Shown here: piece after piece, positions 1 through 64,000 of the stretch
How the letters are laid out: each line of letters starts with the position of its first letter
Position numbering within the stretch: position 1 is the stretch's first letter
Source: an uncultured Alphaproteobacteria bacterium
GTDB taxonomy: Bacteria > Pseudomonadota > Alphaproteobacteria > Rhizobiales > Xanthobacteraceae
Assembly: GCA_963703845.1 (NCBI GenBank)
Contig: CAVPFQ010000025.1
Location: 105,486-169,485 of the forward strand
Length of the DNA: 64,000 nucleotides
Direction of reading: 5' to 3'
Notes under the pieces: model-generated
The model's database searches: none
The model's input: the letters and a program-made list of their open reading frames with translations, nothing else
Told to the model about the DNA's origin: nothing
Made by a program: the position numbers and the translations under genes

Positions 1-69
1 GCCGCCGGGAGATGCTGCAACGACATCCTGAGCCGGAAGCGGCCCGCGCGGGAAGGAAAGCGTTTAGCC

Positions 70-786
70 ATGGCTGAGCCGGTCTATCGTCGCGTGGTGA
101 TAAAACTCTCCGGCGAATATTTCGCCGGCGCGCACTCCACCGGATTCGATCAGCCGACGATCGACCGCGTGGCCGGCGATCTGATCGCGGCCCAACAGAT
201 CGGGGTCGAAATCGCGGTGGTTGTCGGCGGCGGCAATCTGATTCGGGGCGTCGAAGTCTCCTCGCGCGGCGTCTCCCGGACCACCGGCGACACCATGGGC
301 ATGCTCGCCACCGTGATGAACTGCCTGGCGCTGGAGGCGGCGATCGAACGGCGGGGTGCGCCGGCGCGGGCTCTTTCCGCCTTCGTGATGCCGCAAGTCT
401 GCGAATTGTACACCCGGGGTGCAACGCACAAATATCTCGCCGAGGGCCGCATCGTGCTGCTCGGCGGCGGAACCGGCAACCCCTTCTTCACCACCGACAC
501 CACAGCGGTATTGCGGGCAGCCGAAATCGGTGCGCAGGCAATGCTCAAGGCCACCAATGTCGACGGTATCTACAGCGCCGACCCCAAAAAGGACGCCTCC
601 GCCAAGCGGTTCGACCGGCTGACCCATTCACAGGCGATTGAAGGCGGCTACAAGGTGATGGACGCGACGGCTTTCGCGCTTGCCCGCGAGACATCGCTGC
701 CTATCATCGTGTTTTCGATCGCCGAACCGGGGTCGATCGGCGCGATCCTGCGCGGCACCGGCCACGGCACCATCGTCGCGGGCTGA
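70..786 (+). CDS. pyrH: UMP kinase
   Basis: [12 protein letters not shown] and [10 protein letters not shown] motifs; directly upstream of frr. Confidence 0.97.
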
Positions 787-838
787 TGCGGCGGACCGCA
801 AGCAAGCCTCGCGGCTATCCAAGGGAGGGGAGAGCGTT

Positions 839-1402
839 ATGCCCACCGGTAAGTTCGACATCAACGAATTGAAACGCCGCATGCAAGGTGCAACCCAGGC
901 ACTCAAGCACGAACTGGGGGGCCTGCGAACCGGCCGCGCCGCGGCCTCGATGCTGGAGCCGGTGCAGGTCGACGCCTACGGCACCCACATGCCGCTCAAC
1001 CAATTGGCGACCGTGAGCGTGCCCGAGCCGCGGCTGCTCTCGGTGCAGGTCTGGGACCGGTCGATGGTCAAGGCCGTGGAAAAGGCGATCATCGATTCCA
1101 ACCTGGGTTTAAGTCCCGCCACCGAAGGCCAGGTACTGCGCCTGCGAATACCGGAACTCAACGAAGACCGCCGCAAGGAGCTCGTGAAAGTCGCGCACAA
1201 ATACGCGGAAGCTGCCAAGGTCGCGGTCCGGCACGTCCGCCGCGATGGCCTCGATACGGTGAAAAACCTCGAGAAGAACCACGAGATTTCCGAGGACGAT
1301 CAGAAACGCCTGGCCGCCGACGTGCAAAAGGCGACCGACGGAACGATTTCGGAAATCGATCAGCTGCTGGCGGCCAAGGAAAAAGAAATCCTCACGGTTT
1401 AG
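839..1402 (+). CDS. frr: Ribosome recycling factor
   Basis: [28 protein letters not shown]; ATG 839 follows a GGAG/GAGAG RBS-like run. Confidence 0.96.
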
Positions 1403-1412
1403 GGATCGATTG

Positions 1413-2171
1413 ATGTCGAACGCCGCTGCTCCCGCGACCGACGGAACGGATCGATCCGACGCGCCGTTGCACGTGGCCATCATCATGGACGGCAACGGCC
1501 GTTGGGCGGCGGCGCGTGGTCTGCCGCGCGCCGAAGGCCACAGGCGCGGCGTTGAGGCGTTGCGTCGCGTGGTTCGCGCGACCCACGAACTCGGCATCCG
1601 CTATTTGACGATTTTTTCGTTCAGCTCGGAAAACTGGTCGCGGCCCGCGACCGAAATCGGAGACCTGTTCGGCCTGCTCCGGCGGTTCATCCGCAACGAC
1701 CTCGCGACCCTGCATCGCGACGGCGTGCGGGTGCGCGTGATCGGCCAACGCGACGGACTGGAGCCGGACATCTGCGCGCTGCTGAACGAGGCCGAAGAAC
1801 TGACCAGGGACAATACGAAACTCACGCTCGTGGTCGCCTTCAACTACGGCTCGCGGCAGGAAATCGCCGGCGCCGCGCAGCGGCTGGCGCGCGAGGTGGC
1901 CTCCGGCAAGCGCGATCCCGCCTCGATCGACGCTGACACGCTCGGCCGATATCTCGATGCGCCCGATATTCCCGATCCCGACCTGATCATTCGCACCAGC
2001 GGCGAACAGCGGCTGTCGAACTTCCTGATGTGGCAGGCGGCTTACAGCGAACTGGTGTTCGTGCCGATCCACTGGCCCGACTTCGACAAGGCCACGCTCG
2101 AGGGTGCGATCGCCGAATATGCCAGGCGGGAACGCCGGTTCGGCGGTCTGGCCGTGAAAACCGGATCGTGA
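1413..2171 (+). CDS. uppS: Undecaprenyl diphosphate synthase
   Basis: [22 protein letters not shown] and [12 protein letters not shown] motifs. Confidence 0.96.
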
Positions 2172-3013
2172 CCGAGGGCGATGCCGCGTCGGCGGCGGCC
2201 GAACAGGGTTCGCGCAATCTGATGCTGCGTGTCGTCGCGGCGCTGGTGCTCGCGCCATCGGCGATTGCGCTGGCCTATGCCGGCGGATGGCTGTGGGCAG
2301 GGCTGGTCATGCTGGCTTCGATCGGCCTCTATGTCGAGTGGCTGATGATCGTGGGCGCGATACGCGAGAAAGCCGTCGTCGCAACGGGAGGGGTCGCGCT
2401 GGCGCTGTCGGGGCTTTTTCTCGCTTCGGGACGGATCGATGCCGCGCTTATCGTATCGGCGTTCGGCCTTGCCGCCGTCGCGCTGCTTTCGCCGCAGCCG
2501 CGGCGTTGGAGCGCGGCCGGATTCCTGTACGCGGTGACGGCGGAGATCGCATCGATCCTGGTGCGCCTCGATCAGGCCCATGGCTTCGTCGCGCTGGTGC
2601 TGATCCTGCTCGTGGTTTGGGCGACCGATATCGGCGGCTTCTTCGCCGGACGCACCTTCGGCGGGCCGAAACTCTGGCCGCGGGTAAGTCCAAAGAAGAC
2701 CTGGGCGGGCGCGGCCGGTGGTTTTCTGGTGAGCGTGGCCGTATCGGCTGGATTTGCGGCGCTTGGTCTTGCCAAAACAGGCCCCATATTGCTGCTTGGC
2801 GCGGCGCTCTCGATCGCGTCCCAGCTTGGCGATCTCCTGGAGTCCGCGGTAAAGCGGCGTTTCGGCGTCAAGGATTCGAGCCACCTCATTCCCGGCCATG
2901 GCGGGCTGATGGACCGCCTCGACGGCTTCGTGGCGGCGGTGGTATTTGCCGCGATTCTCGGCCTTTTGCGGGGCGGCATGGATGGCGTCGGCCGCGGTCT
3001 TATGGTTTGGTGA
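2168..3013 (+). CDS. cdsA: Phosphatidate cytidylyltransferase
   Basis: Hydrophobic protein with SPKKTWAG and [18 protein letters not shown]; GTG start overlaps the uppS stop. Confidence 0.95.
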
Positions 3014-3017
3014 GCAG

Positions 3018-4241
3018 ATGAGCGCTGTTCCGTTGCGTAACAACAAGGCTGCGGCATCCGCCGTGCGCACCGTATCCGTGCTGGGCGCCACCGGTTCGAT
3101 TGGCGACAGCACCATGGATTTGCTGCGGGCCTCGCGCGACCGCTACCGGGTCGAGGCCCTGACCGCGAACAGCAACGTGCCGGCGCTGGCAAAGCTCGCC
3201 AGGGAGTTCGGCGCGCGATTTGCGGCAATCGCCGATCCAACGCGCCTTTCCGAACTGAAGGACGCGCTGGCAGGCACCCGGACCGAATGCGGCGCCGGCG
3301 AAAGTGCGGTGATCGAAGCCGCCGCCCGTCCCGCGGACTGGGTGATGGCGGCCGTCAGCGGCGCGGCCGGCCTGAAGCCTGCGCTTGCGGCCGTGGATCG
3401 TGGCGCCACGATTGCCCTCGCCAACAAGGAATGTCTGGTCTGTGCAGGCGATTTCTTCATGCAGCGCGCGGCGAGGGCAGGCGCCTGCATCCTGCCCGCC
3501 AATTCCGAGCACAATGCACTGTTCCAGGCATTGGGGTCGGGAAACCGGGAAGAACTGGTCCGCGTCATCATCACCGCCTCGGGCGGGCCGTTCCGGACCT
3601 GGGCCAGCGCCGATATCGAGCAGGCGACGCTGGCGCAGGCGCTGAAACATCCGAACTGGAGCATGGGACAGAAGATAACCATCAATTCCGCCTCGATGAT
3701 GAACAAGGGGCTCGAGGTGATCGAAGCCTCCTATCTGTTTGCACTGACGCCGGACGAGATCGACGTGCTCGTGCATCCGCAGTCGATCGTCCACGGCATG
3801 GTCGAATTTTCCGACCGTTCGGTGGTCGCTCAATTGGGGGCTCCGGACATGCGCACGCCGATCGCCCATTGCCTCGGATGGCCCGATCGGATCGTCGGCC
3901 CGGCGGCGAAGCTCGATCTTGCCAAGATCGGACAATTGACCTTCGAGGCGCCGGATTTCGATCGCTTCCCGGCGCTGCGGCTGGCTTACGAATCGTTAAG
4001 AACCGGACGCGGCGCAACTACGGTATACAATGCTGCCAATGAGGTCGCGGTGGCCGCCTTCATCGCCGGCAAGATCAAATTCGGTGCGATCGCACGCCTG
4101 GTCGAGGCGACGATCGAGGACTGGATCCGGTCCGGGAACCTGGCCCCCTTGACCTCTGCCGACGATGCCATCGCCGTTGACCATAACGCGCGAAATAAAG
4201 CTGCCACCCTCTTGCCTCAAATTGCCTTAAAGGCATCCTAG
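3018..4241 (+). CDS. dxr: 1-deoxy-D-xylulose 5-phosphate reductoisomerase (two D-to-N changes in conserved motifs, probably sequence errors)
   Basis: [40 protein letters not shown]; reads PANSEH and TINSAS where DSEH and DSA are conserved. Confidence 0.95.
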
Positions 4242-4285
4242 TGGGTTGGGGACAGGGCTTCCGGCTCTGCTGAAGGGGAAGTTGG

Positions 4286-5437
4286 ATGTCCGAGTTTTTT
4301 CTGCATGGTTTCAATACCTTGAGCCATGGGTTCATCGGCTACATCATTCCCTTTTTGTTCGTCCTGACGATCGTGGTTTTCTTCCACGAGCTTGGCCATT
4401 TCCTGGTGGCCCGCTGGGCCGGCGTGAAAGTGTTAACGTTCTCGCTCGGCTTTGGACCGGAACTGTTCGGTATCAACGACCGGCACGGCACGCGCTGGAA
4501 GGTTTCCGCAGTCCCGCTCGGCGGCTATGTCAAATTTTTCGGCGACGATACCGAGGCCTCTACGCCGTCGGCCGAAGCGCTCGCCCGCATGAGCGAAGAA
4601 GAGCGTGAGGGTTCTTTCCATCACAAGAAAGTCGGGCCGCGCGCAGCGATCGTCGCCGCCGGTCCGATCGCCAATTTCATCCTCGCCGTTGTGATCTTCG
4701 CCGGCATGTCGCTGTACTACGGCAAGCCGAGTTCGATCCCGCGCGTCGATGTCGTTCAGCCGGACAGTGTTGCCGCCTCCGCCGGATTCAAGCAAGGCGA
4801 TGTGGTGGTTTCGATCGATGGCTCTTCCATCGAGAGCTTCGCCGACATGCAGCGCATCGTTTCGACCAACGCAGGTTCCGAGCTGGTTTTTCGGGTGAAG
4901 CGCGACGGCGCTTTGGTTACTCTGAAAGCAATCCCTGCGCTGAAGGAAGTGAAAGATCTGTTTGGCAATAACCACCGGATCGGCGTGCTCGGCATCCAGT
5001 ACAACGCCCAGCCCAGCGATCCCAAGAGTGCGCCGGTCGGCTATCTGGAATCGCTGAGAATAGGCGTCGACCAGGTCTGGTTCATCATTTCAGGCACGTT
5101 CAAGTTCGTAGGGTCGTTGTTCGTCGGCGCCGGCAGCTCGGGCGATGTCGGCGGACCTCTGCGGATCGCCCAGCTTTCGGGCCAGGCAGCCAGTCTCGGC
5201 TTCCAGTTCGTGCTGCAGCTTTGCGCGGCGCTTTCGGTGTCGATCGGGCTGTTGAACCTGTTTCCGGTGCCTCTGCTCGATGGCGGTCATCTTTTGTTCT
5301 ATGCGGTCGAGGCGGCGCGCGGACGCCCGCTCTCGGACCGCGCCCAGGAGGTGGGATTCCGGATCGGGCTCGGCTTGGTGCTGATGTTGATGGTGTTTGC
5401 CACCTATAACGACATCCTGCATCTGGCTGCATCGTGA
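4286..5437 (+). CDS. rseP: RIP metalloprotease RseP
   Basis: FHELGH (HExxH), PDZ region and NLFPVPLLDGGH. Confidence 0.95.
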   Translation: MSEFFLHGFNTLSHGFIGYIIPFLFVLTIVVFFHELGHFLVARWAGVKVLTFSLGFGPELFGINDRHGTRWKVSAVPLGGYVKFFGDDTEASTPSAEALARMSEEEREGSFHHKKVGPRAAIVAAGPIANFILAVVIFAGMSLYYGKPSSIPRVDVVQPDSVAASAGFKQGDVVVSIDGSSIESFADMQRIVSTNAGSELVFRVKRDGALVTLKAIPALKEVKDLFGNNHRIGVLGIQYNAQPSDPKSAPVGYLESLRIGVDQVWFIISGTFKFVGSLFVGAGSSGDVGGPLRIAQLSGQAASLGFQFVLQLCAALSVSIGLLNLFPVPLLDGGHLLFYAVEAARGRPLSDRAQEVGFRIGLGLVLMLMVFATYNDILHLAAS

Positions 5438-5610
5438 AACGGCTTTTTTGTGACGTGACCAATAGGCAACGTCTTGGAATGAAAATGGAATTGCGCTGCG
5501 ATAGGACATTTGCCGCCCCGGCAAAGTTGGCTACAAGCAGGGCAACGAATGGGAATCTGCCGGCGCGTAGGGGTGCGCTCCGGCACTGGAATGACAAGGG
5601 CGCGTTGCGC

Positions 5611-8178
5611 ATGAATGTTGGAATGCGAGTCCGGGGGGGCTTGTTGGCCGCCCTGATTATGTTCGCCATGCCGGCCGCCGCGACGCTGGCAGGTTTGCTC
5701 GTGTCCTCGCCGGCCGCCGCCCAGAACGTCAATACGATCGAGGTCCAGGGTAACCGCCGCGTCGAGATCGAGACCATCCGCTCCTACTTCAAGCCTGGGC
5801 CCGGCGGAAAGCTGGATCAGGCGCAAATCGACGACGGCCTGAAGGCGCTGATCGAGACCGGCCTGTTCCAGGATGTCAGGATCAACACGGTCGGCGGCCA
5901 TCTGGTGGTGGTCGTGATCGAAAACCCGGTGATCGGCAAAGTCGCCTTCGAGGGCAACAAGAAGATCAAGGACGAGCAGCTCTCTGCCGAAGTCCAGTCC
6001 AAGCCGCGCGGCACCTTCTCGCGCCCGATGGTACAATCCGACGCCCAGCGCATCGTCGATATCTATCGCCATTCGGGCCGCTACGATGTGCGGGTCACGC
6101 CCGAAATCATCGAACAGCCGAACAACCGCGTCGACCTGGTCTTCACGATCGTCGAGGGCCAGAAGACCGGCGTCAAGGAAGTCGAATTCATCGGCAACAA
6201 GGCTTATTCGTCCTACCGCCTCAAGGACGTCATCAAGACGCACGAATCGAACCTGCTGAGCTTCCTCGGCGGCGGCGACGTCTACGACCCGGACCGGGTC
6301 GAGGCCGATCGCGACCTGATTCGCCGCTTCTATCTGAAAAATGGCTACGCCGACGTGCAGGTGGTGGCGGCGCTGACCGAGTACGATCCGGAGCGCAAGG
6401 GCTTCCTGGTGAGCTTCAAGATCGAAGAGGGCCAGCAATATCGGGTGGCGGCGGTCAATTTCGAGTCCAGCATCGCAACGCTTGACGGAAATTCGCTGAA
6501 GAGTTTCTCGCGCGTCTATGTCGGCTCGCTCTACAATGCCGAGGCGCTGGAGAAATCCGTCGAGGAAATGCAGATCGAGGCGTCGCGGCGCGGCTATGCC
6601 TTTGCGATCGTGCGCCCGCGCGGCGATCGCAACTTCGACGCCCATACCGTCACCATCACCTATGCGATCGACGAGGGGCCGCGGACCTACATCGAGCGCA
6701 TCAATATTCGCGGCAACACCCGCACCCGCGACTACGTGATCCGCCGCGAATTCGATATCTCGGAAGGCGACGCCTACAACCGCGCGCTGGTCGACCGCGC
6801 CGAGCGCCGCCTCAAGAACCTCGATTACTTCAAGACCGTGAAAATCGCGACCGAGCCGGGATCCTCCAGCGACCGCGTGATTCTGGTGGTCCAACTCGAG
6901 GAGAAATCCACCGGCGACTTCTCGGTGTCGGGCGGTTATTCGACCACCGACGGCGCGCTCGCCGAGATCAGCATTTCCGAGCGCAACTTCCTCGGGCGCG
7001 GGCTGTATGCCAAGGCAGCTGTGACCTATGGCCAGTACGCCCGCGGCCTCTCGCTGTCGTATGTCGATCCGTACCTGCTCGATTACCGCATCGCGATGGG
7101 CATCGACGTCTTCTATCGCGAGCAGCTGCCGAACAGCTATATTGCATACGGCACCAAGACCATCGGTTTCAGTCCGCGGCTCGGATTCCAGTTGCGCGAG
7201 GATCTCTCGCTGCAGGTTCGGTATTCGCTCTATCAGCAGACGGTCTCGCTGCCGAATTATCTCGCGAATTGTAACAACACCACGAACAATCCGTTGCTGG
7301 CCTTCAACCCGTCGCCGGCATGGGTGGCCGCGAATCCGACGATTGATCCTACTGGCCCCGGCTATGGGGCTACCGACGCGTCAGGTATGGGCCTGTGGTG
7401 CTACAGCGACGGCGAGGCTTCGCTGCCGATCCGCCAGGAACTGGCGCAAGGCGCCGCGCTGACGTCCTCGGTCGGCTACTCGCTGGATTACAATACGCTT
7501 GATAACAACAAGAACCCGACCGACGGTCTCTTGATCGATTGGAAGCAGGACTTCGCCGGCGTCGGCGGCGATGTGGCCTATCTGAAGAGCGCGATCGACG
7601 GCAAATACTACTCGCCGCTGGTCGCCGATATCGTCGGACTGATCCACGTCCAGGCCGGCATTCTCAACCATGTCGGCAGCAGCCAGCTGCGGATGCTCGA
7701 TCAGTTCCAGATGGGTCCGAACCTCGTGCGCGGCTTTGCTCCCAACGGCATCGGCCCGCGCGACATCAACCCCTACGGCACGATGGACGCGCTCGGCGGC
7801 ACCAAATATTGGGGTGCCTCCTACGAGCTGCAGATGCCGTTCTGGTTCCTGCCGAAGGAAGTGGGCCTGAAGGGCGCCCTCTATGCTGACGCGGGCGGCC
7901 TGTATGACTACCAGGGGCCGACCACATGGGCCGCCACCGGCGAACTCACGACGCCGGCCAATTCGAATTGTATCAAGCCGACGAACAATCCGCCTTCGCC
8001 CGGTACCTGTACCGGATTGGTGTACGACAGCGGCAATACGGTCCGCACCTCCGTCGGCGTAGGCCTGATCTGGGCGTCGCCGTTCGGACCGCTGCGCTTC
8101 GATTATGCGATCCCGTTGACCAAGGGCAAGTACGACGTTGTGCAGCAATTCAAGTTTGGCGGCGGGACATCGTTCTGA
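5611..8178 (+). CDS. bamA: Outer membrane protein assembly factor BamA
   Basis: Signal peptide, POTRA repeats, VRGF loop motif, C-terminal [11 protein letters not shown]...GTSF; start inferred at ATG 5611. Confidence 0.95.
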
Positions 8179-8210
8179 GTTCGATCACCGGCCGGACCGC
8201 GACGAGGGGA

Positions 8211-9275
8211 ATGGCGCAGCCGACATTTTTCGAGCAACCACCTGCGTCGACGCTGGCTGAAATCGCCGCGTTGACGAAGGCGCATTTGGTCGATGCCTCG
8301 AGGGGAAGCCAGATCGTACGGGGGCTGGCTTCGCTCGACGAGGCCGGGCCGATGCATCTGACGTTTTTCGACAATCTCAAATACAAGGGCCAGCTCGCTT
8401 CCACCAAGGCCGGTGCGTGCCTGGTGCACGCGCGCTTCGAGGCCGACGTGCCCGCCCACGTCGCGGTGTTGCGCACCGCCCAGCCGTTCCGCGAATTCGT
8501 CAAGGTGGCGCGCGAATTTCACCATGACGCGCTGCGTCCGCAATCCTGGTTCGGCAATGCCGGGATTGCGCCCTCCGCCATCATCGACGAAAGCGCGCAT
8601 CTGGAAGACGGCGTGATCGTCGATCCGCTGGCCGTGATCGGCCCCAACGTCGAAATCGGCAGCGGCACCATTGTCGGGGCCGGCGCCGTGATCGGCGCCA
8701 ATGTCCGGATCGGGCGGGATTGCAACGTCGGCGCGCGCACCGCCATCCAGTTCGCGCTGATCGGCAACAACGTCCTGATCCACCCCGGCTGCAGCATCGG
8801 GCAGGACGGCTATGGCTTCGTCTTCTTCGGGCCGGACGGCCATCTGAAGGTGCCGCAAACCGGCCGGGTCGTGATCCAGAACGACGTGGAAATCGGGGCG
8901 GGCACCACCATCGATCGCGGCAGCCTGCGCGACACCGTGATCGGCGAGGGCACCAAAATCGACAATCAGGTCCAGATCGGTCACAATGTGACTATCGGCA
9001 GGCACTGCCTGCTGGCGGCCCAGATCGGGCTCGCCGGCAGCCTGACGATCGGGGACAATGTGGCGCTGGGGGCCAAGGTCGGCATCAACAACCATCTTCA
9101 CATCGGCGACGGCGCCCAAGTCACGGCGATGAGCGCGGTCAAGGACGACATTCCGGCAGGCGGACGCTGGGGCGGCCACTTTGCCAAACCGACCAGGCAG
9201 TGGTTCCGGGAAATCCTGGCGGTGGAGCGTCTGGTGCGCGACAGCGCTGCCGATCCGAAGGGCGAGGGGGAGTGA
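8211..9275 (+). CDS. lpxD: UDP-3-O-acyl-glucosamine N-acyltransferase
   Basis: Hexapeptide repeats, [20 protein letters not shown]. Confidence 0.95.
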
Positions 9276-9733
9276 TGGAGGACGCCGCGGTCAGATTTGC
9301 GCTCGTGGACATCAACGAGATCCTCATGACGCTGCCGCATCGCTATCCGATGCTGCTGATCGACCGCGTGATCAATATTCGCACCGATTACAGCGGCGTC
9401 GGGGTCAAGAACGTGACGTTCAACGAACCGCCGTTCCAGGGGCATTTCCCGGATCGGCCGGTCTATCCCGGCGTGATGATGATCGAGGCGATGGCGCAGA
9501 CCGCGGGCGTGATCGGCATCAAATCGGTCGAGGGCACCGAGCGGCCGCGCGCGGTGTATTTTCTCACCATCGACAAATGCAAATTCCGCAAGCCGGTGAT
9601 GCCCGGCGACACCATCGAATATCACATGCGCTCGATCGGCCGCCGCAAGACCATGTGGTGGTTTCACGGCGACGCCAGGGTCAACGGCACGACGGTGGCC
9701 GAAGCCGACGTCGGCGCGATGCTGACGGATTAG
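9275..9733 (+). CDS. fabZ: 3-hydroxyacyl-ACP dehydratase
   Basis: [12 protein letters not shown] and [20 protein letters not shown]. Confidence 0.95.
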
Positions 9734-9870
9734 GACAGAGGCCGCGACAGGGCCAGATGCGGGCTCGGAATTGAAACACGGCGTAACCGGACGTCACTGG
9801 ACAGTCCCGGAATGTCGCGCTAACCACCAGCAAACTCAGGCACATCCACAGCGACTTTTGCACGGCGATC

Positions 9871-10692
9871 TTGGCGAATAACCTGACCAGGAATACCATC
9901 GATCCCACCGCGCGGATCGAAGACGGCGCCGTCATCGGCGAGGGCACCACCATCGGCCCCTATTGCGTCATCGGCCCCAATGTCGTGATCGGCGTGGATT
10001 GCAAGCTGCTGGCGCATGTCCATGTCACGGCGCAGACCACGATCGGCGACAACTGCACGATCTACCCCTTCGTCTCGCTCGGCACCCCGCCGCAATCGCT
10101 GAGCTATCGCGGTGAATTGACCCGGCTCGAGATCGGCCAGGGCTGCACCATCCGCGAGCAGGTCACGATGAACGCCGGCACCGTCGGCGGCGGCGGCATC
10201 ACCCGCGTCGGCGAGCGCGGTTATTTCATGAATTGCAGCCATGTTGGTCACGACTGCCGGGTCGGCAACGACGTCATCTTCGCGACCTCGGCCACCCTCG
10301 GCGGCCATTGCGAGATCGGCGATTTTGTCTTCATCGGCGGCCTGTCGGCGGTACACCAGTTCACGCGGATCGGGCCGCAGGTGATGGTCGGCGGCGTCTG
10401 CGGCGTCCGCAGCGACGTGATTCCGTTCGGCCTCGTCAACGGCCAGTACGCCACTCTGGAAGGGCTTAATATCGTCGGCATGCGCAGGCGCAAGTTCACC
10501 CGCGCGCGGCTCGCCACCGTGCGGACGTTTTATCAAAAACTGTTTCACGGACCCGGCATCTTCGCCGAGCGGCTGGACGCGGTGCAGCCGATGGCGGCCG
10601 AGGACCCCGCGATCGCCGAAATCCTGGCCTTCATCCGGAACAACAAGCATCGTGCTCTGTGCCTGCCGGCCGATGACGGCAAGCGGCATTGA
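9871..10692 (+). CDS. lpxA: UDP-N-acetylglucosamine O-acyltransferase
   Basis: IDPTARIEDGAVIG, hexapeptide repeats, SHVGHDC, HQFTRIG; only a TTG start is available. Confidence 0.93.
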   Translation: MANNLTRNTIDPTARIEDGAVIGEGTTIGPYCVIGPNVVIGVDCKLLAHVHVTAQTTIGDNCTIYPFVSLGTPPQSLSYRGELTRLEIGQGCTIREQVTMNAGTVGGGGITRVGERGYFMNCSHVGHDCRVGNDVIFATSATLGGHCEIGDFVFIGGLSAVHQFTRIGPQVMVGGVCGVRSDVIPFGLVNGQYATLEGLNIVGMRRRKFTRARLATVRTFYQKLFHGPGIFAERLDAVQPMAAEDPAIAEILAFIRNNKHRALCLPADDGKRH

Positions 10693-10705
10693 TGACATCA
10701 GGGCC

Positions 10706-11563
10706 ATGACAACAGGGGCGCTGGAAATTTCTTCTCCGGTCGGGTTGATCGCCGGCGGCGGCGTCATGCCGTTCGCGGTTGCCGATTCGATGGTTGCGCG
10801 CGGCCTTCCGCCGGTGCTGTTCGCGCTGAAGGGCGCATGCGATCCGGTGGCGGTCGAGCGCTACCGCCATTGCTGGATTTCGGTCGGCCAGGTCGGCCGG
10901 GCCATCAAACTGTTTCGCGCCGAAAACTGCCGGGATCTGGTCTTTATCGGCACCTTGGTGCGGCCGGCGCTGTCGGAAATCCCGCTGGACTGGACCACGC
11001 TTCGCATCCTCGGGCGGGTATGGGCGGCCTTCCGGGGCGGCGACGACCATCTGCTGTCCAGTATCGGCCGCATCCTCGAGCAGGACGGCTTCCGCATGGT
11101 GGGCATCAGGGATGTCGCCCCGGACCTGCTGATGCCGCAGGGATCCCTGACCCGGTCGGCGCCCGATGCCAATGCGCTCGCCGACATCGCCAGGGGCCGC
11201 GAGGTGCTGGCAGCTCTCAGTCCCTTCGATATCGGGCAGGCCGCGGTCGTCATCGACGGCCATGTGGTGGCGGTGGAAGACATCGAAGGCACCGACGCCC
11301 TGCTGGCGCGGGTGGCGCGGCTGCGCGGCGAGCGACGCATTCGCGCCAAAGCCGGCCGCGGGGTCCTGGTGAAGGCGCCGAAAAGCGGCCAGGATCTGCG
11401 TTTCGACCTGCCGACGATCGGGCCGCAAACCGTCGAAGGCGCGGCCGCGGCGAAGCTTGCAGGGGTGGCGATCGTGGCCGGCAACACGCTCGTGGTCGAG
11501 CCGCAGGCGATGATCGAAAAGGCCGACGCCGCCGCCCTGTTCGTGACCGGCCTTTCCGCGTGA
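10706..11563 (+). CDS. lpxI: UDP-2,3-diacylglucosamine pyrophosphatase LpxI
   Basis: GLIAGGG, DIGQAAVV, VEDIEGTD, DLPTIGP; lies between lpxA and lpxB. Confidence 0.9.
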   Translation: MTTGALEISSPVGLIAGGGVMPFAVADSMVARGLPPVLFALKGACDPVAVERYRHCWISVGQVGRAIKLFRAENCRDLVFIGTLVRPALSEIPLDWTTLRILGRVWAAFRGGDDHLLSSIGRILEQDGFRMVGIRDVAPDLLMPQGSLTRSAPDANALADIARGREVLAALSPFDIGQAAVVIDGHVVAVEDIEGTDALLARVARLRGERRIRAKAGRGVLVKAPKSGQDLRFDLPTIGPQTVEGAAAAKLAGVAIVAGNTLVVEPQAMIEKADAAALFVTGLSA

Positions 11564-12753
11564 TGGCCGCGCGACCAGCCGCGAGCGTCGCGCGAAAAAT
11601 CTTTTTGATCGCGACGGAAGAATCCGGCGACCGGCTCGGCGCCAATCTGATGAAGGTGCTGCGCCAGCGTCTCGGCGACGCCGTCCGCTTCGAAGGCGTC
11701 GGCGGCCAACAGATGGCGCGCGAGGGGCTGATCTCGCGCTTCGCGATCGAACAGCTGTCGATCATGGGATTGGCGGCGGTCATCAAGCAGCTGCCGAAGC
11801 TGCTACGGCTCATCCGCGAAACCACGAAAGCCGTCACGGAGAGCGCACCCGACATTCTCGTGATCATCGACAGTCCGGACTTCACCCATCGGGTGGCACG
11901 GCGCGTGCGGGCGCGCGATCCCTCGATCCCGATCATCGACTACGTCTCACCCTCGGTATGGGCCTGGCGGCCGGGCCGGGCGCGCGCCATGGTCTCCTAT
12001 GTCGATCACGTGCTGGCGCTGCTGCCGTTCGAGCCGGAGGCCTACCGCCGGCTGCGCGGGCCGCCCTGCAGCTATGTCGGCCATCCCCTGGCCGAGCAGC
12101 TCGGCTCGCTCCGGCCGGACGCTGCCGAACAGAAGCGCCGCGAGGCCGCCCCGCCGGTGCTGCTGGTGCTGCCGGGAAGCCGGCGCGGCGAGATCAGGCA
12201 CCATATGGCGGTGTTCGGCGAAGCGCTGGCGCGGCTCGCGGAGGAGGGCATGGCGTTCGAGCTGGTCCTGCCGACGATGCCGCATCTGCAGGAAGCGGTC
12301 ACCGAGGCCGCCAAAGGCTGGAGGGTCGGGCCCAGGATCGTGCTCGGCGAACAGGAGAGGCGGGCGGCGTTCCGGATCGCGCACGCCGCGCTCGCCAAGT
12401 CCGGCACCGTGACGCTCGAGCTTGCGATATCAGCGGTGCCGATGGTCACGGCCTACCGGGTGGGTGCCGCCGAGGCCTGGATCATGCTCAAGATGATCCA
12501 GGTGAATTCCGTCATCCTGGCCAATCTCGTCCTGGGTGAGAACGTGATTCCGGAATTCATCCAGCACGATTGCACGGCGGAAAAGCTATCGCCCGCGCTG
12601 CGCGACGTGCTGACGGATTCGCCGATGCGCCAACGACAACTCGCGGCTTTCGCAGGGATCGACGCCATCATGGCGACGGGCAACCAGTCGCCCAGCGTGC
12701 GTGCCGCCGACATCGTGCTGGCGACGATGCGAAAGGCGCGGCGGCCGATTTAG
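11563..12753 (+). CDS. lpxB: Lipid-A-disaccharide synthase
   Basis: ATEESGD, IDSPDF, YVSPSVWAWRPGR, VGHP, LPGSR, KSGTVTLE. Confidence 0.95.
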   Translation: MAARPAASVARKIFLIATEESGDRLGANLMKVLRQRLGDAVRFEGVGGQQMAREGLISRFAIEQLSIMGLAAVIKQLPKLLRLIRETTKAVTESAPDILVIIDSPDFTHRVARRVRARDPSIPIIDYVSPSVWAWRPGRARAMVSYVDHVLALLPFEPEAYRRLRGPPCSYVGHPLAEQLGSLRPDAAEQKRREAAPPVLLVLPGSRRGEIRHHMAVFGEALARLAEEGMAFELVLPTMPHLQEAVTEAAKGWRVGPRIVLGEQERRAAFRIAHAALAKSGTVTLELAISAVPMVTAYRVGAAEAWIMLKMIQVNSVILANLVLGENVIPEFIQHDCTAEKLSPALRDVLTDSPMRQRQLAAFAGIDAIMATGNQSPSVRAADIVLATMRKARRPI

Positions 12754-12758
12754 TTATC

Positions 12759-12880
12759 CGTCATCCTGAGGTGCGCGCTCTTGCGCGCCTCGAAGGATGA
12801 CCTGCACCGGGTTTGCGGCCCATCCTTCGAGGCTCGCCCAGCGGTGCACGTGCACCGCAAGGCTCGCGCCTCGGATGCCG
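12759..12880. repeat. Inverted pair of REP-like palindromic elements between convergent lpxB and gltA
   Basis: cgtcatcctgaggtgcgcgc...cctcgaaggatg followed by inverted catccttcgagg...; includes the perfect palindrome gcggtgcacgtgcaccgc at 12841-12858. Confidence 0.75.
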
Positions 12881-12912
12881 GATGGCAGGAGCGGCAACCT
12901 TCGAGCTTCCGA

Positions 12913-14217
12913 CTACTTCCGCTTGCCGATATCCACGTAATCGCGCCGGGTGACGCCGGTATAGAGCTGGCGCGGGCGGCCGATCTTCTGCTGCGGGTCC
13001 TCGATCATCTCGCTCCACTGGCTGATCCAGCCGACGGTGCGCGCGACCGCAAACAGCACGGTGAACATCGAGGTCGGAAAACCCATCGCCTTCAGCGTGA
13101 TGCCCGAATAGAAATCGACGTTCGGATAGAGCTTGCGGTCGATGAAATAGGGATCGTTGAGCGCGATCTTTTCCAGTTCCAGCGCGACCTTGAGCATCGG
13201 GTCGTCGCCATGGCCGGTCTCCGCCAGCACCGCGTGACACATCTTCTGCATGATCTTCGCGCGCGGATCGTAGTTCTTGTAGACCCGATGGCCAAAGCCC
13301 ATCAGGCGGACTTCGCTGTTCTTGTCCTTCACCCGCTTGATGAAGTCCGGAATCTTGTCGACCGAGCCGATGCCGGACAGCATCGCCAGCGCCGCCTCGT
13401 TGGCGCCGCCATGCGCCGGGCCCCACAGGCAGGCGATGCCGGCGGCGATGCAGGCGAACGGGTTGGCGCCGGAAGAGCCGGCGATGCGCACCGTCGAGGT
13501 CGAAGCGTTCTGTTCGTGGTCGGCGTGCAGGATGAAGATCTTGTCGAGCGCATCCGCCAGCACCGGATTGATCCTGTATTCCTCGCACGGCACCGCAAAG
13601 CACATGTTGAGGAAGTTCTCGGCGAAGGACAGCGAGTTCTTCGGATAGATGAAGGGCTGGCCGATGGTGTATTTGAACGCCATCGCGGCGAGCGTCGGGA
13701 TCTTCGCGATCATGCGCATCGAGGCGATCATGCGCTGCTGCGGGTCATTGATGTCGGTGGAGTCGTGGTAGAACGCCGCCAGCGCGCCGACGGCTGCCAC
13801 CATGATCGCCATCGGATGGGCGTCGCGGCGAAAACCCTGGTAGAAGCGGGCCATCTGCTCGTGAACCATGGTGTGATGGATCACGCGGTTGTCGAAATCG
13901 GCTTTCTGCGCCTTGGTCGGCAATTCGCCGTAGAGCAGCAGGTAGCAGGTTTCCAGGAAATCGCCGCGTTCGGCGAGCTGTTCGATCGGGTAGCCGCGGT
14001 ATTCCAGGATGCCGGCGTCCCCGTCGATATAGGTGATCTTGGACTGGCAGCTGGCGGTGGAGGTAAATCCCGGATCGTAGGTGAACATCCCGGATTGGGC
14101 GTAGAGTTTGGCGATGTCGACGACATCGGGCCCGACGGTGCCGCTCAGGATCGGGAAATCGTAAGTCTTGTTGCCGACCGTCAGTGTTGCGGTTTTGGTG
14201 TTGGATGTTGCGTCCAT
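12913..14217 (-). CDS. gltA: Citrate synthase (type II)
   Basis: [37 protein letters not shown]; start inferred at MDATSN. Confidence 0.96.
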
Positions 14218-14376
14218 CGTGAAGTCCCCGATGAGATCGTTGCAGAATGCGGCGGCCAAGGGCGCCATGCCGAAGCGATGGCGACAGGAAGCCGGCTATT
14301 CCAGAAGCACTTCTTAGATGGGTATCTTATTGCTGTTTGCACTGCAAGATGGGCACGGCTGGCCTGCGCTACCATC

Positions 14377-15801
14377 TCATGACGGGGCTTGATCGCCAAG
14401 CCGGGACAGGCATTCCTGTTTTCCAAGCACCCAAAGCACCTCGAAGATGCCGGGCGAGGTGGTTTTCCCGGTCAGCGCCACGCGGAGCGGCTGGGCCACC
14501 GCGCCGAGCTTGAGGTTACTGGCTTCGGCGAACGCCCGCATCGCGGCCTCGGTGGTTTCCGCCGTCCACGGGTCGACCGCCGCCAGCGCGGCGCGCAGCC
14601 GGTCGATCAGTTCGCGCGTTTCCGGCGTCAGCAGGGCTTCGGCCTTGGGTTCGATCTCGAGCGGCCGGTCGGCGAAGATGAAATAGGAGGAGTCGATCAG
14701 CTCGATCAGCGTCTTGGCGCGCTCCTTCAGGCTCGGCATCGCCGCCAGCAGTTGCGCGCGCCTGGCATCGGTGAGCTTGGCCTTCAACTCGGTGCCATCA
14801 GGCACATAGTCCAGCACGCGCTCGAATTGGGTCACGAGGGATTGATCGTCGGAGTGGCGGATATAGTGGCCGTTCAGGTTCTCCAGCTTGGCGAAGTCGA
14901 AGCGGGCGGCCGAGCGGCCGATACCGGACAAGTCGAAAGCCCTCATCATCTCCTCGGTGGAGAAGATTTCCTGGTCGCCGTGGCTCCAGCCGAGCCGGAC
15001 CAGGTAATTGCGCAGCGCCGCCGGCAAATATCCCATCGCGCGGTAGGCATCGACCCCCAGCGCGCCATGGCGTTTTGACAGTTTCGAGCCGTCGGGGCCA
15101 TGGATCAGCGGGATATGCGACATGCTGGGGACGCCCCACCCCAGCGCATCGTAGATCTGCTTCTGGCGCGCGGCGTTGATGAGGTGATCGTCGCCACGGA
15201 TGACGTGGGTGACGCCCATGTCGTGGTCGTCGACCACCACCGCCAGCATGTAGGTCGGGTTGCCGTCGCCGCGCAGCAGCACGAGGTCGTCGAGGTTCTC
15301 GTTCTGCCAGATCACGCGGCCCTGCACCTGGTCCTCGATCACGGTCTCGCCGGTCAAGGGCGATCTGAGCCGGATCGTCGGCTTGATGTCGATTCGCGCT
15401 TCCGCGGCGTCGCGATCGCGCCACATCCCGTCATAGAGGCGGGTGCGGCCCTCGGCGCGGGCCTTGGCGCGCATCTCGGCGAGCTCTTCAGGTGTGGCGT
15501 AGCAGCGATAGGCATGGCCGCCGGCCAGAAGCGCTTCCGCGACCTCGCGGTGCCGCGCGGCGCGGGTAAACTGGTAGACGACGTCGCCGTCCCAATCGAG
15601 CTCGAGCCATTTCAGCCCGTCGAGGATGGCGGCAATCGCCGGCTCGGTCGAGCGCTCGCGATCGGTGTCCTCGATTCGCAACAGCATCTTGCCGCCGTGC
15701 TTCCTGGCATAGAGCCAGTTGAACAGCGCGGTGCGGGCGCCGCCGATATGGAGGAAGCCGGTCGGGGAGGGCGCAAAGCGGGTGACGATGGAATCGGTCA
15801 T
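14377..15801 (-). CDS. gltX: Glutamate--tRNA ligase
   Basis: [14 protein letters not shown] (HIGH-type) and KLSKR motifs. Confidence 0.96.
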
Positions 15802-15940
15802 TTAAGGGAGCGGGCCGGGAACAAAGAGGGCATGCGGAAAGCGCGCTGGTGTATAGCAGGAACGGTACATAACTAAAGCCTTCCGTGGGACTGGCGGATT
15901 TGGCAGAACCTTCCGTTGATTCCCGATCAGGAAACCGAGA

Positions 15941-17620
15941 ATGACGACAATAGAACCGGTGGCCGCGGAGGCAGGACGCGATTTCATTCGCGACATCGTC
16001 CAGGCCGACCTCGACAAACACAGGCTGATCGTGACCCGGTTCCCGCCGGAGCCGAACGGCTATCTGCATATCGGCCACGCCAAGTCGATCGCGCTCAATT
16101 TCGGCATCGCGCAGGAATTTGCCGGCCGCTGCCACCTGCGTTTCGACGACACCAATCCCACCCGGGAAGAGCAGGAATATATCGACTCGATCCAGGCCGA
16201 CGTGCACTGGCTCGGCTACGACTGGGGCAAGCACCTGTTCTATGCCTCGGACTATTTCGACAGGCTCTACGAATGGGCGGAGGGCCTGATCCGCGCAGGC
16301 CTGGCCTATGTCGACGACCAGTCGCAGGCGGAAATCCGCCATTCGCGCGGCACGCTGACCGAGCCCGGCAGGAACAGCCCGTTCCGCGATCGCCCCATCG
16401 AGGAAAACCTCGATCTGTTTCGCCGCATGAAGGCCGGCGAGTTTCCCAACGGCGCCCGCGTGCTGCGCGCCAAGATCGACATGGCCGCCGGCAACATCAA
16501 CCTGCGCGATCCCGTGCTCTATCGCATCCTGCACGCCCACCATCCGCGGACCGGCGACAAATGGTCGATCTATCCGAGCTATGATTACGCCCATGGCCAG
16601 TCGGACGCGATCGAGGGCGTCACGCATTCGATCTGCACGCTGGAATTCGAGGATCACCGGCCGCTCTATGACTGGTTCCTGGACAAGCTGCCGGTGCCGT
16701 CAAAACCGCATCAGTATGAATTCGCCCGCCTCAATCTGAGCTATACGCTGCTGTCGAAGCGCGTGCTGACCCAGCTCGTGCGCGACGGCCATGTCTCGGA
16801 CTGGGACGATCCGCGGATGCCGACCATTGCGGGCCTGAAGCGGCGCGGCGTGCCGCCGGCCGCGATCCGCGAATTCATCAAGCGGATCGGCGTTGCGAAA
16901 GCCAACAGCGTGGTCGATGTCGGCATGCTGGAGTTTTGCATTCGGGAGGAGCTGAACCGGACATCTCAGCGGCGGATGGCGGTGCTGCGGCCGCTGAAGG
17001 TCGTGATCGAGAATTATCCGGAAGGCGAAACCGAGGAGATCGAGGCGATCAACCATCCGGACGATCCCAACGCCGGCACCCGCCGTATCGCGTTCGGCCG
17101 CGAGCTCTACATCGAGCGCGACGATTTCATGGAAAATCCGCCGAAGAAGTTTTTCCGGCTATCGCCCGGCACCGAGGTGCGGCTGCGCTATGCCTATTTC
17201 ATCAAGTGCACCGGCGTCCTTAAGAACGACGCCGGCGAAGTGATCGAGCTGCGTTGCAGCTACGACCCCGCGACCCGCGGCGGCAACGCCCCCGACGGCC
17301 GCAAGGTCAAGGCCACCATGCACTGGCTGCCGGCCAAGCAGTCGGTGCCGGCGGAAATCCGCGTCTACAGCCAGCTGTTTGCAAAGCCCTCGCCGGATGC
17401 CGCCAATTTCGCCGCCGACCTCAACCCGCACTCACTGGAAGTCTTGAAGGATGCGAGGATCGAGCCCGCGATCGTGCAGGCCAATTCGAACGAGGTGATG
17501 CAGTTCGAGCGCCAGGGTTATTTCGTCCGCGACAAGGACTCGGCGCCGGACCGACTCGTATTCAACCGCACCATTGGCCTGCGCGATACCTTTGCGAAGG
17601 AAGTCGGCGGCAAGACATGA
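15941..17620 (+). CDS. glnS: Glutamine--tRNA ligase
   Basis: [47 protein letters not shown]. Confidence 0.93.
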
Positions 17621-18021
17621 GCGATCCGATGCGAGGCGTGGCCGACGATACGGTATCAGCCATCATCGAGAAGTGGTCGGCGGCGTTCAACAGGCTCGAC
17701 GCGGATGCGCTTTCCTCGCTTTACTCGAAGCAAGCATTCTTCTTCGGGTCGAACCCCCGGCTCTATCGCGGCAGGGACGGCGTCAAGGCCTATTTCAACG
17801 GCTTGCCGCGATGGCGTTCGCCTGCCGTTCAATTCACCGATCGCGCAGCGACGATGGTCAATCCCGACCTGATTAATTTCGCGGCCACGGCATCTTTTGT
17901 CGTCGAGGAAGGGGCGCTGCCGTTATTGGTCAAGATCACCTGGGTCATCGTTCGCGAGGACGGCGGCTGGAAAATCGCCAGCCATCACGTCTCGTCGACG
18001 ACCCCGCTCATCGAGCAGTAG
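17617..18021 (+). CDS. SnoaL/NTF2-like (SgcJ/DUF4440-type) protein
   Basis: [18 protein letters not shown]...GRDGVKAYF...WKIASHHVS; ATGA overlap with the glnS stop. Confidence 0.75.
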
Positions 18022-18031
18022 GTTGGTGCAG

Positions 18032-18358
18032 CTACTGGCAATAGCCGTAGAGCCCGCAGACGTAAGGAAGGCGGACGGCATAGGAGACATAGGGCCCGCC
18101 GTAATACGCGCCGGGATAGTAGAAGTCCCACGACGAGCCGTAGTTATAGTTGCCGCGGTTCCACAGCGGGTTCTGCAGGAGATTGTAGGGGATGATCGGC
18201 GCCACGGCTTCGCGTTCGCGACGGACTTCGACACGGACCGCGGGCGGCTCGTCGGCGAAAATCGCGCCGAGCCGGCTCTGGGTCGGCAGATCGGCGGCCT
18301 GCGCGATCGTTGCGGTGAGCAAGGTTGCAAAAACAGACAGCACGATCCTGCGCGGCAT
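18032..18358 (-). CDS. Small secreted protein with a Tyr/Gly/Pro-rich C-terminus
   Basis: Signal peptide ending AQA-ADLP; tail YNYGSSWDFYYPGAYYGGPYVSY...CGLYGYC. Confidence 0.7.
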   Translation of the reverse strand: MPRRIVLSVFATLLTATIAQAADLPTQSRLGAIFADEPPAVRVEVRREREAVAPIIPYNLLQNPLWNRGNYNYGSSWDFYYPGAYYGGPYVSYAVRLPYVCGLYGYCQ

Positions 18359-18505
18359 GGCCTGATCCCCACGTTGAATTCGGGGATCCTAGTCGCGAGG
18401 CCGCTAGTAATGGTTAACGGCCGTAGCCCATGGGCCGAGCCCCCTCTTGATAAACGGCTTCAAGTTCAGGCTTCAAGTTCCGGCCTGCCTTGGGCCGACC
18501 CATAG

Positions 18506-18712
18506 TCAATCCAGGGCGTCGTGACCGGCCGGTGTCAGCACCGGCTCTCCGTCGCGCATTTCGATCAGGCCGAGTTCGGTCAGCGTGGCAAGGTCGCTCG
18601 CGCTGACGGGCGAGAGTTTCAGCCGCTGGGCCTTGATATCGCGAAGCGTCCAGCGCAGGGCGATGGCTTTCTCGAGGCTGAATTGGACGAATGGCGTGGG
18701 ATTGTCGGTCAT
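18506..18712 (-). CDS. Small hypothetical protein (68 aa, possibly winged-helix-like)
   Basis: Plausible composition; LTELGLIEMRDGEPVLTPAG resembles a wHTH wing. Confidence 0.6.
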   Translation of the reverse strand: MTDNPTPFVQFSLEKAIALRWTLRDIKAQRLKLSPVSASDLATLTELGLIEMRDGEPVLTPAGHDALD

Positions 18713-18765
18713 GGGCCTTGTAGAAGCCCCAGCGGCGGAATTCGTTCCGCCGCCGCAAGCAGCGA

Positions 18766-19539
18766 TCAGTAGCGTGCGAGGATCGGGCTGCCGAATGAGT
18801 AGTTCACCCCGGCCTTGACGGTATCGATGCGCAGGTTCTGATTGAACAGGAACGGCGCCCCGCCAGCGCTGAAGACGGTGTAGCCGAGCACATTGCCGAA
18901 GTCGTAGTGCAGATACTCGACCTTGGCGCTCCAGTTCGGCGCAAATTTGTATTCCGCGCCGGCGCCGATGGTGTATCCGGAATCGGTGGAGTGCCGGGTC
19001 AGCGACGAGAATGAACCGGTGACGGTGCTGAAGCTCGACGCGTCATCCAGCAGGGCGTAGCCGCCCTTGACGTAAAACAGCGCGCGATCGTAGGTGATGC
19101 CGAGCCGGCCGGTGAAATCGATATAGGCGCCGCTCCGCAGGCCGACGCGGGTTCCGGACGCGGTACCCGTCAGCGGGGTGGTCCCGCCCAGATCCATGTA
19201 GCCGCCGTCGGCTTCGAGGCCGAACAGAAAGCTGCTGGCCTGCCAGTTATAGCCGGCCTGACCGCCGGCGAGGAAACCATTGGTGTTGATGGAGGTCACC
19301 GTTGCCGGGGGCGCCGCGGCGGCGTAGCCGTTGATGTCGGTGATATCGGAATGCGCCCATACACCGCCCGCGTTCAGGCCGGCGTAAAAGCCCGCCCAGC
19401 TGATCACGGGATTGACCGCCACCAGCGGCGGCGCCTTGGCGTAGGGCACCGCGCCGAAATCGGCCGCGGATGCCGCGCTGACGCTGATGATGGCGCCGAT
19501 CGCCGCGGCGGCTGAAAGCACCGGTTTTGAACTTGTCAT
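18766..19539 (-). CDS. Omp25/RopB-family outer membrane beta-barrel protein
   Basis: Signal peptide then AADF..YAKAPP, SWAGFYAGLNAG, GAEYKFAPNWSAKVEYLHYDF, C-terminal GVNYSF. Confidence 0.88.
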   Translation of the reverse strand: MTSSKPVLSAAAAIGAIISVSAASAADFGAVPYAKAPPLVAVNPVISWAGFYAGLNAGGVWAHSDITDINGYAAAAPPATVTSINTNGFLAGGQAGYNWQASSFLFGLEADGGYMDLGGTTPLTGTASGTRVGLRSGAYIDFTGRLGITYDRALFYVKGGYALLDDASSFSTVTGSFSSLTRHSTDSGYTIGAGAEYKFAPNWSAKVEYLHYDFGNVLGYTVFSAGGAPFLFNQNLRIDTVKAGVNYSFGSPILARY

Positions 19540-19790
19540 GCAAACTCCCCAGGCATGCAACGGGAGCATTGGCGTCAAAGCAAAATACCGTCGGCCAAGG
19601 CCCCATACCCCGCCTTCTTGGTAGGCCGAATACCCTTAAGGGAGCGTTCGGCGACATGGTAAACGCCCGGACTCCGCGCCGATGCGTGGGTAGCGTTTTC
19701 CCCCGATATTCCACATCCGTTCCACTAGCCCGGCGCCGACAGCCTACGGTAGCATTTCGACCCTGAGCATGTTGCGTGGGGTGAGGCCGG

Positions 19791-22061
19791 ATGGCGCAGG
19801 GGCGCAGGACCCGGACGCAGGGGATCGCCGGCACATGGCCGCCGCGCGAGGCGGCGGGCGGCTTCGCGCCTTCCGGTTTCGACACATGGCCCCAGCTTGC
19901 CGCCAAACTGCGCGAATGGATTTTGGCCGAGGCCGGCGCCGGCCGCCTGCTGCCCTGGGTGCCGATCGCCTTCGGCACCGGCATTGCGTTCTATTTCGCC
20001 GCCGATCATGAACCGGTCCTGCCGGTTGCCGCCATCACGGCGATGCTGCTTTGCCTCGCCGCTCTCCTGCTCCGCCGACACAAGGCCTTTCCGGTCGCGG
20101 TAATGGTCGCGGCCATTGCGGTGGGCTTTGCCACGGCAACCCTCAGGACCGCTTGGATCGGCCATGGCGTGCTGGCACGGCCCCTCTATGGCGTCACGCT
20201 GTCGGGCTTTGTCGAGACCCGCGACATCCGCGAGCGCACCGACCGCTTCGTGCTGCATGTGGTCGCGATGGACAGTCCGCGCGCGGCGACAAAACTGGAG
20301 CGGGTGCGGCTGTCGGTGCGCAAGGGCACCGCACCCGACGTCGGCAGCTTTGTGGAATTGAAGGCGCGGCTGCAGCCGCCGCTCGCGCCCTTGCGGCCCG
20401 GCTCCTACGATTTCGGCCGCGACATGTTCTTCCAGGGTATCGGCGCCTCCGGTTTCGTCACGGGAGCGATCAAGACCGTGCAGGCGCCCGTCAGCGGCGG
20501 GCTCTCGCTGCGCTACGCCGCCATGATGCAAGGCTTGCGCGATTCCATCGACGCGCGGATCCGCACCACGCTCGACGGCGACAGGCGCGCGATCGCAACA
20601 GCGCTTCTGACCGGCCGCCGCGACGCCATCACCACGCCCGTCAACGATGCCATGTTCATCTCCGGCCTCGGCCATGTCTTGTCGATCTCGGGCTATCACA
20701 TGGCTGTCGTCGCCGGCGTGGTGTTTTTTGCGGTGCGCGCGCTGCTGGCGCTGATCCCCGCACTCGCCACCGGCTTTCCGATCAAGAAATGGTCGGCGGC
20801 CGCAGCGCTGGCCGCAGCGCTGTTTTATCTGCTGCTGTCGGGCGCCGAAGTCGCAACCCAACGCTCCTTCTTCATGACGGCGGTGGTGCTGATCGCAATC
20901 ATGGTCGACCGCCGCGCCATCACCTTCCGGACGCTCGCGGTGTCGGCGATGATCGTGCTTTTGATGGCGCCGGAAGCGCTGGTGCATCCGAGTTTCCAGA
21001 TGTCGTTCGCGGCCACGCTCGGCCTGGTGGCGCTGGTGCAGATCGGCATGCCGCGCCTGTTTGCTTCGCCCGATCATTCGGCGACCGCCAAGGTCGCGCT
21101 CTGGGGCGGCCGCGAGCTGATGACGCTGACGCTCGCCTCGCTGGTCGCGGGGCTTGCGACCACGCCCTACGCCGCCTTCCATTTCCATCGCATCACGCCC
21201 TACGGCGTCCTCGCCAACCTGGCGGCGATGCCGGTGGTGTCGGCGTTGGTGATGCCGGCCGGCTTGCTGGGCCTGGCCGCGATGCCGTTCGGCTTCGACG
21301 GCGTGTTCTGGTGGCTGATGGGCATCGGCATCGACTGGATGATCGCGGTGACGCGATGGGTCGCCGCGCTTCCCGGCGCGATCGGACGGATGGCGGCATT
21401 CGGCATCGGGCCGCTGATCGCGGCCTCGATCGGGATCGTGTTGTTGGGGCTGTTGCGGACGCCGCTGCGCTGGTCGGGCGCAGCCGTGCTGGCGCTATCG
21501 GTGGTATGGGCGCTGATGGTGCCGCAGCCGGACATCCTGATCTCCGCCGACGGCCACAATGTCGGCGTCCGGGGCAGGGACGGCCGGCTGCATTTGATGC
21601 GCACGGCGAAGGATGCGTTCCTGCTGAAGGAGTGGCTCGCCGCCGACGCCGATCCGAGGTTGCCCACCGACCCCACGCTCGGCGACGGCGTGTCCTGCGA
21701 CGGCGAGGGCTGCGTCACCGAGATGGAAGCGGGCGGTCTCGTCGCGCTGACGCTGAAGCCAGAGGCGCTGGCGGACGATTGCGCGCACGCGGCGCTATTG
21801 GTGACCGCGAGGCAGGCGCCGCCGTCATGCGCGTCGGCGGTGATCGGCCGGGATCTCTGGACCAGCCATGGCGCGATCGCGCTGTGGCGCAACGGGTCCG
21901 CCTTCAGGCTCAGCGCCAACAAGCCGCGCGGCGTCGACCGGCCATGGTCGCCGGCGGCAGGCGACGAGCCGGCGACCGAACCAGCGCTGGTTTCGCGCGC
22001 AAAACCGCCGCGCGCGGTGGACGCGACGCCCGCGGAGGCCGATCTTCAAGCGGAGGAGTGA
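19791..22061 (+). CDS. comEC: ComEC/Rec2-family DNA uptake membrane protein
   Basis: DUF4131-like region, SGLGHVLSISGYHM, HPSFQMSF, many TM segments; usual lexA-comEC-gltX neighbourhood. Confidence 0.9.
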   Translation: MAQGRRTRTQGIAGTWPPREAAGGFAPSGFDTWPQLAAKLREWILAEAGAGRLLPWVPIAFGTGIAFYFAADHEPVLPVAAITAMLLCLAALLLRRHKAFPVAVMVAAIAVGFATATLRTAWIGHGVLARPLYGVTLSGFVETRDIRERTDRFVLHVVAMDSPRAATKLERVRLSVRKGTAPDVGSFVELKARLQPPLAPLRPGSYDFGRDMFFQGIGASGFVTGAIKTVQAPVSGGLSLRYAAMMQGLRDSIDARIRTTLDGDRRAIATALLTGRRDAITTPVNDAMFISGLGHVLSISGYHMAVVAGVVFFAVRALLALIPALATGFPIKKWSAAAALAAALFYLLLSGAEVATQRSFFMTAVVLIAIMVDRRAITFRTLAVSAMIVLLMAPEALVHPSFQMSFAATLGLVALVQIGMPRLFASPDHSATAKVALWGGRELMTLTLASLVAGLATTPYAAFHFHRITPYGVLANLAAMPVVSALVMPAGLLGLAAMPFGFDGVFWWLMGIGIDWMIAVTRWVAALPGAIGRMAAFGIGPLIAASIGIVLLGLLRTPLRWSGAAVLALSVVWALMVPQPDILISADGHNVGVRGRDGRLHLMRTAKDAFLLKEWLAADADPRLPTDPTLGDGVSCDGEGCVTEMEAGGLVALTLKPEALADDCAHAALLVTARQAPPSCASAVIGRDLWTSHGAIALWRNGSAFRLSANKPRGVDRPWSPAAGDEPATEPALVSRAKPPRAVDATPAEADLQAEE

Positions 22062-22070
22062 TTTTCTCTC

Positions 22071-22175
22071 CGTCATTCCGGGGCAGCCCGCAGGGCTGAA
22101 CCTCAGATGCGCAATTGCGCATTGGGGAATCTCGAGATTCCGGGTTCGATGCTTTCGCATCGCCCCGCAATGACG
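22071..22175. repeat. REP/MITE-like palindromic element, family A
   Basis: Terminal inverted repeats cgtcattccgggg/ccccgcaatgacg, core ggaatctcgagattcc, internal palindrome atgcgcaattgcgcat. Confidence 0.8.
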
Positions 22176-22180
22176 AGAAT

Positions 22181-22423
22181 CTATTTCTCCTGCGACGCCG
22201 GCACCTGCCGCAGTTCGAAGGCACCGAGATGAAACTCTTCACTCGCGTCGGTTGCGGGTGCCCCCGCGGTCTTGACCAGGGCGAACGTAGCGTCCGGGAA
22301 TTGCTGCCAGACCGCGAGATCTTCCGGCGCAATGGTGAGCCAGCCGAACCGGAACATGTAGCGGCCGGGTTCGGTGACGTGTCCGACTTGCTGCCAGCTG
22401 ACCTTGTTGACGCCCAATCCCAC
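22181..22423 (-). CDS. Small hypothetical protein
   Basis: Aromatic-rich ORF WQQVGHVTEPGRYMFRFGWLTI; AAGGA upstream; exact start uncertain. Confidence 0.6.
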   Translation of the reverse strand: MGLGVNKVSWQQVGHVTEPGRYMFRFGWLTIAPEDLAVWQQFPDATFALVKTAGAPATDASEEFHLGAFELRQVPASQEK

Positions 22424-22598
22424 CGTCCTTCGCGCGAGCGGTCAAAACGGCGACGCGCCGCCAGCCGCCTTCGCGCCAGTCCTGTCCCATTCGTTTCTTC
22501 GGCACACACATTCTGGTCGCGATCCCTTCAGGAGAATCGCGTGTAACCCGGCGCGGTGCCGATCCCGCCGGCCGGAGCCGGCGGGGCGGCGAAAGGTC

Positions 22599-23018
22599 TC
22601 AGCCGGCGGAGAGCGGGGTAGCTCTCGGTTCGCTAACCGGCCGTGCCCGTTCCGCGGGCTGTGCGACGACAGGCAATTGCAGCACGGTGGCGCGCTGGCC
22701 CTCGCAGAGCAACGTCACCAGCACGTGGCTACCGTCGGGAAATTCGATCGCGTCATGGTGGCGGTCGGGAATGTGCCGGTCGATCTCGCCGAACTTGCCG
22801 ACCCGGAAATTGATTTCCCGCGTCCAGATCCAGCGGTTGTCGTAGCGGACATTGTCGGCGAAGGCGAGTTCGGTGCCCGGAAGCATGCAGACCGCGACCG
22901 TCGGGTCGGCTTCGGACGCAAAGCCGCGGGTCGCCGTGCCGCGGAACATCGTCGTGATCAGCGTCTCTCCGACCTCAGCGGGGCGGGTCGCGACGGCATG
23001 CAGGCTATAGTCACACAT
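22599..23018 (-). CDS. Hypothetical protein beginning MCDYSLH
   Basis: AGGAG RBS before ATG 23018; globular composition with Cys/His/Asp clusters (HHDAIEF). Confidence 0.75.
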   Translation of the reverse strand: MCDYSLHAVATRPAEVGETLITTMFRGTATRGFASEADPTVAVCMLPGTELAFADNVRYDNRWIWTREINFRVGKFGEIDRHIPDRHHDAIEFPDGSHVLVTLLCEGQRATVLQLPVVAQPAERARPVSEPRATPLSAG

Positions 23019-23178
23019 CGGATTGCTCCTCGTTCGAGATAACGAACCCGCGCCGCTGTGAGAGGCGCAGGCCTCTATCAGAGTGGACAGTAACCGCCGA
23101 GACTCTTCCCGGTTGCAGGCAATTCTGCGACGGCGGCCGAGGCGGCCGATCACAAATGCGTTTTTTGGATCTGCGACG

Positions 23179-23294
23179 GCCTGATGGTTCGAGACGCGCG
23201 GCCATGCCGCGCTCCTCACCATGAGGGGACGGAGCGGGAGCTGCCAGACCCTCATGGTGAGGAGGCGCTCTTGCGCCGTCTCGAACCATGAGGC
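23179..23294. repeat. Inverted pair of REP-like elements, family B
   Basis: atggttcgagacg...ctcctcaccatgaggg and its inverted copy ccctcatggtgaggag...cgtctcgaaccatgagg. Confidence 0.8.
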
Positions 23295-23309
23295 CGCGCC
23301 GCTCAGGAT

Positions 23310-23391
23310 CGTCATTCCGGGGCGATGCGAAGCATCGAACCCGGAATCTCGAGATTCCGGGTTCGCGTCTGCGACGCGCCCCGGAATGACG
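23310..23391. repeat. REP/MITE-like palindromic element, family A
   Basis: cgtcattccggggcg...cccggaatctcgagattccggg...cgccccggaatgacg. Confidence 0.85.
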
Positions 23392-23398
23392 GCAGCTC

Positions 23399-24100
23399 TC
23401 AATACTTCCGGTAGAGCCCGATCAGCTTGCCCTGGATCTTGACCCGGTTCGGCGGCAGGATGCGGACCTCGTAAGAGGTATTGGCGGGTTCCAGCGCGAT
23501 CGAGGCGCCGCGGCGGCGGAAGCGTTTTAGCGTCGCCTCCTCCTCGTCGATCAGGGCGACCACGATGTCGCCGGTCTCGGCGCTCTCGTTGCGCTGGATC
23601 AGCGCCATGTCGCCGTCGAGAATGCCGGCATCCACCATGAAATCGCCGCGCACTTCGAGCGCGTAATGTTCGCCGGCGCCCAACATGTCCGGCGGTACGC
23701 TGATGGTGTGGCTGCGGGTCTGCAGCGCCTCGATCGGCGTGCCCGCGGCGATCCGGCCCATCACGGGGACCGCAACCGGGCGGCTGCCGTCGTCGTCGGC
23801 GGAGACGCTGGCCGAGCGGACCTTCCCGAGCGTGCCTTCGATGACGCTCGGCGTGAAGCCGCGGCGTCCGTTGCCGCCGCCGGACAGCTCCGGCAGCTTG
23901 ATGACCTCGATGGCGCGGGCGCGGTTGGGCAGGCGGCGGATGAAGCCGCGCTCTTCCAGCGCCGTGATCAGGCGGTGGATGCCGGACTTGGAGCGCAGAT
24001 CGAGCGCATCCTTCATCTCGTCAAAGGAGGGCGGAACGCCACTTTCCTTCAGGCGCTCGCTGATGAATCGCAAGAGTTCATATTGTTTGCGCGTGAGCAT
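23399..24100 (-). CDS. lexA: SOS repressor LexA (catalytic Ser reads as Phe, probably a sequence error)
   Basis: MLTRKQ w[11 protein letters not shown] (A-G cleavage site), ATLKRF catalytic Lys; RGDFM instead of RGDSM. Confidence 0.95.
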
Positions 24101-24181
24101 CTCGACCAATCCCCAGTTTGATACGTGCCGTCAGACTCCGAGGTGTTCAACAGACACCAGCACTCGAAACAAATCATGAAC

Positions 24182-24207
24182 GAACACTATATGTTCCATA
24201 TGTGTTC
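24182..24207. promoter_or_regulatory. Alphaproteobacterial SOS (LexA) box upstream of lexA
   Basis: GTTC-catatgt-GTTC at 24193-24207, preceded by GAAC-actatat-GTTC at 24182-24196. Confidence 0.88.
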
Positions 24208-24266
24208 CGCAACCACTTAATTTCCCGTCAACGCGGCCCCGCATTGTTGGAACCGCTATCTCCGCC

Positions 24267-25478
24267 TCACACGGGAAGCCGCAGGATCTCGCAAACCGAA
24301 CCCGTGGCGGCGGCTTTTGCGAACGGCGCGCGGATCACAAGCGCCCGTGCCGCAGCGAGATTTGCAAGCAGCGAGGAATCCTGATGGCCGACGGGGATGG
24401 CGACGAGCGCGCCGTCCGCACGCCGCTCGAGGCGGGCGCGAAGATAGTCCTCGCGCTGGTCGTTCTCGCCGACGTCGCGCCCGAGCAGCGCGCTCTCGCT
24501 GGTATGATGGACGTCCGCGCGCCCCGACAGCGCGCGAATCAGCGGCACCAAGAACAGGAAGCCGCAGACATAGGAGGAGACGGGATTGCCGGGCAGGCCG
24601 ATCACCCGCATGCCCTTGAGTCTGCCGTGCATCATCGGCTTGCCCGGTCGCATCGCGATCTTCCAGAACGCCATCTCCACGCCCTCGGCCTCCAGCGACC
24701 GTTTCACCAGGTCACGGTCGCCGACCGAGGCGCCGCCGGTCGTGATCAGGATGTCGGCGGCGCAGTCGCGGGCGCGGCGGATGCCGGAGGTCGTGGCCTC
24801 GACGGTGTCGGCGGCAATGCCGAGATCGACGATCTCGGCGCCCTGGCTGCGGGCCAGCGCCCGCAGCGCGTAGCCGTTGGAATAGACGATCTGCCCGGGG
24901 CCGGGGGTTTGCCCGGGCATGACGAGTTCGTCGCCGGTCGCGAGTAGCGCCACCTTCGGCCGGCGGCGCACAGCCAATTCCGGGTAGTTCATGCCGGCGG
25001 CCAGCGACAGGTCGCGGTCGGTGAGGCGGCTTCCCTTGGCCAGCAGCACATCGCCTTCGCGAAAATCGATGCCGGCAGGCCGGATGTGCCGTCCCGAGCG
25101 CGCGGCTTCGGTGACGGTGACGGTGGCGCCATCGACGCTGGTGTCTTCCTGGATCACCACCGCGTCGGCACCGTCGGGGATCACCCCGCCGGTGAAAATC
25201 CGCACCGCTTCGCCGGCGCCCAGCGCCTTTTCGAACGGACGGCCGGCCGCGACCTCGCCGATCACGGTAAGCCGTGCCCCGATCTTGGCAGCGTCCGTCG
25301 CGCGCACTGCATAACCGTCCATCGCCGACATCGCCTGTGGTGGCTGCGTGCGCCGCGCGGTGACGTCGCGCGCCAGCACGCGATGATAGGCGGCATCCAG
25401 CGCGACCGTCTCTTCAGCCAACGGTTCCGCGCCCGCGAGGATGGCGGCAAGCGCATCGGCGACCGGCATGAGTGCCAC
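24267..25478 (-). CDS. moeA: Molybdopterin molybdotransferase MoeA
   Basis: SAMDGYAV, RIFTGG, ATGDEL, TTGGASVG, KIAMRPGKP, LPGNPVS. Confidence 0.95.
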   Translation of the reverse strand: MALMPVADALAAILAGAEPLAEETVALDAAYHRVLARDVTARRTQPPQAMSAMDGYAVRATDAAKIGARLTVIGEVAAGRPFEKALGAGEAVRIFTGGVIPDGADAVVIQEDTSVDGATVTVTEAARSGRHIRPAGIDFREGDVLLAKGSRLTDRDLSLAAGMNYPELAVRRRPKVALLATGDELVMPGQTPGPGQIVYSNGYALRALARSQGAEIVDLGIAADTVEATTSGIRRARDCAADILITTGGASVGDRDLVKRSLEAEGVEMAFWKIAMRPGKPMMHGRLKGMRVIGLPGNPVSSYVCGFLFLVPLIRALSGRADVHHTSESALLGRDVGENDQREDYLRARLERRADGALVAIPVGHQDSSLLANLAAARALVIRAPFAKAAATGSVCEILRLPV

Positions 25479-25507
25479 GGCGAAAACTCCTAAGGACTCT
25501 ATCCGCT

Positions 25508-25571
25508 GTCATTGCGAGCCAACGGGTCGGCGCAAGGCGCCGCCCGATGACAGGCTCCGCGAAGCAATCCA
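25508..25571. repeat. REP-like element, family C
   Basis: gtcattgcgagc...cgaagcaatcca; same ends as the element at 30327. Confidence 0.7.
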
Positions 25572-25580
25572 TCTTTCTTT

Positions 25581-25661
25581 CGTCATTCCGGGATGGTCCG
25601 AAGGACCAGACCCGGAATCTCGAGATTCCGGGTTCGATGCTTCGCATCGCCCCGGAATGAC
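25581..25661. repeat. REP/MITE-like palindromic element, family A
   Basis: cgtcattccggg...cccggaatctcgagattccggg...cccggaatgac. Confidence 0.85.
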
Positions 25662-25703
25662 AAAGAGCTTCTGCGCTCGCAATAACGGCTGCTGCTTTAT
25701 AAT

Positions 25704-26333
25704 CTAAATCCCGAGCGCGGCCAGCGCCTGCGCGACATCATCCGGCGACCTCACATGCACCCCGATCAGTCCCTGCGCGCGTGCGCCCGCGATATTGTCG
25801 GCGGAATCGTCGAAGAACACGATCCGCTCCGCCGGAACCCCGATCGCCCTGACCACATGATCATAGGCCGCTGCATCCGGTTTCCGCAGCCCGATCGAGG
25901 AGGAAAGAAAGACTTCGCGGAAATGGCCGAGCACATCGGCATGCAGAGCCGAGAAATGCGCGACATGGGCGTTGTTGGTATTGGAGAAGGCATAGAGCGG
26001 CAGTTTTTTCGCCGCGCGCGCCAGCGCCTGCGCGATGCCGGGCACCTCGCCGGCAAAGATCGCGTTCCACCCCTCCAGGAACTCGGCGTCGGACAGCTTT
26101 ATCCCCATCGCCGCGCACTGGCCGGCGAAATATTCCGCATCGCCGATCTCGCCCCGCTCGTGCCGATGGTTGAGCTCGCCGAGCGACAGCCGCCCGACCA
26201 GTTGTTCCGGCGCGCAAGCCGCATGACGTGCCCAACAGGAAAACGCCCTGGAAAAATCGATGTCGAGTACGACGCGGCCGAGATCGAACAGGAGCGCGTC
26301 GGCCGAGCCGGGGGAGAGTGGGGGGAGCGTCAT
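25704..26333 (-). CDS. HAD-superfamily hydrolase (YihX-like)
   Basis: LLFDLGRVV motif I, FSNTN motif II, KPD motif III, FFDD motif IV. Confidence 0.88.
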   Translation of the reverse strand: MTLPPLSPGSADALLFDLGRVVLDIDFSRAFSCWARHAACAPEQLVGRLSLGELNHRHERGEIGDAEYFAGQCAAMGIKLSDAEFLEGWNAIFAGEVPGIAQALARAAKKLPLYAFSNTNNAHVAHFSALHADVLGHFREVFLSSSIGLRKPDAAAYDHVVRAIGVPAERIVFFDDSADNIAGARAQGLIGVHVRSPDDVAQALAALGI

Positions 26334-26399
26334 GGGGGCGGTGTACGAAAATCGGGGAGAGGGGGCAACGAAATCGGCACCGCCGTCACGCACAATATT

Positions 26400-27114
26400 T
26401 CACTGGACCAAGACCGCGGTCTTCATCTTCTCATAAACCTGCAGGAGCAGTTCGGCCTGCTGGCCCTCCGACATCAGAGCCAGCGGTGTGTTTGGCGAAA
26501 TAGCCCCCTGAAACCTGGCCAACGGAGAGTCTGCGAAGGTCGACGACTTCACCGCAATCCAGAACACCAGGCAGCCTCTGTTGTTCGCCGCCTCCAATAG
26601 TTCCGGGAGTTCCTCGTTGGTGATGAACGGCGAGTTGAGGAAGTCCTGGGTGACTAGGAATACGGCAACGCGCGCCGAGCCAAGCGCCTTGCGTATTTCA
26701 ACAAGCCACTCCGCACCTGGGCGTATCTCCGTGTCATCCCAGACACAGAATCAGATTTCGGTTTTCAAGCGGCCGCAGGAACTGCCGGAGCTTCTCCAGC
26801 CACTCCGCGTCCTTGTGGCTATAGCTGATAAACACCGGTTTTGTAACGCTCACTTTCGGCGCGACGAAGTGCTGGAGATAGAGGACGCGACGAGCCGCGT
26901 CGACTTCGAAGGTCACCTCCAGCGGAGGCGAAGGATGTTTATAGAGCCGCACCTTTCCGTCCTGGCTGATCGAGCGGACTCGACCTGGGTAGGCGTCCGG
27001 ATTGTCAGCCAGCGTATCAAGCAAATCGAAAAGTATGGACAGAGCCTCCTGAGGCAGATCCTTTCGACTTTCCTTTCCGCTGTCCGAGTATTGAATCGCG
27101 TACGCCTCAGGCAT
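26400..27114 (-). CDS. RelE/ParE-like domain fused to a TIR domain (about 237 aa once one extra base near 26747 is removed)
   Basis: N-terminal YAIQYSDSGKESRKDLP...LADNP...LEVTFEVDAARRVLYL; then VFISYSHKD; after the frameshift WDDTEIRPGAEW...ARVAVFLVTQDFLNSPFITNEEL; GGAG RBS; start overlaps the upstream stop. Confidence 0.8.
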
Positions 27115-28147
27115 CGTTGGCTCCATCTGGAGACGCATGGGGGCCATTGCCTGCGAGCCTTACAGCGACGACCTGAATGCGTTGCGAGGCGTGGTCGGCG
27201 ACATACTCGATCTCGACGTGTTTGCCTTTAGTCGTGTCCGGAAGCGTCGCGCCTTCAGGGCGGGGATTTGCTTTCTCCTGCGCTTCGAGTCGCGCGCCGT
27301 TTGTACTGAGCTCCGCCACAAGGTCCCCGAGCTCGATCCGGTCCGCGACGTCCAGCGTGGCTCCCTGCTTGGAAGCATCTCGACTGAATGCGATCGCGTA
27401 GGCCTTTTGTCGAAAGGCGGCGCTTTGCAAGACAGCGTCCTTTCGATCCTTCGTGATCTGCGCGGACTCGATTATCGCGGTCTGTTCCAGGAGCTCGGCC
27501 GGAACAGAAACGACTTCGGGGCCTTCTCGCTCTTGCAGGCTCTGAAGCGCTTTCCTCAGCTGCTCGGCACTTGTCGCCAGGTCCATTCGCTCGCGCTGAT
27601 TCCGCAGATATCGAGCGCCAAATAGTAAACCGGCCGTGATCCCGTAGAACGGCAGCGCGATGAATAGACCTATCCGCTCGTCAGGTGTACGCGCGTCGAT
27701 CGCGGCTTTGCTCGCGACGACCAGGATCAAAATACCGATGCCGGGCAACAGAACGCTGCGAAGCCGGCTGATCCATCAACTCCGCCGGCTTTCCTTCCAT
27801 AGGGAGGTGGAAAGAGAACCGAGGCCGAGTCGCTTCAGCCGCCTGTCTTCGCGAAAAGTCTTGAGAAGCAGCGGAATGTTCAGCGCCAGCGAGAGCATCG
27901 CGACAAGAAAGGACACCGCGAAGACGAGTCCCAGAACCAAGGCCAGCACCCAAAGCCAGTCTCCGCTGAACGAGGCGAAAATGATGGCAAGGAAACATCC
28001 GAAGAGGCTTGCCATGGCCACATCGACGCTGACCAATAACGCGCGGTATGTAATTCTTTCGAGACGCGTTAATTGCAGCGTCTGCCCAGCACTCGAAAGT
28101 ACCTCAATGGTACGCTCGAGTTCATTCGAGGAGAGTGCGACAGCCAT
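27107..28147 (-). CDS. Four-TM membrane protein with a coiled coil and C-terminal RelE/ParE-like domain (about 346 aa through an internal TGA at 27776-27778)
   Basis: Track ORFs 27776..28309 and 27107..27748 are in the same frame and separated by one TGA; four hydrophobic segments; C-terminal KAYAIAFSRDASK...VEIEYVADHASQRIQVVAV. Confidence 0.72.
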
Positions 28148-28423
28148 GGCGCCGAGAACCAAAAATCCAAACCTAACACCCTTGCCGTTCAGACGACAGA
28201 AGTTTTCGCGTGGCGCGGGTGCGAATCTTAGCCACAACCTTGACGCCGCGTCGCCCCGGGGACGCTGACGGACAGCCGCGTCCCGCGCCCGCAGACCGGA
28301 GGTCGACACTCGCGCCCGCTATGCAGGCCTGCAAGGTGCGCTTCGGTCAAACGAAGATGAATCGTCGGTCCAACCGGATTTCCTCACTGCTCCGCGGATC
28401 GGACAAGTGCGGGCCGCTCCCCC

Positions 28424-29551
28424 TCAATACCGGTACGGCTCGATCTCCAGCAGCGGATACGCGCTGAACACGCTCGGCATATTCACCGGCGCGGCTTGAT
28501 GCAGATAGCTCTTGTCGAGCTCGGCGAATTTCGTCACCCCGAGCAGGCCGAGACAGCGCACCACTTCGTCTTCCAGCAGCTCCAGCATCCGCACGATGCC
28601 CTGCTCGCCCTTGGCAGCCAGCGCACAGCAGTGCAGCCGGCCGATGCCGACGAGGTCGGCGCCAAGCGCGATCGCTTTGACGATGTCGGTACCACGATTG
28701 ATGCCGCCGTCCACCATGATTTTGGCGCGACCCTTCACGGCGGCGACGATTTCGGGCAGCACATGCATCGAGCCGCGGCCGTGGTCGAGTTGGCGGCCCC
28801 CATGGTTGGAGACGTAAATCCAGTCGACACCGTGATCGAGCGCGATCTCCGCGTCCTCCGCGGTGGCGATGCCCTTGATCACCAGCGGTATCTTGAACTT
28901 GTCCTTGATCAGCTTCACCGTCCGCCATTCCAGCCCCTTCTGGAAGTCGCCGCCGGTGGCGCGCACGCGGCTGGCGCGGACATAGCGCTTGGCGATGTCG
29001 CGCTCGCGCCGGCTGTAATGGGCGGTATCGACGGTCAGGCAAAACGCGCTGTAGCCGCTCTTGATGGCGCGGGCGACGCGGTCCTCGACAAAGGCGTCGT
29101 CGCCGCGGACATAGAGCTGATACATCCGCAGCGCATCGGGGGCGGCTTCCGCGGTCTTCTCCAGGCCCGGCTCCGACACCGAGCTCAGCATATGCGCAGC
29201 CCCGAACGAGCCGGCGCCGCGCACTACCGCCGCGCCGCCTGCGGGATCGAACAGTTCGAGCGCGCCGACGGGGGCGATCATCACGGGAATCCGCAATTTG
29301 CGGCCGAACAGAGCGACGGAAGCGTCGACGCGGGCGACATTGCGCAGCACGCGCGGCCGGAACGCGATCTCGTCGAGCGCCAAGCGGTTGCGGCGCATCG
29401 TGGTCTCGGTCTCGGCGGCGCCGGCGATATAGTCCCAGCAATTCTGGTTGAGGTTGGCCCGCGCCCTGCTGATCAGTTCGTGCAGGTTCTGGAACTCCTC
29501 GCCGCTGGCGCCGAGTTCGATTTGCGACGGAATGCGTGGCGCCTCGTTCAT
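28424..29551 (-). CDS. FMN-dependent alpha-hydroxy acid oxidase/dehydrogenase
   Basis: IAPVG, LTVD, VIKGI, SNHGGRQLD, DGGINRGTDIVKAIALGA. Confidence 0.92.
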   Translation of the reverse strand: MNEAPRIPSQIELGASGEEFQNLHELISRARANLNQNCWDYIAGAAETETTMRRNRLALDEIAFRPRVLRNVARVDASVALFGRKLRIPVMIAPVGALELFDPAGGAAVVRGAGSFGAAHMLSSVSEPGLEKTAEAAPDALRMYQLYVRGDDAFVEDRVARAIKSGYSAFCLTVDTAHYSRRERDIAKRYVRASRVRATGGDFQKGLEWRTVKLIKDKFKIPLVIKGIATAEDAEIALDHGVDWIYVSNHGGRQLDHGRGSMHVLPEIVAAVKGRAKIMVDGGINRGTDIVKAIALGADLVGIGRLHCCALAAKGEQGIVRMLELLEDEVVRCLGLLGVTKFAELDKSYLHQAAPVNMPSVFSAYPLLEIEPYRY

Positions 29552-29697
29552 GGTGTCCTCCCCGGAAAATGCGTGTTTGTCTCGCCTTGGTCATTCGCCT
29601 ATCGCGTCCTGCGCTTCCGCACCATCCCGAAAATTGCTATGGCTGTCGGCAGCGGGAGCAGAGCAGGAAATCCCGGCGACCAAAGGAGGGGACGTAC

Positions 29698-30261
29698 ATG
29701 ACGAAATTGGCACTATGGGCGGCGCTGGGCCTGAGCCTAGCCGGCGCAACTTCCGCCACCGCGCAGAGCATGACGATTGCCAGCGCCGAGATCAAGGAAG
29801 GCGCCACCATCGCCAACGAGCAGGTGTTCAAGGGCTTTGGCTGCACCGGCGATAATGTGTCGCCCAGCTTGAGCTGGAGCGGGGCGCCTGCGGCCACCAA
29901 GAGCTTTGCGGTCTCCATCTACGATCCGGACGCGCCGACCGGCTCCGGCTGGTGGCACTGGGTGGTGTTCAACATTCCGGCCGCCACGACTTCGCTGCCG
30001 AAGGGTGCCGGCGACGTGAAAAAGAAGCTGATGCCGAAGGGCGCGATCCAGAGTCGGACCGATTTCGGCGCCGACGGCTATGGCGGCCCATGTCCGCCGG
30101 CGGGCGACAAGCCGCACCATTACCAGATCACGGTATTCGCCGTTGACGTCGACAAGCTGCCCGACGCCAAGAACGACATGGCCTCCGCCGCGCTGGTCGG
30201 CTTCGACCTGCATTTCCACACGCTGGCGAAAGCGACGCTGACCGGCCTCTACGGCCGCTGA
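29698..30261 (+). CDS. Periplasmic YbhB/YbcL (PEBP, Raf kinase inhibitor-like) protein
   Basis: Signal peptide; SPSLSWSGAP, DPDAPTGSGWWHWVV, YGGPCPP, HHYQITVFA. Confidence 0.9.
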   Translation: MTKLALWAALGLSLAGATSATAQSMTIASAEIKEGATIANEQVFKGFGCTGDNVSPSLSWSGAPAATKSFAVSIYDPDAPTGSGWWHWVVFNIPAATTSLPKGAGDVKKKLMPKGAIQSRTDFGADGYGGPCPPAGDKPHHYQITVFAVDVDKLPDAKNDMASAALVGFDLHFHTLAKATLTGLYGR

Positions 30262-30272
30262 TGCTCCGCGGC

Positions 30273-30300
30273 GTAGGGTGGGTTAGCGCAGCGTAACCCA
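30273..30300. repeat. GTAG-type REP element
   Basis: gtagggtgggttagcgcagcgtaaccca: GTAG tetramer followed by a gggtta/taaccc hairpin. Confidence 0.65.
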
Positions 30301-30326
30301 GGCGAGATCGCGGAAGTATGTCTTGG

Positions 30327-30449
30327 CGTCATTGCGAAGAGCACTCTTGTCCGCCGAAGCCCGCCTTCGGGCGAAGGCGGATGCGACGAAGCAATCCATC
30401 GAGCAACACGCAAGAAAGTTGGATTGCTTCGCTTACGCTCGCAATGACG
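30327..30449. repeat. REP-like element pair, family C
   Basis: cgtcattgcga...cgaagcaatcca and inverted tggattgcttcg...cgcaatgacg. Confidence 0.75.
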
Positions 30450-30627
30450 CTCTTTGGCCGCTGAACTTAAATCCTCATCCGCCGCCCCGGCGGAATGCCG
30501 GCATCGAACTTCGGGAATTCCGGCTTTGCCGCGGTGGCCAAGCCCGTATATCGTTACGCGATCCGAACAAGACCGCTCGGCGCGCTGCCGGCATGACGAT
30601 GTCGGCCGCCATACGGGGAAATCAGAC

Positions 30628-31800
30628 ATGTCCGGGATGAAGCTGTTTTCGCCGCTCACGATCCGGGGCGTCGAGCTGAAGAACCGCATCGTGGTGCCGC
30701 CGATGCACCAATATTCGGCCATCAAAGGGTTTCCGACCGACTGGCACCTGATGAATGCCGGCAAATTTGCCGCCGGCGGCGCCGGGCTCGTCGTGGTCGA
30801 ATCGACCAAGGTCGAGCGGCGCGGCTGCGGCACCGTGGGCGATCTCGGGATCTGGGATGACGCCTTTGTCGAGCCGCTCGCGCGGCTGGTAAAATTCATC
30901 AAGCAGCAAAACGCCGTAGCCGGCATCCAGCTCGGCCATTCCGGCCGCAAGGCGCGCGCCAATCGCCCCTGGGAAGGCGACGGGCCGCTGAAACGGACGC
31001 CCGAGATCGACGACTGGGAGGCGTGGTCGCCGGTGGCGCCGAGCGCGATCGCCCATAGCGAGAAATGGCCGGTGCCGCGGGCGCTGGAGCGCTCCGAGGT
31101 GAAGGAGCTGGTGCAGGCCTGGGGGCAGGCGGCGCGCCGCGCCCACGAGGCCGGCTTCGACGTGCTGGAACTGCATGGCGCGCACGGCTATCTCGTGCAC
31201 GAGTTCCTGTCGGAACGCTCCAACCAGCGCAGCGACGAATATGGCGGTTCGGAATCGAACCGGATGCGCTTCATCGCCGAGGTCACCGAAGCCGTGCGCA
31301 CGCACTGGCCCGAGGACAAGCCGCTGTTCGTGCGGCTGTCGGTGCAGGACAATGCCGGATGGGGCCCGGAACAGAGCGCGCGGCTGGGGAAAATCCTGAA
31401 ACCCAAAGGGGTCGACGTGATCGACTGCTCCTCCGGCGGCATCACCGATGCGGCCCCGATCCTGGGCAAGGAGATCAGATACAGCTACCAGGTTCCGTTG
31501 TCGGAATATGTCCGCCGTAACGCCGATATCATGACCATGGCGGTTGGCCTCATCATCCATGGCGACCAGGCCGAGCAGATCCTGCAGGCGGGGCAGGCCG
31601 ATTTGATCGCGGTCGGGCGCGAAATCCTCAATAATCCGAACTGGCCGATGGATGCTGCCCTGAAACTGGGCATTGAGGGCGCATTCCGCGGCGTGCCTCC
31701 GCAGTTCGGCTGGTGGCTCGGCACCCGCGCCAAGCGGGGATTTGGCACAATGCCGTCAACCTGGCAAAACGGCCTCAAAGATACCGGAAAGGTGATGTGA
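30628..31800 (+). CDS. NADH:flavin oxidoreductase (Old Yellow Enzyme, YqjM-like)
   Basis: KNRIVVPPMHQYS, QLGHSGRKA, LHGAHGYLVHEFLS, NQRSDEYGGS..NR. Confidence 0.92.
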   Translation: MSGMKLFSPLTIRGVELKNRIVVPPMHQYSAIKGFPTDWHLMNAGKFAAGGAGLVVVESTKVERRGCGTVGDLGIWDDAFVEPLARLVKFIKQQNAVAGIQLGHSGRKARANRPWEGDGPLKRTPEIDDWEAWSPVAPSAIAHSEKWPVPRALERSEVKELVQAWGQAARRAHEAGFDVLELHGAHGYLVHEFLSERSNQRSDEYGGSESNRMRFIAEVTEAVRTHWPEDKPLFVRLSVQDNAGWGPEQSARLGKILKPKGVDVIDCSSGGITDAAPILGKEIRYSYQVPLSEYVRRNADIMTMAVGLIIHGDQAEQILQAGQADLIAVGREILNNPNWPMDAALKLGIEGAFRGVPPQFGWWLGTRAKRGFGTMPSTWQNGLKDTGKVM

Positions 31801-31898
31801 AAACGGTGTTGTTGAGTTTGTCGGACCGGCCCAGATAAATGCTATCCGGGCGAGGCCGGCAGCCGGTCAAAATCGAAAGCGAGAAGGTCCGCCATCCC

Positions 31899-33233
31899 AT
31901 GCGCAAGAATGTCCTGTTTTTCCTCGGCGCCGCGGCAGGTGCATGCCTGACCCTTCTCGTCACCTCGCCGCATGGCCCGCAATGGACCCAGGCGGCGCGG
32001 GCCGATGGCGGCCCCAACACCTATTCGTCGCTCAATCTGTTCGGCGAGGTGTTCGAGCGGGTCCGCAGCGACTACGTCGAGAAGCCGGACGACAGCAAGC
32101 TGATCGAAGGGGCGATCAACGGCATGGTTTCCTCGCTCGACCCGCATTCGCGCTACATGAACGACAAGGCCTGGCGCGACATGCAGGAGACCACGCAGGG
32201 CGAGTTCGGCGGGCTCGGCATCGAGGTCACCATGGAGAACGGCCTGGTCAAGGTGGTCTCCCCGATGGACGACACGCCGGCGGCGAAGGCCGGCATCCTC
32301 TCGGGCGACCTGATCACGGAGATCGACGGTGACGCCGTTCAGGGGCTGACGCTCGAGCAGGCCGTGAACAAGATGAAGGGTCCGGTCGACAGCAAGACCC
32401 ACCTCAAGATCATGCGCAAGGACGTGGACAAGCCGATCGACGTCACGATCACCCGCGAGATCATCCGGGTGCGTCCGGTCACCTTCCGCACCGAGAGCGG
32501 CGACATCGGTTATATCCGGATCGCCTCGTTCAATGAGCAGACCACCGACGGCCTGAAGAAGGCGATCGCGGAGATTTCGAAACAGATCCCGCAGGACAAG
32601 CTGGCGGGCTACGTCGTCGACCTCCGCAACAATCCCGGCGGCCTGCTCGACCAGGCGGTGTCGGTGTCGAGCGCGTTCCTGGCGCGCGGCGAGGTGGTCT
32701 CGACGCGGGGCCGCACGCCCGAGGAAACCCAGCGTTTCAGCGCCCGCGGCGGCGATCTCACCAAGGGCAAGCCGGTGGTGATGCTGATCAACGGCGGATC
32801 GGCCTCGGCTTCCGAGATCGTGGCCGGCGCACTGCACGATCACAAGCGTGCCACCCTGATCGGCACCCGCTCGTTCGGCAAGGGCTCGGTGCAGACCATC
32901 ATTCCCCTCGGCGCCGGCAACGGCGCGTTGGCGCTGACCACCGCGCGCTATTTCACGCCATCGGGCCATTCGATCCAGGCGCAGGGCATCAAGCCCGATA
33001 TCGAGGTGCTGCAGACGGTGCCCGACGAGCTGAAGGATCGCCCCGAATTGCAGGGCGAGGCGTCGATGCGCGGCCATCTGTCGGCCGAAGGCGCGGAGGC
33101 GACCGGTTCGCAGTCCTACGTTCCGCCGAATGAGAAGGACGATAAGGCGCTGGCGGCGGCCTACAATTTCCTGCGCGGCGTTACCGTCAATGCCGACGTG
33201 CCGTCGCAGCCCAAGGCCGCCGTGCCGAACTAG
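31899..33233 (+). CDS. S41 carboxy-terminal processing protease (CtpA-like)
   Basis: LDPHSRY, PDZ (FGGLGIEV), DLRNNPGG, SASASEIV, SFGKGSVQ. Confidence 0.92.
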   Translation: MRKNVLFFLGAAAGACLTLLVTSPHGPQWTQAARADGGPNTYSSLNLFGEVFERVRSDYVEKPDDSKLIEGAINGMVSSLDPHSRYMNDKAWRDMQETTQGEFGGLGIEVTMENGLVKVVSPMDDTPAAKAGILSGDLITEIDGDAVQGLTLEQAVNKMKGPVDSKTHLKIMRKDVDKPIDVTITREIIRVRPVTFRTESGDIGYIRIASFNEQTTDGLKKAIAEISKQIPQDKLAGYVVDLRNNPGGLLDQAVSVSSAFLARGEVVSTRGRTPEETQRFSARGGDLTKGKPVVMLINGGSASASEIVAGALHDHKRATLIGTRSFGKGSVQTIIPLGAGNGALALTTARYFTPSGHSIQAQGIKPDIEVLQTVPDELKDRPELQGEASMRGHLSAEGAEATGSQSYVPPNEKDDKALAAAYNFLRGVTVNADVPSQPKAAVPN

Positions 33234-35959
33234 ACGCTGGCGCGGCGGGGCCTGCGCTTTCGCGGCGGGGCGAAGTTCGGGGACGGCCCGCGGTGCCCGA
33301 AGCACAGCTCCCTGATCGCGGCCGCCGGTTTCGGCGGGCTGAAGAGATAGCCTTGCATCTCCGAGCAGCCGAGTGCGGCCAGCAATTGCCGCTGCTGCTC
33401 GGTCTCGACGCCCTCCGCCGTCGTCGTCATGTTGCGCTCGGCGGCGATGTTGACCACCGCCTGCACGATGCAGGAGGAGCCGCCGGGCTCGGCGATATCC
33501 TTGACGAAGCAGCGGTCGATCTTGATCTTGTCGAACGGAAAGCGCTGCAGGTAGCTCAGCGAGGAATAGCCGGTGCCGAAATCGTCGAGCGCGATCCGCA
33601 CGCCGATCTGGCGCAGCTGATGCAGGATGGCGAGCGCCGCCTCGTCGTCGCGGATCAATACCGCCTCGGTGATCTCCAGTTCCAGCCGCTCCGCCGGCAG
33701 GCCGGAAGCCGCCAGCGCCGCCACGATCTTCAGCGCCAGCGTGCCGCTCTTGAACTGCACCGGCGAGACGTTGACCGCGATCCTGATGTCGTCGGGCCAG
33801 AGGGCGGCTTCCGTGCAGGCCGTCGTCAGCACCCATTCGCCGAGCGCGTTGATCAGGCCGGTCTCTTCGGCGATCGGGATGAATTCGGCGGGCGAGATCA
33901 TGCCGCGCTCGGGATGACGCCAGCGCAACAGCGCCTCGCAGCCGGTGATCTTGTCGTCGGCGAGGCTGACGCAGGGCTGATAGTAGACCTCCAATGCCTC
34001 CTCGGCGATCGCCTGGCGCAGGTCGGTCTCGAGCTTGCGGCGCGCCTTGATCTGAGCATCCATGTCGGGTTCGAAGAAACGCCAGGTCCGGCGTCCCGCC
34101 GCCTTGGCGGCGTACATCGCCAGATCCGCGTTCTTGAGGATTTGGTCGAGATCGGTGCCGTGGTCGGGCGCCAGCGCAATGCCGATGCTGGCGTCGGTGG
34201 CCAGCTGATGACCCAGGCATTCAAAAGGCTCGCGGATCGCGACGAACACCCGTTCCACGAGATCGGTGACGTCGTCGGAATGCCTGACCGCGGTCTGAAC
34301 GATGGCGAATTCGTCGCCGCCGAGTCGTGCGACGAAGCCGGAAGCGGTCATGCAGCGGGTCAGGCTCGCCGCCACCGCCTTCAGCAATTCATCGCCGATC
34401 AGATGGCCTAGCGAGTCGTTGACGCTCTTGAATTCGTCGATGTCGATATAGTGCACCGCCAGCTGCTCGCCGGGAGCGATGCCTGCCAGTTCCTGCGTGA
34501 GCCGCTCGTGAAACAGGGCGCGGTTCGGCAGATCGGTCAGCGCGTCGTAATGCGCCAGATGGGTGATCTGCGCTTCGGCGCGGGTGCGCTCGGTGATGTC
34601 CTCGTGGGTCGCGACCCATCCGCCGTCCGCCAGCGGTTCGTTGACGATCTGGATCGAACGCCCATCCGGAGTCACGATGGTCATGGCCTGCCGCAGCCCG
34701 ATGTCGCGCAGGATGCGGGCGCAATAGGCGTCGACGTCGTCCGCGAACGATCCGGTGGCCTTGCGATGCGCGATGATCTCGCGGAACGTGCAACCCGGCC
34801 TCACCACTTCCGCCGACAGGCCGTACATTTCGATATAGCGCTGGTTGCAGACGACGAGCCGGTGCGATGAATCAAACAGCAGCAGGCCTTGCGTCATGTT
34901 GTTGACGGCCCTGTCGAGGCGCTGCTTTTCCAGCAGCAAGCGTTGTTCCGCCAACCGGTGCTGGTGCGACAGCTTGCGCACCACGAGGAACAACAACGCC
35001 GCGATCACCATTGCCGAAAGGCCGGCGGCAGCAACCATGAAGCGGATTTGCGCGCGCCAATCCGCCAGCGCCACCGACACCGGCGTGGTCGCGATGACGA
35101 CCAGCGGAAATTCGTCCAACAGGCGCGCCGAACCCAGCCTGTCCACGCCGTCGACCGGACTGATCGAGCGCAGTGTGACGCTCTTGCCGGTGCCGGAGAG
35201 CAGATGTCGGAGCAGCGGGCCGTCGCCGAGATTCTGTCCGATCAAACCGTCGGCATGGGGATAGCGTGCCAGCAGCGTCCCGTCGCGATGCAACATCGAG
35301 ATCGCGGCGTCGTCGCCGAGCGCGAGGCTTGCAAAGAACTGCTCGAAATTGGTCGGCTCGATGCCCCTGCCGATGGCACCGAGGAATTCGCCATGCGGTC
35401 CCGTCATCTTGCGTGCGATCACGGTGGTCCAGACGCCGGTGATCCGGCTGTGCACCGGTTCGACCATCATGCCGGGCGATTGCGGATCATTCTTGAAGGC
35501 CTGGAAATAGGGCCGGTCGGCGACACTGACCGACGGAACCGGCCAGACCGAGGAGGAGTTGATCAGCATCCCGTCGGCGTCGAAAATGTTGATGCCGCCG
35601 ACATAGGACATGGCGCTCAGCTTGGAGCTGAGCATCAGGTGGATGTCGGGGCTCGACATCCGCCGTTTGAAATGTTCCGGAGTGTCGATCGCGCTCGCCC
35701 GCATATAGGCGATCAGGTCGTTCTGCACGGCGCCGAAGTCTTCGAGCTGCTGGTCGAAATGACGCGACAGCAACAACACGGTGTTTTCCAGCTCGCGCTT
35801 GCTGTTGTCGAGCGCGCGGTCGCGCAAACTGCCGGCCATGATCGTGGTGCCGATCACGATCGCGGCGATCAGCAGCCCCCCGCCGACGATGAGCCAGCGG
35901 ATCGGATTGCCGTCCAGGGACGCCTTGACACTGGGGGAGGCGGTGCCGTTTGCCGTCAT
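33230..35959 (-). CDS. Membrane sensor with dCache, PAS, GGDEF and EAL domains
   Basis: TM-Cache-TM, PAS (NMTQGL..FD), HYDALTDLPNR, RLGGDEF, CEALLRW, DDFGTGYSSL. Confidence 0.93.
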   Translation of the reverse strand: MTANGTASPSVKASLDGNPIRWLIVGGGLLIAAIVIGTTIMAGSLRDRALDNSKRELENTVLLLSRHFDQQLEDFGAVQNDLIAYMRASAIDTPEHFKRRMSSPDIHLMLSSKLSAMSYVGGINIFDADGMLINSSSVWPVPSVSVADRPYFQAFKNDPQSPGMMVEPVHSRITGVWTTVIARKMTGPHGEFLGAIGRGIEPTNFEQFFASLALGDDAAISMLHRDGTLLARYPHADGLIGQNLGDGPLLRHLLSGTGKSVTLRSISPVDGVDRLGSARLLDEFPLVVIATTPVSVALADWRAQIRFMVAAAGLSAMVIAALLFLVVRKLSHQHRLAEQRLLLEKQRLDRAVNNMTQGLLLFDSSHRLVVCNQRYIEMYGLSAEVVRPGCTFREIIAHRKATGSFADDVDAYCARILRDIGLRQAMTIVTPDGRSIQIVNEPLADGGWVATHEDITERTRAEAQITHLAHYDALTDLPNRALFHERLTQELAGIAPGEQLAVHYIDIDEFKSVNDSLGHLIGDELLKAVAASLTRCMTASGFVARLGGDEFAIVQTAVRHSDDVTDLVERVFVAIREPFECLGHQLATDASIGIALAPDHGTDLDQILKNADLAMYAAKAAGRRTWRFFEPDMDAQIKARRKLETDLRQAIAEEALEVYYQPCVSLADDKITGCEALLRWRHPERGMISPAEFIPIAEETGLINALGEWVLTTACTEAALWPDDIRIAVNVSPVQFKSGTLALKIVAALAASGLPAERLELEITEAVLIRDDEAALAILHQLRQIGVRIALDDFGTGYSSLSYLQRFPFDKIKIDRCFVKDIAEPGGSSCIVQAVVNIAAERNMTTTAEGVETEQQRQLLAALGCSEMQGYLFSPPKPAAAIRELCFGHRGPSPNFAPPRKRRPRRASV

Positions 35960-36060
35960 CGTTCTGGATCGCTGCCAAGCTTGCATGCCGGCAGCTTCGT
36001 CATGCCCCAGCCCGGCGGAAAGATACGATGCCGAGATGGAAGTGACGTTAGCAAGTGGAG

Positions 36061-36076
36061 TTAATGATGAGTTAAC
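36061..36076. promoter_or_regulatory. CtrA binding site (TTAA-N7-TTAAC)
   Basis: TTAA-tgatgag-TTAAC, also a full match on the minus strand, about 100 nt upstream of the GGDEF/EAL gene. Confidence 0.75.
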
Positions 36077-36106
36077 GCGCTCGACGAGGCGGGCAGGCAG
36101 ACCGGA

Positions 36107-37360
36107 CTAGGCCCGACCGCCTGCTTCGTTCGTGACCCGATTAGTCCTCGACATCGCCACCAGGATGATCGCGGCCACAATGTTGGTGCCGGCGCTGGCC
36201 AGGATCGGCAGCGTATAGGTATGGCTGAGGTCGAAAGCGAAACCGGCGGCGCTCGGGCCGATCAGGGTGCCGAGCGCCACACTGGAATAGAGGATGCCGA
36301 TGATGCCGCTGACATTGCGGCTACCGAATGAATCCATCACCACGGCCGGTAGGATCGCGACCCACCCGCCGTAGAACAAGCCGAAGATCAGCGCGAAGAC
36401 CGTAAGCGACCAGAAGCTCGTCGCGACCACCCAGATGGCGAGTGCGAGCGTCATACCCGAGATCATCAGCAACAGCGAGGACTGGCGGTCGATCCGGTCG
36501 GCAAGGCCGCCCAGCGTGAAGCGCCCGGCGGTAGAGCCGATGCCGATGGTGCTCAGCAGCAACACGGCCGATGCCGGCGCAATGCCGTGGTCCCGCGCGT
36601 AAGGCACCAGATGGACGAACGGAACGAACCCACCGAACGAGGCGATCAGGCAGGCCGCGTACAGGCTGATGAAGCGTGGCGAACGGATCGCCTCGCCGAC
36701 GGTTGCGCCTTCGCGCCGCGCCGGCTGGGCTCCCGACAGTGGCGGATCACCATCGGGACCAAGGCCGCGGTCGCGCGGATCGTTCTCGATCAAAAGCGCC
36801 AGTCCGCCACCGACGACGGCGACCAGCGCGCCGAGCGTGAAATAGGCACCGCGCCATCCGATCGTGTCGATGAGAAGTGTGGCGAAGGGCGGCATCGCCA
36901 GCGTGCCGACGCCGATGCCGCTGACGGCGAGGCCCGAGGCAAATCCGCGCCGACGGAAAAACCAGCGCTGCACCACGCCGATCGCCGGTACATAGGCAAA
37001 GCCGATCCCGACACCGACACCCAGTCCATACGCCGCATAGACCGCCGCGAGACTGCGTGCCGCGCCGGCGGCTGCAAGACCAAGGCCCGTCAGCACCATG
37101 CCGGCAACCACCAGTCGACGCGCGCCGAGCCAATCGGCAAGAGGTCCGCTGACCGCCCCGAGACTGAAATAGAGAAAGCCCGCGAGCGAAAACACCAGCG
37201 ATACCGAGCCGCGCGAGGCGCCGAATTCGCGCTGCAGCGGCTCGACGAATGCCGAGAATGAAAAGGCGCAGCCGAAACCGACGAAGGTCGCGGCGAAGGC
37301 GGCGGCGACGACAAACCAGCCATAGAAGATGCGTGGACTGGGCATGGTCGCGCTGCTCAT
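36107..37360 (-). CDS. MFS transporter (monocarboxylate/OFA-like)
   Basis: FYGWFVV, GPLADWLGARR motif A, RWFFRRRGFASG; about 12 TM. Confidence 0.88.
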   Translation of the reverse strand: MSSATMPSPRIFYGWFVVAAAFAATFVGFGCAFSFSAFVEPLQREFGASRGSVSLVFSLAGFLYFSLGAVSGPLADWLGARRLVVAGMVLTGLGLAAAGAARSLAAVYAAYGLGVGVGIGFAYVPAIGVVQRWFFRRRGFASGLAVSGIGVGTLAMPPFATLLIDTIGWRGAYFTLGALVAVVGGGLALLIENDPRDRGLGPDGDPPLSGAQPARREGATVGEAIRSPRFISLYAACLIASFGGFVPFVHLVPYARDHGIAPASAVLLLSTIGIGSTAGRFTLGGLADRIDRQSSLLLMISGMTLALAIWVVATSFWSLTVFALIFGLFYGGWVAILPAVVMDSFGSRNVSGIIGILYSSVALGTLIGPSAAGFAFDLSHTYTLPILASAGTNIVAAIILVAMSRTNRVTNEAGGRA

Positions 37361-37522
37361 GGCCGACTCCTCCGGGCGCAACACTCGCATAAAGGTTGTA
37401 GTGCTGTCTATTGGCCCGCGCACGACGAACCGAAGGGCCCAAGGGAACCCGGCGCAAGGACGTTGCAGCGAAGATTATCGTTCGCCGGCGCCAATTCCGG
37501 AGCAGGGTGTTCGGATCGTCGC

Positions 37523-38026
37523 TCAGTCACGAGCGCGATAATGCCCGGACTTGCCGCCCTTTTTTTCCACGAGATGAATGGCTTCGATGCGCACGCCGCG
37601 CTCGGCCGCCTTGACCATGTCGTAGATCGTCAGACACGCGACCGACACCGCCGTCAGCGCTTCCATCTCGACGCCGGTCGGACCCGTGACCTTCACTGTG
37701 GCGCGCACGACGCAGCCGGGCAGCTTATTGTCCGCCGTAATATCGAGGCTCACTTTCGACAAGGCCAGCGGATGGCACAGCGGTATCAACTCCGAGGTGC
37801 GCTTTGCGGCCATGATGCCGGCGAGCCGCGCGGTGCCCAGTACATCGCCCTTCCTGGCATTGCCGGAAACGATCAGCTGCAGGGTCGCCTTGCTCATGAC
37901 GACGCGGCCTTCGGCGACGGCGGTGCGTTCGGTGGCGGGCTTGGCCGAGACGTCGACCATCCGTGCCTCACCCTTGGCGTCGATGTGGGTGAGGGCGGGT
38001 TTGCCAGTCGAGGATTTGCGCGCCAT
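37523..38026 (-). CDS. moaC: Cyclic pyranopterin monophosphate synthase
   Basis: [34 protein letters not shown]. Confidence 0.96.
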
Positions 38027-38029
38027 GGG

Positions 38030-38851
38030 TCAGCGCGTACCGGTGGCGCGGGACAAGTCGTCGCGTGCGAGCAGCGCGCGGGTGGCGGCGGCGACATCGG
38101 CCTGCCGCATCAGGCTTTCGCCGACCAGGAAGGTCGACATGCCCACGCGTGCAAGGCGAGCGAGATCGGCAGGCTCGAAAATGCCGCTTTCGCCGACCAT
38201 CAGGCGGTCCCCGGGGATCAGCGGCGCCAGCGCCTCGCTGGCGGCAAGCGTGGTCTCGAAGGTGCGAAGATTGCGGTTATTGACACCGATCATCGGCGAA
38301 CGAAGTTTTAGCGCGCGGTCGAGCTCGGCCCGGTCATGGATCTCGATCAGCACGTCCATGCCCTGCGCTATGGCGGCGTCCTCGATGTCTTTCGCCGCGG
38401 CGTCGTCGAGCGCGGCCATGATGATCAGGATGCAGTCGGCGCCGAAGGCGCGGGCTTCGACCACCTGGTAGGTGTCGTAGATGAAATCCTTGCGTAGCAC
38501 GGGCAATCGCGTCGCCGCGCGCGCCGCCACCATGAAATCGAGATGGCCCTGGAACGAGGGGGTGTCGGTCAACACCGACAGACAAGCGGCCCCGCCGGCC
38601 TCATAGGCCTTCGCCAGCGCCGGCGGATCGAAATCGGCGCGGATCAGCCCCTTCGACGGCGAGGCCTTCTTGACCTCGGCAATCAGGGCATAGTCGCCAC
38701 GGCTGAGCTTCTCGCGGATGGCGCTGACAAAACCGCGCGGCGGGGAAGCGGCGCTGGCGCGGGCTTCAAGGCTCGCCAAGGGCTGCGCGCGCTTGGCCGC
38801 CGCGATCTCCTCGCGCTTGTAGGTCTCGATCTTGGTCAGGATGTCGGACAT
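38030..38851 (-). CDS. trpC: Indole-3-glycerol phosphate synthase
   Basis: [29 protein letters not shown]. Confidence 0.96.
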
Positions 38852-38866
38852 CGCATGGCTACCGCG

Positions 38867-39880
38867 TCAGCTGTTCGAGACGGCGATCAGATGCTTCAGG
38901 CGCGCCGCCGCTGCGCCCGTATCAAGCGATTTGGTGCCGAGCGCGACACCTTCCTTCAGGGTTTTGGCGCGTCCGGCCACGACCAGCGCGGCGGCCGCGT
39001 TCAAGAGGGCGACATCGCGAAAAGGGCTCGGCATCCCGTCGAGCACGCTCTGCAAGGCGACCGCGTTGGCGTCGGCATCGCCACCCTTCAGCGCGTCGCC
39101 GCCGACGCGCGACAGGCCGGCTTCCTCCGGCGTCACCTCGAAGGTGCGGATATTGCCGTTCTCGAGTGCGGCGACAAAGGTCGGGCCGGTGAGGGTGATT
39201 TCGTCGAGCCCGTCCGAGCCATGCACCACCCAGACGGATTCGGCGCCGAGGTTTTTCAGCACCTGGGCCAGCGGCTGCACCCATTGCCGCGAAAACACCC
39301 CGACCATTTGGCGGGTGACGCCGGCCGGATTGGACAGCGGCCCCAGAAGATTGAAGATCGTGCGGGTCGCCAGTTCGGCGCGCGTCGGGCCGACGTTTTT
39401 CATGGCGGGATGGTGCGACGGCGCGAACATGAAGCCGATACCGGCTTCATGGACGCAGCGACCGACCTGCTCGGGCTTGATATCGATCTTGACCCCGAGC
39501 GCAGACAACACGTCAGCGGCGCCCGAACGCGACGACAGCGCGCGATTGCCGTGCTTGGCGACGGGAATGCCCGCGCCCGCCACGATAAACGAGGCGCAGG
39601 TCGAAACGTTGACCGAGCCGGAGCCGTCGCCGCCGGTACCGACCACGTCGACCGCGTTCGCAGGCGCCGTGACGCGCAGCATCTTGGCGCGCATCGCGGA
39701 CACCGCGCCGGTGATCTCCTCGACGGTTTCGCCGCGAACCCGAAGTGCCATCAATAGTCCGCCCATCTGCGAGGGCGTGGCCTCGCCGGACATCAGGCTG
39801 TCGAAGGCGGACGCCGCCTCCTCGCGCGACAATGTGGCGCCGGTGGCGACCTTTCCGATGATAGATTTGAGATCATCCAT
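38867..39880 (-). CDS. trpD: Anthranilate phosphoribosyltransferase
   Basis: [18 protein letters not shown]...SSRSG, FNLLGPL.NP, GLDE. Confidence 0.96.
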
Positions 39881-39894
39881 CGTGTGCTTTCGAA

Positions 39895-41796
39895 CTAGTT
39901 ATTCACGCCGGTCACCTGCGCCAAGGCGGCCTGGTTGATCGTCGTGCCGATGTCGGATTCAAGCTTGTTGACGTATTGCGCGAGCTGTTCATCGCTCAGT
40001 CCGCGCACGAGGGTTTCCTTCAGCTTCTTGATATCGTCCGAAGCAAAATCGACGGGGGGATCGGTGATGTTGGTAACACGAAAGACCACCCATTCGTTGG
40101 CGCCGCTGCCCGCGGTTTGCCCGACGCCATCCCTGGCGGTGGCAAAAGCCGCGCTGATCGCACCGGAGGGCACGCCGGGCAGCGAGGCATCGCGCCGGAA
40201 ACCGCTGGCAGTTTCGACCTTCAACCCGGCGGCTGCCGCTTCGTCGGCCAGCTTGCCGCCCTGATCGAGCTTTTCGACCATCTCGGTTGCCTTGGTCCTC
40301 AGCCGGCTCGTGATCTCGTCGGCGCGCCAGCGCGCCTCGACCTGGTCCTTGACCTCATCGAGATTGCGCTCGCGCGACGGGGTAATACCGAGGACGTCGT
40401 ACCAGACATAGCCGCCCTTGAACGAAATCGGGTCATTGTCGACGCCGACGTCGCTGTTGAAGGCCTGCGAGACGACGTCGAGGCCGGGGGGGATGTTGGT
40501 GGCGAGCTGACCGCTCGGCAGGCGGCCGGAGCGATCGACGGCGTCGATGGTGACGGCGGCAAGCCCCAGCTTGCTGGCGGCTTCGACGACGCTCGCGCCG
40601 CCGCCGCGCTCGTCCTCCATCTTGTCGCGCAATTCCGCAACCTTTTTGCGCGCGCGCTCGATCGCGATTTCCTTCCTCAGGCTGGCGGCGTAATTCTCAT
40701 AGGCGGGTTCGACGCCGGGCTCGATCTTGCCGACCTTGATGAGCGCCACGCCGAACTTGCCTTGCACCGGCTGGCTGACCTCGCCCGAAGGCAGCGAAAA
40801 GGCCGCGTCCGCGACGGCGGGATCGAGGATGTCGGATTTCGCGACCATGCCGAGGTCGACATCGGAAGCGCTCCGCCCGCGCTCCTTGGCGAGATCGTCG
40901 AATGACAATCCGGAGGCGATGCGGCTCCGCGCCGCGGCGGCCTCGTCCGCGTTCGGAAACACGATCTGCGAAACTTCGCGCTTTTCCGGCCTTCCGAGCT
41001 TGTCGCGACGCTGCTCGAACAGTTTCTTGGCGTCCTCGTCGGAAACCTCCGACCATTTGCCGATCTCTTCCGGCGTCACCACGACGAAGGCGATCTTGCG
41101 ATATTCGGGAGCGCGGAACAGCGTCTTGTGATCGTCGAAATAGCCCGCCAGCGCTTCCGGCGACGGCGGATCGATGGTGCCGGCCTGCGCGGCGTCGAGC
41201 TTGACGTATTCGATGGAGCGCTGTTCGTTCTGGAAGCGGCTGAGCGCCTCGATCATCGTCTTCGGCGGTTCCGTGCCCGCCGAGATGGCGCCCGCGATCT
41301 GCCGCCGCAACGATACCCGCCGCTGGTCGGCGATGTAGCGCTGCTCGGTGAAGCCGAATTGCCGGATCACCGACTGGAAGCGGGCCGGATCGAATGTGCC
41401 GCCGACACTCTTGAAATTGGGATCGGACAGGATTGTGCGCATGGTCTCGGCGTCGGATTGTCCGAGCCCGAGCCGGCGCGCTTTCTCGTCAAGCGCTGCT
41501 TCCGCGATGGTCTGCTGCAGCACCTGACGGTCAAGGCCGAAGGCGCGGGCCTGATCGGGGGTCAGTGGACGGCCGAATTGACGGCTGATCTGCTGCAGCT
41601 TGTCGGTATAGAGCTGGCGGAACTCGTTGACCGAGATCTCGGTGCGGCCGATGGTGGCGAGCGTCGATTGACCGTATCCCCTGAAGATGTCGGCGATGCC
41701 CCAGAACCCGAAACTGACAATCAAGACGCCCATCACCAAGGCCATAATGGTCTTGCCGAGCCAGTTTGATGAGGCTTTCCGCATTCCTCGAAGCAT
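39895..41796 (-). CDS. ppiD: SurA-N/parvulin peptidyl-prolyl isomerase (PpiD-like)
   Basis: N-terminal TM anchor, SurA_N region, rotamase-like segment (FDDLAKE...DLG...AFSL). Confidence 0.82.
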
Positions 41797-42031
41797 GGGT
41801 CCAACTTATTTGCAGGAGGGAGCCGGGTCGTGCCCAAGGGAAGTTCGGGTTCGAATTCCGCAAAAGGGCGTCACCGGGCTGGTTACGCATCATAAAGTGG
41901 CAAAGGCGGCGTCGCAACCATGGTGGCGACGGCGAATTGAAGCGGTTAACGCCGCGGATGCGGCAGCTGGAACTGATTGCGCCGCTCTGCTAGCGCATTC
42001 GTGACCGACTATTCCGTGAGGGGAAATCCAA

Positions 42032-42790
42032 ATGCCCGACGCCATCCGGCCGCTGATCGCCGGCAATTGGAAGATGAACGGCTTGAAATCGTCCTCGGCC
42101 GAATTCGAGGCCATGCTTGCGGGCGCCTCGGAGGTGGCGGCCAAGGCCGACCTCCTGGTCTGCCCGCCGGCAACCCTGCTCGCGGCCTTCGCGGACAGGG
42201 CGCGCGGCGCCAGGGCGCTCAAAGTGGGTGCACAGGACTGCCATCCGAAACCGTCCGGCGCCCATACCGGCGATATATCGGCGGAAATGCTGGCGGACGC
42301 GGGCGCCAGCGCCGTCATCGTCGGCCACTCCGAGCGCCGCGCCGATCATGGCGAGACCGATGTCGAGGTCCGGCAAAAGGCCGAAGCCGCCTGGCGCGCG
42401 GGTCTCACCGCGATCGTCTGCATTGGAGAGACCCAACACCAGCGCGATGCCGGGCAAACCTTGGATATCTGTGGCGGCCAGCTCAACCTTTCGCTGCCGG
42501 ATGGCGCGCGATCCGACAATCTCGTCGTGGCCTATGAGCCGGTCTGGGCGATCGGCACGGGGCTGACCCCGACGGTGAGGGATGTCGAGCAAATTCATCG
42601 GTTTATCCGGGAACTCCTGATGGCGAGATTTAACGGGGAAGGGGCGGCAATCCGGATTCTCTATGGCGGCTCGGTAAAACCTTCGAATGCTCGCGAATTG
42701 ATGGCGGTGGCCAACGTCAACGGGGCGTTGGTCGGCGGCGCCAGCCTGAAGGCCGCCGACTTTCTGGCGATCGCAGCGGGTTGCCCCTAA
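42032..42790 (+). CDS. tpiA: Triosephosphate isomerase
   Basis: [34 protein letters not shown]. Confidence 0.97.
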
Positions 42791-43320
42791 CCGGCGGGTC
42801 GCGCCTCGATCCGCTTCCAGTAGATCATGGTGCCCGTGAGCCCGCCATGCGGCTTCAAGGCGTAGTCCGGAATGACCCCGGTCAGCTGGAATCCGATTCT
42901 TTCGTAAAGCCCCGAGGCGCCATCCTCGACCGCGGTGTCGAGCACCAGCATTGTGCGTCCGCGCTCGACGGCCATGCGCTCGGCCTCGTGCATCAACGCC
43001 TTCGCCACACCGCGGCCACGATGACTGATCCGGGTCATCATTTTGGCGATTTCGGCACGGTGCGGCTGGTTCGGCGGCAGGTCCAGCAGCAGCGTGACGG
43101 TGCCGATCAGGTTCTCGCCATCGAAGGCGCCGAGAACGATGCGTTCATTCCGATCGGCTGATGCGAGCGATTGCCGCCAGAAGTTTTCCGCCGTCCCCTG
43201 TGCCAGCGGGTGCATGAAGCTGACCGAGCCGCCGCTCGCCACCGCCTCGATCAGGATTTCGCTCAGTGCAGCGCAGATCATCGGCTGTGAATTCAACGCT
43301 GCGATCTTGAATTCCGGCAT
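42787..43320 (-). CDS. GNAT-family N-acetyltransferase
   Basis: [11 protein letters not shown] acetyl-CoA motif; LYERIGF. Confidence 0.85.
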
Positions 43321-43324
43321 CACT

Positions 43325-43888
43325 TTAGCTCCGTGCGAGGACGACGACATAGGCGCAGGGCGCGCTGGTCTCGTTACGGAAGGTCACCTCGGATGGCGGC
43401 CCGAACCCAAGGCAATCGCCGGCTCCAAGTTCGTGCCGCTCGCCGGCTTCGATGATGACGAGGTTGCCGGTGCGCACCCAGACGGTCTGACGGATGTGGG
43501 CGTAGGACGAAGCGGGCAGCACGACCTGCTGCCTGGGCGGGAGTTCGACGTCGATGATCTCGAGGGGGTGGTCGGACCGGTTGAACACTTGCCTGCGCCG
43601 ATAGCCGGTCTTGGGGTCGCGCCAGACCGGCTGTTCAGCCGCCCGGGTCAGCCGTTCCTGGCCTTCCGCCCGCAACAGCAAGCCGGCGAGCGTGAGGTCG
43701 AAGGCGCCGGCCAGCCGAACCAGGATCACAGCGGTCGGGCTCACCTCTTCGCGCTCGATCTTGCTGATCGTCGCCTTTGAGACGCCCGAGCGTTCCGCGA
43801 GATCGGCCAGCGACCAGCCGCGGCTCTCGCGCTCCAGCCGCAAACGGGCTGCAATGCGCGGCGCAGTATCATCCAATAAAACAGACAT
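43325..43888 (-). CDS. XRE-family HTH regulator with a cupin domain
   Basis: SLADLAERSGVSKATISKIER..SPT; C-terminal cupin (ELGAGDCL). Confidence 0.88.
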   Translation of the reverse strand: MSVLLDDTAPRIAARLRLERESRGWSLADLAERSGVSKATISKIEREEVSPTAVILVRLAGAFDLTLAGLLLRAEGQERLTRAAEQPVWRDPKTGYRRRQVFNRSDHPLEIIDVELPPRQQVVLPASSYAHIRQTVWVRTGNLVIIEAGERHELGAGDCLGFGPPSEVTFRNETSAPCAYVVVLARS

Positions 43889-44107
43889 TCGTCTATCATA
43901 ATAGATGATCGCGAAACGGCAAGACGTCAGCCCGGTCGAAGCCGCGGTGACCCCACTGCAAATATGCAGCGAAGGGATTATCTACCCCGTGCTGCTCCCA
44001 GGGGTGACAATGCCCCGTCCGATCGTGTAACACCGCGCCACTTCGAACCCCGCAAACCCCCGTGCAGCCGGACCTCGGCCGCCCCTGGTTTGTGACGGAA
44101 GGTAGAA

Positions 44108-44506
44108 ATGCAGACTGTCGCTATCGTCATTCATCTCATGATCGTCGCGGTGCTGATCGCGACCGTGCTCCTGCAGAAATCGGAAGGCGGCGGCCTCGGC
44201 ATGGGCGGCGGCGCCGGTTTCATGTCGAGCCGCGGCACAGCCAACCTTTTGACGCGCACCACGGCGGTGCTCGCCGTAGGCTTCTTTGCCACCAGCCTGT
44301 TTCTGTCGTGGTATGCAAGCTACACGCGCGCGCCGAGTTCGATCATCGGTGCGACGCCTGCCTCGCAGTCGCAGCCGGCCGGCGGAGCGGCGCCGATCGC
44401 ACCGCCGACCTCTGGCGGCATTCTGGATTCGCTGAAGAAAGCCGACGAGCAGCAACAGCGGAATCAGCCGGCACCCTCGGGGCCGCAGGCGCCGCGCTCG
44501 CAATAA
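44108..44506 (+). CDS. secG: Preprotein translocase subunit SecG
   Basis: VLLQKSEGGGLG...NLLTRTT; sits between tpiA and pyrG. Confidence 0.93.
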   Translation: MQTVAIVIHLMIVAVLIATVLLQKSEGGGLGMGGGAGFMSSRGTANLLTRTTAVLAVGFFATSLFLSWYASYTRAPSSIIGATPASQSQPAGGAAPIAPPTSGGILDSLKKADEQQQRNQPAPSGPQAPRSQ

Positions 44507-44518
44507 AGCAGAGGGGCC

Positions 44519-44546
44519 ATGCAGGATGGCATCTGCCGTCCTGCAT
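44519..44546. terminator. Hairpin after secG
   Basis: atgcaggatggc-atct-gccgtcctgcat stem-loop; no strong U tract. Confidence 0.45.
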
Positions 44547-44660
44547 CAGAAGTCCCAGTTAAGCTTTTGATTTCACTTTAGATTAAACTTCACCCACAGC
44601 CCCGCAAATTGTTCGCTGCGGCCTTCGATTCGCTTTGGCGAATCGGTGCCATGGCCTTAA

Positions 44661-46304
<1,644 letters not shown>

Positions 46305-46332
46305 GCAGGCAGCGTCGATCAGCGTGCTTTCC

Positions 46333-46514
46333 TTACACCGGAATCTTGGTCGGCGTTTTCTGAGGTCCGCGGTTTGGCAGCATGCGAGCAAGTTCGCCTG
46401 GCTTCAAATCCTTCAAGCGTACCCTTCCGGAAACTTCGCGGCCCAGGCAAAGTCTGCCTTCGTCCACTCCGGATTGTCGTCGTCGAAGACAGGTTTCCTA
46501 AGTTTTCGGGGCAT
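46333..46514 (-). pseudogene. brnA: Decayed BrnA-family antitoxin
   Basis: MPRKLRKPVFDDDNPEWTKADFAWA..., frameshift near 46420, then RGPQKTPTKIPV-stop; the RHH C-terminus is missing. Confidence 0.75.
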
Positions 46515-46751
46515 GGCGTCTCATTTCCCTTGCATGCGCTCGCCGGAGGCCAATCGGACGATATCGTTCGTTGCGAACGGTGAACACGAGGCAGTACGAA
46601 ATGCCATCGATGACTCCGTATGCGCGATATCGGGTTCGCCGTAGTCGAACCGGTCGTCCCTGACGATGTCGAAAACCTCAAGATCGATCCGGCGCGCCGG
46701 CGATATGCCGTGCTTCGCGAGATTGATGGCCTCCTTGGCCGGATCGAAATC
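46498..46751 (-). pseudogene. brnT: Decayed BrnT-family toxin
   Basis: FDPAKEAINLAKHGIS...DDRFDYGEP, frameshift, RYRAYGVIDG...VFTVR...RPIGLRRAHARE; no start codon found. Confidence 0.78.
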
Positions 46752-46760
46752 AGCCCTTTA

Positions 46761-46772
46761 TTGTATATACAA
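46761..46772. promoter_or_regulatory. Perfect palindrome, candidate TA operator
   Basis: TTGTATATACAA immediately 5' of the brnT relic. Confidence 0.5.
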
Positions 46773-46892
46773 TTTGCCGGGGTTGTGGTCAGCCGGGCAG
46801 GGGCGAGCAGAGGCGCTATGCGATCATCCCCTCAAGACAGCATTCGGTGCAGCCGCTATAAGCGCCGACGAAACAATCAGGGAGGACCATCG

Positions 46893-47219
46893 ATGATCTA
46901 CGAGATGCGCGTCTATCGTTGCCTGCCGGGCCGGCTGCCGGCGTTGCTCAAACGCTTCGACACCATCACGCTGAAACTGTGGGAGAAGCACGGTATCAAG
47001 CAGGCCGGGTTCTTCACCACGCTGGTCGGTGAATCCAACCAGGAATTGACCTACTTCCTGGCTTGGGAGTCGCTCGCCGAGCGTGAGAAGAAATGGGGCG
47101 CGTTTGCTGCCGATCCGGACTGGATCTCGGCGCGGGCGAAGACCGAGGAGGATGGCCAGATCGTCGGCAACATCGTCAATCAGCTGCTGGTGCCGACCTC
47201 GTTCTCGTCGGTGAAGTGA
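46893..47219 (+). CDS. NIPSNAP-family protein
   Basis: IYEMRVYRCLPGR...WESLAERE; GGAGG RBS. Confidence 0.88.
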   Translation: MIYEMRVYRCLPGRLPALLKRFDTITLKLWEKHGIKQAGFFTTLVGESNQELTYFLAWESLAEREKKWGAFAADPDWISARAKTEEDGQIVGNIVNQLLVPTSFSSVK

Positions 47220-47225
47220 CCGGCA

Positions 47226-48101
47226 TTGCCTCACGGCATCGACCACATCGTGCACGCCGTTCGCGATCTCGACGCGGCCGGCGCGCTCTATCGCCGGCTC
47301 GGCTTCACCGTCGGGGCGCGCAACCGTCACGACTGGGGCACGCATAACCGGATCGTGCAGTTCAAAACGGCGTTCGTCGAATTGCTGGAGATCGGCGAGC
47401 CCGACAGGATCCCTCCTCACAACGGGCGGTTCTTTTCGTTCGGCGCTTTCAACCGCGACTACATCAAGTCGCGCGAGGGGCTTTCGATGCTGATCGGGAA
47501 AAGCTCCGATGCGATCGAGGATGCGGCCTCGTTCGAAGCCGCCGGAATTTCCGGGTTCGACGTGTTCGATTTCTCGCGTGAGGGCAAACGGCCCGACGGA
47601 TCAAAGGTGAAGGTCGCGTTCTCGCTTGCCTTTGCCCGCGATCCGTCGTCGCCCAATCTCGGTTTTGCCGTTTGCCAGCAACATTACCCGGAGAACTTCT
47701 GGAATCCGGACTTTCAGCGCCACGCCAACGGCGCGATCGGAATCCCTTCCATCGTGATGGTTGCCGACAATCCGACCGATCATCATATCTTTCTGAAAGC
47801 CTTCACCGGCGTCAGCGACCTGCATTCGAGCTCGCTCGGCATCACCGCGCGCACCGAGAACGGTGACATCGAGATCATGTCGCCGATCGCCTTTCGCGAC
47901 CAGTTCGGCGCCGTGCCTGATTTAAGCGGCGAGGGGATGACCCTGAATGCGATACGCTTTGCGGTCGCCGACCTGGCGGAGGTCGAAACCCTGCTGCGGC
48001 AGAACGCGATCCCGGCGCAGCGCCATGTCGGGCGGCTGGTGGTGGCGCCGGATCTCGCCCATGGCGCAACCCTGATATTCGAACCTTCCAAAATGGGTTG
48101 A
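47226..48101 (+). CDS. Glyoxalase-like (VOC) domain protein
   Basis: IDHIVHAVRDL...LGF...HDWGTHNRIV; TTG start. Confidence 0.82.
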   Translation: MPHGIDHIVHAVRDLDAAGALYRRLGFTVGARNRHDWGTHNRIVQFKTAFVELLEIGEPDRIPPHNGRFFSFGAFNRDYIKSREGLSMLIGKSSDAIEDAASFEAAGISGFDVFDFSREGKRPDGSKVKVAFSLAFARDPSSPNLGFAVCQQHYPENFWNPDFQRHANGAIGIPSIVMVADNPTDHHIFLKAFTGVSDLHSSSLGITARTENGDIEIMSPIAFRDQFGAVPDLSGEGMTLNAIRFAVADLAEVETLLRQNAIPAQRHVGRLVVAPDLAHGATLIFEPSKMG

Positions 48102-48152
48102 TCCGGTCGCCGCTGCCCGGCATGGTCCGATCCGCAAACGAAGGAAAAGGTC

Positions 48153-49028
48153 TTGAACGCCAACATTTCAGCCGCGCCGGTCGTTACCGCCGGATCGGTC
48201 AAATTCGGCAATGAGTTGCCGATTTCGATCATTGCCGGCCCGTGCCAGCTCGAGAGCCGGGCGCACGCGCTCGAGGTCGCTTCCGCGCTGAAGGAGATCG
48301 CAACCCGGCTCGGGGTCGGCCTCGTCTACAAAACCTCGTTCGACAAGGCCAACCGCACCAGCGTGTCGGCGGCGCGCGGCATCGGCCTTGCGCAGGCGCT
48401 GCCGGTGTTTGCGGAAATTCGCGCCTCGCTCGGCCTGCCCGTGCTCACCGACGTCCACGAGGCCGCGCAATGCGCCGAAGTCGCGCAGGCCGTCGACGTA
48501 CTGCAAATTCCGGCGTTCCTGTGCCGGCAGACCGATCTGTTGCTGGCGGCGGCCGCGACCGGCAAAGTCATCAACGTCAAGAAGGGTCAGTTCCTCGCGC
48601 CCTGGGACATGGCCAACGTCGTCGCCAAGATCACCGGCGCCGGCAACGCCAATGTGCTGGTCACCGAGCGCGGCGCCTCGTTCGGCTACAACACGCTGGT
48701 GTCGGACATGCGCGCGCTGCCGATACTGGCGCGCACCACCGGCGCGCCGGTGATTTTCGACGCCACCCATTCGGTGCAGCAGCCGGGCGGCAAGGGGACA
48801 TCGTCGGGGGGCGAGCGCGAATTCGTCGCCGTGCTGGCGCGCGCGGCGGTGGCCGTCGGCGTCGCCGGCGTGTTCATCGAGACCCATCCAGATCCGGATC
48901 ATGCGCCCTCCGACGGCCCCAACATGGTGCCGTTACGCGAGTTCGAGGGTCTGGTACGGACGCTGATGGCGTTCGACGCGCTCGCCAAGAAACTGGAAAA
49001 GAAGCTCGAAAAGAACGCAGCGCGCTGA
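48153..49028 (+). CDS. kdsA: KDO 8-phosphate synthase
   Basis: GPCQLES, SFDKANRTS, QIPAFLCRQTD, DATHSVQQPG. Confidence 0.96.
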   Translation: MNANISAAPVVTAGSVKFGNELPISIIAGPCQLESRAHALEVASALKEIATRLGVGLVYKTSFDKANRTSVSAARGIGLAQALPVFAEIRASLGLPVLTDVHEAAQCAEVAQAVDVLQIPAFLCRQTDLLLAAAATGKVINVKKGQFLAPWDMANVVAKITGAGNANVLVTERGASFGYNTLVSDMRALPILARTTGAPVIFDATHSVQQPGGKGTSSGGEREFVAVLARAAVAVGVAGVFIETHPDPDHAPSDGPNMVPLREFEGLVRTLMAFDALAKKLEKKLEKNAAR

Positions 49029-50236
49029 TGCACCAGACGTCGCGGCGGCCGCTCGATCAGCGCATGCCGCCGGTCCTCAATATCATTGCGCTCTCGACAT
49101 TCGCGGCGAGCCTGTCGGCGCGCGCGCTGGATCCGGTGCTGCCCCATGTCGCCGGCGATTTCGGCGTCAGCATCGCCACCGCCGCAGCTTTTGCATCGGT
49201 ATTCGCCTTCACCTTTGCCATCATCCAGCCGCTGCTCGGCGCCGCCGCCGATCTGTTCGGCAAGGCGCGCCTCGTGATCGTGTGCCTGGTGCTGCTCGGG
49301 CTTGCCAATGTTCTCGGCGCCTTGTCGTCGTCGTTTTCGCTGCTGTTTGCCTCGAGGATCCTGGCGGGAATTGGCGCCGGCGGCGTGTTTCCGATTTCGC
49401 TGGGGTTGACCAGCGATCTGGTCGGACCGGAAAAGCGGCAGGTGGCGATCGGGCGAACGCTGGCGGGGTCGATGACCGGTAATTTGCTTGGGGCATCGCT
49501 GTCGGGCCTGATCGGCGATTTGCTCGGCTGGCGCGGCGTGCTCGCGGTGCTCGGCTCGCTTGCAATCGTGGCCTCGGTCGCGGTCGCGCTGGGCTTTCGC
49601 GGCGGCGGACTGGCGCGGGCGCCGGCAAAAGTCGACCTCTCGGTGCTCAAGCACGGCTATCGCACCATCTTTGCCAATCCGAACGCGAAGGTCTGCTACG
49701 GCGCGGTGTTCATCGAGGGTTGCTGCGTGCTCGGCCTGTTTCCCTACGTCGCGTCGTTCCTGTTCGAGCAGGGGGTCACCAGCCTTTCCATCAGCGGACT
49801 CGTCATTGCCGGCTTCGCGGTCGGCGGATTGTTCTACACTTTCAGCGTGTCTCGCTTGCTGCCGCGGCTCGGCGTCAACAACATGATGATTTCGGGTGCA
49901 GCCCTGATGGGCCTGCAATTGGCCATCGTCGCATTCGGCCCGCGCTGGCAGTTTCAGTTCGGCAATTTCATCCTGATGGGTTGGGGCTTCTACATGATCC
50001 ACGGGTCGCTGCAGGTGTTTGCCAGCGAACTCACGGTGGAAGCCCGCGCCACCGCGCTGTCGCTGCACTCATTCTTCTTTTTCATGGGCCAGACCGTCGG
50101 CCCGATTGCCTATGGCTTCGGCATCGAGCATGCCGGAAAAATCTCGACCATGCTGACGAGCGCAGCCGTGATCATGGTGCTTGGCTTGATCTGCGCACGG
50201 TTGCTGCGGCAGACGAGGCCGAAGGATGCTGTCTGA
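49028..50236 (+). CDS. MFS transporter
   Basis: About 12 hydrophobic segments, GAAADLFGKAR motif A; TGATG overlap with kdsA. Confidence 0.85.
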   Translation: MHQTSRRPLDQRMPPVLNIIALSTFAASLSARALDPVLPHVAGDFGVSIATAAAFASVFAFTFAIIQPLLGAAADLFGKARLVIVCLVLLGLANVLGALSSSFSLLFASRILAGIGAGGVFPISLGLTSDLVGPEKRQVAIGRTLAGSMTGNLLGASLSGLIGDLLGWRGVLAVLGSLAIVASVAVALGFRGGGLARAPAKVDLSVLKHGYRTIFANPNAKVCYGAVFIEGCCVLGLFPYVASFLFEQGVTSLSISGLVIAGFAVGGLFYTFSVSRLLPRLGVNNMMISGAALMGLQLAIVAFGPRWQFQFGNFILMGWGFYMIHGSLQVFASELTVEARATALSLHSFFFFMGQTVGPIAYGFGIEHAGKISTMLTSAAVIMVLGLICARLLRQTRPKDAV

Positions 50237-50292
50237 GCCGCGGCGACGGGGCGTCCGGACAGATTGCGAGCTCGTCCGGAAGATTGCAGGCC

Positions 50293-53200
50293 TTACCAGG
50301 TGTAGCGCACGACGCCCTTGCCGGCGTAGGAGTTGGTGACCTGCGAGAACTCGCCCTCGAAGGTCGCCGCCGCCGACCAGCCGTTCATCCATTTCACCTC
50401 GGCGGAAGCCGTCGTCAGCGCGGAATCATGCGCCTGCGCCGCGCCGTTGACGACGAAACTTGCCCCCGGCAGCGCCTGGAACGTGGCGCCGATGCTGCGG
50501 TCGGGGTCGAAATCATGCGCCCAGGCGAAACGCCCGCGCAACGTCAGGATCGAATTCGTCATCGCCCAGGACTTGTCGGTGCGGATGCCGAGCTCGCTGC
50601 GCGTGTCGGTGACGTCCCTGGCACCATAAGCCAGTGCAAAGGTGTTGGCCCCAACGATCGCCCGCTCGGCATAGGCCGGCAGGTCGAAGGTCGTGAACTG
50701 CGCGGCGGCGTAGGGCGTGATGCCCATCCATGGCGTCGCGAAGCGATAGCCGCCTTCGGCCCGGCCGGAATACGCATTGGCGTTGAAGCGCGCCTGCAGC
50801 TGGTCGATGCCGGCGATGGTGACGGTGCGGTTGGTCGTGATGTCCTGCCAGCCGTAGGCGAGCGCGGCCGAGATGTAGGCCGGTCCGGCGGTGTGACGCA
50901 CATAGGCGCCGGCCTGGAACAGGTCGGAACGTCCGCTGCCAAATCCGTTGACGCTGAAATTGGTGCCGCCGCCGGCAAGGGCAAAGCCGGCCAGCGTGTA
51001 CGGCGAGAAGTGATAGTCGGCGCCCACGGCCGTACCGGCGATGCTGCTGGTCGTGTTGTTCGATCCGACCGCCGCGTTGCCGTCGGTGGTTTGCGAGCCG
51101 CCATAACCCGCGGCCCACACGCTCCAGCTTGGAACAAACGGAGCGGCCGGCGGCGCCTTGTGCCAGATCGCGGCAAAGGCGTCGCTGCTCGAACGAGATG
51201 CTGCCGTGTAACTCTCCGCGGCGAATGGCGTCGCGCCCGGGCCGCCGGTCCCGCCTCCGCCGCTGCCGCTGCCGCCGAAGAACGGATCGGTCAGCAGCCC
51301 CATGAACAGGCCCATTGCGTTGAACGTGGCCTGCTGCGATCCGGTCGCGGTCTCGCCCGAGGCCTGCGTGAGACCCGCCGGCGTCAATCCGCCGAATACC
51401 AGCGGAATGCTGCCAGTTGAATTGAAGAAGCCGACAATCGCGTTGGCTACATTCTGCTGGTTTTGATTGAGGCCACCATTCGGCGGCGGAACGAAGTTCA
51501 GCGACAGGTTCAGGAACGCGTCGTTGGCGTCGTAACTCAGGCTGGTCTTGAAATTCGACGGCAGGTTGCTGTTGACCAGCGAGCCGAATGTGCCGCTGAC
51601 GCCGCTGGTCGCGGTCAGGATGGTATATTTCTTCGCGACATAGCTGCCATTGGCATAGATCGCATTCACCGTGGCGCCGTTCAGCGTCGCCGTGCCGGTG
51701 ACACTGGCGAACGATGCGGTGGAGGGATTGACCGTTACCACATACAGTGCGCCCGAGGCGAAAGCGAGACTACCGCTCACGGTCATGAAGGTGCCGGGCG
51801 TGCCATTGCCTGGCGCAAAGCCGCCGCCGCTAGCGATCGTGGTATTGCCGACCGTGCCTGTGCCGGTCAGCGAGCCGCCGGTATTCACGGTGGTCAGGGT
51901 GGACGCGGCAATCGAACCGTTCACGTTCAGGATGCCGCCGTTGACGGTGGTGGCGCCGGTGTAGGTGTTGGTGCCGGTCAGGCTCACGGTCCCGGAATTC
52001 ACGTTGACCGCGCCCACGCCGGAGATGGTGTTTGAATAGGTAAATGTGCCGGCGCCGAGCGCGAAGTTCACCGTGTTGCCCGAGCCCTGGCCGACGATGT
52101 TGCCGGCGATGGCGCCGCCACTGATATTCACCGTGTTGGCCAGCGGCGACAGCAGGATGTTGCCGGTGATGGTACCAGCTTGCTGATTGATGGTCGTCAA
52201 CGTGCCCTCACCGCCATTGACCGTCCACAAATCGATCGCCGTTCCGCCGGTGCCCGTGATGTTGCCGCTGTTGGTGATGCCGCCCGCGACCGTGCTACCG
52301 CCGCCGACGACGATCCCGGTCTTTGCGGTGATGCTGCCTTGATTGGTTATTCCGCCCGTGACCGTGGATGCGAAACCGGAGAGCCTGATCGGGGTCTGAT
52401 TGCTGACGAGAATGCCGACGCCGTTGGCGCTATTGATCGCGCCGGCCGACGTGTTGGCGATGCCATTGGTAACCGTTCCTCCGACCAGCGCGATGCCGGC
52501 AAAACCGGTGCCGTTGCTGGTGAGCGTCCCACTGTTGCTGATCCCGCCGGCAACGTGCGCCACGCCAAAGGTGTTGGTCGTATTCACCACCAGGATGCCG
52601 TTTCTGGCAGCCGTAATCTGGTTGCTGTTGAGAACGGCGCCTCCAATATTGCTGAAGGCGAAGATACCAATGCCGTCGCGTCCGGTGGCATTGATCGTGC
52701 CGGTATTGGAAATGTTTCCGGTGACGTTACTGGACACGACATTGCTGCTGCCGAACATGGCGATGCCATAGCCCCCGGAATTCATAATTCCGCTGTTGAT
52801 GACTGAGCCGCCTATCGACGTCGGGGCCAATAAAATTCCATAGCGGGTAGAGGTGATGGTGCCGGCATTGGTGACTGTGCCGGTAATGGACGAACTGCCG
52901 GCAATGCTCATGCCCGCGGAGCCGGTGGTCGTAATCGTACCGGTAGACGAATTGGTGACGTTGCCCGCGATCGTCGCCCCGGTGTTGATTTCGAAGCCGT
53001 GACCGAGGGTAAGGTTTAGCTTGCCGTCGTTGATGATCGAGCCCCCGAGATGGGCATTGTTGGTCACCCCAATTCCGACTTCGCCCGAGATGGTTCCGTT
53101 GATGTCATTGGTAATCGAGCCGGTCACCACCGACCCCGTCCCACTCAGGCTGATGCCTGTTGTGCCCGAAGAGCCAACGCCGACGAGCAGTGAGCCGGAA

Positions 53201-53616
53201 TTGGTGATCGAGCCATTGAGGGTCGCGCCCGCACCCGGCGAGGTCGGCGGCGTCCCGAAATTTCCGCTACCGATATTGATGTTCACATAATTCGACGTGA
53301 TGGTGCCCTTATTGACGATGTTGCCGGTAAGGGTCGTTCCGGGGGCGAGGACGCTGATGCCGGAGGCGGTTCCGGGAAGCGGCCCACCCTCCACAGCGGT
53401 GGTCGTGAGCGACCCCGTCGCCTCGTTGGTGACGTTGCCCGCGAAGGCGCCGCCGCCGTTATAGGCGATGCAATCCTGCGCGGTGGTGTTGTCGACGCCG
53501 CCAGCCACGTTGTTATAGTGGCAGGCCGCCGCCTCGGCGGATCCTTGCAACCCGATGACCAGGGCCACCAGAGAACTCGTGGCCAGCAATCCGCCACGCA
53601 AGCCATGTCGTGCCAT
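50293..53616 (-). CDS. Type Va autotransporter (Gly/Asn/Thr/Ser-rich beta-helical passenger, PATR repeat, C-terminal barrel)
   Basis: Signal peptide; repeated I-x-N-x-G-x-I motifs; LTGTNTYTGATTVNGG; barrel ending VVRYTW. Confidence 0.92.
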   Translation of the reverse strand: MARHGLRGGLLATSSLVALVIGLQGSAEAAACHYNNVAGGVDNTTAQDCIAYNGGGAFAGNVTNEATGSLTTTAVEGGPLPGTASGISVLAPGTTLTGNIVNKGTITSNYVNINIGSGNFGTPPTSPGAGATLNGSITNSGSLLVGVGSSGTTGISLSGTGSVVTGSITNDINGTISGEVGIGVTNNAHLGGSIINDGKLNLTLGHGFEINTGATIAGNVTNSSTGTITTTGSAGMSIAGSSSITGTVTNAGTITSTRYGILLAPTSIGGSVINSGIMNSGGYGIAMFGSSNVVSSNVTGNISNTGTINATGRDGIGIFAFSNIGGAVLNSNQITAARNGILVVNTTNTFGVAHVAGGISNSGTLTSNGTGFAGIALVGGTVTNGIANTSAGAINSANGVGILVSNQTPIRLSGFASTVTGGITNQGSITAKTGIVVGGGSTVAGGITNSGNITGTGGTAIDLWTVNGGEGTLTTINQQAGTITGNILLSPLANTVNISGGAIAGNIVGQGSGNTVNFALGAGTFTYSNTISGVGAVNVNSGTVSLTGTNTYTGATTVNGGILNVNGSIAASTLTTVNTGGSLTGTGTVGNTTIASGGGFAPGNGTPGTFMTVSGSLAFASGALYVVTVNPSTASFASVTGTATLNGATVNAIYANGSYVAKKYTILTATSGVSGTFGSLVNSNLPSNFKTSLSYDANDAFLNLSLNFVPPPNGGLNQNQQNVANAIVGFFNSTGSIPLVFGGLTPAGLTQASGETATGSQQATFNAMGLFMGLLTDPFFGGSGSGGGGTGGPGATPFAAESYTAASRSSSDAFAAIWHKAPPAAPFVPSWSVWAAGYGGSQTTDGNAAVGSNNTTSSIAGTAVGADYHFSPYTLAGFALAGGGTNFSVNGFGSGRSDLFQAGAYVRHTAGPAYISAALAYGWQDITTNRTVTIAGIDQLQARFNANAYSGRAEGGYRFATPWMGITPYAAAQFTTFDLPAYAERAIVGANTFALAYGARDVTDTRSELGIRTDKSWAMTNSILTLRGRFAWAHDFDPDRSIGATFQALPGASFVVNGAAQAHDSALTTASAEVKWMNGWSAAATFEGEFSQVTNSYAGKGVVRYTW

Positions 53617-54127
53617 GACCGATCCTTTGTCCTTGGGGGGAGCCCGGATCAACACAGACGCTACGTGACACCCCCCAAACCACGCAACGCTGTCGAGAGC
53701 GGCAAACTGCGGGAGAAGGCTAGCGAGGCCGGCTATGGGTGTAAAATAGAACTCAGCACGTTACCGAGCACAGCACCGAGTTAGTCTCTGTGTGTGCCTG
53801 TTCAGCAACATTCGGGAACCCACTCACCGCGATCCCGGCCCTTGCACCAGGCAATCTTCAATCATCACGCGAATAAGCGCGTCGGCGCTCGCGCAACAGG
53901 ATGCTAAACATCCAACGCGCATCGCGGGCACATCGTCAATTGAAGGTTGACTTTCGACAAAGCCCTTCCCGAAACCCGCGCCGCCGTGGCTGTGACAGGG
54001 CTTGGCACCGCGCTAAGATGGTTGCATTCGGCCGCCAACACGTTCAAGCGGAACAATCCAGCGGAGCTGACAACTGAGCGACAATCGCAATCCTCCCTCC
54101 ACCTCCGGCACCGCGCCCGAACTTCCC

Positions 54128-56236
54128 GTGATCGTATCGCTACCGCTCGAGCAGGCGATCGCGCTGGCCGATCAGCACTTGCAGGCGGGCAGGCTTCCGG
54201 CGGCCGAGGCCGTGTGCCGGGATATCTTGCGCGCCCTCCCGAATTGTGCGCCCGCCCTGCATCTTCTCGCCCTCATTGCCTACCGGGTGGGTAAGCTGCC
54301 GCTGGCAATCGATCTTGTTCGAACTGCCATCGCAGCCGACGCGACCAACGCGCTGTATCACTGCAATCTCGGCGAAATGTACCGCCTCGCCGGCGACCGT
54401 GACGCGGCTCTCGCCAGCGGCCGCCGCGCGCTGGCGCTCGATCCGAAGCTGCCGCAGGCGCACAATAATGTCGGCATCGTCCATTACGAACGCGGCGAAT
54501 TCGACGACGCGGCCGCCCATTATCGGCAGTCCATCGCGCTTACGCCGAACTACGCGGAGGCCCACAGCAATCTCGGCAATGCGCTGCGCGCAAAAAAGCA
54601 ACATGGCGAAGCATTGCTCGCCTACCAGCAGGCGCGACAGCTGCGTCCGGATTACGCCGAGGCCATCAACAACATGGGCACGGTGTTGCGCGATATGGGC
54701 CGCGAGGCGGAAGCGGAAGCAGCCTACCGGCAGGCTTTGGCCATCAAGCCCGAGGACGTCAGCGTCCTCAACAATCTGGCGCTGGTGATGAAGCAGGGTG
54801 AACGGTTCGACGAGGCGAGCGCGGTGCTGGACCGTTCCCTGTCGCTCGATCCGAACAACGTGAAGACCCTGACCTATCTGGCGCTGCTCCGGCTCGACCA
54901 GAAACGCAGCGCGGACGCTGCAATGGCGGCGCAGCGTGCGCTGATGATCGCCCGCGACGACCCTGAAGCGATCAACACCATGGGCCTCGTGCGCTACGAG
55001 CAGCTGAATCTGGACGATGCACTCGGCCATTTCAGGCGCGCGATCGCGCTCAAGCCGGACCTCGCCGATGCCCACAACAATATCGGCAATCTCCTGAAGG
55101 AGAGGGGAGAGCTTGCCGGCGCGTGCGAAGCATACGAGCGGGCCATCGCGCTCGATCCGACGGAAGTCGCGCATTACGTCAACTACGTCGATGCAAGGAA
55201 ATTCGTCGCAGGCGACCCGCATCTTGCGTCGATGGAAGCCATCGCGCAAACGCGCCAGAACCTGAGCGATACCGCACAGTACCAGCTCGATTTCTCGCTG
55301 GCCAAGGTCTATGACGACATCGGTCGCTACGACGACGCGTTCGATTCGATGCTTCGCGCCAATACGACGAAGCGCAAGAGGATCACGTATGACGAGGCTC
55401 AGACGCTCGGCCTTTTCGACCGGCTACGCTCCACATTCGATCGGGGCCTGTTCGAAGCGCGCCTCGGCAGCGGCTGTCGCTCTTCGCTCCCGGTATTCGT
55501 CATCGGCATGCCGCGCTCGGGCACCACGCTGATCGAACAGATTCTGGCGAGCCATCCAGCCGTTCACGGCGCCGGCGAGTTGTCCGAATTCGATCAGCTT
55601 GCCAAGCAGATGTGCGATGCCCGCGGCGAGGCTTTCCAGCTTCCCGAAGGCGCGCGGGTACTGCAGCCTGGCGATCTGCTCAAGCTCGGCGAATCCTATG
55701 CAGCGGAGTTGCAACGCCTCGCGCCGGGCGCCGAACGGGTCACCGACAAGATGCCGGCGAATTTCCTCTATGCGGGCCTGATCCATCAGGCGCTGCCGCA
55801 CGCGCGCATCGTCCATGTGTCGCGCGACCCGCGCGATACCTGCCTGTCATGCTATTCGAAGCTGTTCACGGCGGAGCAGAATTTCAGCTACGACCTTGGT
55901 GAACTTGGGCGCTACTATCGCAAATATACCGAGCTGATGGCGCACTGGCGCGATGTGTTGCCCGAGGGCCGCATGCTCGAAATCCGCTATGAGGATGTGA
56001 TCGCCGATCTGGAAGGGTCGGCGCGGCAACTGATCGGGCATTGCGGCCTCGACTGGGACCCGAGCTGCATCGCCTTTCACAAGTCGCAGCGCCCGGTGCG
56101 TACCGCGAGCGCAGCCCAGGTGCGGCGCCCGATCTATCGTACATCGCTGCAGCGCTGGCGAGCCTATGAGCCGCATCTCGCACCGCTGCTCGCCGAATTG
56201 GACGTTCTGGCACAGCCCCGCGGCGACGCCGACTAA
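54128..56236 (+). CDS. TPR-repeat protein with a C-terminal sulfotransferase domain
   Basis: Multiple TPRs (AEAHSNLGNAL etc.); PAPS-binding motifs IGMPRSGTTL and RDPRDTCLS; GTG start. Confidence 0.9.
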   Translation: MIVSLPLEQAIALADQHLQAGRLPAAEAVCRDILRALPNCAPALHLLALIAYRVGKLPLAIDLVRTAIAADATNALYHCNLGEMYRLAGDRDAALASGRRALALDPKLPQAHNNVGIVHYERGEFDDAAAHYRQSIALTPNYAEAHSNLGNALRAKKQHGEALLAYQQARQLRPDYAEAINNMGTVLRDMGREAEAEAAYRQALAIKPEDVSVLNNLALVMKQGERFDEASAVLDRSLSLDPNNVKTLTYLALLRLDQKRSADAAMAAQRALMIARDDPEAINTMGLVRYEQLNLDDALGHFRRAIALKPDLADAHNNIGNLLKERGELAGACEAYERAIALDPTEVAHYVNYVDARKFVAGDPHLASMEAIAQTRQNLSDTAQYQLDFSLAKVYDDIGRYDDAFDSMLRANTTKRKRITYDEAQTLGLFDRLRSTFDRGLFEARLGSGCRSSLPVFVIGMPRSGTTLIEQILASHPAVHGAGELSEFDQLAKQMCDARGEAFQLPEGARVLQPGDLLKLGESYAAELQRLAPGAERVTDKMPANFLYAGLIHQALPHARIVHVSRDPRDTCLSCYSKLFTAEQNFSYDLGELGRYYRKYTELMAHWRDVLPEGRMLEIRYEDVIADLEGSARQLIGHCGLDWDPSCIAFHKSQRPVRTASAAQVRRPIYRTSLQRWRAYEPHLAPLLAELDVLAQPRGDAD

Positions 56237-56303
56237 CCCTTGGGAACGCCGGATGCCGCGAACCGGCCTTTAGCGTTAGCTTTGAATGCGAGCGGCGCGA
56301 AAA

Positions 56304-58191
<1,888 letters not shown>

Positions 58192-58240
58192 GATCGCGGG
58201 AGAGGCGGCTTCACAAAAAACACCAACGGGAGGATTTGGG

Positions 58241-59378
58241 ATGAGCGACGGCAAGACCGGGCTTCAGCTTCGTTCGCTGATCAAGAAAAGCGGTGTAGCT
58301 CGAAATTTCTCTCGTCAGCGTGCCGGTGCCGGAACCGGGTCCCGACGAAGTCGTGGTCCGGGTCGAGGCTTCCCCGATCAATCCGTCCGACCTCGGGCTG
58401 CTGGTCGGGGCCGCCGATATGTCGACCGCCACGGCGTCGGGCACCAAGGACTCGCCCGTCATTACCGCAAAAGTCCCGGAGGCGGCCATGCGAGCCATGG
58501 CCGGGCGGCTCGATGAATCGATGCCGGTCGGCAATGAGGGCGCCGGCGTGGTGATCAGGACGGGATCGTCGGATGCGGCCAAGGCGCTGATGGGCAAGAC
58601 CGTGGCCATGATCGGCGGCGGGATGTATGCGCAGTATCGTTGCCTGCGGGTCGCCGAATGCATGCCGCTTCCGGCAGGCACTACGCCCGCCGAGGCCGCT
58701 TCCTCCTTCGTCAATCCGCTGACGGCGCTCGGCATGACCGAAACCATGCGGCGCGAGGGCCACAAGGCGCTGGTGCATACGGCGGCGGCTTCCAATCTCG
58801 GGCAGATGCTCAACAAGATCTGCCTCAAGGACGGCATCGCTCTGGTCAATATCGTCCGCAGCAAGGAGCAGGCCGACATCCTGCACAAGATCGGCGCCAA
58901 GCATGTCGTCGACTCGACATCGCCGACCTTCATGGACGAACTCACCAATGCGCTGGTCGAGACCGGGGCGACGCTGGCCTTCGATGCCATCGGCGGCGGC
59001 AAGCTTGTGGGGCAAATCCTGACCTGCATGGAGATTGCGGCCAACAAGACCGCAAAGGTCTACAGCCGCTACGGATCCAGCGTTTACAAGCAAGTCTATA
59101 TCTATGGCAGTCTCGACACCCGTCCGACCGAGCTGAACCGGGCCTTCGGCATGGCCTGGGGCATCGGCGGCTGGCTGTTGACGCCGTTCCTGATGAAGAT
59201 CGGACACGCCGAGGGACAAAAGCTGCGCCAGCGGGTGGTCGACGAGCTCAAGACAACCTTTGCCAGCCATTACACCCAGGTCGTCTCGCTGCAGGAGGCG
59301 CTGCAGCCGAACCATATCGCCGTCTACGCCAAACGCGCGACCGGCGAGAAGTATCTGATCAATCCGAACAAGAGCTGA
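58241..59378 (+). CDS. MDR-family NAD(P)H oxidoreductase with an apparent +1 frameshift near 58296
   Basis: MSDGKTGLQLRSLIKKSG joins ELEISLVSVPVPEP...EASPINPSD...NPLTA if one T is removed. Confidence 0.8.
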
Positions 59379-59471
59379 TAACATTCGGGGTACCGGAGCG
59401 CTCGGTTCATGCTGACGCGATCAAGCCGCAGGAGTTGCTGAAGAATCGTTTTTGAAAATGGGGGGAATTCA

Positions 59472-59645
59472 ATGTCGACAGATCTGAAATATCTGGCCTT
59501 TACCGCCATTCTCACGGCATCGCTGTGGATACCCTATGTGGTCTGCCAGGTGACGACGAATGGAGGGCTTAAGCCCGCTAATTATCTCGATCCCACGCAG
59601 CGGCCGATACCGCTATGGGGCAAGCGCGCCGACCGCGGTCGATAA
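59472..59645 (+). pseudogene. 5' fragment of a MAPEG-family membrane protein gene
   Basis: MSTDLKYLAFTAILTASLWIPYV...PLWGKRADR, then an abrupt change of sequence and a stop. Confidence 0.7.
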
Positions 59646-60441
59646 CTTCGTTGCCAATGTCTCCAAGGAACAGGCGGAGGCCGCGGCCGAGGCCGCTTAC
59701 ATGCCGAAAGGCATGGTGACGGTGCCGTTCAACCCGCAGCTTATCAACACCGGCTCGAAACTGGTCCTGATCGACTGCGGCAACGGCGTTTCCATGCTGG
59801 AGCCGAGCAAAGGCCGGGCCGGCCGCACCTTGCAAAACCTCGCCGCCGCCGGCGTCGATCCCAAGAGCATCGACATCGTGCTGATGTCGCATCTGCATCC
59901 CGATCATACCAACGGCATCCGGGCCGCCGACGGCTCGATGGCGTTTCCGAATGCCGAAATCATGGTGCCGGCGAAGGACTGGGAATTCTGGATGAGCCCC
60001 GAGAACGCCGCCAAGGCCGAGTCCAACACCATGATGAAGAACTACTTCGCCAATGTGAAGAAGATCTACGCCGGCATCGAGTAGAAGGTGACGAGATATG
60101 ACTGGGGCAAGGAAGTCGCGCCCGGCATCACCTCGATCGCGACGCCGGGTCATACGCCCGGACACACCTCGTTCGCGGTCGCATCCGGCGATTCGAAAAT
60201 CCTGGTTCAGGCCGACGTCACCAACATTCCCGAATTCTTCCTGCGCAATCCGGACTGGCATGTGGTCTATCACACGGATCCCGCGCTGGCGCAGGAAACC
60301 CGTCACAAGTTCTACGACATGGCGTCGGCGGAGAAGGCGACGGTGGTAGGCTTCCATTTCACCTTCCCCTCGATCGGCCATGTCGAGAAGGACGGCAGCA
60401 AGTACCGGTTGATCCCGGCCGTCTGGAGCCCGGTGATTTGA
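59638..60441 (+). pseudogene. 5'-truncated MBL-fold metallo-hydrolase with an in-frame TAG at 60082-60084
   Basis: LIDCG, SHLHPDH, GHTPGH, GFHF; begins mid-protein at VDNFV with no own start. Confidence 0.8.
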
Positions 60442-60464
60442 CCGCTGCTGGCCGTGGTTGATAC

Positions 60465-60496
60465 GTCAGGCCGCCGATCGGCGGCCTGACGGTTTT
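60465..60496 (+). terminator. Rho-independent terminator
   Basis: Perfect palindrome gtcaggccgccgatcggcggcctgac followed by ggtttt. Confidence 0.7.
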
Positions 60497-60598
60497 CAGG
60501 CCTCCGGGATTGCGAAATTCATGCACTTGCATCTTTTGCCGACATGGCTAGGGTGAGCGCAATCTCATCCGCCGTCCCGCTATCCAAGAGGAAGTCCC

Positions 60599-61156
60599 AT
60601 GGCCAGCCCCTACAACATCGTCGTCATCGTCGGCAGCATTCGAAAAGAGAGCTTTACGCTCAAGATCGCCAATACCCTGGCCAAGCTGGCGCCGGCTTCG
60701 CTCAAGCTCGATGTCACGACGCTGCAGGGTATTTCCTTCTTCAATCAGGACCTGGAAGCGACCCCTCCGGCGGATTGGCTGGCGTTCCGGGAAAAACTGC
60801 AGCAGTCGAACGGAGTGCTGTTCGTCACCCCCGAATACAACCGCTCGATTCCGGGCGTGCTGAAGAACGCCATCGACGTCGGCTCGCGCCCCTATGGCAA
60901 GAGTTCGTTCCTGGGCAAGCCGATGGGCATCGTCTCCAATTCGCCGGGACCGCTCGGCGGCGTCAACGCCGCCAAACATCTGCAGAACATCCTGCCCGGC
61001 ATTTCCGGCCCGATCATGGGACAGCCGGAAGCCTATTTGAATGCCGTCGGCGATGCCTTCGACGAGAGGGGCCAGTGCTCCAAGGAGACGCTGCTGAAGG
61101 TGCTGCAGCAATATATCGACGCCTTTGCGGCCTTCGTCGAGAAGCAAAACAAATAG
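60599..61156 (+). CDS. NADPH-dependent FMN reductase (ChrR-like)
   Basis: GSIRKES, TPEYNRSIPGVLKNAID. Confidence 0.9.
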   Translation: MASPYNIVVIVGSIRKESFTLKIANTLAKLAPASLKLDVTTLQGISFFNQDLEATPPADWLAFREKLQQSNGVLFVTPEYNRSIPGVLKNAIDVGSRPYGKSSFLGKPMGIVSNSPGPLGGVNAAKHLQNILPGISGPIMGQPEAYLNAVGDAFDERGQCSKETLLKVLQQYIDAFAAFVEKQNK

Positions 61157-61186
61157 GCAGCGCGCCTTCGCTGGCGACTGGCGGCC

Positions 61187-61202
61187 TTAGGATTCCATTA
61201 AC
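61187..61202. promoter_or_regulatory. CtrA-like box with an embedded GANTC upstream of ftsB
   Basis: TTAG-gattcca-TTAAC; one mismatch to TTAA-N7-TTAAC. Confidence 0.5.
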
Positions 61203-61225
61203 CGGGCCGCCGCATCCTCCGGCCC

Positions 61226-61543
61226 ATGGTCTCGCGCTCCCGACTTAAATCCCTGCTCACCGGGCTTGCCCTCTATACGATCGCGGCGGCGATGGTCGGC
61301 TATTTCGGCGTCAACGCTTATACCGGGAAGTATGGCTTGAACGCACGGCAGGAACTGGATCAGGAAATCATCACGCTGACGTCGGAATTGGCGCGGCTGA
61401 AGCGGGAGCGCGCCCAGGGCGAGCAGCGGGTGTCGCTGCTGCGCTCCGACCGGGTCGACCCCGACATGCTCGACGAGCGCGCCCGCTATCAGCTCGATTA
61501 CGCCAATCCCCACGACCTGGTGCGGATCAACACGCCGAACTGA
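61226..61543 (+). CDS. ftsB: Septum formation initiator FtsB/DivIC
   Basis: One TM, coiled coil, LDERARYQL; eno...ftsB-pdhA context. Confidence 0.85.
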   Translation: MVSRSRLKSLLTGLALYTIAAAMVGYFGVNAYTGKYGLNARQELDQEIITLTSELARLKRERAQGEQRVSLLRSDRVDPDMLDERARYQLDYANPHDLVRINTPN

Positions 61544-61696
61544 TCGTCAAATTCCAAATTTGCACGGAATCAATTTCGAAAATGTCGCGCGGCATTGCAC
61601 TGCGGTATGACGAAATTTTCGCTCGTTCACGCAATCCTTTCACCGCGGTTTGAGTTGGGTTAGAGAGGGCTAGTCGTTCTCTCATCCGGATCCGCC

Positions 61697-62738
61697 ATGG
61701 CCGCACCGAAGAAGTCAGTCACAAAAGATTTCAGGCCAGGAAAAGGGCCCGGAAAAGGGTAACGGTTCCGACCAGCCCCCGGAATTCACCCGGGAGCAGG
61801 AGCTGGGCGCGCTGCGCGACATGCTGCTGATCCGGCGTTTCGAGGAGAAGGCCGGCCAGCTCTACGGCATGGGCGCGATCGGCGGCTTTTGCCATCTGTA
61901 TATCGGCCAGGAAGCCATCGTCGTCGGCATGCAGATGACCCTGAAGAAGGGCGATCAGGTCATAACAGGATACCGCGACCACGGGCACATGCTCGCCACC
62001 GGCATGGAGGCGAAGGGCGTGATGGCCGAATTGACCGGACGCCATGGCGGCTATTCCCACGGCAAGGGCGGCTCGATGCACATGTTCAGCAAGGAGAAGA
62101 ATTTCTTCGGCGGCCACGGCATCGTCGCTGCGCAAGTTTCGCTCGGGACGGGCCTTGCCTTCGCCAACCGCTATCGCGGCAACGATTTTGTCAGTCTGGC
62201 CTATTTCGGCGACGGCGCCTCGAACCAGGGGCAAGTCTATGAGAGTTTCAATATGGCCGAGCTGTGGAAGCTCCCCGTGGTTTACATCATCGAGAACAAC
62301 CGCTACGCCATGGGCACCTCGGTGACGCGCTCCTCGGCGCAAACCGATTTTTCCAAGCGCGGCATTTCCTTCAACATCCCGGGCGAACAGGTCGACGGCA
62401 TGGACGTCCGTGCGGTGAAAGCCGCCGGCGACAAGGCAGTCGCCTGGTGCCGCGCCGGCAAGGGCCCCTATATCCTGGAAATGCAGACCTACCGCTACCG
62501 CGGTCATTCGATGTCGGACCCGGCCAAATACCGCACCCGCGAGGAAGTCGACAAGGTGCGGCACGATCAGGATCCGATCGAGCAGGTCCGCAACCGCCTT
62601 CTGGCGGCCAAGATGAGCGAACAGGAATTGAAGGCGATCGACGCCGAGGTGCGCGAGATCGTCAACGCCGCCGCTGATTTCGCGCAGCACGACCCTGAGC
62701 CGGATCCGTCTGAATTGTGGACGGATGTCTATCGCTAA
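61697..62738 (+). CDS. pdhA: Pyruvate dehydrogenase E1 alpha (apparent +1 frameshift at 61729-61731)
   Basis: MAAPKK start joins [11 protein letters not shown] if one T is removed; [22 protein letters not shown]. Confidence 0.93.
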
Positions 62739-62787
62739 AGCGCCGGGCGCGCTTGCAGCCTCAAGAGTGAATTTTTCCGGAGCTACC

Positions 62788-64000
62788 ATGCCAATTCAAG
62801 TGCTGATGCCCGCGCTGTCGCCGACCATGGAAAAGGGCAACCTTTCGAAATGGCTGAAAAAGGAGGGCGAGCCGATCAAGTCGGGCGATGTCATCGCCGA
62901 GATCGAGACCGACAAGGCGACCATGGAAGTCGAGGCCACCGATGAGGGCACGCTCGGCAAGATCCTGATCCCGGAAGGCACCGCCGACGTCGCCGTCAAC
63001 ACCCCGATCGCGACCATTCTGGCGGACGGCGAGAGCGCTGCCGATCTCGGCAAGGCGCAAGCGCCTGCCAAGCAGGAGAAAGCCGCGGAATTCTGCGCCA
63101 CCCGCCGAGGCCAAAGCCGAGGCTCCCGCAGCCAAATCGGGTGGCGGCGAAGAAAAGAAGGCGCCCGCCGCGCCCAAGGCCGTCGCCGAGCCCGATCCGG
63201 AGGTGCCGGAGGGCACCGAGATGGTGACCATGACCATCCGCGAGGCGCTGCGGGACGCCATGGCCGAGGAGATGCGCCGCGACCCCGATGTGTTCCTGAT
63301 GGGCGAAGAGGTCGCCGAATATCAGGGCGCCTACAAGGTCAGTCAGGGGCTGCTGCAGGAATTCGGCGCCCGGCGCGTCATCGATACCCCGATCACCGAG
63401 CACGGCTTTGCCGGCATCGGCGTCGGCGCCGCGATGGCGGGCTTAAAGCCGATCGTCGAATTCATGACCTTCAATTTCGCCATGCAGGCGATGGACCAGA
63501 TCATCAATTCCGCCGCCAAGACGCTGTACATGTCGGGCGGGCAGATGGGTTGCTCGATCGTGTTCCGCGGCCCCAACGGCGCCGCCGCCCGCGTCGCCGC
63601 CCAGCACAGCCAGGATTATTCGGCCTGGTACTCGCAGATTCCCGGGCTGAAGGTGATCGCGCCGTATTCGGCCGCCGACTACAAGGGCCTGCTCAAGGCC
63701 GCGATCCGCGATCCCAATCCCGTTATCTTCCTCGAAAACGAAATGCTCTATGGCCATTCCGGCGAAGTCCCGAAACTCGCCGATTACGTGATCCCGATCG
63801 GGAAGGCGCGGATCGTGCGCTCCGGCGGCCACGTCACCATCGTCTCCTGGTCGAACGGCATGTCGTACGCGCTGAAGGCGGCCGAGGAACTCGCCAAGGA
63901 AGGCATCGAGGCCGAGGTGATCGATCTGCGCACTCTGCGCCCGATGGACACCGACACCATCATCGCCTCGGTCAAGAAGACCGGGCGCGCCGTCACGGTG
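62788..64000 (+). CDS. pdhB: Pyruvate dehydrogenase E1 beta with an N-terminal lipoyl domain (apparent +1 frameshift near 63091; runs off the window)
   Basis: [14 protein letters not shown] lipoyl site; later [22 protein letters not shown]. Confidence 0.92.

What the first reader, a model, noticed from the sequence alone, without database searches (positions are those of the whole stretch)
26400..28147. Candidate new defence module: 4TM-RelE-like protein coupled to a RelE-like-TIR protein
Seen: two minus-strand genes overlap by 8 nt (ATGCCTGA, with GGAG upstream). They are more AT-rich than most flanking core genes (hand counts: 30/60 GC at 28021-28080, 33/60 at 27961-28020) and sit between an HAD hydrolase and a hydroxy-acid oxidase. 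Gene 1 ends, and gene 2 begins, with a similar ~85-aa segment (KAYAIAFS vs EAYAIQYS) that has the RelE/ParE beta-alpha-alpha-beta-beta-beta pattern. Gene 2 ends in a TIR domain. Known: bacterial TIR domains cleave NAD+ or make signalling molecules in Thoeris, CBASS, Pycsar and Avs systems, and TM proteins are common effectors. Inference: the two RelE-like domains may pair and tether or gate the TIR at the membrane, or the TIR may signal to the TM protein. I do not recognise this architecture from described systems. The ORF track hides it in four fragments.
Basis: partly seen in the sequence, partly recalled or inferred. Interest (0 to 1): 0.9.

Follow-up and report, generated by a model that had tools for sequence, protein, structure and literature searches.

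The report
Membrane-anchored TIR module with paired RelE-fold domains
Two overlapping genes encode a four-helix membrane protein and a TIR (NAD-cleaving type) protein that each carry a copy of a toxin-like RelE fold, probably used to dock them together; the pair is conserved, rare and undescribed, and its two apparent breaks in this window are most likely sequencing errors.

Summary
Gene 1 (28147-27107, minus) encodes a 4-TM protein with a helical stalk and a C-terminal RelE/ParE-fold domain. Gene 2 (27114-26400) encodes a RelE/ParE-fold domain followed by a TIR domain. They overlap by ATGCCTGA. Both folds were confirmed by AlphaFold2 and Foldseek, and the two small domains are paralogues.

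The pair is a real unit. Gene-1 homologues were found in 6 of 6 loci with a full-length gene-2 homologue and in 0 of 78 TIR-only loci. The ATGNNTGA/TAA overlap is conserved. Natural single-chain fusions exist in two forms: 4TM-RelE'-RelE-TIR and 4TM-RelE-TIR.

Both RelE-like domains are acidic and lack RelE's catalytic basic residues, so they look like docking adaptors rather than RNases. The TIR keeps its conserved Glu, and its nearest relatives are effector TIRs on STAND/ROCO proteins.

A defence role is plausible but unproven. None of about ten contexts is a defence island, and there are no plasmid, phage or viral hits.

The "lesions" (an in-frame TGA, not a frameshift, and one extra base) both lie at GANTC methylation motifs. 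They are absent from near-identical short-read contigs, so they are most likely long-read assembly artefacts.

Verdict: new variant of TIR conflict systems.

The parts
27107..28147 (-). Gene 1: 346-codon membrane protein (4TM, conserved cytoplasmic loop, helical stalk, RelE/ParE-fold domain). It is read as one ORF once codon 124 is Arg.
   Evidence: Full-length homologues of 340-360 aa start with the same MAVALS motif. 167 hits were found, the best 86% identical. Pfam, PADLOC and NCBIfam give no match.
27614..28042 (-). Four hydrophobic segments (about aa 36-58, 64-92, 131-149, 160-178). Predicted topology is N-in/C-in.
   Evidence: Kyte-Doolittle scan. The TM2-TM3 loop has 12 K+R and the segment after TM4 has 6 K+R, which fits the positive-inside rule. 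The TM sequences themselves are poorly conserved.
27758..27871 (-). Highly conserved basic cytoplasmic loop between TM2 and TM3 (NIPLL..FRE..RLK.LGL.SLS.SLWKESRRSRWISR).
   Evidence: This is the densest run of invariant columns in the gene-1 alignment. It is recognisable in the distant fused relatives P0259 and P0313.
27776..27778 (-). In-frame TGA at codon 124 of gene 1; probable assembly artefact (true codon CGA, Arg).
   Evidence: 82 of 99 homologues have R here. Short-read contigs of runs X2, X22 and X23 read G at 27778, giving CGA. The corrected base restores a GACTC (GANTC) motif. 5 of 21 substitutions between the window and the short-read contigs are this same G1>A / C5>T change at GANTC, P = 3e-8.
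27416..27604 (-). Cytoplasmic helical stalk with the family signature IESAQI..ERKDAVLQS.
   Evidence: The AF2 model has two long helices (residues 2-25 and 36-65 of the 165-aa soluble construct). The columns are invariant. The motif is kept in all fused relatives.
27143..27415 (-). RelE/ParE-fold domain of gene 1 (RelE'); acidic, probably non-catalytic.
   Evidence: The AF2 model shows beta-alpha-alpha-(alpha)-beta-beta-beta, with core pLDDT 82-91. The best Foldseek PDB hits are RelE1, RelE, RelE2 and HigB2 (E 3e-4, TM-target 0.65). Median pI is 5.4.
27107..27114 (-). 8-nt overlap ATGCCTGA (start of gene 2 / stop of gene 1), with GGAG at 27121-27124. This suggests translational coupling.
   Evidence: Read directly from the sequence. 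The same ATGNNTGA (or TAA) overlap occurs in L081, L082, L083, L085, L086, L087 and L002.
26400..27114 (-). Gene 2: RelE/ParE-fold domain plus TIR domain. It is 237 aa once the extra base at 26747 is removed.
   Evidence: 380 homologues were found, nearly all 237-243 aa, the best 94% identical. P0364 on the syntenic contig L090 is exactly the corrected protein.
26839..27114 (-). N-terminal RelE/ParE-fold domain of gene 2 (aa 1-92).
   Evidence: AF2 pLDDT is 90.2, with beta-alpha-alpha-beta-beta-beta-beta. The top 50 Foldseek PDB hits are all RelE/YoeB/HigB/ParE/Cami1 (best E 2.3e-5, TM 0.74-0.78). Median pI is 6.3. Across diverse members the conserved residues are P39, Y58, H60, P61, P63, E66, T68, D72 and H82.
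26403..26838 (-). TIR domain of gene 2.
   Evidence: Pfam TIR_2 E 2.9e-14 (54 bits against a cut-off of 28) and TIR E 7e-5. PADLOC SAVED-TIR 2e-14 and ThsB 1.4e-12. The motif S.F[IV]xxxE[LI]P, with Glu168 in corrected numbering, is conserved across the family.
26747..26747 (-). One extra base that shifts the frame of gene 2; probable assembly artefact.
   Evidence: Homologues read LIRVWDD (102 of 117). Short-read contigs of X1, X3, X31 and X33 all lack this base. It sits directly beside a GAATC (GANTC) motif. 2 of 3 extra bases in 20 kb of the window are at GANTC.
28148..28423 (-). Upstream intergenic region (presumed promoter of the pair).
   Evidence: No sigma-70-like site was found by the simple scan. 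Not analysed further.

Best explanation
The locus encodes an intact, conserved two-protein unit.

Shown:
- Protein 1 is an inner-membrane protein with four TM helices, a conserved basic cytoplasmic loop, a helical stalk and a cytoplasmic C-terminal RelE/ParE-fold domain.
- Protein 2 is cytoplasmic, with a paralogous RelE/ParE-fold domain followed by a TIR domain that keeps its conserved Glu.
- The genes are always together, overlap by 8 nt, and in some lineages are one polypeptide.

Inferred:
- The RelE fold here has lost its RNase role. It serves as a coupling adaptor, like an effector-associated domain. The two copies (possibly with the conserved stalk helix) dock the TIR protein onto the membrane protein.
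- A signal sensed at or through the membrane protein then changes its oligomeric state. That brings TIR domains together and switches on NAD+ cleavage, arresting or killing the cell.
- This would make it an abortive-infection-type conflict or defence module.

The stop codon and frameshift seen in the window are consensus errors of a long-read assembly at methylated GANTC sites, not real mutations.
For: Obligate pair:
- The gene-1 HMM hits 6 of 6 loci that carry a full-length gene-2 homologue and 0 of 78 loci with only a related TIR.
- The pair recurs in further metagenome contigs.
- The overlap ATGNNTGA/TAA is conserved in 7 loci.

Fusions:
- P0313, P0316, P0340, P0352 and P0353 (559-585 aa; the four compared, P0313, P0316, P0352 and P0353, are ~42% identical to one another; P0352 occurs on two contigs from two samples) are 4TM-stalk-RelE'-RelE-TIR.
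- P0259, P0321 and P0326 are 4TM-stalk-RelE-TIR.

Folds and paralogy:
- Both domains give RelE/ParE-superfamily top hits in Foldseek.
- The two domains align to each other by hhalign and by cross-HMM search.

Adaptor rather than RNase:
- pI is 5.4-6.3, against about 9.7 for E. coli RelE.
- By secondary-structure register, RelE K54, R61, R81 and Y87 have no counterpart. The K52-equivalent R56 is not conserved.
- The domain family is small: 111 representatives among 1.84 billion. Where a C-terminal partner is present, it is always a TIR.

TIR as effector:
- Glu168 and the surrounding motif are conserved.
- The nearest TIR relatives (39-47% identical) are terminal domains of LRR-Roc-COR, EAD8-NACHT, NB-ARC and nSTAND1 proteins.

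Coupling logic:
- The arrangement matches the published EAD principle: the same small domain on a core protein and on the adjacent effector, with direct fusions elsewhere (PMC7159879).

Lesions as artefacts. Methylation-induced G>A nanopore errors are documented in PMC11610573 and bioRxiv 10.64898/2026.01.14.699587.
Against: - There is no functional evidence of any kind.
- None of about ten contexts is a defence island. A PADLOC scan of 72 neighbouring proteins gave only generic hits: exonuclease III, a radical-SAM protein and a cold-shock domain.
- The family is absent from plasmids, phages and IMG/VR.
- The RelE'-RelE contact was not modelled, because no multimer prediction was available.
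- A conserved polar cluster (Y58, H60, E66, T68, D72, H82) on the sheet of the gene-2 domain could be a catalytic or ligand-binding site, so 'adaptor only' may be wrong.
- The TIR could make a signal rather than deplete NAD+.
- It is inferred, not known, that the window comes from a nanopore assembly. The truncated gene-2 product also occurs in one Logan contig (P0363).
Confidence: 0.5

Rival explanations
1. Thoeris-like signalling pair. The TIR protein senses infection through its RelE-fold domain and makes an ADP-ribose-derived signal. The 4TM protein is the effector: it binds the signal with its own RelE-fold domain and breaches the membrane.
For: - PADLOC ThsB models hit the TIR (E 1.4e-12).
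- Two-gene TIR plus TM-effector operons are a validated and expanding class: Thoeris II and types V-VII (bioRxiv 10.64898/2025.12.03.692087).
- The conserved polar cluster on the RelE-fold sheet could be a ligand pocket.
Against: - Producer and receiver occur fused in one chain in several lineages. Known Thoeris systems do not show this.
- The putative receptor domain is a paralogue of the producer's own N-terminal domain, not a known nucleotide-binding fold.
- NCBIfam Thoeris models fall far below their cut-offs.
- The nearest TIR relatives are effector TIRs on STAND/ROCO proteins.
- The pair is not enriched next to defence genes in the contexts seen. That is the criterion used to define Thoeris types.
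- No term linked to this family occurs in that paper's tables (the files were truncated).
Confidence: 0.2
2. Toxin-antitoxin-type module. Gene 2 is a toxin (RelE-like ribosome-dependent RNase and/or TIR NADase). The upstream membrane protein is its antitoxin, neutralising it through the stalk helix or the RelE' domain.
For: - The RelE/ParE fold is the hallmark of type II toxins.
- The gene order, with the neutraliser upstream and an overlapping downstream toxin, is typical.
- The pair is a solitary, patchily distributed, lower-GC islet, like many TA loci.
- His, Glu and Asp residues are conserved on the sheet.
Against: - Pfam RelE/ParE/YoeB/HigB models do not match even at E <= 1.
- The domain is acidic and lacks RelE's basic catalytic residues.
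- There is no DNA-binding antitoxin domain. A 346-aa 4TM protein is not a labile antitoxin.
- Stable fusions of 'toxin' and 'antitoxin' exist.
Confidence: 0.08
3. Not a conflict system. The pair is a membrane-associated NAD+-linked signalling or housekeeping device of soil Proteobacteria.
For: All contexts are metabolic or housekeeping, with no defence neighbours. The pair is chromosomal only.
Against: - Distribution among genomes is very patchy: 2 of 185,579 species representatives carry the full pair, one alpha- and one betaproteobacterium.
- The insertion sites vary, and GC and GC3 are lower than in the host genes.
- Transposase and Prim-Pol genes neighbour the pair in two loci.
- The TIR lineage is shared with STAND/ROCO conflict proteins.
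- All of these are marks of mobile conflict genes.
Confidence: 0.15
4. The lesions are real, and in this lineage the module is a decaying pseudogene pair.
For: - The TGA is shared by a second long contig (L090), and the truncated 126-aa gene-2 product is shared by a Logan contig (P0363).
- Toxic modules are often inactivated.
Against: - Seven short-read runs with >=99%-identical sequence show only the intact alleles.
- Both lesions are at GANTC, where the window shows a strongly enriched G1>A / C5>T pattern and further extra bases (P = 3e-8).
- Apart from the extra base, the window and L090 have no differences at all in either gene. There is therefore no sign of relaxed selection.
Confidence: 0.1

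Closest known systems
Effector-associated-domain (EAD) coupling in bacterial NTPase-centred conflict systems (Kaur, Burroughs, Iyer, Aravind 2020, PMC7159879)
   Same: - The same small domain sits at the terminus of a core protein and at the terminus of the effector encoded by the adjacent gene.
- In other lineages the effector is fused directly to the core.
- TIR is a typical effector, and the TIR's closest relatives sit on such STAND/ROCO proteins.
   Different: - The adaptor here has a RelE/ParE toxin fold and matches none of the Pfam EAD families.
- The core is a 4TM membrane protein, not a vWA-MoxR, GTPase or STAND NTPase.
- The domain is seen with TIR only, not with a range of effectors.
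Thoeris systems with membrane effectors (type II ThsB plus TM-Macro; types V-VII; bioRxiv 10.64898/2025.12.03.692087)
   Same: A two-gene operon of a TIR protein and a multi-TM protein. The TIR carries an extra, non-TIR domain.
   Different: - There is no Macro, SLOG, SLATT, DUF2270 or DUF6650 domain.
- The partner is not recognised by PADLOC or NCBIfam.
- The partners share a paralogous domain and occur fused.
- No defence-island context was seen.
RelBE / ParDE / YoeB-YefM / HigBA type II toxin-antitoxin toxins
   Same: The fold. Top Foldseek hits are 3g5o, 1wmi, 4fxe, 9g12 and 7v5y, with TM 0.65-0.78. The small size (~85 aa) is also shared.
   Different: - No sequence-family match.
- Acidic rather than basic.
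- Catalytic residues are missing.
- No antitoxin is present.
- The domain is embedded in larger proteins.
Cami1 (CARF-RelE, cA4-activated ribosome-dependent RNase; PDB 8phj, 8phb)
   Same: A RelE-fold domain fused to an immune signalling domain. It appears among the Foldseek hits.
   Different: In Cami1 the RelE domain is the active effector, and the partner is a CARF sensor. Here the partner is a TIR, and the RelE fold looks non-catalytic.
TIR NADase effectors of CBASS, Pycsar and STAND (Avs-like) proteins
   Same: TIR_2-type domain with a conserved Glu. The best PADLOC hit is SAVED-TIR. The presumed output is NAD+ cleavage on oligomerisation.
   Different: No cyclase, SAVED, STING or NTPase is present in or beside the locus. 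Activation would come from a membrane partner.

Membership tests
RelE/ParE toxin superfamily | Compact beta-alpha-alpha-beta-beta-beta fold superposable on solved RelE/ParE toxins | tested here: met
   Gene-2 N-terminal domain: pLDDT 90, all 50 top PDB hits are RelE/YoeB/HigB/ParE, E 2e-5, TM 0.74-0.78. Gene-1 C-terminal domain: E 3e-4, TM-target 0.65, with lower model confidence.
RelE/ParE toxin superfamily | Sequence match to a curated RelE/ParE/YoeB/HigB family model | tested here: not met
   Pfam and NCBIfam gave no such hit at E <= 1. Profile searches of PDB sequences found no RelE.
RelE/ParE toxin superfamily | Basic surface and catalytic residues of the mRNA interferases (RelE K52, K54, R61, R81, Y87 or the YoeB Glu/Arg/His/Tyr set) | tested here: inconclusive
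   pI is 5.4-6.3, against about 9.7 for RelE. By strand register, RelE K54, R61, R81 and Y87 have no equivalent, and R56 is not conserved. However, Y58, H60, E66, D72 and H82 are conserved, and their role is unknown.
Type II toxin-antitoxin module | Small labile antitoxin with a DNA-binding domain encoded next to the toxin | tested here: not met
   The only partner is a 346-aa 4TM protein with no Pfam domain. Fused forms exist.
TIR domain proteins | Match to the Pfam TIR/TIR_2 model above the gathering score | tested here: met
   TIR_2 scores 54 bits against a cut-off of 28. TIR scores 23.1 against 21.3.
TIR domain proteins (enzymatic) | Conserved catalytic Glu at the start of helix alphaC (W/F-x3-4-E-L motif) | tested here: met
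   S.F[IV]xxxE[LI]P with Glu168 is invariant in close homologues and 87% conserved in 49 diverse members. The equivalence to the catalytic Glu rests on motif position, not on a structural superposition.
TIR domain proteins (enzymatic) | NAD+ cleavage or signal synthesis | not testable with these tools
   Needs biochemistry.
Thoeris | TIR gene paired with a recognised effector (ThsA SIR2-SLOG, Macro-TM, caspase-like, ThsF-L) | tested here: not met
   Gene 1 has no PADLOC, NCBIfam or Pfam hit. The NCBIfam Thoeris model ThcB4 scores 12 bits against a cut-off of 220.
Thoeris | Enrichment next to known defence genes | tested here: not met
   None of about ten contexts is a defence island. A PADLOC scan of 72 neighbouring proteins gave only generic hits. 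The sample is small.
CBASS / Pycsar | Adjacent CD-NTase or pyrimidine cyclase gene | tested here: not met
   The neighbours are an HAD hydrolase and an FMN oxidase in the window, and unrelated genes elsewhere.
EAD-coupled conflict systems (PMC7159879) | The same small domain at a terminus of the core protein and of the adjacent effector, with the effector fused directly to the core in other lineages | tested here: met
   Paralogy. Adjacency. Fusions.
EAD-coupled conflict systems (PMC7159879) | Membership of a described EAD family and an NTPase (vWA-MoxR, GTPase, STAND) core | tested here: not met
   No Pfam EAD hit at E <= 1. No NTPase gene is in or beside the pair.

The most novel reading that the evidence does not exclude
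The RelE/ParE toxin fold has been recruited as a heterotypic docking adaptor. It couples a TIR NADase to a dedicated four-helix membrane sensor. This would define a new, membrane-surveillance type of TIR immune system in soil Proteobacteria. It exists in split form (two genes) and in fused form (one gene), and the split form arose by duplication of the adaptor followed by gene fission.
Probability: 0.35. Interest if true: 0.75.

Novelty: new variant of a known kind. Interest (0 to 1): 0.62.

Why it matters
TIR proteins are central to immunity in bacteria, plants and animals. How their enzymatic activity is held off and then triggered is an open question for most bacterial families.

This pair would add three things:
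- a membrane-anchored TIR;
- a new use of a classic toxin fold (RelE/ParE) as a protein-protein coupler rather than an RNase;
- a clean natural series (4TM-RelE-TIR, 4TM-RelE'-RelE-TIR, and the split pair) that makes the coupling hypothesis directly testable.

The locus is also a cautionary example. Two apparent inactivating mutations in an interesting gene pair are best explained by methylation-motif errors of a long-read metagenome assembly.

Tried and rejected
- Sequence-only tests for RelE failed. These were Pfam and NCBIfam at E <= 1, and HMM searches of PDB sequences with both domain profiles. Only fold comparison showed the relationship.
- phmmer of the whole gene-2 homologue against PDB found nothing. 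A family profile found only weak TIR hits: TLR2, MAL and plant TIRs.
- No flanking direct repeats, tRNA gene, promoter-like or terminator-like sites mark the islet.
- No relatives were found in plasmids, phages or IMG/VR.
- The pseudogene reading, which I held at first, was dropped after the short-read comparison and the GANTC pattern.
- Comparing the window with the other long contig L090 did not show GANTC enrichment (8 of 228 substitutions, 2 of 18 indels). The test is uninformative because both are probably long-read assemblies with the same bias. Only the comparison with short-read contigs was decisive.
- A dN/dS test between the window and L090 was impossible, because the module is identical in both.
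- Runs X18, X25-X30 and X32 held no matching contigs.
- The Thoeris survey paper and its tables, the E. coli TIR survey and the two Aravind-lab papers contain no RelE-TIR architecture.
- Six repeat-rich proteins among the representative hits (P0267, P0303, P0324, P0332, P0343, P0347) are spurious.
Full report
**What is in the sequence**

On the minus strand, 28147-27107 and 27114-26400 are two reading frames that share the octamer ATGCCTGA, with GGAG seven bases upstream of the second ATG.

Gene 1 is one continuous frame of 346 codons, interrupted by an in-frame TGA at 27778-27776. It is not a frameshift. Gene 2 changes frame at 26747.

Alignment with close homologues fixes both starts (MAVALS..., MP..YAIQYS) and both lesions:
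- The TGA replaces a codon that is Arg in 82 of 99 homologues.
- The window has one extra T in ATTC[T]GTGTCTGG, where 102 of 117 homologues read LIRVWDD.

The module has GC 0.58 and GC3 0.66-0.75, against 0.65-0.66 and 0.78-0.88 for the neighbouring LexA, MoeA, HAD and hydroxy-acid oxidase genes.

**The lesions are probably not biological**

Short-read contigs of soil metagenomes that are at least 99% identical to the window read G at 27778, giving CGA (Arg), in three runs. They lack the base at 26747 in four runs. None supports the window's version.

Over 14000-33900 the window differs from such contigs at 21 substitutions and three extra bases:
- Five substitutions convert a GANTC in the short-read allele into AANTC or GANTT in the window. 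The change is always G1>A, or its complement C5>T. The sites are 26371, 27778, 30469, 31743 and 31818.
- About 0.09 such substitutions are expected by chance (binomial P = 3e-8).
- Two of the three extra bases are also in or beside a GANTC: 18377 and 26747.

GANTC is the CcrM methylation motif of Alphaproteobacteria (my own knowledge). G>A consensus errors next to methylated bases are a documented nanopore artefact (PMC11610573; bioRxiv 10.64898/2026.01.14.699587).

The window belongs to a 188-kb NCBI/ENA contig. A syntenic 486-kb ENA contig (L090) shares the TGA but has an intact gene 2 whose product is exactly the corrected protein. Apart from the one extra base, the module is identical in the two contigs.

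I therefore treat both genes as intact in the organism. I put the residual chance that the lesions are real at about 0.1.

**Domains**

Gene 2:
- Residues 94-190 match Pfam TIR_2 (E 2.9e-14). PADLOC hits are restricted to TIR models.
- Residues 1-92 have no sequence-family match. An AlphaFold2 model built on 34 homologues is confident (pLDDT 90) and has the order beta-alpha-alpha-beta-beta-beta-beta.
- Its 50 best PDB matches are all RelE, YoeB, HigB, ParE or Cami1 (best E 2.3e-5, TM 0.74-0.78).

Gene 1:
- It has no Pfam, PADLOC or NCBIfam match.
- It has four hydrophobic segments. The TM2-TM3 loop is strongly basic and highly conserved, and the stretch after TM4 is basic. Both ends are therefore cytoplasmic.
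- Its soluble region models as two long helices followed by beta-alpha-alpha-(alpha)-beta-beta-beta (pLDDT 75, core 82-91). The best PDB matches are again RelE-family toxins (E 3e-4).

The two small domains are paralogues. hhalign aligns 79 columns (E 6e-5), and an HMM of the gene-1 domain hits the N-terminal domain of many gene-2-type proteins at E 1e-9 to 1e-4.

**The pair is a unit**

- Both families have hundreds of full-length relatives, mostly in soil metagenomes.
- In one-genome-per-species GTDB representatives, only Nitrosomonas sp. Nm84 and Microvirga massiliensis carry the full-length gene 2. Both have gene 1 immediately upstream.
- A gene-1 HMM hits 6 of 6 loci with full-length gene 2, and none of 78 loci that carry only a related TIR.
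- Further contigs looked up from either protein again show the pair.
- The overlap ATGNNTGA (once TAA) with an upstream GGAG-like motif is conserved, which suggests translational coupling.

A profile of the gene-2 N-terminal domain finds only 111 representatives among 1.84 billion, so the domain family is small. Where more sequence follows, it is a TIR.

Single-chain versions are among these hits:
- P0313, P0316, P0340, P0352 and P0353 are 4TM-stalk-RelE'-RelE-TIR. They are 559-585 aa, and the four compared (P0313, P0316, P0352, P0353) are about 42% identical to one another. P0352 occurs on two contigs from two samples.
- P0259, P0321 and P0326 are 4TM-stalk-RelE-TIR.

These fusions argue for physical coupling of the two window proteins. 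They also suggest a history: duplication of the adaptor domain, followed by gene fission.

**What the RelE fold is doing**

- Both domains are acidic (median pI 5.4 and 6.3), whereas E. coli RelE is about 9.7.
- By strand register, RelE's K54, R61, R81 and Y87 have no counterpart. The K52 equivalent (R56) is not conserved among 49 members that are 27-62% identical to the window protein.
- This argues against a ribosome-dependent RNase.
- A polar cluster (Y58, H60, E66, T68, D72, H82) is conserved and unexplained. It may be the docking surface, a ligand pocket or a different active site.
- The stalk motif IESAQI..ERKDAVLQS, directly before the RelE-fold domain, is the most conserved soluble segment and is kept in all fusions. 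It could occupy the groove that antitoxin helices occupy in RelBE-type complexes. That last point is inference only.

**What the TIR is doing**

- The motif S.F[IV]xxxE[LI]P, with Glu168 in corrected numbering, is conserved throughout.
- By position, this is the Glu of the W-x3-E-L motif of enzymatic TIRs. I did not verify this by superposition.
- The closest TIR relatives in genomes (39-47% identical) are terminal domains of LRR-Roc-COR, EAD8-NACHT, NB-ARC-PPR/TPR and nSTAND1 proteins, or are fused to FGE-sulfatase domains. These are effector positions in conflict systems, not ThsB-like signal producers.

**Context**

- In the window, L090, L001, L081, L083, L085, L086, L087 and the P0352 contigs, the pair sits alone among metabolic or housekeeping genes.
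- In L002 and L082 it is near transposase, Prim-Pol and HTH genes.
- A PADLOC scan of 72 neighbouring proteins gave only generic hits.
- There are no relatives in plasmids, phages or IMG/VR.
- No flanking repeats or tRNA genes were found.

Patchy distribution, varied insertion sites and lower GC point to horizontal transfer. The usual guilt-by-association evidence for defence is missing.

**Mechanism and comparison with known systems**

The best-supported reading is a membrane-anchored TIR complex.
- The paralogous RelE-fold domains act as coupling adaptors. This follows the principle described for effector-associated domains (PMC7159879).
- A change in the membrane protein drives TIR assembly and NAD+ cleavage.

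Shown: the folds, the paralogy, the obligate pairing, the fusions and the conserved Glu. Inferred: the docking, the trigger at the membrane, the NADase output and the defence role.

The locus is not a member of any known family:
- Thoeris types: effector not recognised, models below cut-off, no defence context.
- CBASS or Pycsar: no cyclase.
- Type II TA modules: no antitoxin, no catalytic set.
- The described EAD families: no model match, no NTPase core.

Searches of the literature held here found no RelE-TIR architecture.

I rate it a new variant of TIR-based conflict systems. It is of real but moderate interest until a phenotype is shown.

Noticed in passing
window 14000-33900 (sites 26371, 27778, 30469, 31743, 31818; extra bases at 18377, 19608, 26747): Compared with >=99%-identical short-read contigs, the window shows G1>A / C5>T changes that destroy GANTC motifs (5 of 21 substitutions, P = 3e-8). 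It also shows extra bases at GANTC. This pattern suggests methylation-induced consensus errors of a long-read assembly. Other apparent stops or frameshifts in this window should be checked against it.
   Followed up: partly
window 18377 and 19608: Two further single extra bases relative to short-read contigs. The one at 19608 lies in a C run, at the junction of two overlapping minus-strand ORFs (18766-19578 and 19247-19984). This looks like one gene split by a frameshift. The one at 18377 lies between short ORFs on both strands.
   Followed up: no
window 25288-25951 and 23296-23959: Short-read contig depth spikes to 18-128x, against 1-8x elsewhere. Many contigs end or branch at 25541-25580. 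The MoeA-HAD intergenic region contains a 22-nt inverted repeat (25600-25643). This is probably a multi-copy short repeat element shared by many genomes in these soils.
   Followed up: no
L090 10047-10749: In the syntenic 486-kb contig, LexA is split into 185-aa and 54-aa pieces, whereas it is intact in the window. That assembly also has 15 single-base (and 3 longer) insertions or deletions relative to the window over 12 kb, so it carries its own consensus errors.
   Followed up: partly
P0271 (729 aa, representative search): A relative with an extra N-terminal region that contains a second, weak TIR-like match (residues 313-442), ahead of RelE-fold-TIR and without the 4TM module. This is a fourth architecture of the family.
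   Followed up: no
L003-L080 (genome loci with related TIR domains): The TIR lineage closest to this family sits on LRR-Roc-COR-TIR, EAD8-NACHT-TIR, TIR-NB-ARC-PPR/TPR, TIR-nSTAND1-FGE-sulfatase and TIR-FGE-sulfatase proteins. The hosts are cyanobacteria, Acidobacteriota and Chloroflexota.
   Followed up: partly
L082 5339-8955: A 3.6-kb stretch with no called gene lies directly upstream of the pair. The region is rich in transposase, RHH, HTH and Prim-Pol genes. It may hold degraded or uncalled mobile-element genes.
   Followed up: no
L086 19343-21269: A radical-SAM protein with a PADLOC pVip-model hit (E 2e-16) lies next to a DUF7146/Toprim gene, about 8 kb from the pair. It may be a generic radical-SAM enzyme rather than a viperin.
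   Followed up: no

Follow-up and report, generated by a model that had tools for sequence, protein, structure and literature searches.

We have identified, on the minus strand of the window (the whole stretch of DNA analysed here, 64,000 nucleotides), a two-gene cassette in which a TIR domain may be docked to a membrane protein through a pair of RelE-fold domains. Gene B (26400..27114) combines a RelE-fold domain and a TIR domain in a protein of 237 aa once base 26747 is left out, and gene A (27107..28147) encodes the partner membrane protein, which comes to 346 aa if Arg replaces the TGA at 27776-27778. Both lesions are very probably assembly artefacts, with both proteins made. We assign a probability of about 0.6 to the explanation as a whole, namely a two-gene membrane/RelE-fold/TIR cassette with artefactual lesions and with its TIR domain docked to the membrane protein. 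This RelE-fold/TIR/membrane arrangement was absent from the defence-system and family libraries and from the literature searched.

Bacterial, plant and animal immunity all depend centrally on TIR domains, and the chief question that any new system raises is what keeps them inactive and what sets them off. The cassette, if functional, would be a compact two-gene system in which a toxin fold is reused as an adaptor or sensor.

Reading frames and the two lesions

As written in the window, gene B yields a 126-aa product and an out-of-frame remainder. On the minus strand, the first frame starts with the ATG at 27114-27112 and reads MPEAYAIQ...VFISYSHKDAEWLEKLRQFLRPLENRNLILCLG* up to a premature TGA in the shifted frame (26734..26736), and the second reads VWDDTEIRPGAEW...VLVQ* up to the TGA at 26402-26400. 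The first-pass annotation had proposed that removal of one base beside GAATC joins the frames into a single 237-aa protein, and this was reproduced: dropping any single base within 26742-26753 regains the 237-aa ORF, and among these positions only loss of the T at 26747 gives NLIRVWDD, as relatives read. The surplus base, a coding-strand T and plus-strand A, is a probable consensus error and abuts GAATC at 26748-26752 of the plus strand, which is GATTC on the coding strand, a GANTC motif. The restored product is identical to P0351, the on-record protein of a syntenic ENA contig. A database search returned 377 homologues of gene B, and the best 120 of these are 237-251 aa long (with one exception of 213 aa) and 70-95% identical over 90-100% of the query. 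Intact relatives of 237-243 aa number in the hundreds. With 377 homologues and the best 120 near full length, the two-domain gene B constitutes a conserved family, to which the break in the window is the exception. A programmed frameshift or other recoding signal at the break, for which the two overlapping frames speak and nothing more, was rejected as having a negligible probability, because the relatives are single-frame (the protein family and 45 of the 64 fully covered loci), near-identical strains lack the extra base, and there is no slippery sequence at the break.

The stop of gene A overlaps the start of gene B by 8 nt (ATGCCTGA, 27107-27114), an overlap also present at other loci compared. 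An in-frame TGA on the minus strand (27776..27778), which is CGA (Arg) in short reads and is likewise a probable consensus error, divides gene A into ORFs of 123 and 213 aa in the same frame (177 and 213 aa in the ORF list). Metagenome contigs and the genomes of Burkholderiaceae, Nitrosomonas and Microvirga have gene A as one gene of ~350 aa, and it is a single ORF in loci L001-L004 and L007. Truncated products of 126 aa and 123 aa are on record in other assemblies; neither the 126-aa product nor P0001 had an exact match on contigs.

Both sites were compared with short reads of near-identical strains. Unitigs X1 (301 nt) and X2 (511 nt) lack base 26747 and otherwise equal the window, X4 differs from the window solely by a G at 27778, and both sites are intact in X7 and X8, which come from other studies. 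Gene B is in frame in four short-read runs (X1, X2, X7 and X8), the Arg codon of gene A is present in three (X4, X7 and X8), and neither lesion was found in any of the short-read data sets of near-identical strains. The earlier suggestion that the break be resequenced was thus apt, since base 26747 is lacking from these reads. At the TGA, the plus strand reads GACTC (27778-27782) in the reads and AACTC in the window, corresponding to a change from GAGTC to GAGTT on the coding strand. Both lesions therefore lie at GANTC, a coincidence with a probability by chance of ~3e-4. GANTC is the CcrM methylation motif. Consensus errors linked to GANTC and CcrM have been described in nanopore assemblies of Alphaproteobacteria, where they persist at greater depth (PMC12392509, PMC12710330). 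Long-read consensus errors at CcrM-methylated GANTC are the most likely origin of the two lesions.

A comparison spanning 40 kb was carried out between the window and short-read unitigs of 99.9%-identical strains. It contained 50 substitutions, 5 of which touch GANTC, and at all 5 the reads keep the motif, which the window has as AANTC or GANTT; three extra bases occur in the window, two at GANTC and one in a C homopolymer. At 26371, 30469, 31743 and 31818 the reads have GANTC and the window AANTC or GANTT, and these positions are probable methylation-linked consensus errors, since their signature is that of the stop codon in gene A. Position 18377 is an extra base that turns GATTC (GANTC) in the short reads into GAATTC, and position 19608 is an extra base relative to the short reads within a C homopolymer; both are intergenic, upstream of genes for a small secreted protein and an outer-membrane beta-barrel.

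The lesions are not confined to the window. Both occur in L010 (a Logan contig of ERR10755948, aligned to window 26100-28700), and L009 (ENA ERZ25039470 contig_35576) carries the TGA in gene A together with an intact gene B. These occurrences argue for real private mutations, by which the cassette would be a two-hit pseudogene, perhaps a costly or toxic module that was inactivated. So do disrupted-looking copies in short-read, Illumina-era metagenome contigs, which show that cassette decay occurs and which amount to 19/64 for B and 11/43 for A in raw tblastn counts that were not de-duplicated. The disruptions comprise frameshifts, stops and 5' or 3' truncations, along with an internal deletion of A in L065-L068 (disrupted-looking loci: L019, L021, L034, L043, L045, L047, L051, L057, L058, L062, L064-L069, L074-L078, L080 and L082), and, if real, they indicate high turnover of the cassette. 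Real mutation is nonetheless an improbable source of the two lesions in the window, because both lie on GANTC and take the C>T or +T form of the other differences in the window and L010, and because the four short-read sets with B in frame and the three with Arg in A are free of either lesion.

The nature of L010 bears directly on this point. Its 8 further differences from the window are all G:C>A:T; 7/8 affect an end base (C or G) of GANTC and the eighth lies 5 nt away (P=2.5e-14). L010 resembles an unpolished assembly of long reads from the same population and does not count as an independent strain, since its 'SNPs' are motif artefacts. The TGA in L009 and L010 was attributed to the same systematic error, although shared ancestry would look alike. 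An inherited two-hit pseudogene with L009 as the intermediate was rejected on the basis of the L010 'SNPs', the location of both lesions on GANTC ends, and further short-read runs without either lesion. In L009, which is otherwise syntenic, LexA is called in two pieces (7014-7716; 185 and 54 aa), and a base is lacking at the equivalent of window 28423; indel errors in that assembly are the probable cause.

The genomic setting is consistent with consensus errors as the origin of both lesions. The LexA of the window shares 93% identity with its B. erythrophlei counterpart, and the host is Bradyrhizobium-like. The window holds 112 GANTC sites against 330 +/- 16 expected from shuffles, a three-fold depletion that fits a CcrM host. 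The low-GC cassette (26400-28300) has ~11 GANTC sites in ~1.9 kb (about 5.5 per kb), compared with 1.75 per kb for the window, a density that fits a recent foreign origin, and this richness of a foreign cassette in the motif accounts for two errors in one small island. The whole inserted island (26334..28423) lies between a HAD hydrolase and an FMN-dependent dehydrogenase and has a GC content of 55-60%, compared with 64-70% in its flanks, which fits horizontal acquisition. Frameshifts and stops in long-read Alphaproteobacteria assemblies can be GANTC artefacts, and foreign GANTC-rich islands are especially exposed, so that defence genes can be miscalled as pseudogenes.

Other features of the window were noted near LexA. 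A short dispersed repeat flanks the LexA-MoeA region (~22100-22160, 23250-23375 and 25500-25650), with a unitig depth of 57-133x against about 5x elsewhere and with contigs that join 25600 to 22100; small ORFs overlapping it encode REP-like repeated peptide motifs. In the LexA-MoeA intergenic region, X1 skips 44 nt (24117-24162), an indel polymorphism in the population.

Domain architecture of genes A and B

In the AlphaFold2 (AF2) model (pLDDT 80.5), the ~90 aa of the N-terminal domain of gene B (26851..27114, minus strand; residues 1-88) take a beta-alpha-alpha-beta-beta-beta-beta layout with elements E6-9, H11-18, H22-37, E46-48, E55-60, E65-72 and E77-84. The top PDB match in Foldseek was M. 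tuberculosis RelE2 (3g5o_B; E=4.9e-5, target TM-score 0.81, rmsd 2.5 A), and 9g12, 2khe, 1wmi and 4fxe_E (RelE1, T. thermophilus, archaeal and E. coli RelE) were also matched, with target TM-scores of 0.77-0.81 against RelE2, RelE1 and E. coli RelE. Sequence searches gave a different picture. The N-terminal 92 aa had no significant Pfam or PDB-chain match, whether queried singly or in profile form, and the profile search against the PDB returned no RelE chain. No RelE/ParE-type Pfam family matched full gene B at E<=1; ParE_toxin (PF05016) was reached by 4/22 members with a best E of 0.029, below threshold, and hhalign of the N-terminus against E. coli RelE and YoeB gave a probability of <2%. 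A RelE fold is accordingly supported for this domain at the level of fold and not of sequence, and the RelE-fold calls for both cassette domains rest on predicted structures with pTM of 0.54 and 0.47. The RelE/ParE-type fold that the first-pass annotation gave to the N-terminus is thereby supported, though not by sequence.

The catalytic residues of RelE are K52/K54, R61, R81 and Y87. The first-pass annotation had proposed that basic residues of active RelE RNases are lacking, and the data agree in part. In the gene B domain, beta-3 carries the motif L-E/Q-V-T-F/Y in place of the yRxxY of RelE, so that the canonical arginine is missing, and there is no counterpart of the C-terminal helix on which RelE carries R81 and Y87. 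Among 119 aligned members, conservation is as strong in the RelE-fold domain as in the TIR half, and R45, R56, Y58, H60, E70, D72, R75 and H82 are invariant. His60, His82, Arg45, Arg56, Arg75 and Glu70 might form an alternative active site. YoeB- and YafQ-type relatives use His/Glu/Arg sites, and this precedent, the conservation of the domain on a par with the TIR half, and the appearance of Cami1 among the Foldseek matches of the gene A domain could be read as signs that the gene B domain is an active ribosome-dependent RNase, with the TIR domain as its regulator or scaffold by analogy with Cami1. We judge this highly improbable, because the beta-3 arginine and the R81/Y87 helix are lost, the sequence shows no relationship to RelE or YoeB, and the domain always stands before a TIR domain and never as a free toxin with an antitoxin. 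The prior suggestion that the domain serves in interaction or sensing, and is not a classical toxin, agrees with what was observed, given the paralogous domain in the partner protein and the natural fusions described below; gyrase, the ribosome or a phage protein as its specific targets are speculation.

The C-terminal half of gene B (26403..26841, minus strand; residues 92-237) is a TIR_2 domain and contains the frame break. Pfam detected TIR_2 (PF13676) over residues 94-189 with E=1.3e-14 and 55.2 bits against a cut-off of 28, and PF01582 was also above threshold (22.9 vs 21.3 bits). Foldseek matched the TIR fold of the AF2 model to SARM1, SPARTA TIR-APAZ, AbTir, MAL and MyD88 with a probability of 1.00 and target TM-scores of ~0.65-0.69. 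Across the 119 aligned members, F95, S97, Y98, W125, D126, D127, G133, W136 and E168 are invariant, which bears out the C-terminal TIR_2 domain with a helix-C glutamate that had been proposed. Glu168, the putative catalytic glutamate (codon 26610..26612, minus strand), opens helix C within the motif F163-I-x-x-x-E168-L-P, and F-I-x-x-x-E-L-P is held in distant relatives and fusions as well. The canonical catalytic motif of NADase TIRs is W-x-x-x-E, with Glu at W+4. Glu168 lies at F163+5, one residue past this position, and the ungapped HMMER alignment to MAL shows the same offset. Catalytic competence of the gene B TIR domain is likely, but unproven, since the invariant E168 sits in the motif but one residue off the canonical spacing.

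The statement of the first-pass annotation that no adjacent antitoxin is visible overlooked a conserved, translationally coupled gene directly upstream, gene A, which encodes four TM helices, a stalk and a RelE-fold domain. Gene A matched no Pfam, PADLOC or NCBIfam model, and no nucleotide-binding domain was recognisable in it with these libraries. The AF2 model consists of four predicted TM helices (27608..28066, minus strand; residues ~28-180), a long helical stalk, and a C-terminal domain of beta-alpha-alpha-beta-beta-beta layout. TM2 and TM3 are joined by a conserved cytoplasmic loop, LGLxxLSxSLWKESRRSRW, and the predicted periplasmic loops are 3-10 aa long. The C-terminal domain (27143..27406, minus strand; residues ~248-335) was modelled as a RelE fold with pLDDT >90 and matched 1wmi_A in Foldseek (E=5e-4, target TM-score 0.75), as well as 4fxe_E, 3g5o, 9g12 and Cami1. 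Against the N-terminus of gene B, hhalign gave E=4e-5 and a probability of 70% over 77 columns. Judged by this alignment, the RelE-fold domains at the C-terminus of A and the N-terminus of B are paralogous.

Linkage, distribution and a possible mechanism

Gene A lies directly upstream of gene B in 56 of the 61 loci with enough upstream sequence, and gene A has a family of its own, whose 176 homologues share contigs with those of gene B. An exhaustive profile search of 1.84 billion representatives returned 104 proteins with the B type of RelE-fold domain, in all of which this domain stands immediately ahead of a TIR domain. Nearly all have the architecture of gene B, and the exceptions include A-B fusions, with the order 4TM-stalk-RelE-RelE-TIR (P0306, P0324 and P0342) or 4TM-stalk-RelE-TIR (P0259, P0328 and P0333). 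The constant linkage of A and B and these natural fusions imply that the two form one physical unit. Among distant relatives, P0271 (729 aa) has a second TIR_2 stretch and a long uncharacterised N-terminal region before its RelE-fold and TIR domains, and P0280 (1130 aa) has a kinase-like, partly low-complexity region after the TIR domain and may be a frameshifted call.

The cassette is rare, with 6 loci among 185,579 species representatives, and its occurrences come mostly from soil. Its neighbours vary by locus, there is no conserved third gene, and in the neighbourhoods compared it was not found in any recognisable defence island. No viral contig carried the cassette; matches to viral contigs covered the TIR part only, at 26-28% identity, and a phage-borne gene was rejected for this reason.

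We propose that the two paralogous RelE-fold domains pair and would thereby hold the TIR domain docked and inactive on membrane protein A, as their paralogy and the fusions suggest. Membrane perturbation, or a ligand on the conserved RelE-fold surface, could then trigger TIR clustering, and the clustered domains would cleave NAD+ or make an ADPR-derived signal. Loss of NAD+, or the signal, may lead to growth arrest in an abortive-infection type of defence, as with other bacterial TIR systems. With periplasmic loops of just 3-10 aa in the model, sensing probably falls to the membrane itself or to the RelE-fold surface in the cytoplasm. A bolder variant, in which this is a new kind of membrane-anchored bacterial TIR immune module, is doubtful. 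The RelE fold would there have been repurposed twice, on the 4-TM protein and on the TIR protein, and the pair would respond at the membrane to a phage product or to the state of ribosomes or translation and so free the TIR NADase.

In a different arrangement, gene A would be the effector, and the TIR domain of B would open it as a pore, via a nucleotide signal or directly, in the manner of the TM effectors of Thoeris or CBASS. Pairs of a TIR protein and a TM effector are known in Thoeris type II, and this precedent is joined by the four TM helices and strongly conserved cytoplasmic motifs of A and by a match of one A relative to the PADLOC '4TM effector' model, which at E=0.059 is not significant. 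We consider such a role unlikely, since A has no recognisable nucleotide-binding domain and the single-chain A-B fusions favour physical coupling over a diffusible messenger. Docking of the TIR domain on A remains our preferred reading of the pair.

Comparison with known systems

Known defence systems were rejected because PADLOC, NCBIfam and Pfam models match the TIR part alone and nothing in gene A; the best PADLOC matches, to the SAVED_TIR and ThsB1 models, cover only the TIR part of gene B (E 1e-15 to 1e-13; 8e-14 for ThsB1). No ThsA-like gene (SIR2/SLOG or Macro-TM), as expected of Thoeris, occurred in any neighbourhood examined, and no cyclase, CD-NTase or SAVED domain, as expected of CBASS or Pycsar, occurred in the cassette or in the neighbours examined. 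At the loci compared, no small antitoxin gene of the RelB, ParD, Phd or YefM type is conserved upstream or downstream. The cassette thus belongs neither to Thoeris or CBASS nor to the type II toxin-antitoxin systems. A literature search for RelE or ParE in combination with TIR returned no description of such a fusion.

RelE/ParE toxins (RelE, YoeB, HigB, YafQ and ParE) have in common with both cassette domains a beta-alpha-alpha-beta-beta-beta fold of ~85-90 aa, and target TM-scores of the two domains against RelE structures are 0.7-0.8. Unlike these toxins, the cassette domains have no significant sequence similarity to the family, lack the canonical Arg/Tyr and the C-terminal helix, and occur only in fusion, to TIR in B or to a membrane stalk in A. 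They are not filed as RelE/ParE members, for want of sequence similarity, the canonical catalytic motif and an antitoxin, and a classical RelBE/ParDE toxin-antitoxin pair was rejected because there is no antitoxin, no sequence-level membership and no free-standing form of the domain.

Cami1 (CARF-RelE), which appeared among the Foldseek matches of the gene A domain, is a precedent for a RelE fold within a larger immune protein. It is a cA4-activated, ribosome-dependent RNase of type III CRISPR. Cami1 couples a CARF sensor to an active RelE nuclease, whereas the cassette couples its RelE folds to TIR and TM helices, with no CRISPR context.

The NADase TIRs of ThsB, TIR-SAVED, TIR-APAZ, AbTir and SARM1 share with gene B the FxSYS of beta-A, the WDD...G..W motif and the helix-C Glu, and among TIRs the fold of gene B is closest to the NADase members SARM1, SPARTA and AbTir. 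Unlike those systems, the cassette has no ThsA, SAVED, APAZ/Ago or cyclase partner; it has a RelE-fold N-terminus, a 4-TM partner with a second RelE fold, and a Glu at aromatic+5.

Toll-like receptors and membrane-anchored TIRs resemble the cassette in combining a membrane anchor with a cytoplasmic TIR, which in fusions P0259 and P0324 are on one chain, and by this analogy activation through clustering at the membrane is plausible. Unlike Toll-like receptors, the cassette has four TM helices and no extracytoplasmic ligand-binding domain (loops of 3-10 aa). The likeness is thus one of topology, with homology limited to the TIR domain.

What the first reader, a model, noticed from the sequence alone, without database searches (positions are those of the whole stretch)
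27107..28147. Two track ORFs are one 4-TM membrane protein with a cytoplasmic RelE-like tail
Seen: ...WKESRRS-TGA-WISRLRSVLLPGIG... stays in frame. Changing A27778 to G makes TGA into CGA (Arg) and restores a GACTC site. The product has four hydrophobic helices, a coiled-coil-like stretch (RNQRERMDLATSAEQLRKALQSLQ) and a RelE-like domain at about 27160-27406. Inference: a RelE fold on an integral membrane protein is an unusual architecture and could be a gated pore or an anchor for the TIR partner.
Basis: partly seen in the sequence, partly recalled or inferred. Interest (0 to 1): 0.7.

Follow-up and report, generated by a model that had tools for sequence, protein, structure and literature searches.

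The report
One membrane gene, split by misread base
The two ORFs are one gene for a four-helix membrane protein with a RelE-shaped cytoplasmic tail that always sits next to a RelE-shaped/TIR enzyme gene, and the stop codon splitting it is most likely a sequencing miscall at a methylated GANTC site, not biology.

Summary
Observation confirmed. On the minus strand, 28147..27107 is one reading frame with a single in-frame TGA (27778..27776). More than 170 homologues are single 340-390 aa proteins that cover the read-through protein end to end. At the stop position 92 of 109 have Arg.

AlphaFold2 of the 86%-identical intact homologue gives four TM helices, a long helix continuing from TM4, and a C-terminal beta-alpha-alpha-beta-beta-beta domain. 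Its best PDB matches are RelE (TM 0.84), HigB, YoeB, ParE and Cami1.

In the 10 relatives with enough downstream sequence the next gene is a 237-243 aa TIR_2 protein. Its N-terminal domain is also RelE-fold. This is an uncharacterised, mostly soil-borne two-gene cassette.

New here: the TGA is probably not real. Short-read contigs from a ~99.9% identical soil population read G at 27778 (CGA, Arg; GACTC). They also lack the extra A at 26747 that frameshifts the TIR gene. Across the window, 8 of 74 substitution differences restore a GANTC the window lacks, and none go the other way. In a sister assembly, 8 of 9 differences are G>A at GANTC. LexA's catalytic Ser reads Phe at another such site. 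This matches nanopore miscalls at methylated CcrM sites.

Function is inferred, not shown: a membrane-anchored partner of a TIR enzyme.

The parts
27107..28147 (-). Whole gene for the 346-aa membrane protein (read through the TGA): N-terminal cytoplasmic helix, TM1-TM2, conserved basic loop, TM3-TM4, long helix, linker helix, RelE-fold domain
27776..27778 (-). Apparent nonsense codon TGA at residue 124, in the cytoplasmic loop between TM2 and TM3. Homologues have Arg. Short-read contig X2 reads CGA.
27778..27782 (+). AACTC in the window = GACTC (GANTC, CcrM-type site) in the short-read contig. Its first base is the miscalled or mutated base.
27971..28045 (-). TM1 (about residues 35-59)
27881..27958 (-). 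TM2 (about residues 64-89)
27767..27880 (-). Cytoplasmic loop 2 (residues 90-127), 10 K+R, one of the most conserved parts of the protein (NIPLLxKTFRExxRLKRLGLxSLSxSLWKESRRSRWIS). Contains the stop.
27707..27766 (-). TM3 (about residues 128-147)
27614..27676 (-). TM4 (about residues 158-178)
27518..27613 (-). AF2 models one helix over residues 155-208. No coiled-coil predictor was run.
27410..27517 (-). Conserved short strand + helix linker (VSVP-ELLEQTAxIESAQIxKERKDAVLQS), residues 211-246. Lower model confidence. Possibly an antitoxin-like or docking segment (inference).
27143..27409 (-). RelE/ParE-fold domain (residues 247-335), beta-alpha-alpha-beta-beta-beta
26400..27114 (-). Partner gene: RelE-fold N-domain (about residues 1-86) + TIR_2 domain. 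Its ATG overlaps the upstream stop (ATGCCTGA). It reads as frameshifted in the window.
26747..26747 (+). Extra A directly 5' of a GAATC site. It turns codon CGT (Arg; LIRVWDD in homologues) into C-T-GT and shifts the TIR frame. It is absent from short-read contigs X1 and X4 and from the sister assembly L011.

Best explanation
28147..27107 (minus) is one gene. It encodes a 346-aa inner-membrane protein, N-in/C-in. It has four poorly conserved TM helices, highly conserved cytoplasmic parts (N-terminal helix, basic loop 2, a long helix running out of TM4, a linker helix) and a C-terminal RelE/ParE-fold domain.

It is the first gene of a conserved, mobile two-gene cassette. The second gene overlaps it by 8 nt and encodes a RelE-fold domain fused to a TIR_2 domain.

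The TGA that splits the gene in this window is most likely not in the organism's DNA, and neither is the 1-nt insertion that frameshifts the TIR gene. Both sit at GANTC (CcrM-type m6A) sites and carry the signature of long-read basecalling errors at methylated motifs (G read as A at the first G). The real locus is therefore probably intact.

Mechanism, inferred and not shown: the membrane protein holds or regulates the TIR enzyme at the inner membrane. The contact would run through the matched RelE-fold domains and/or the conserved linker helix, either homotypic (adaptor-like) or toxin-antitoxin-like docking. A cytoplasmic-face or membrane-level trigger would release or cluster the TIR domain, which then consumes NAD+ or makes an ADPR-derived signal. 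That would be an abortive-infection type defence. The RelE-fold tail is probably a binding module rather than an mRNA interferase.
For: One gene: full-length single homologues; Arg at the stop column, 92 of 109.

Cassette: in 10 contexts with enough downstream sequence, including members as distant as 120-190 bits, a 237-243 aa TIR_2 gene follows with an 8-nt overlap, and the flanking genes are unrelated. In an 11th, cut by the contig end, the downstream ORF starts with the same RelE-like/TIR sequence.

Architecture: AF2 mean pLDDT 78, above 90 in the TM core and the tail. Hydropathy and K+R counts are loop2 10, periplasmic loops 0-1. Conservation is 0.80 in the cytoplasmic parts against 0.43-0.49 in the TM helices and about 0.2 in the outer loops.

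RelE fold: 4fxe_E TMt 0.84, rmsd 1.9; then RelE from P. horikoshii, M. tuberculosis and T. thermophilus, HigB2, YoeB, ParE and Cami1. The partner N-domain matches 3g5o_B at TMt 0.83, and its C-domain matches MAL, SARM1, AbTir and SPARTA TIRs. Pfam TIR_2 scores 54 bits against a cut-off of 28. The two RelE-fold domains align in register over 78 columns (hhalign E 0.025, weak).

Artefact: short-read contig X2 reads G at 27778; X1 and X4 lack the A at 26747. Of 74 substitution differences between window and short reads, 8 restore a GANTC the window lacks and 0 do the reverse (P 1.5e-5). Two further indels lie at GANTC (26747, 18377). In the Logan contig L010, 8 of 9 differences from the window are G>A/C>T at the outer bases of GANTC (P 3e-16). 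LexA's catalytic Ser reads Phe at another AAATC/GAATC site. Methylation-linked G-to-A SNP-like nanopore artefacts are documented (bioRxiv 10.64898/2026.01.14.699587; PMC11610603).
Against: The TGA is present in three assemblies: the window, L011 (a 486-kb ENA contig) and L010. If these were made with accurate reads, it would be a real, inherited mutation. I could not establish their sequencing platform. 'contig_N' naming and the GANTC signature suggest nanopore/Flye, but that is inference.

Only one short-read contig (depth 4) covers 27778, and it comes from a different study, so it could be a different strain.

No reads of the window's own source were available, and no indexed run holds the TGA words.

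For the mechanism: there is no experiment, no complex prediction and no sequence-level RelE membership. The similarity between the two RelE-fold domains is statistically weak. Which protein is sensor and which is effector is open.
Confidence: 0.8

Rival explanations
1. The TGA and the TIR frameshift are real mutations. The cassette is being pseudogenised in this lineage: nonsense first (shared by the window, L010 and L011), then the TIR frameshift (window and L010), as often happens to costly abortive-infection modules.
For: The TGA is shared by three assemblies, and the frameshift by two of them. This gives a tidy order of events. The island has lower GC than its flanks (0.56-0.60 against 0.65-0.70), so it is acquired and dispensable. 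A near-identical population carries the intact alleles.
Against: Both lesions lie exactly at GANTC sites and have the same form as a window-wide, one-directional excess of GANTC-destroying differences (8 against 0). L010 shows the same signature in 8 of 9 differences. In L010 the 26747/26748 site reads differently again (AAAATC), which looks like basecalling trouble. LexA, a core regulator, has its catalytic Ser 'mutated' in the same way.
Confidence: 0.12
2. The membrane protein is the effector, not the anchor. As in type II Thoeris, the TIR protein senses infection and makes an ADPR-derived signal. The RelE-fold tail binds it, and the 4-TM part oligomerises into a pore that depolarises the cell.
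For: The TIR domain scores best against ThsB-type and SAVED-TIR models in PADLOC (E 1e-12 to 2e-14). The two-gene layout of TIR plus TM protein parallels Thoeris II (my own knowledge). TM sequences are poorly conserved, as in many pore effectors. A RelE domain works as an effector module in the signal-activated Cami1, which appears among the fold hits.
Against: No SLOG, Macro, SAVED or other known nucleotide-sensor domain is present, and no PADLOC hit at E<=1. A RelE fold is not known to sense small ligands. This model does not explain why the TIR protein carries the same fold.
Confidence: 0.2
3. The two ORFs are separate functional genes, or the TGA is recoded (selenocysteine or programmed read-through).
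For: ORF callers give 123-aa and 213-aa products.
Against: No homologue is split. The column is Arg/Gln, never Cys or Sec. The second ORF would need an internal TTG start inside TM3. The stop falls in the most conserved loop. Accurate reads give CGA.
Confidence: 0.01
4. The cassette is an addiction (toxin-antitoxin-like) module rather than a phage-defence system. The membrane protein acts as antitoxin or tether for a RelE-fold/TIR toxin.
For: Both proteins have the fold of type II toxins. The genes overlap tightly. The cassette is inserted as a stand-alone unit at unrelated chromosomal sites, sometimes near transposase or Prim-Pol genes.
Against: There is no DNA-binding antitoxin domain and no small labile partner. 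A 346-aa integral membrane antitoxin has no precedent. TIR modules characterised so far in bacteria are mostly defence systems (my own knowledge).
Confidence: 0.1

Closest known systems
ToxM/ToxR membrane-associated BECR-fold toxins (Gerdes 2025, mBio, PMC11980606)
   Same: A RelE/ParE (BECR)-fold domain on an integral membrane protein, cytoplasmic, proposed to act in defence at the inner membrane.
   Different: ToxM has an N-terminal BECR domain, a central TM region and a periplasmic C-terminal domain, with an upstream RHH/HTH antitoxin ToxR. Here the order is reversed (4 TM first, RelE fold last). There is no periplasmic domain and no antitoxin gene. The partner is a RelE-fold/TIR protein. 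No Pfam BECR family detects either protein.
Type II Thoeris (ThsB TIR + Macro-TM ThsA)
   Same: A two-gene unit pairing a TIR protein with a multi-pass membrane protein. The TIR scores against ThsB models.
   Different: The membrane protein has no Macro, SLOG or SIR2 sensor. The TIR carries an extra RelE-fold domain. The gene order and 8-nt overlap are specific to this cassette.
RelE/ParE type II toxins (RelE, HigB, YoeB, ParE)
   Same: The predicted fold and topology match, with TM-scores of 0.7-0.84 to solved RelE structures for both domains.
   Different: There is no detectable sequence membership. By a secondary-structure-anchored register, the positions of RelE K52/K54/R61/Y87 are T/L/E/absent in the membrane protein's tail (my reading, with the RelE sequence recalled from memory; hhalign aligned only the first 32 columns). 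There is no cognate antitoxin. The domains are embedded in larger proteins.
Cami1 (CARF-RelE, type III CRISPR ancillary effector; PDB 8phb)
   Same: A RelE-fold domain recruited into a multidomain immune protein. It appears among the fold hits.
   Different: Cami1 is soluble, senses cyclic oligoadenylate through CARF and cleaves ribosome-bound mRNA. There is no CARF domain, no CRISPR context and no conserved RelE active site here.
Effector-associated domain (EAD) pairs of bacterial conflict systems (Kaur et al. 2020, eLife, PMC7159879)
   Same: The logic matches: the same small domain on an effector (here TIR) and on its partner protein, predicted to couple them by homotypic contact.
   Different: The described EADs are other folds and are attached to NTPase-centred systems. 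A RelE fold in this role has not been described in the papers I read. The homotypic contact here is only inferred.

Membership tests
RelE/ParE (BECR-fold) superfamily | beta-alpha-alpha-beta-beta-beta core fold superimposable on solved RelE/ParE toxins | tested here: met
   AF2 model of P0001 residues 250-335, pLDDT about 91-93 in the core. Foldseek PDB hits: 4fxe_E TMt 0.84 rmsd 1.9; 3g5o_B 0.84; 2khe 0.79; HigB2, YoeB, ParE. This rests on a predicted structure, not a solved one.
RelE/ParE (BECR-fold) superfamily | Match to a curated sequence family (Pfam ParE_toxin, RelE, HigB, YoeB and others) | tested here: not met
   No such Pfam hit at E<=1 for the whole protein or at E<=10 for 25 isolated tail domains. 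No PDB sequence hit at E<=10.
RelE/ParE (BECR-fold) superfamily | RelE catalytic residues (E. coli K52, K54, R61, R81, Y87) | tested here: inconclusive
   hhalign against E. coli RelE (sequence from memory) aligned only beta1-alpha2 (E 0.021). By strand register, the family-conserved residues in beta2-beta4 are T306, E312, Y315 and D318, not Lys/Arg. This suggests a non-catalytic domain but is not proof.
RelE/ParE (BECR-fold) superfamily | Adjacent cognate antitoxin gene | tested here: not met
   In the contexts examined the only conserved neighbour is the TIR gene.
TIR domain proteins (partner gene) | TIR_2/TIR profile match above the curated threshold, and a TIR fold | tested here: met
   PF13676 at 54 bits against a cut-off of 28, and PF01582 at 23.1 against 21.3. 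Foldseek hits to MAL, SARM1, AbTir and SPARTA TIRs.
TIR domain proteins (partner gene) | Catalytic glutamate for NAD+ cleavage | tested here: inconclusive
   An invariant Glu (E168 of P0121, in ...SPFIxxxELP...) sits where TIR_2 proteins carry it, judged by motif. I did not make a residue-level structural alignment to a characterised enzyme.
Thoeris | ThsA effector with SIR2/SLOG or Macro-TM next to ThsB | tested here: not met
   The membrane protein has no Pfam, NCBIfam or PADLOC hit. The TIR matches ThsB models only over the TIR domain. NCBIfam Thoeris type III ThcB4 scores 14.5 bits against a cut-off of 220.
ToxM/ToxR | N-terminal BECR domain, central TM, periplasmic C-domain, upstream RHH/HTH antitoxin | tested here: not met
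   The domain order is opposite, there are four TM helices with minimal outer loops, and there is no upstream small DNA-binding gene (description).
Methylation-motif basecalling artefact (long-read assemblies) | Discrepancies against accurate reads concentrated at one methylation motif, mostly one substitution type, in one direction | tested here: met
   8 of 74 substitutions restore a GANTC and 0 destroy one. Seven are G>A at position 1 or C>T at position 5, and one is C>A at position 5 (60083). P 1.5e-5 (3e-9 restricted to positions 1/5). In L010, 8 of 9 differences are of this kind. Two indels lie at GANTC.
Methylation-motif basecalling artefact (long-read assemblies) | Source data are native-DNA nanopore reads, with strand-biased miscalls | not testable with these tools
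   The window's source and its reads are not available. The platform of ERZ25039470 and ERR10755948 could not be confirmed.

The most novel reading that the evidence does not exclude
The cassette is a new kind of membrane-anchored TIR immune module in which a RelE/ParE toxin fold has been re-used twice. One copy is on a 4-TM protein and one is on the TIR enzyme, as a matched docking pair or as a ribosome/RNA-sensing head. This couples events at the inner membrane to NAD+-directed cell suicide or signalling.
Probability: 0.3. Interest if true: 0.65.

Novelty: new variant of a known kind. Interest (0 to 1): 0.45.

Why it matters
There are two separate lessons.

Technical: this window carries residual errors at GANTC sites that create false nonsense, frameshift and active-site 'mutations'. 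Examples are the membrane gene, the TIR gene and LexA. Pseudogene calls from such assemblies need a motif-aware check.

Biological: once repaired, the locus is an intact member of an unannotated, mostly soil-borne family (390 clusters at 50% identity; only two GTDB species representatives). The family pairs a 4-TM/RelE-fold protein with a RelE-fold/TIR enzyme. If the matched RelE folds are a docking pair, this adds a new adaptor fold to bacterial immune systems. It would also add a second, differently built example of membrane-anchored BECR-fold proteins after ToxM. All of this can be tested by ordinary expression, phage-challenge and NAD+ assays.

Tried and rejected
I used the 86%-identical intact homologue P0001 instead.

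2. Sequence-profile routes to RelE all failed: Pfam on the whole protein and on 25 isolated tails, a PDB hmmsearch with whole-protein and tail profiles, NCBIfam and PADLOC. Only the fold comparison shows the relationship.

3. hhalign of the tail against E. coli RelE aligned only 32 columns. That was too little to settle the catalytic residues.

4. Searching for runs that hold the TGA-containing 31-mers found none. The same search for the frameshift site failed for lack of index words.

5. A direct short-read check of the LexA Ser/Phe site failed for lack of coverage at 23632-23715.

6. I tried to tie ERR10755948/ERZ25039470 to the Microflora Danica nanopore project (PRJEB58634). The accession numbers are not in the held text and no supplement is held, so the platform stays an inference.

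7. The promoter/terminator scan and repeat search around the cassette showed nothing above chance.

8. The literature search for RelE+TIR+transmembrane systems found no description of this cassette. 'RelE' hits in PMC7159879 were the word 'release'.

9. Considered and rejected: selenocysteine or read-through recoding, and two independent genes (see rivals).
Full report
**1. The observation**

On the minus strand the sequence from ATG 28147 to TGA 27107 is a single frame of 347 codons with one internal stop. It reads ...WKESRRS-TGA-WISRLRSVLLPGIG..., with the stop at 27778..27776. ORF listing therefore gives a 123-aa piece (from the ATG) and a 213-aa piece (from an internal TTG). The T of the stop is plus-strand A27778. 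A G there gives CGA (Arg) and a plus-strand GACTC. The description is accurate.

**2. It is one gene**

A search with the read-through protein returned 176 relatives. The best 120 are single proteins of about 340-390 aa covering 95-100% of the query, at 43-86% identity. An exhaustive profile search of 1.84 billion representatives found 390 clusters (E<=0.001). The full-length members match the profile from end to end, and the short ones are fragments from short contigs. In an alignment of 109 homologues the stop column is R in 92, Q in 10, S in 4 and other in 3. No homologue is split.

**3. Architecture**

Hydropathy gives four hydrophobic segments. AlphaFold2 of the 86%-identical intact homologue P0001, with a 109-sequence alignment, has mean pLDDT 78. 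The model has:
- helices 28-61, 64-89, 126-151 and 155-208;
- two short amphipathic helices in the loop between TM2 and TM3;
- a short strand plus helix 217-244;
- a C-terminal beta(251-254)-alpha-alpha-beta-beta-beta(323-331) domain.

Charge counts follow the positive-inside rule. Loop 2 has 10 K+R, and the two outer loops have 0 and 1 with net negative charge, so both termini and loop 2 are cytoplasmic. Conservation is inverted relative to hydrophobicity. The cytoplasmic parts have a majority-residue fraction of 0.67-0.80, the TM helices 0.43-0.49, and the outer loops about 0.2. The specific chemistry therefore lies on the cytoplasmic face.

I ran no coiled-coil predictor.

**4. The RelE-like tail**

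Foldseek of the model against the PDB puts RelE first:
- E. coli RelE 4fxe_E, TM-score on target 0.84, rmsd 1.9 A over 83 columns;
- then RelE from P. horikoshii, M. tuberculosis and T. thermophilus;
- then HigB2, HigB, YoeB, ParE, and the CARF-RelE effector Cami1.

No sequence method sees this relationship. That covers Pfam on the whole protein or on 25 isolated tails, PDB profile searches, NCBIfam and PADLOC.

Anchoring on the predicted strands, the family-conserved residues of the sheet are T306, E312, Y315 and D318 rather than the Lys/Arg residues of the RelE active site. I therefore regard the tail as a RelE-fold binding module and not a demonstrated nuclease. This point is inference.

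**5. The partner**

Immediately downstream is a gene that overlaps the stop (ATGCCTGA). Its product has a TIR_2 domain (54 bits against a cut-off of 28). In the window it is frameshifted...PLENRNLILCLG* continues in another frame as VWDDTEIRPG....

Its relatives are intact proteins of 237-243 aa at 70-95% identity, so they are more conserved than the membrane protein. AF2 (mean pLDDT 79) shows an N-terminal beta-alpha-alpha-beta-beta-beta-beta domain (residues 6-84) and a C-terminal TIR. Foldseek hits RelE2 and RelE1 of M. tuberculosis (TMt 0.83, 0.77), T. thermophilus RelE and YoeB for the first domain. For the second it hits MAL, SARM1, AbTir and SPARTA TIRs.

Both proteins of the pair therefore carry a RelE-fold domain. 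Profile-profile comparison aligns the two domains in register over 78 columns, but weakly (E 0.025).

**6. Conserved cassette**

In every context with enough downstream sequence the membrane gene is followed, with an 8-nt overlap, by the 237-243 aa TIR_2 gene. These contexts are:
- four long metagenome contigs;
- Microvirga massiliensis JC119;
- a Burkholderiaceae MAG;
- P0019;
- the distant members P0364 and P0302.

The flanking genes are unrelated (flagellar, ABC transporter, metabolic, transposase, Prim-Pol). In L015, which is cut by the contig end, the downstream ORF begins with the same RelE-like/TIR sequence. Among 185,579 species representatives only two carry the cassette. Most members come from soil metagenomes. 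In the window the roughly 2-kb island has GC 0.56-0.60 against 0.65-0.70 in its flanks.

**7. Is the stop real?**

Soil-metagenome contigs of a 2024 study (X1-X4; many pieces of 151 nt, so apparently short reads) are about 99.9% identical to the window. The one contig that covers 27778 reads G, which gives CGA (Arg). X1 and X4 lack the A at 26747 that shifts the TIR frame, which restores CGT (Arg) and the family's LIRVWDD.

Two other assemblies do carry the TGA:
- L011, a 486-kb ENA contig from the same chromosomal locus. It is identical to the window over 24775-28226 except that it lacks the extra A, so its TIR gene is intact.
- L010, a Logan contig of ERR10755948, with both lesions.

Taken alone this would suggest an inherited nonsense mutation followed by a frameshift. 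However, 8 of the 9 substitutions between L010 and the window are G>A at the first G, or C>T at the last C (the same change on the other strand), of GANTC sites (P about 3e-16).

Between the window and the short-read contigs over 8000-64000 there are 74 substitution differences. Eight of them restore a GANTC that the window lacks: 26371, 27778, 30469, 31743, 31818, 53071, 60083 and 61246. None go the other way (P 1.5e-5, or 3e-9 for positions 1/5 only). The indels at 26747 and 18377 also touch GANTC sites.

LexA in the same window reads GDFM where the catalytic Ser belongs. The Phe aligns to the Ser of LexA 3k2z, and the codon TTC lies in a plus-strand AAATC that would be GAATC with Ser. Short reads do not cover that site.

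GANTC is the CcrM m6A motif of Alphaproteobacteria (established knowledge). Native-DNA nanopore reads make G-to-A and A-to-G miscalls concentrated at methylation motifs, and some survive as SNP-like calls (bioRxiv 10.64898/2026.01.14.699587; PMC11610603). I conclude, at roughly 85% confidence, that the TGA and the TIR frameshift are residual basecalling errors shared by assemblies made with the same technology, and that the locus is intact in the organism.

I could not confirm the platform of those assemblies, and the window's own reads were not available. A real pseudogenisation therefore keeps about 12%.

**8. How it probably works (inference)**

The shown facts are:
- obligatory pairing and translational coupling of the two genes;
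- a TIR enzyme domain with an invariant Glu in the expected motif;
- a membrane protein whose conserved surfaces are all cytoplasmic;
- a RelE fold on each partner.

The most economical model is that the membrane protein tethers and controls the TIR enzyme at the inner membrane. The contact would run through the matched RelE-fold domains, or through the conserved linker helix acting like an antitoxin peptide. A trigger at the membrane or its cytoplasmic face would then free or cluster the TIR domain for NAD+ cleavage, giving abortive infection.

The main rival is a Thoeris-II-like scheme in which the TIR makes a signal and the 4-TM protein is the pore. That model does not explain the second RelE fold, and no known sensor domain is present.

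**9. Comparison with known systems**

The nearest published parallel for a membrane-anchored RelE fold is ToxM/ToxR (Gerdes 2025). ToxM has an N-terminal BECR domain, one TM region, a periplasmic domain and a DNA-binding antitoxin, which is a different layout. That paper does not mention TIR. The cassette is not a member of Thoeris, of ToxMR or of any curated RelE/ParE sequence family. It resembles the effector-associated-domain logic of PMC7159879 only in principle. I found no description of it.

**10. Verdict**

The repaired locus is an uncharacterised variant of TIR-based two-gene modules with an unusual doubled RelE fold. It is of moderate interest and fully testable.

Noticed in passing
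window 23639-23641 (LexA ORF 23399-24109, minus): LexA reads GDFM instead of the catalytic-serine motif. The Phe aligns with the Ser of LexA 3k2z. The codon TTC lies in plus-strand AAATC, which would be GAATC (GANTC) if the codon were TCC (Ser). This is probably the same methylation-linked miscall, not a non-cleavable LexA. Short reads do not cover the site.
   Followed up: partly
window 26747 (TIR partner gene 26400-27114, minus): An extra A directly 5' of a GAATC site frameshifts the TIR gene at about residue 123, upstream of the invariant Glu. It is absent from short-read contigs X1/X4 and from sister assembly L011. In L010 the same site reads AAAATC.
   Followed up: yes
window 26371, 30469, 31743, 31818, 53071, 60083, 61246; indel 18377: Further places where short-read contigs restore a GANTC site that the window lacks (AANTC, GANTT or GANTA in the window). 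These are likely residual basecalling errors. Any coding consequences were not examined.
   Followed up: partly
L010 (Logan contig of ERR10755948) = window 25636-28883: 8 of the 9 differences from the window are G>A/C>T at the outer bases of GANTC sites (8 of the 14 sites in that stretch). This is a clean read-out of a GANTC-specific error, and so of GANTC methylation in this organism.
   Followed up: yes
L011 (ENA ERZ25039470 contig_35576) vs window 24775-31100: L011 is identical to the window from 24775 to 28226 apart from the 26747 base, then about 1.2% divergent from 28227 onward (35 substitutions in 2.9 kb). The sharp change could mean recombination, a strain-mosaic assembly, or recent transfer of the segment carrying the cassette.
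   Followed up: no
window about 22100-22110, 23310-23390, 25530-25660: Short palindromic repeat elements (for example inverted repeat 25600-25643) have very high depth in the soil metagenomes (up to 138x against about 5x). Contig joints link these places to each other, so this is a multi-copy intergenic repeat family flanking LexA, MoeA and the HAD gene.
   Followed up: no
L002 2298-2708 (Microvirga massiliensis JC119): In Microvirga a 136-aa pentapeptide-repeat gene overlaps the start of the membrane gene by 4 nt. This third gene is absent from the window and from the other contexts.
   Followed up: no
window 19608 and 28419: Single-base length differences in C homopolymers relative to the short-read contigs (19608) and L011 (28419). 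These are typical long-read homopolymer errors. 19608 lies between the listed ORFs; the coding context of 28419 was not examined.
   Followed up: no
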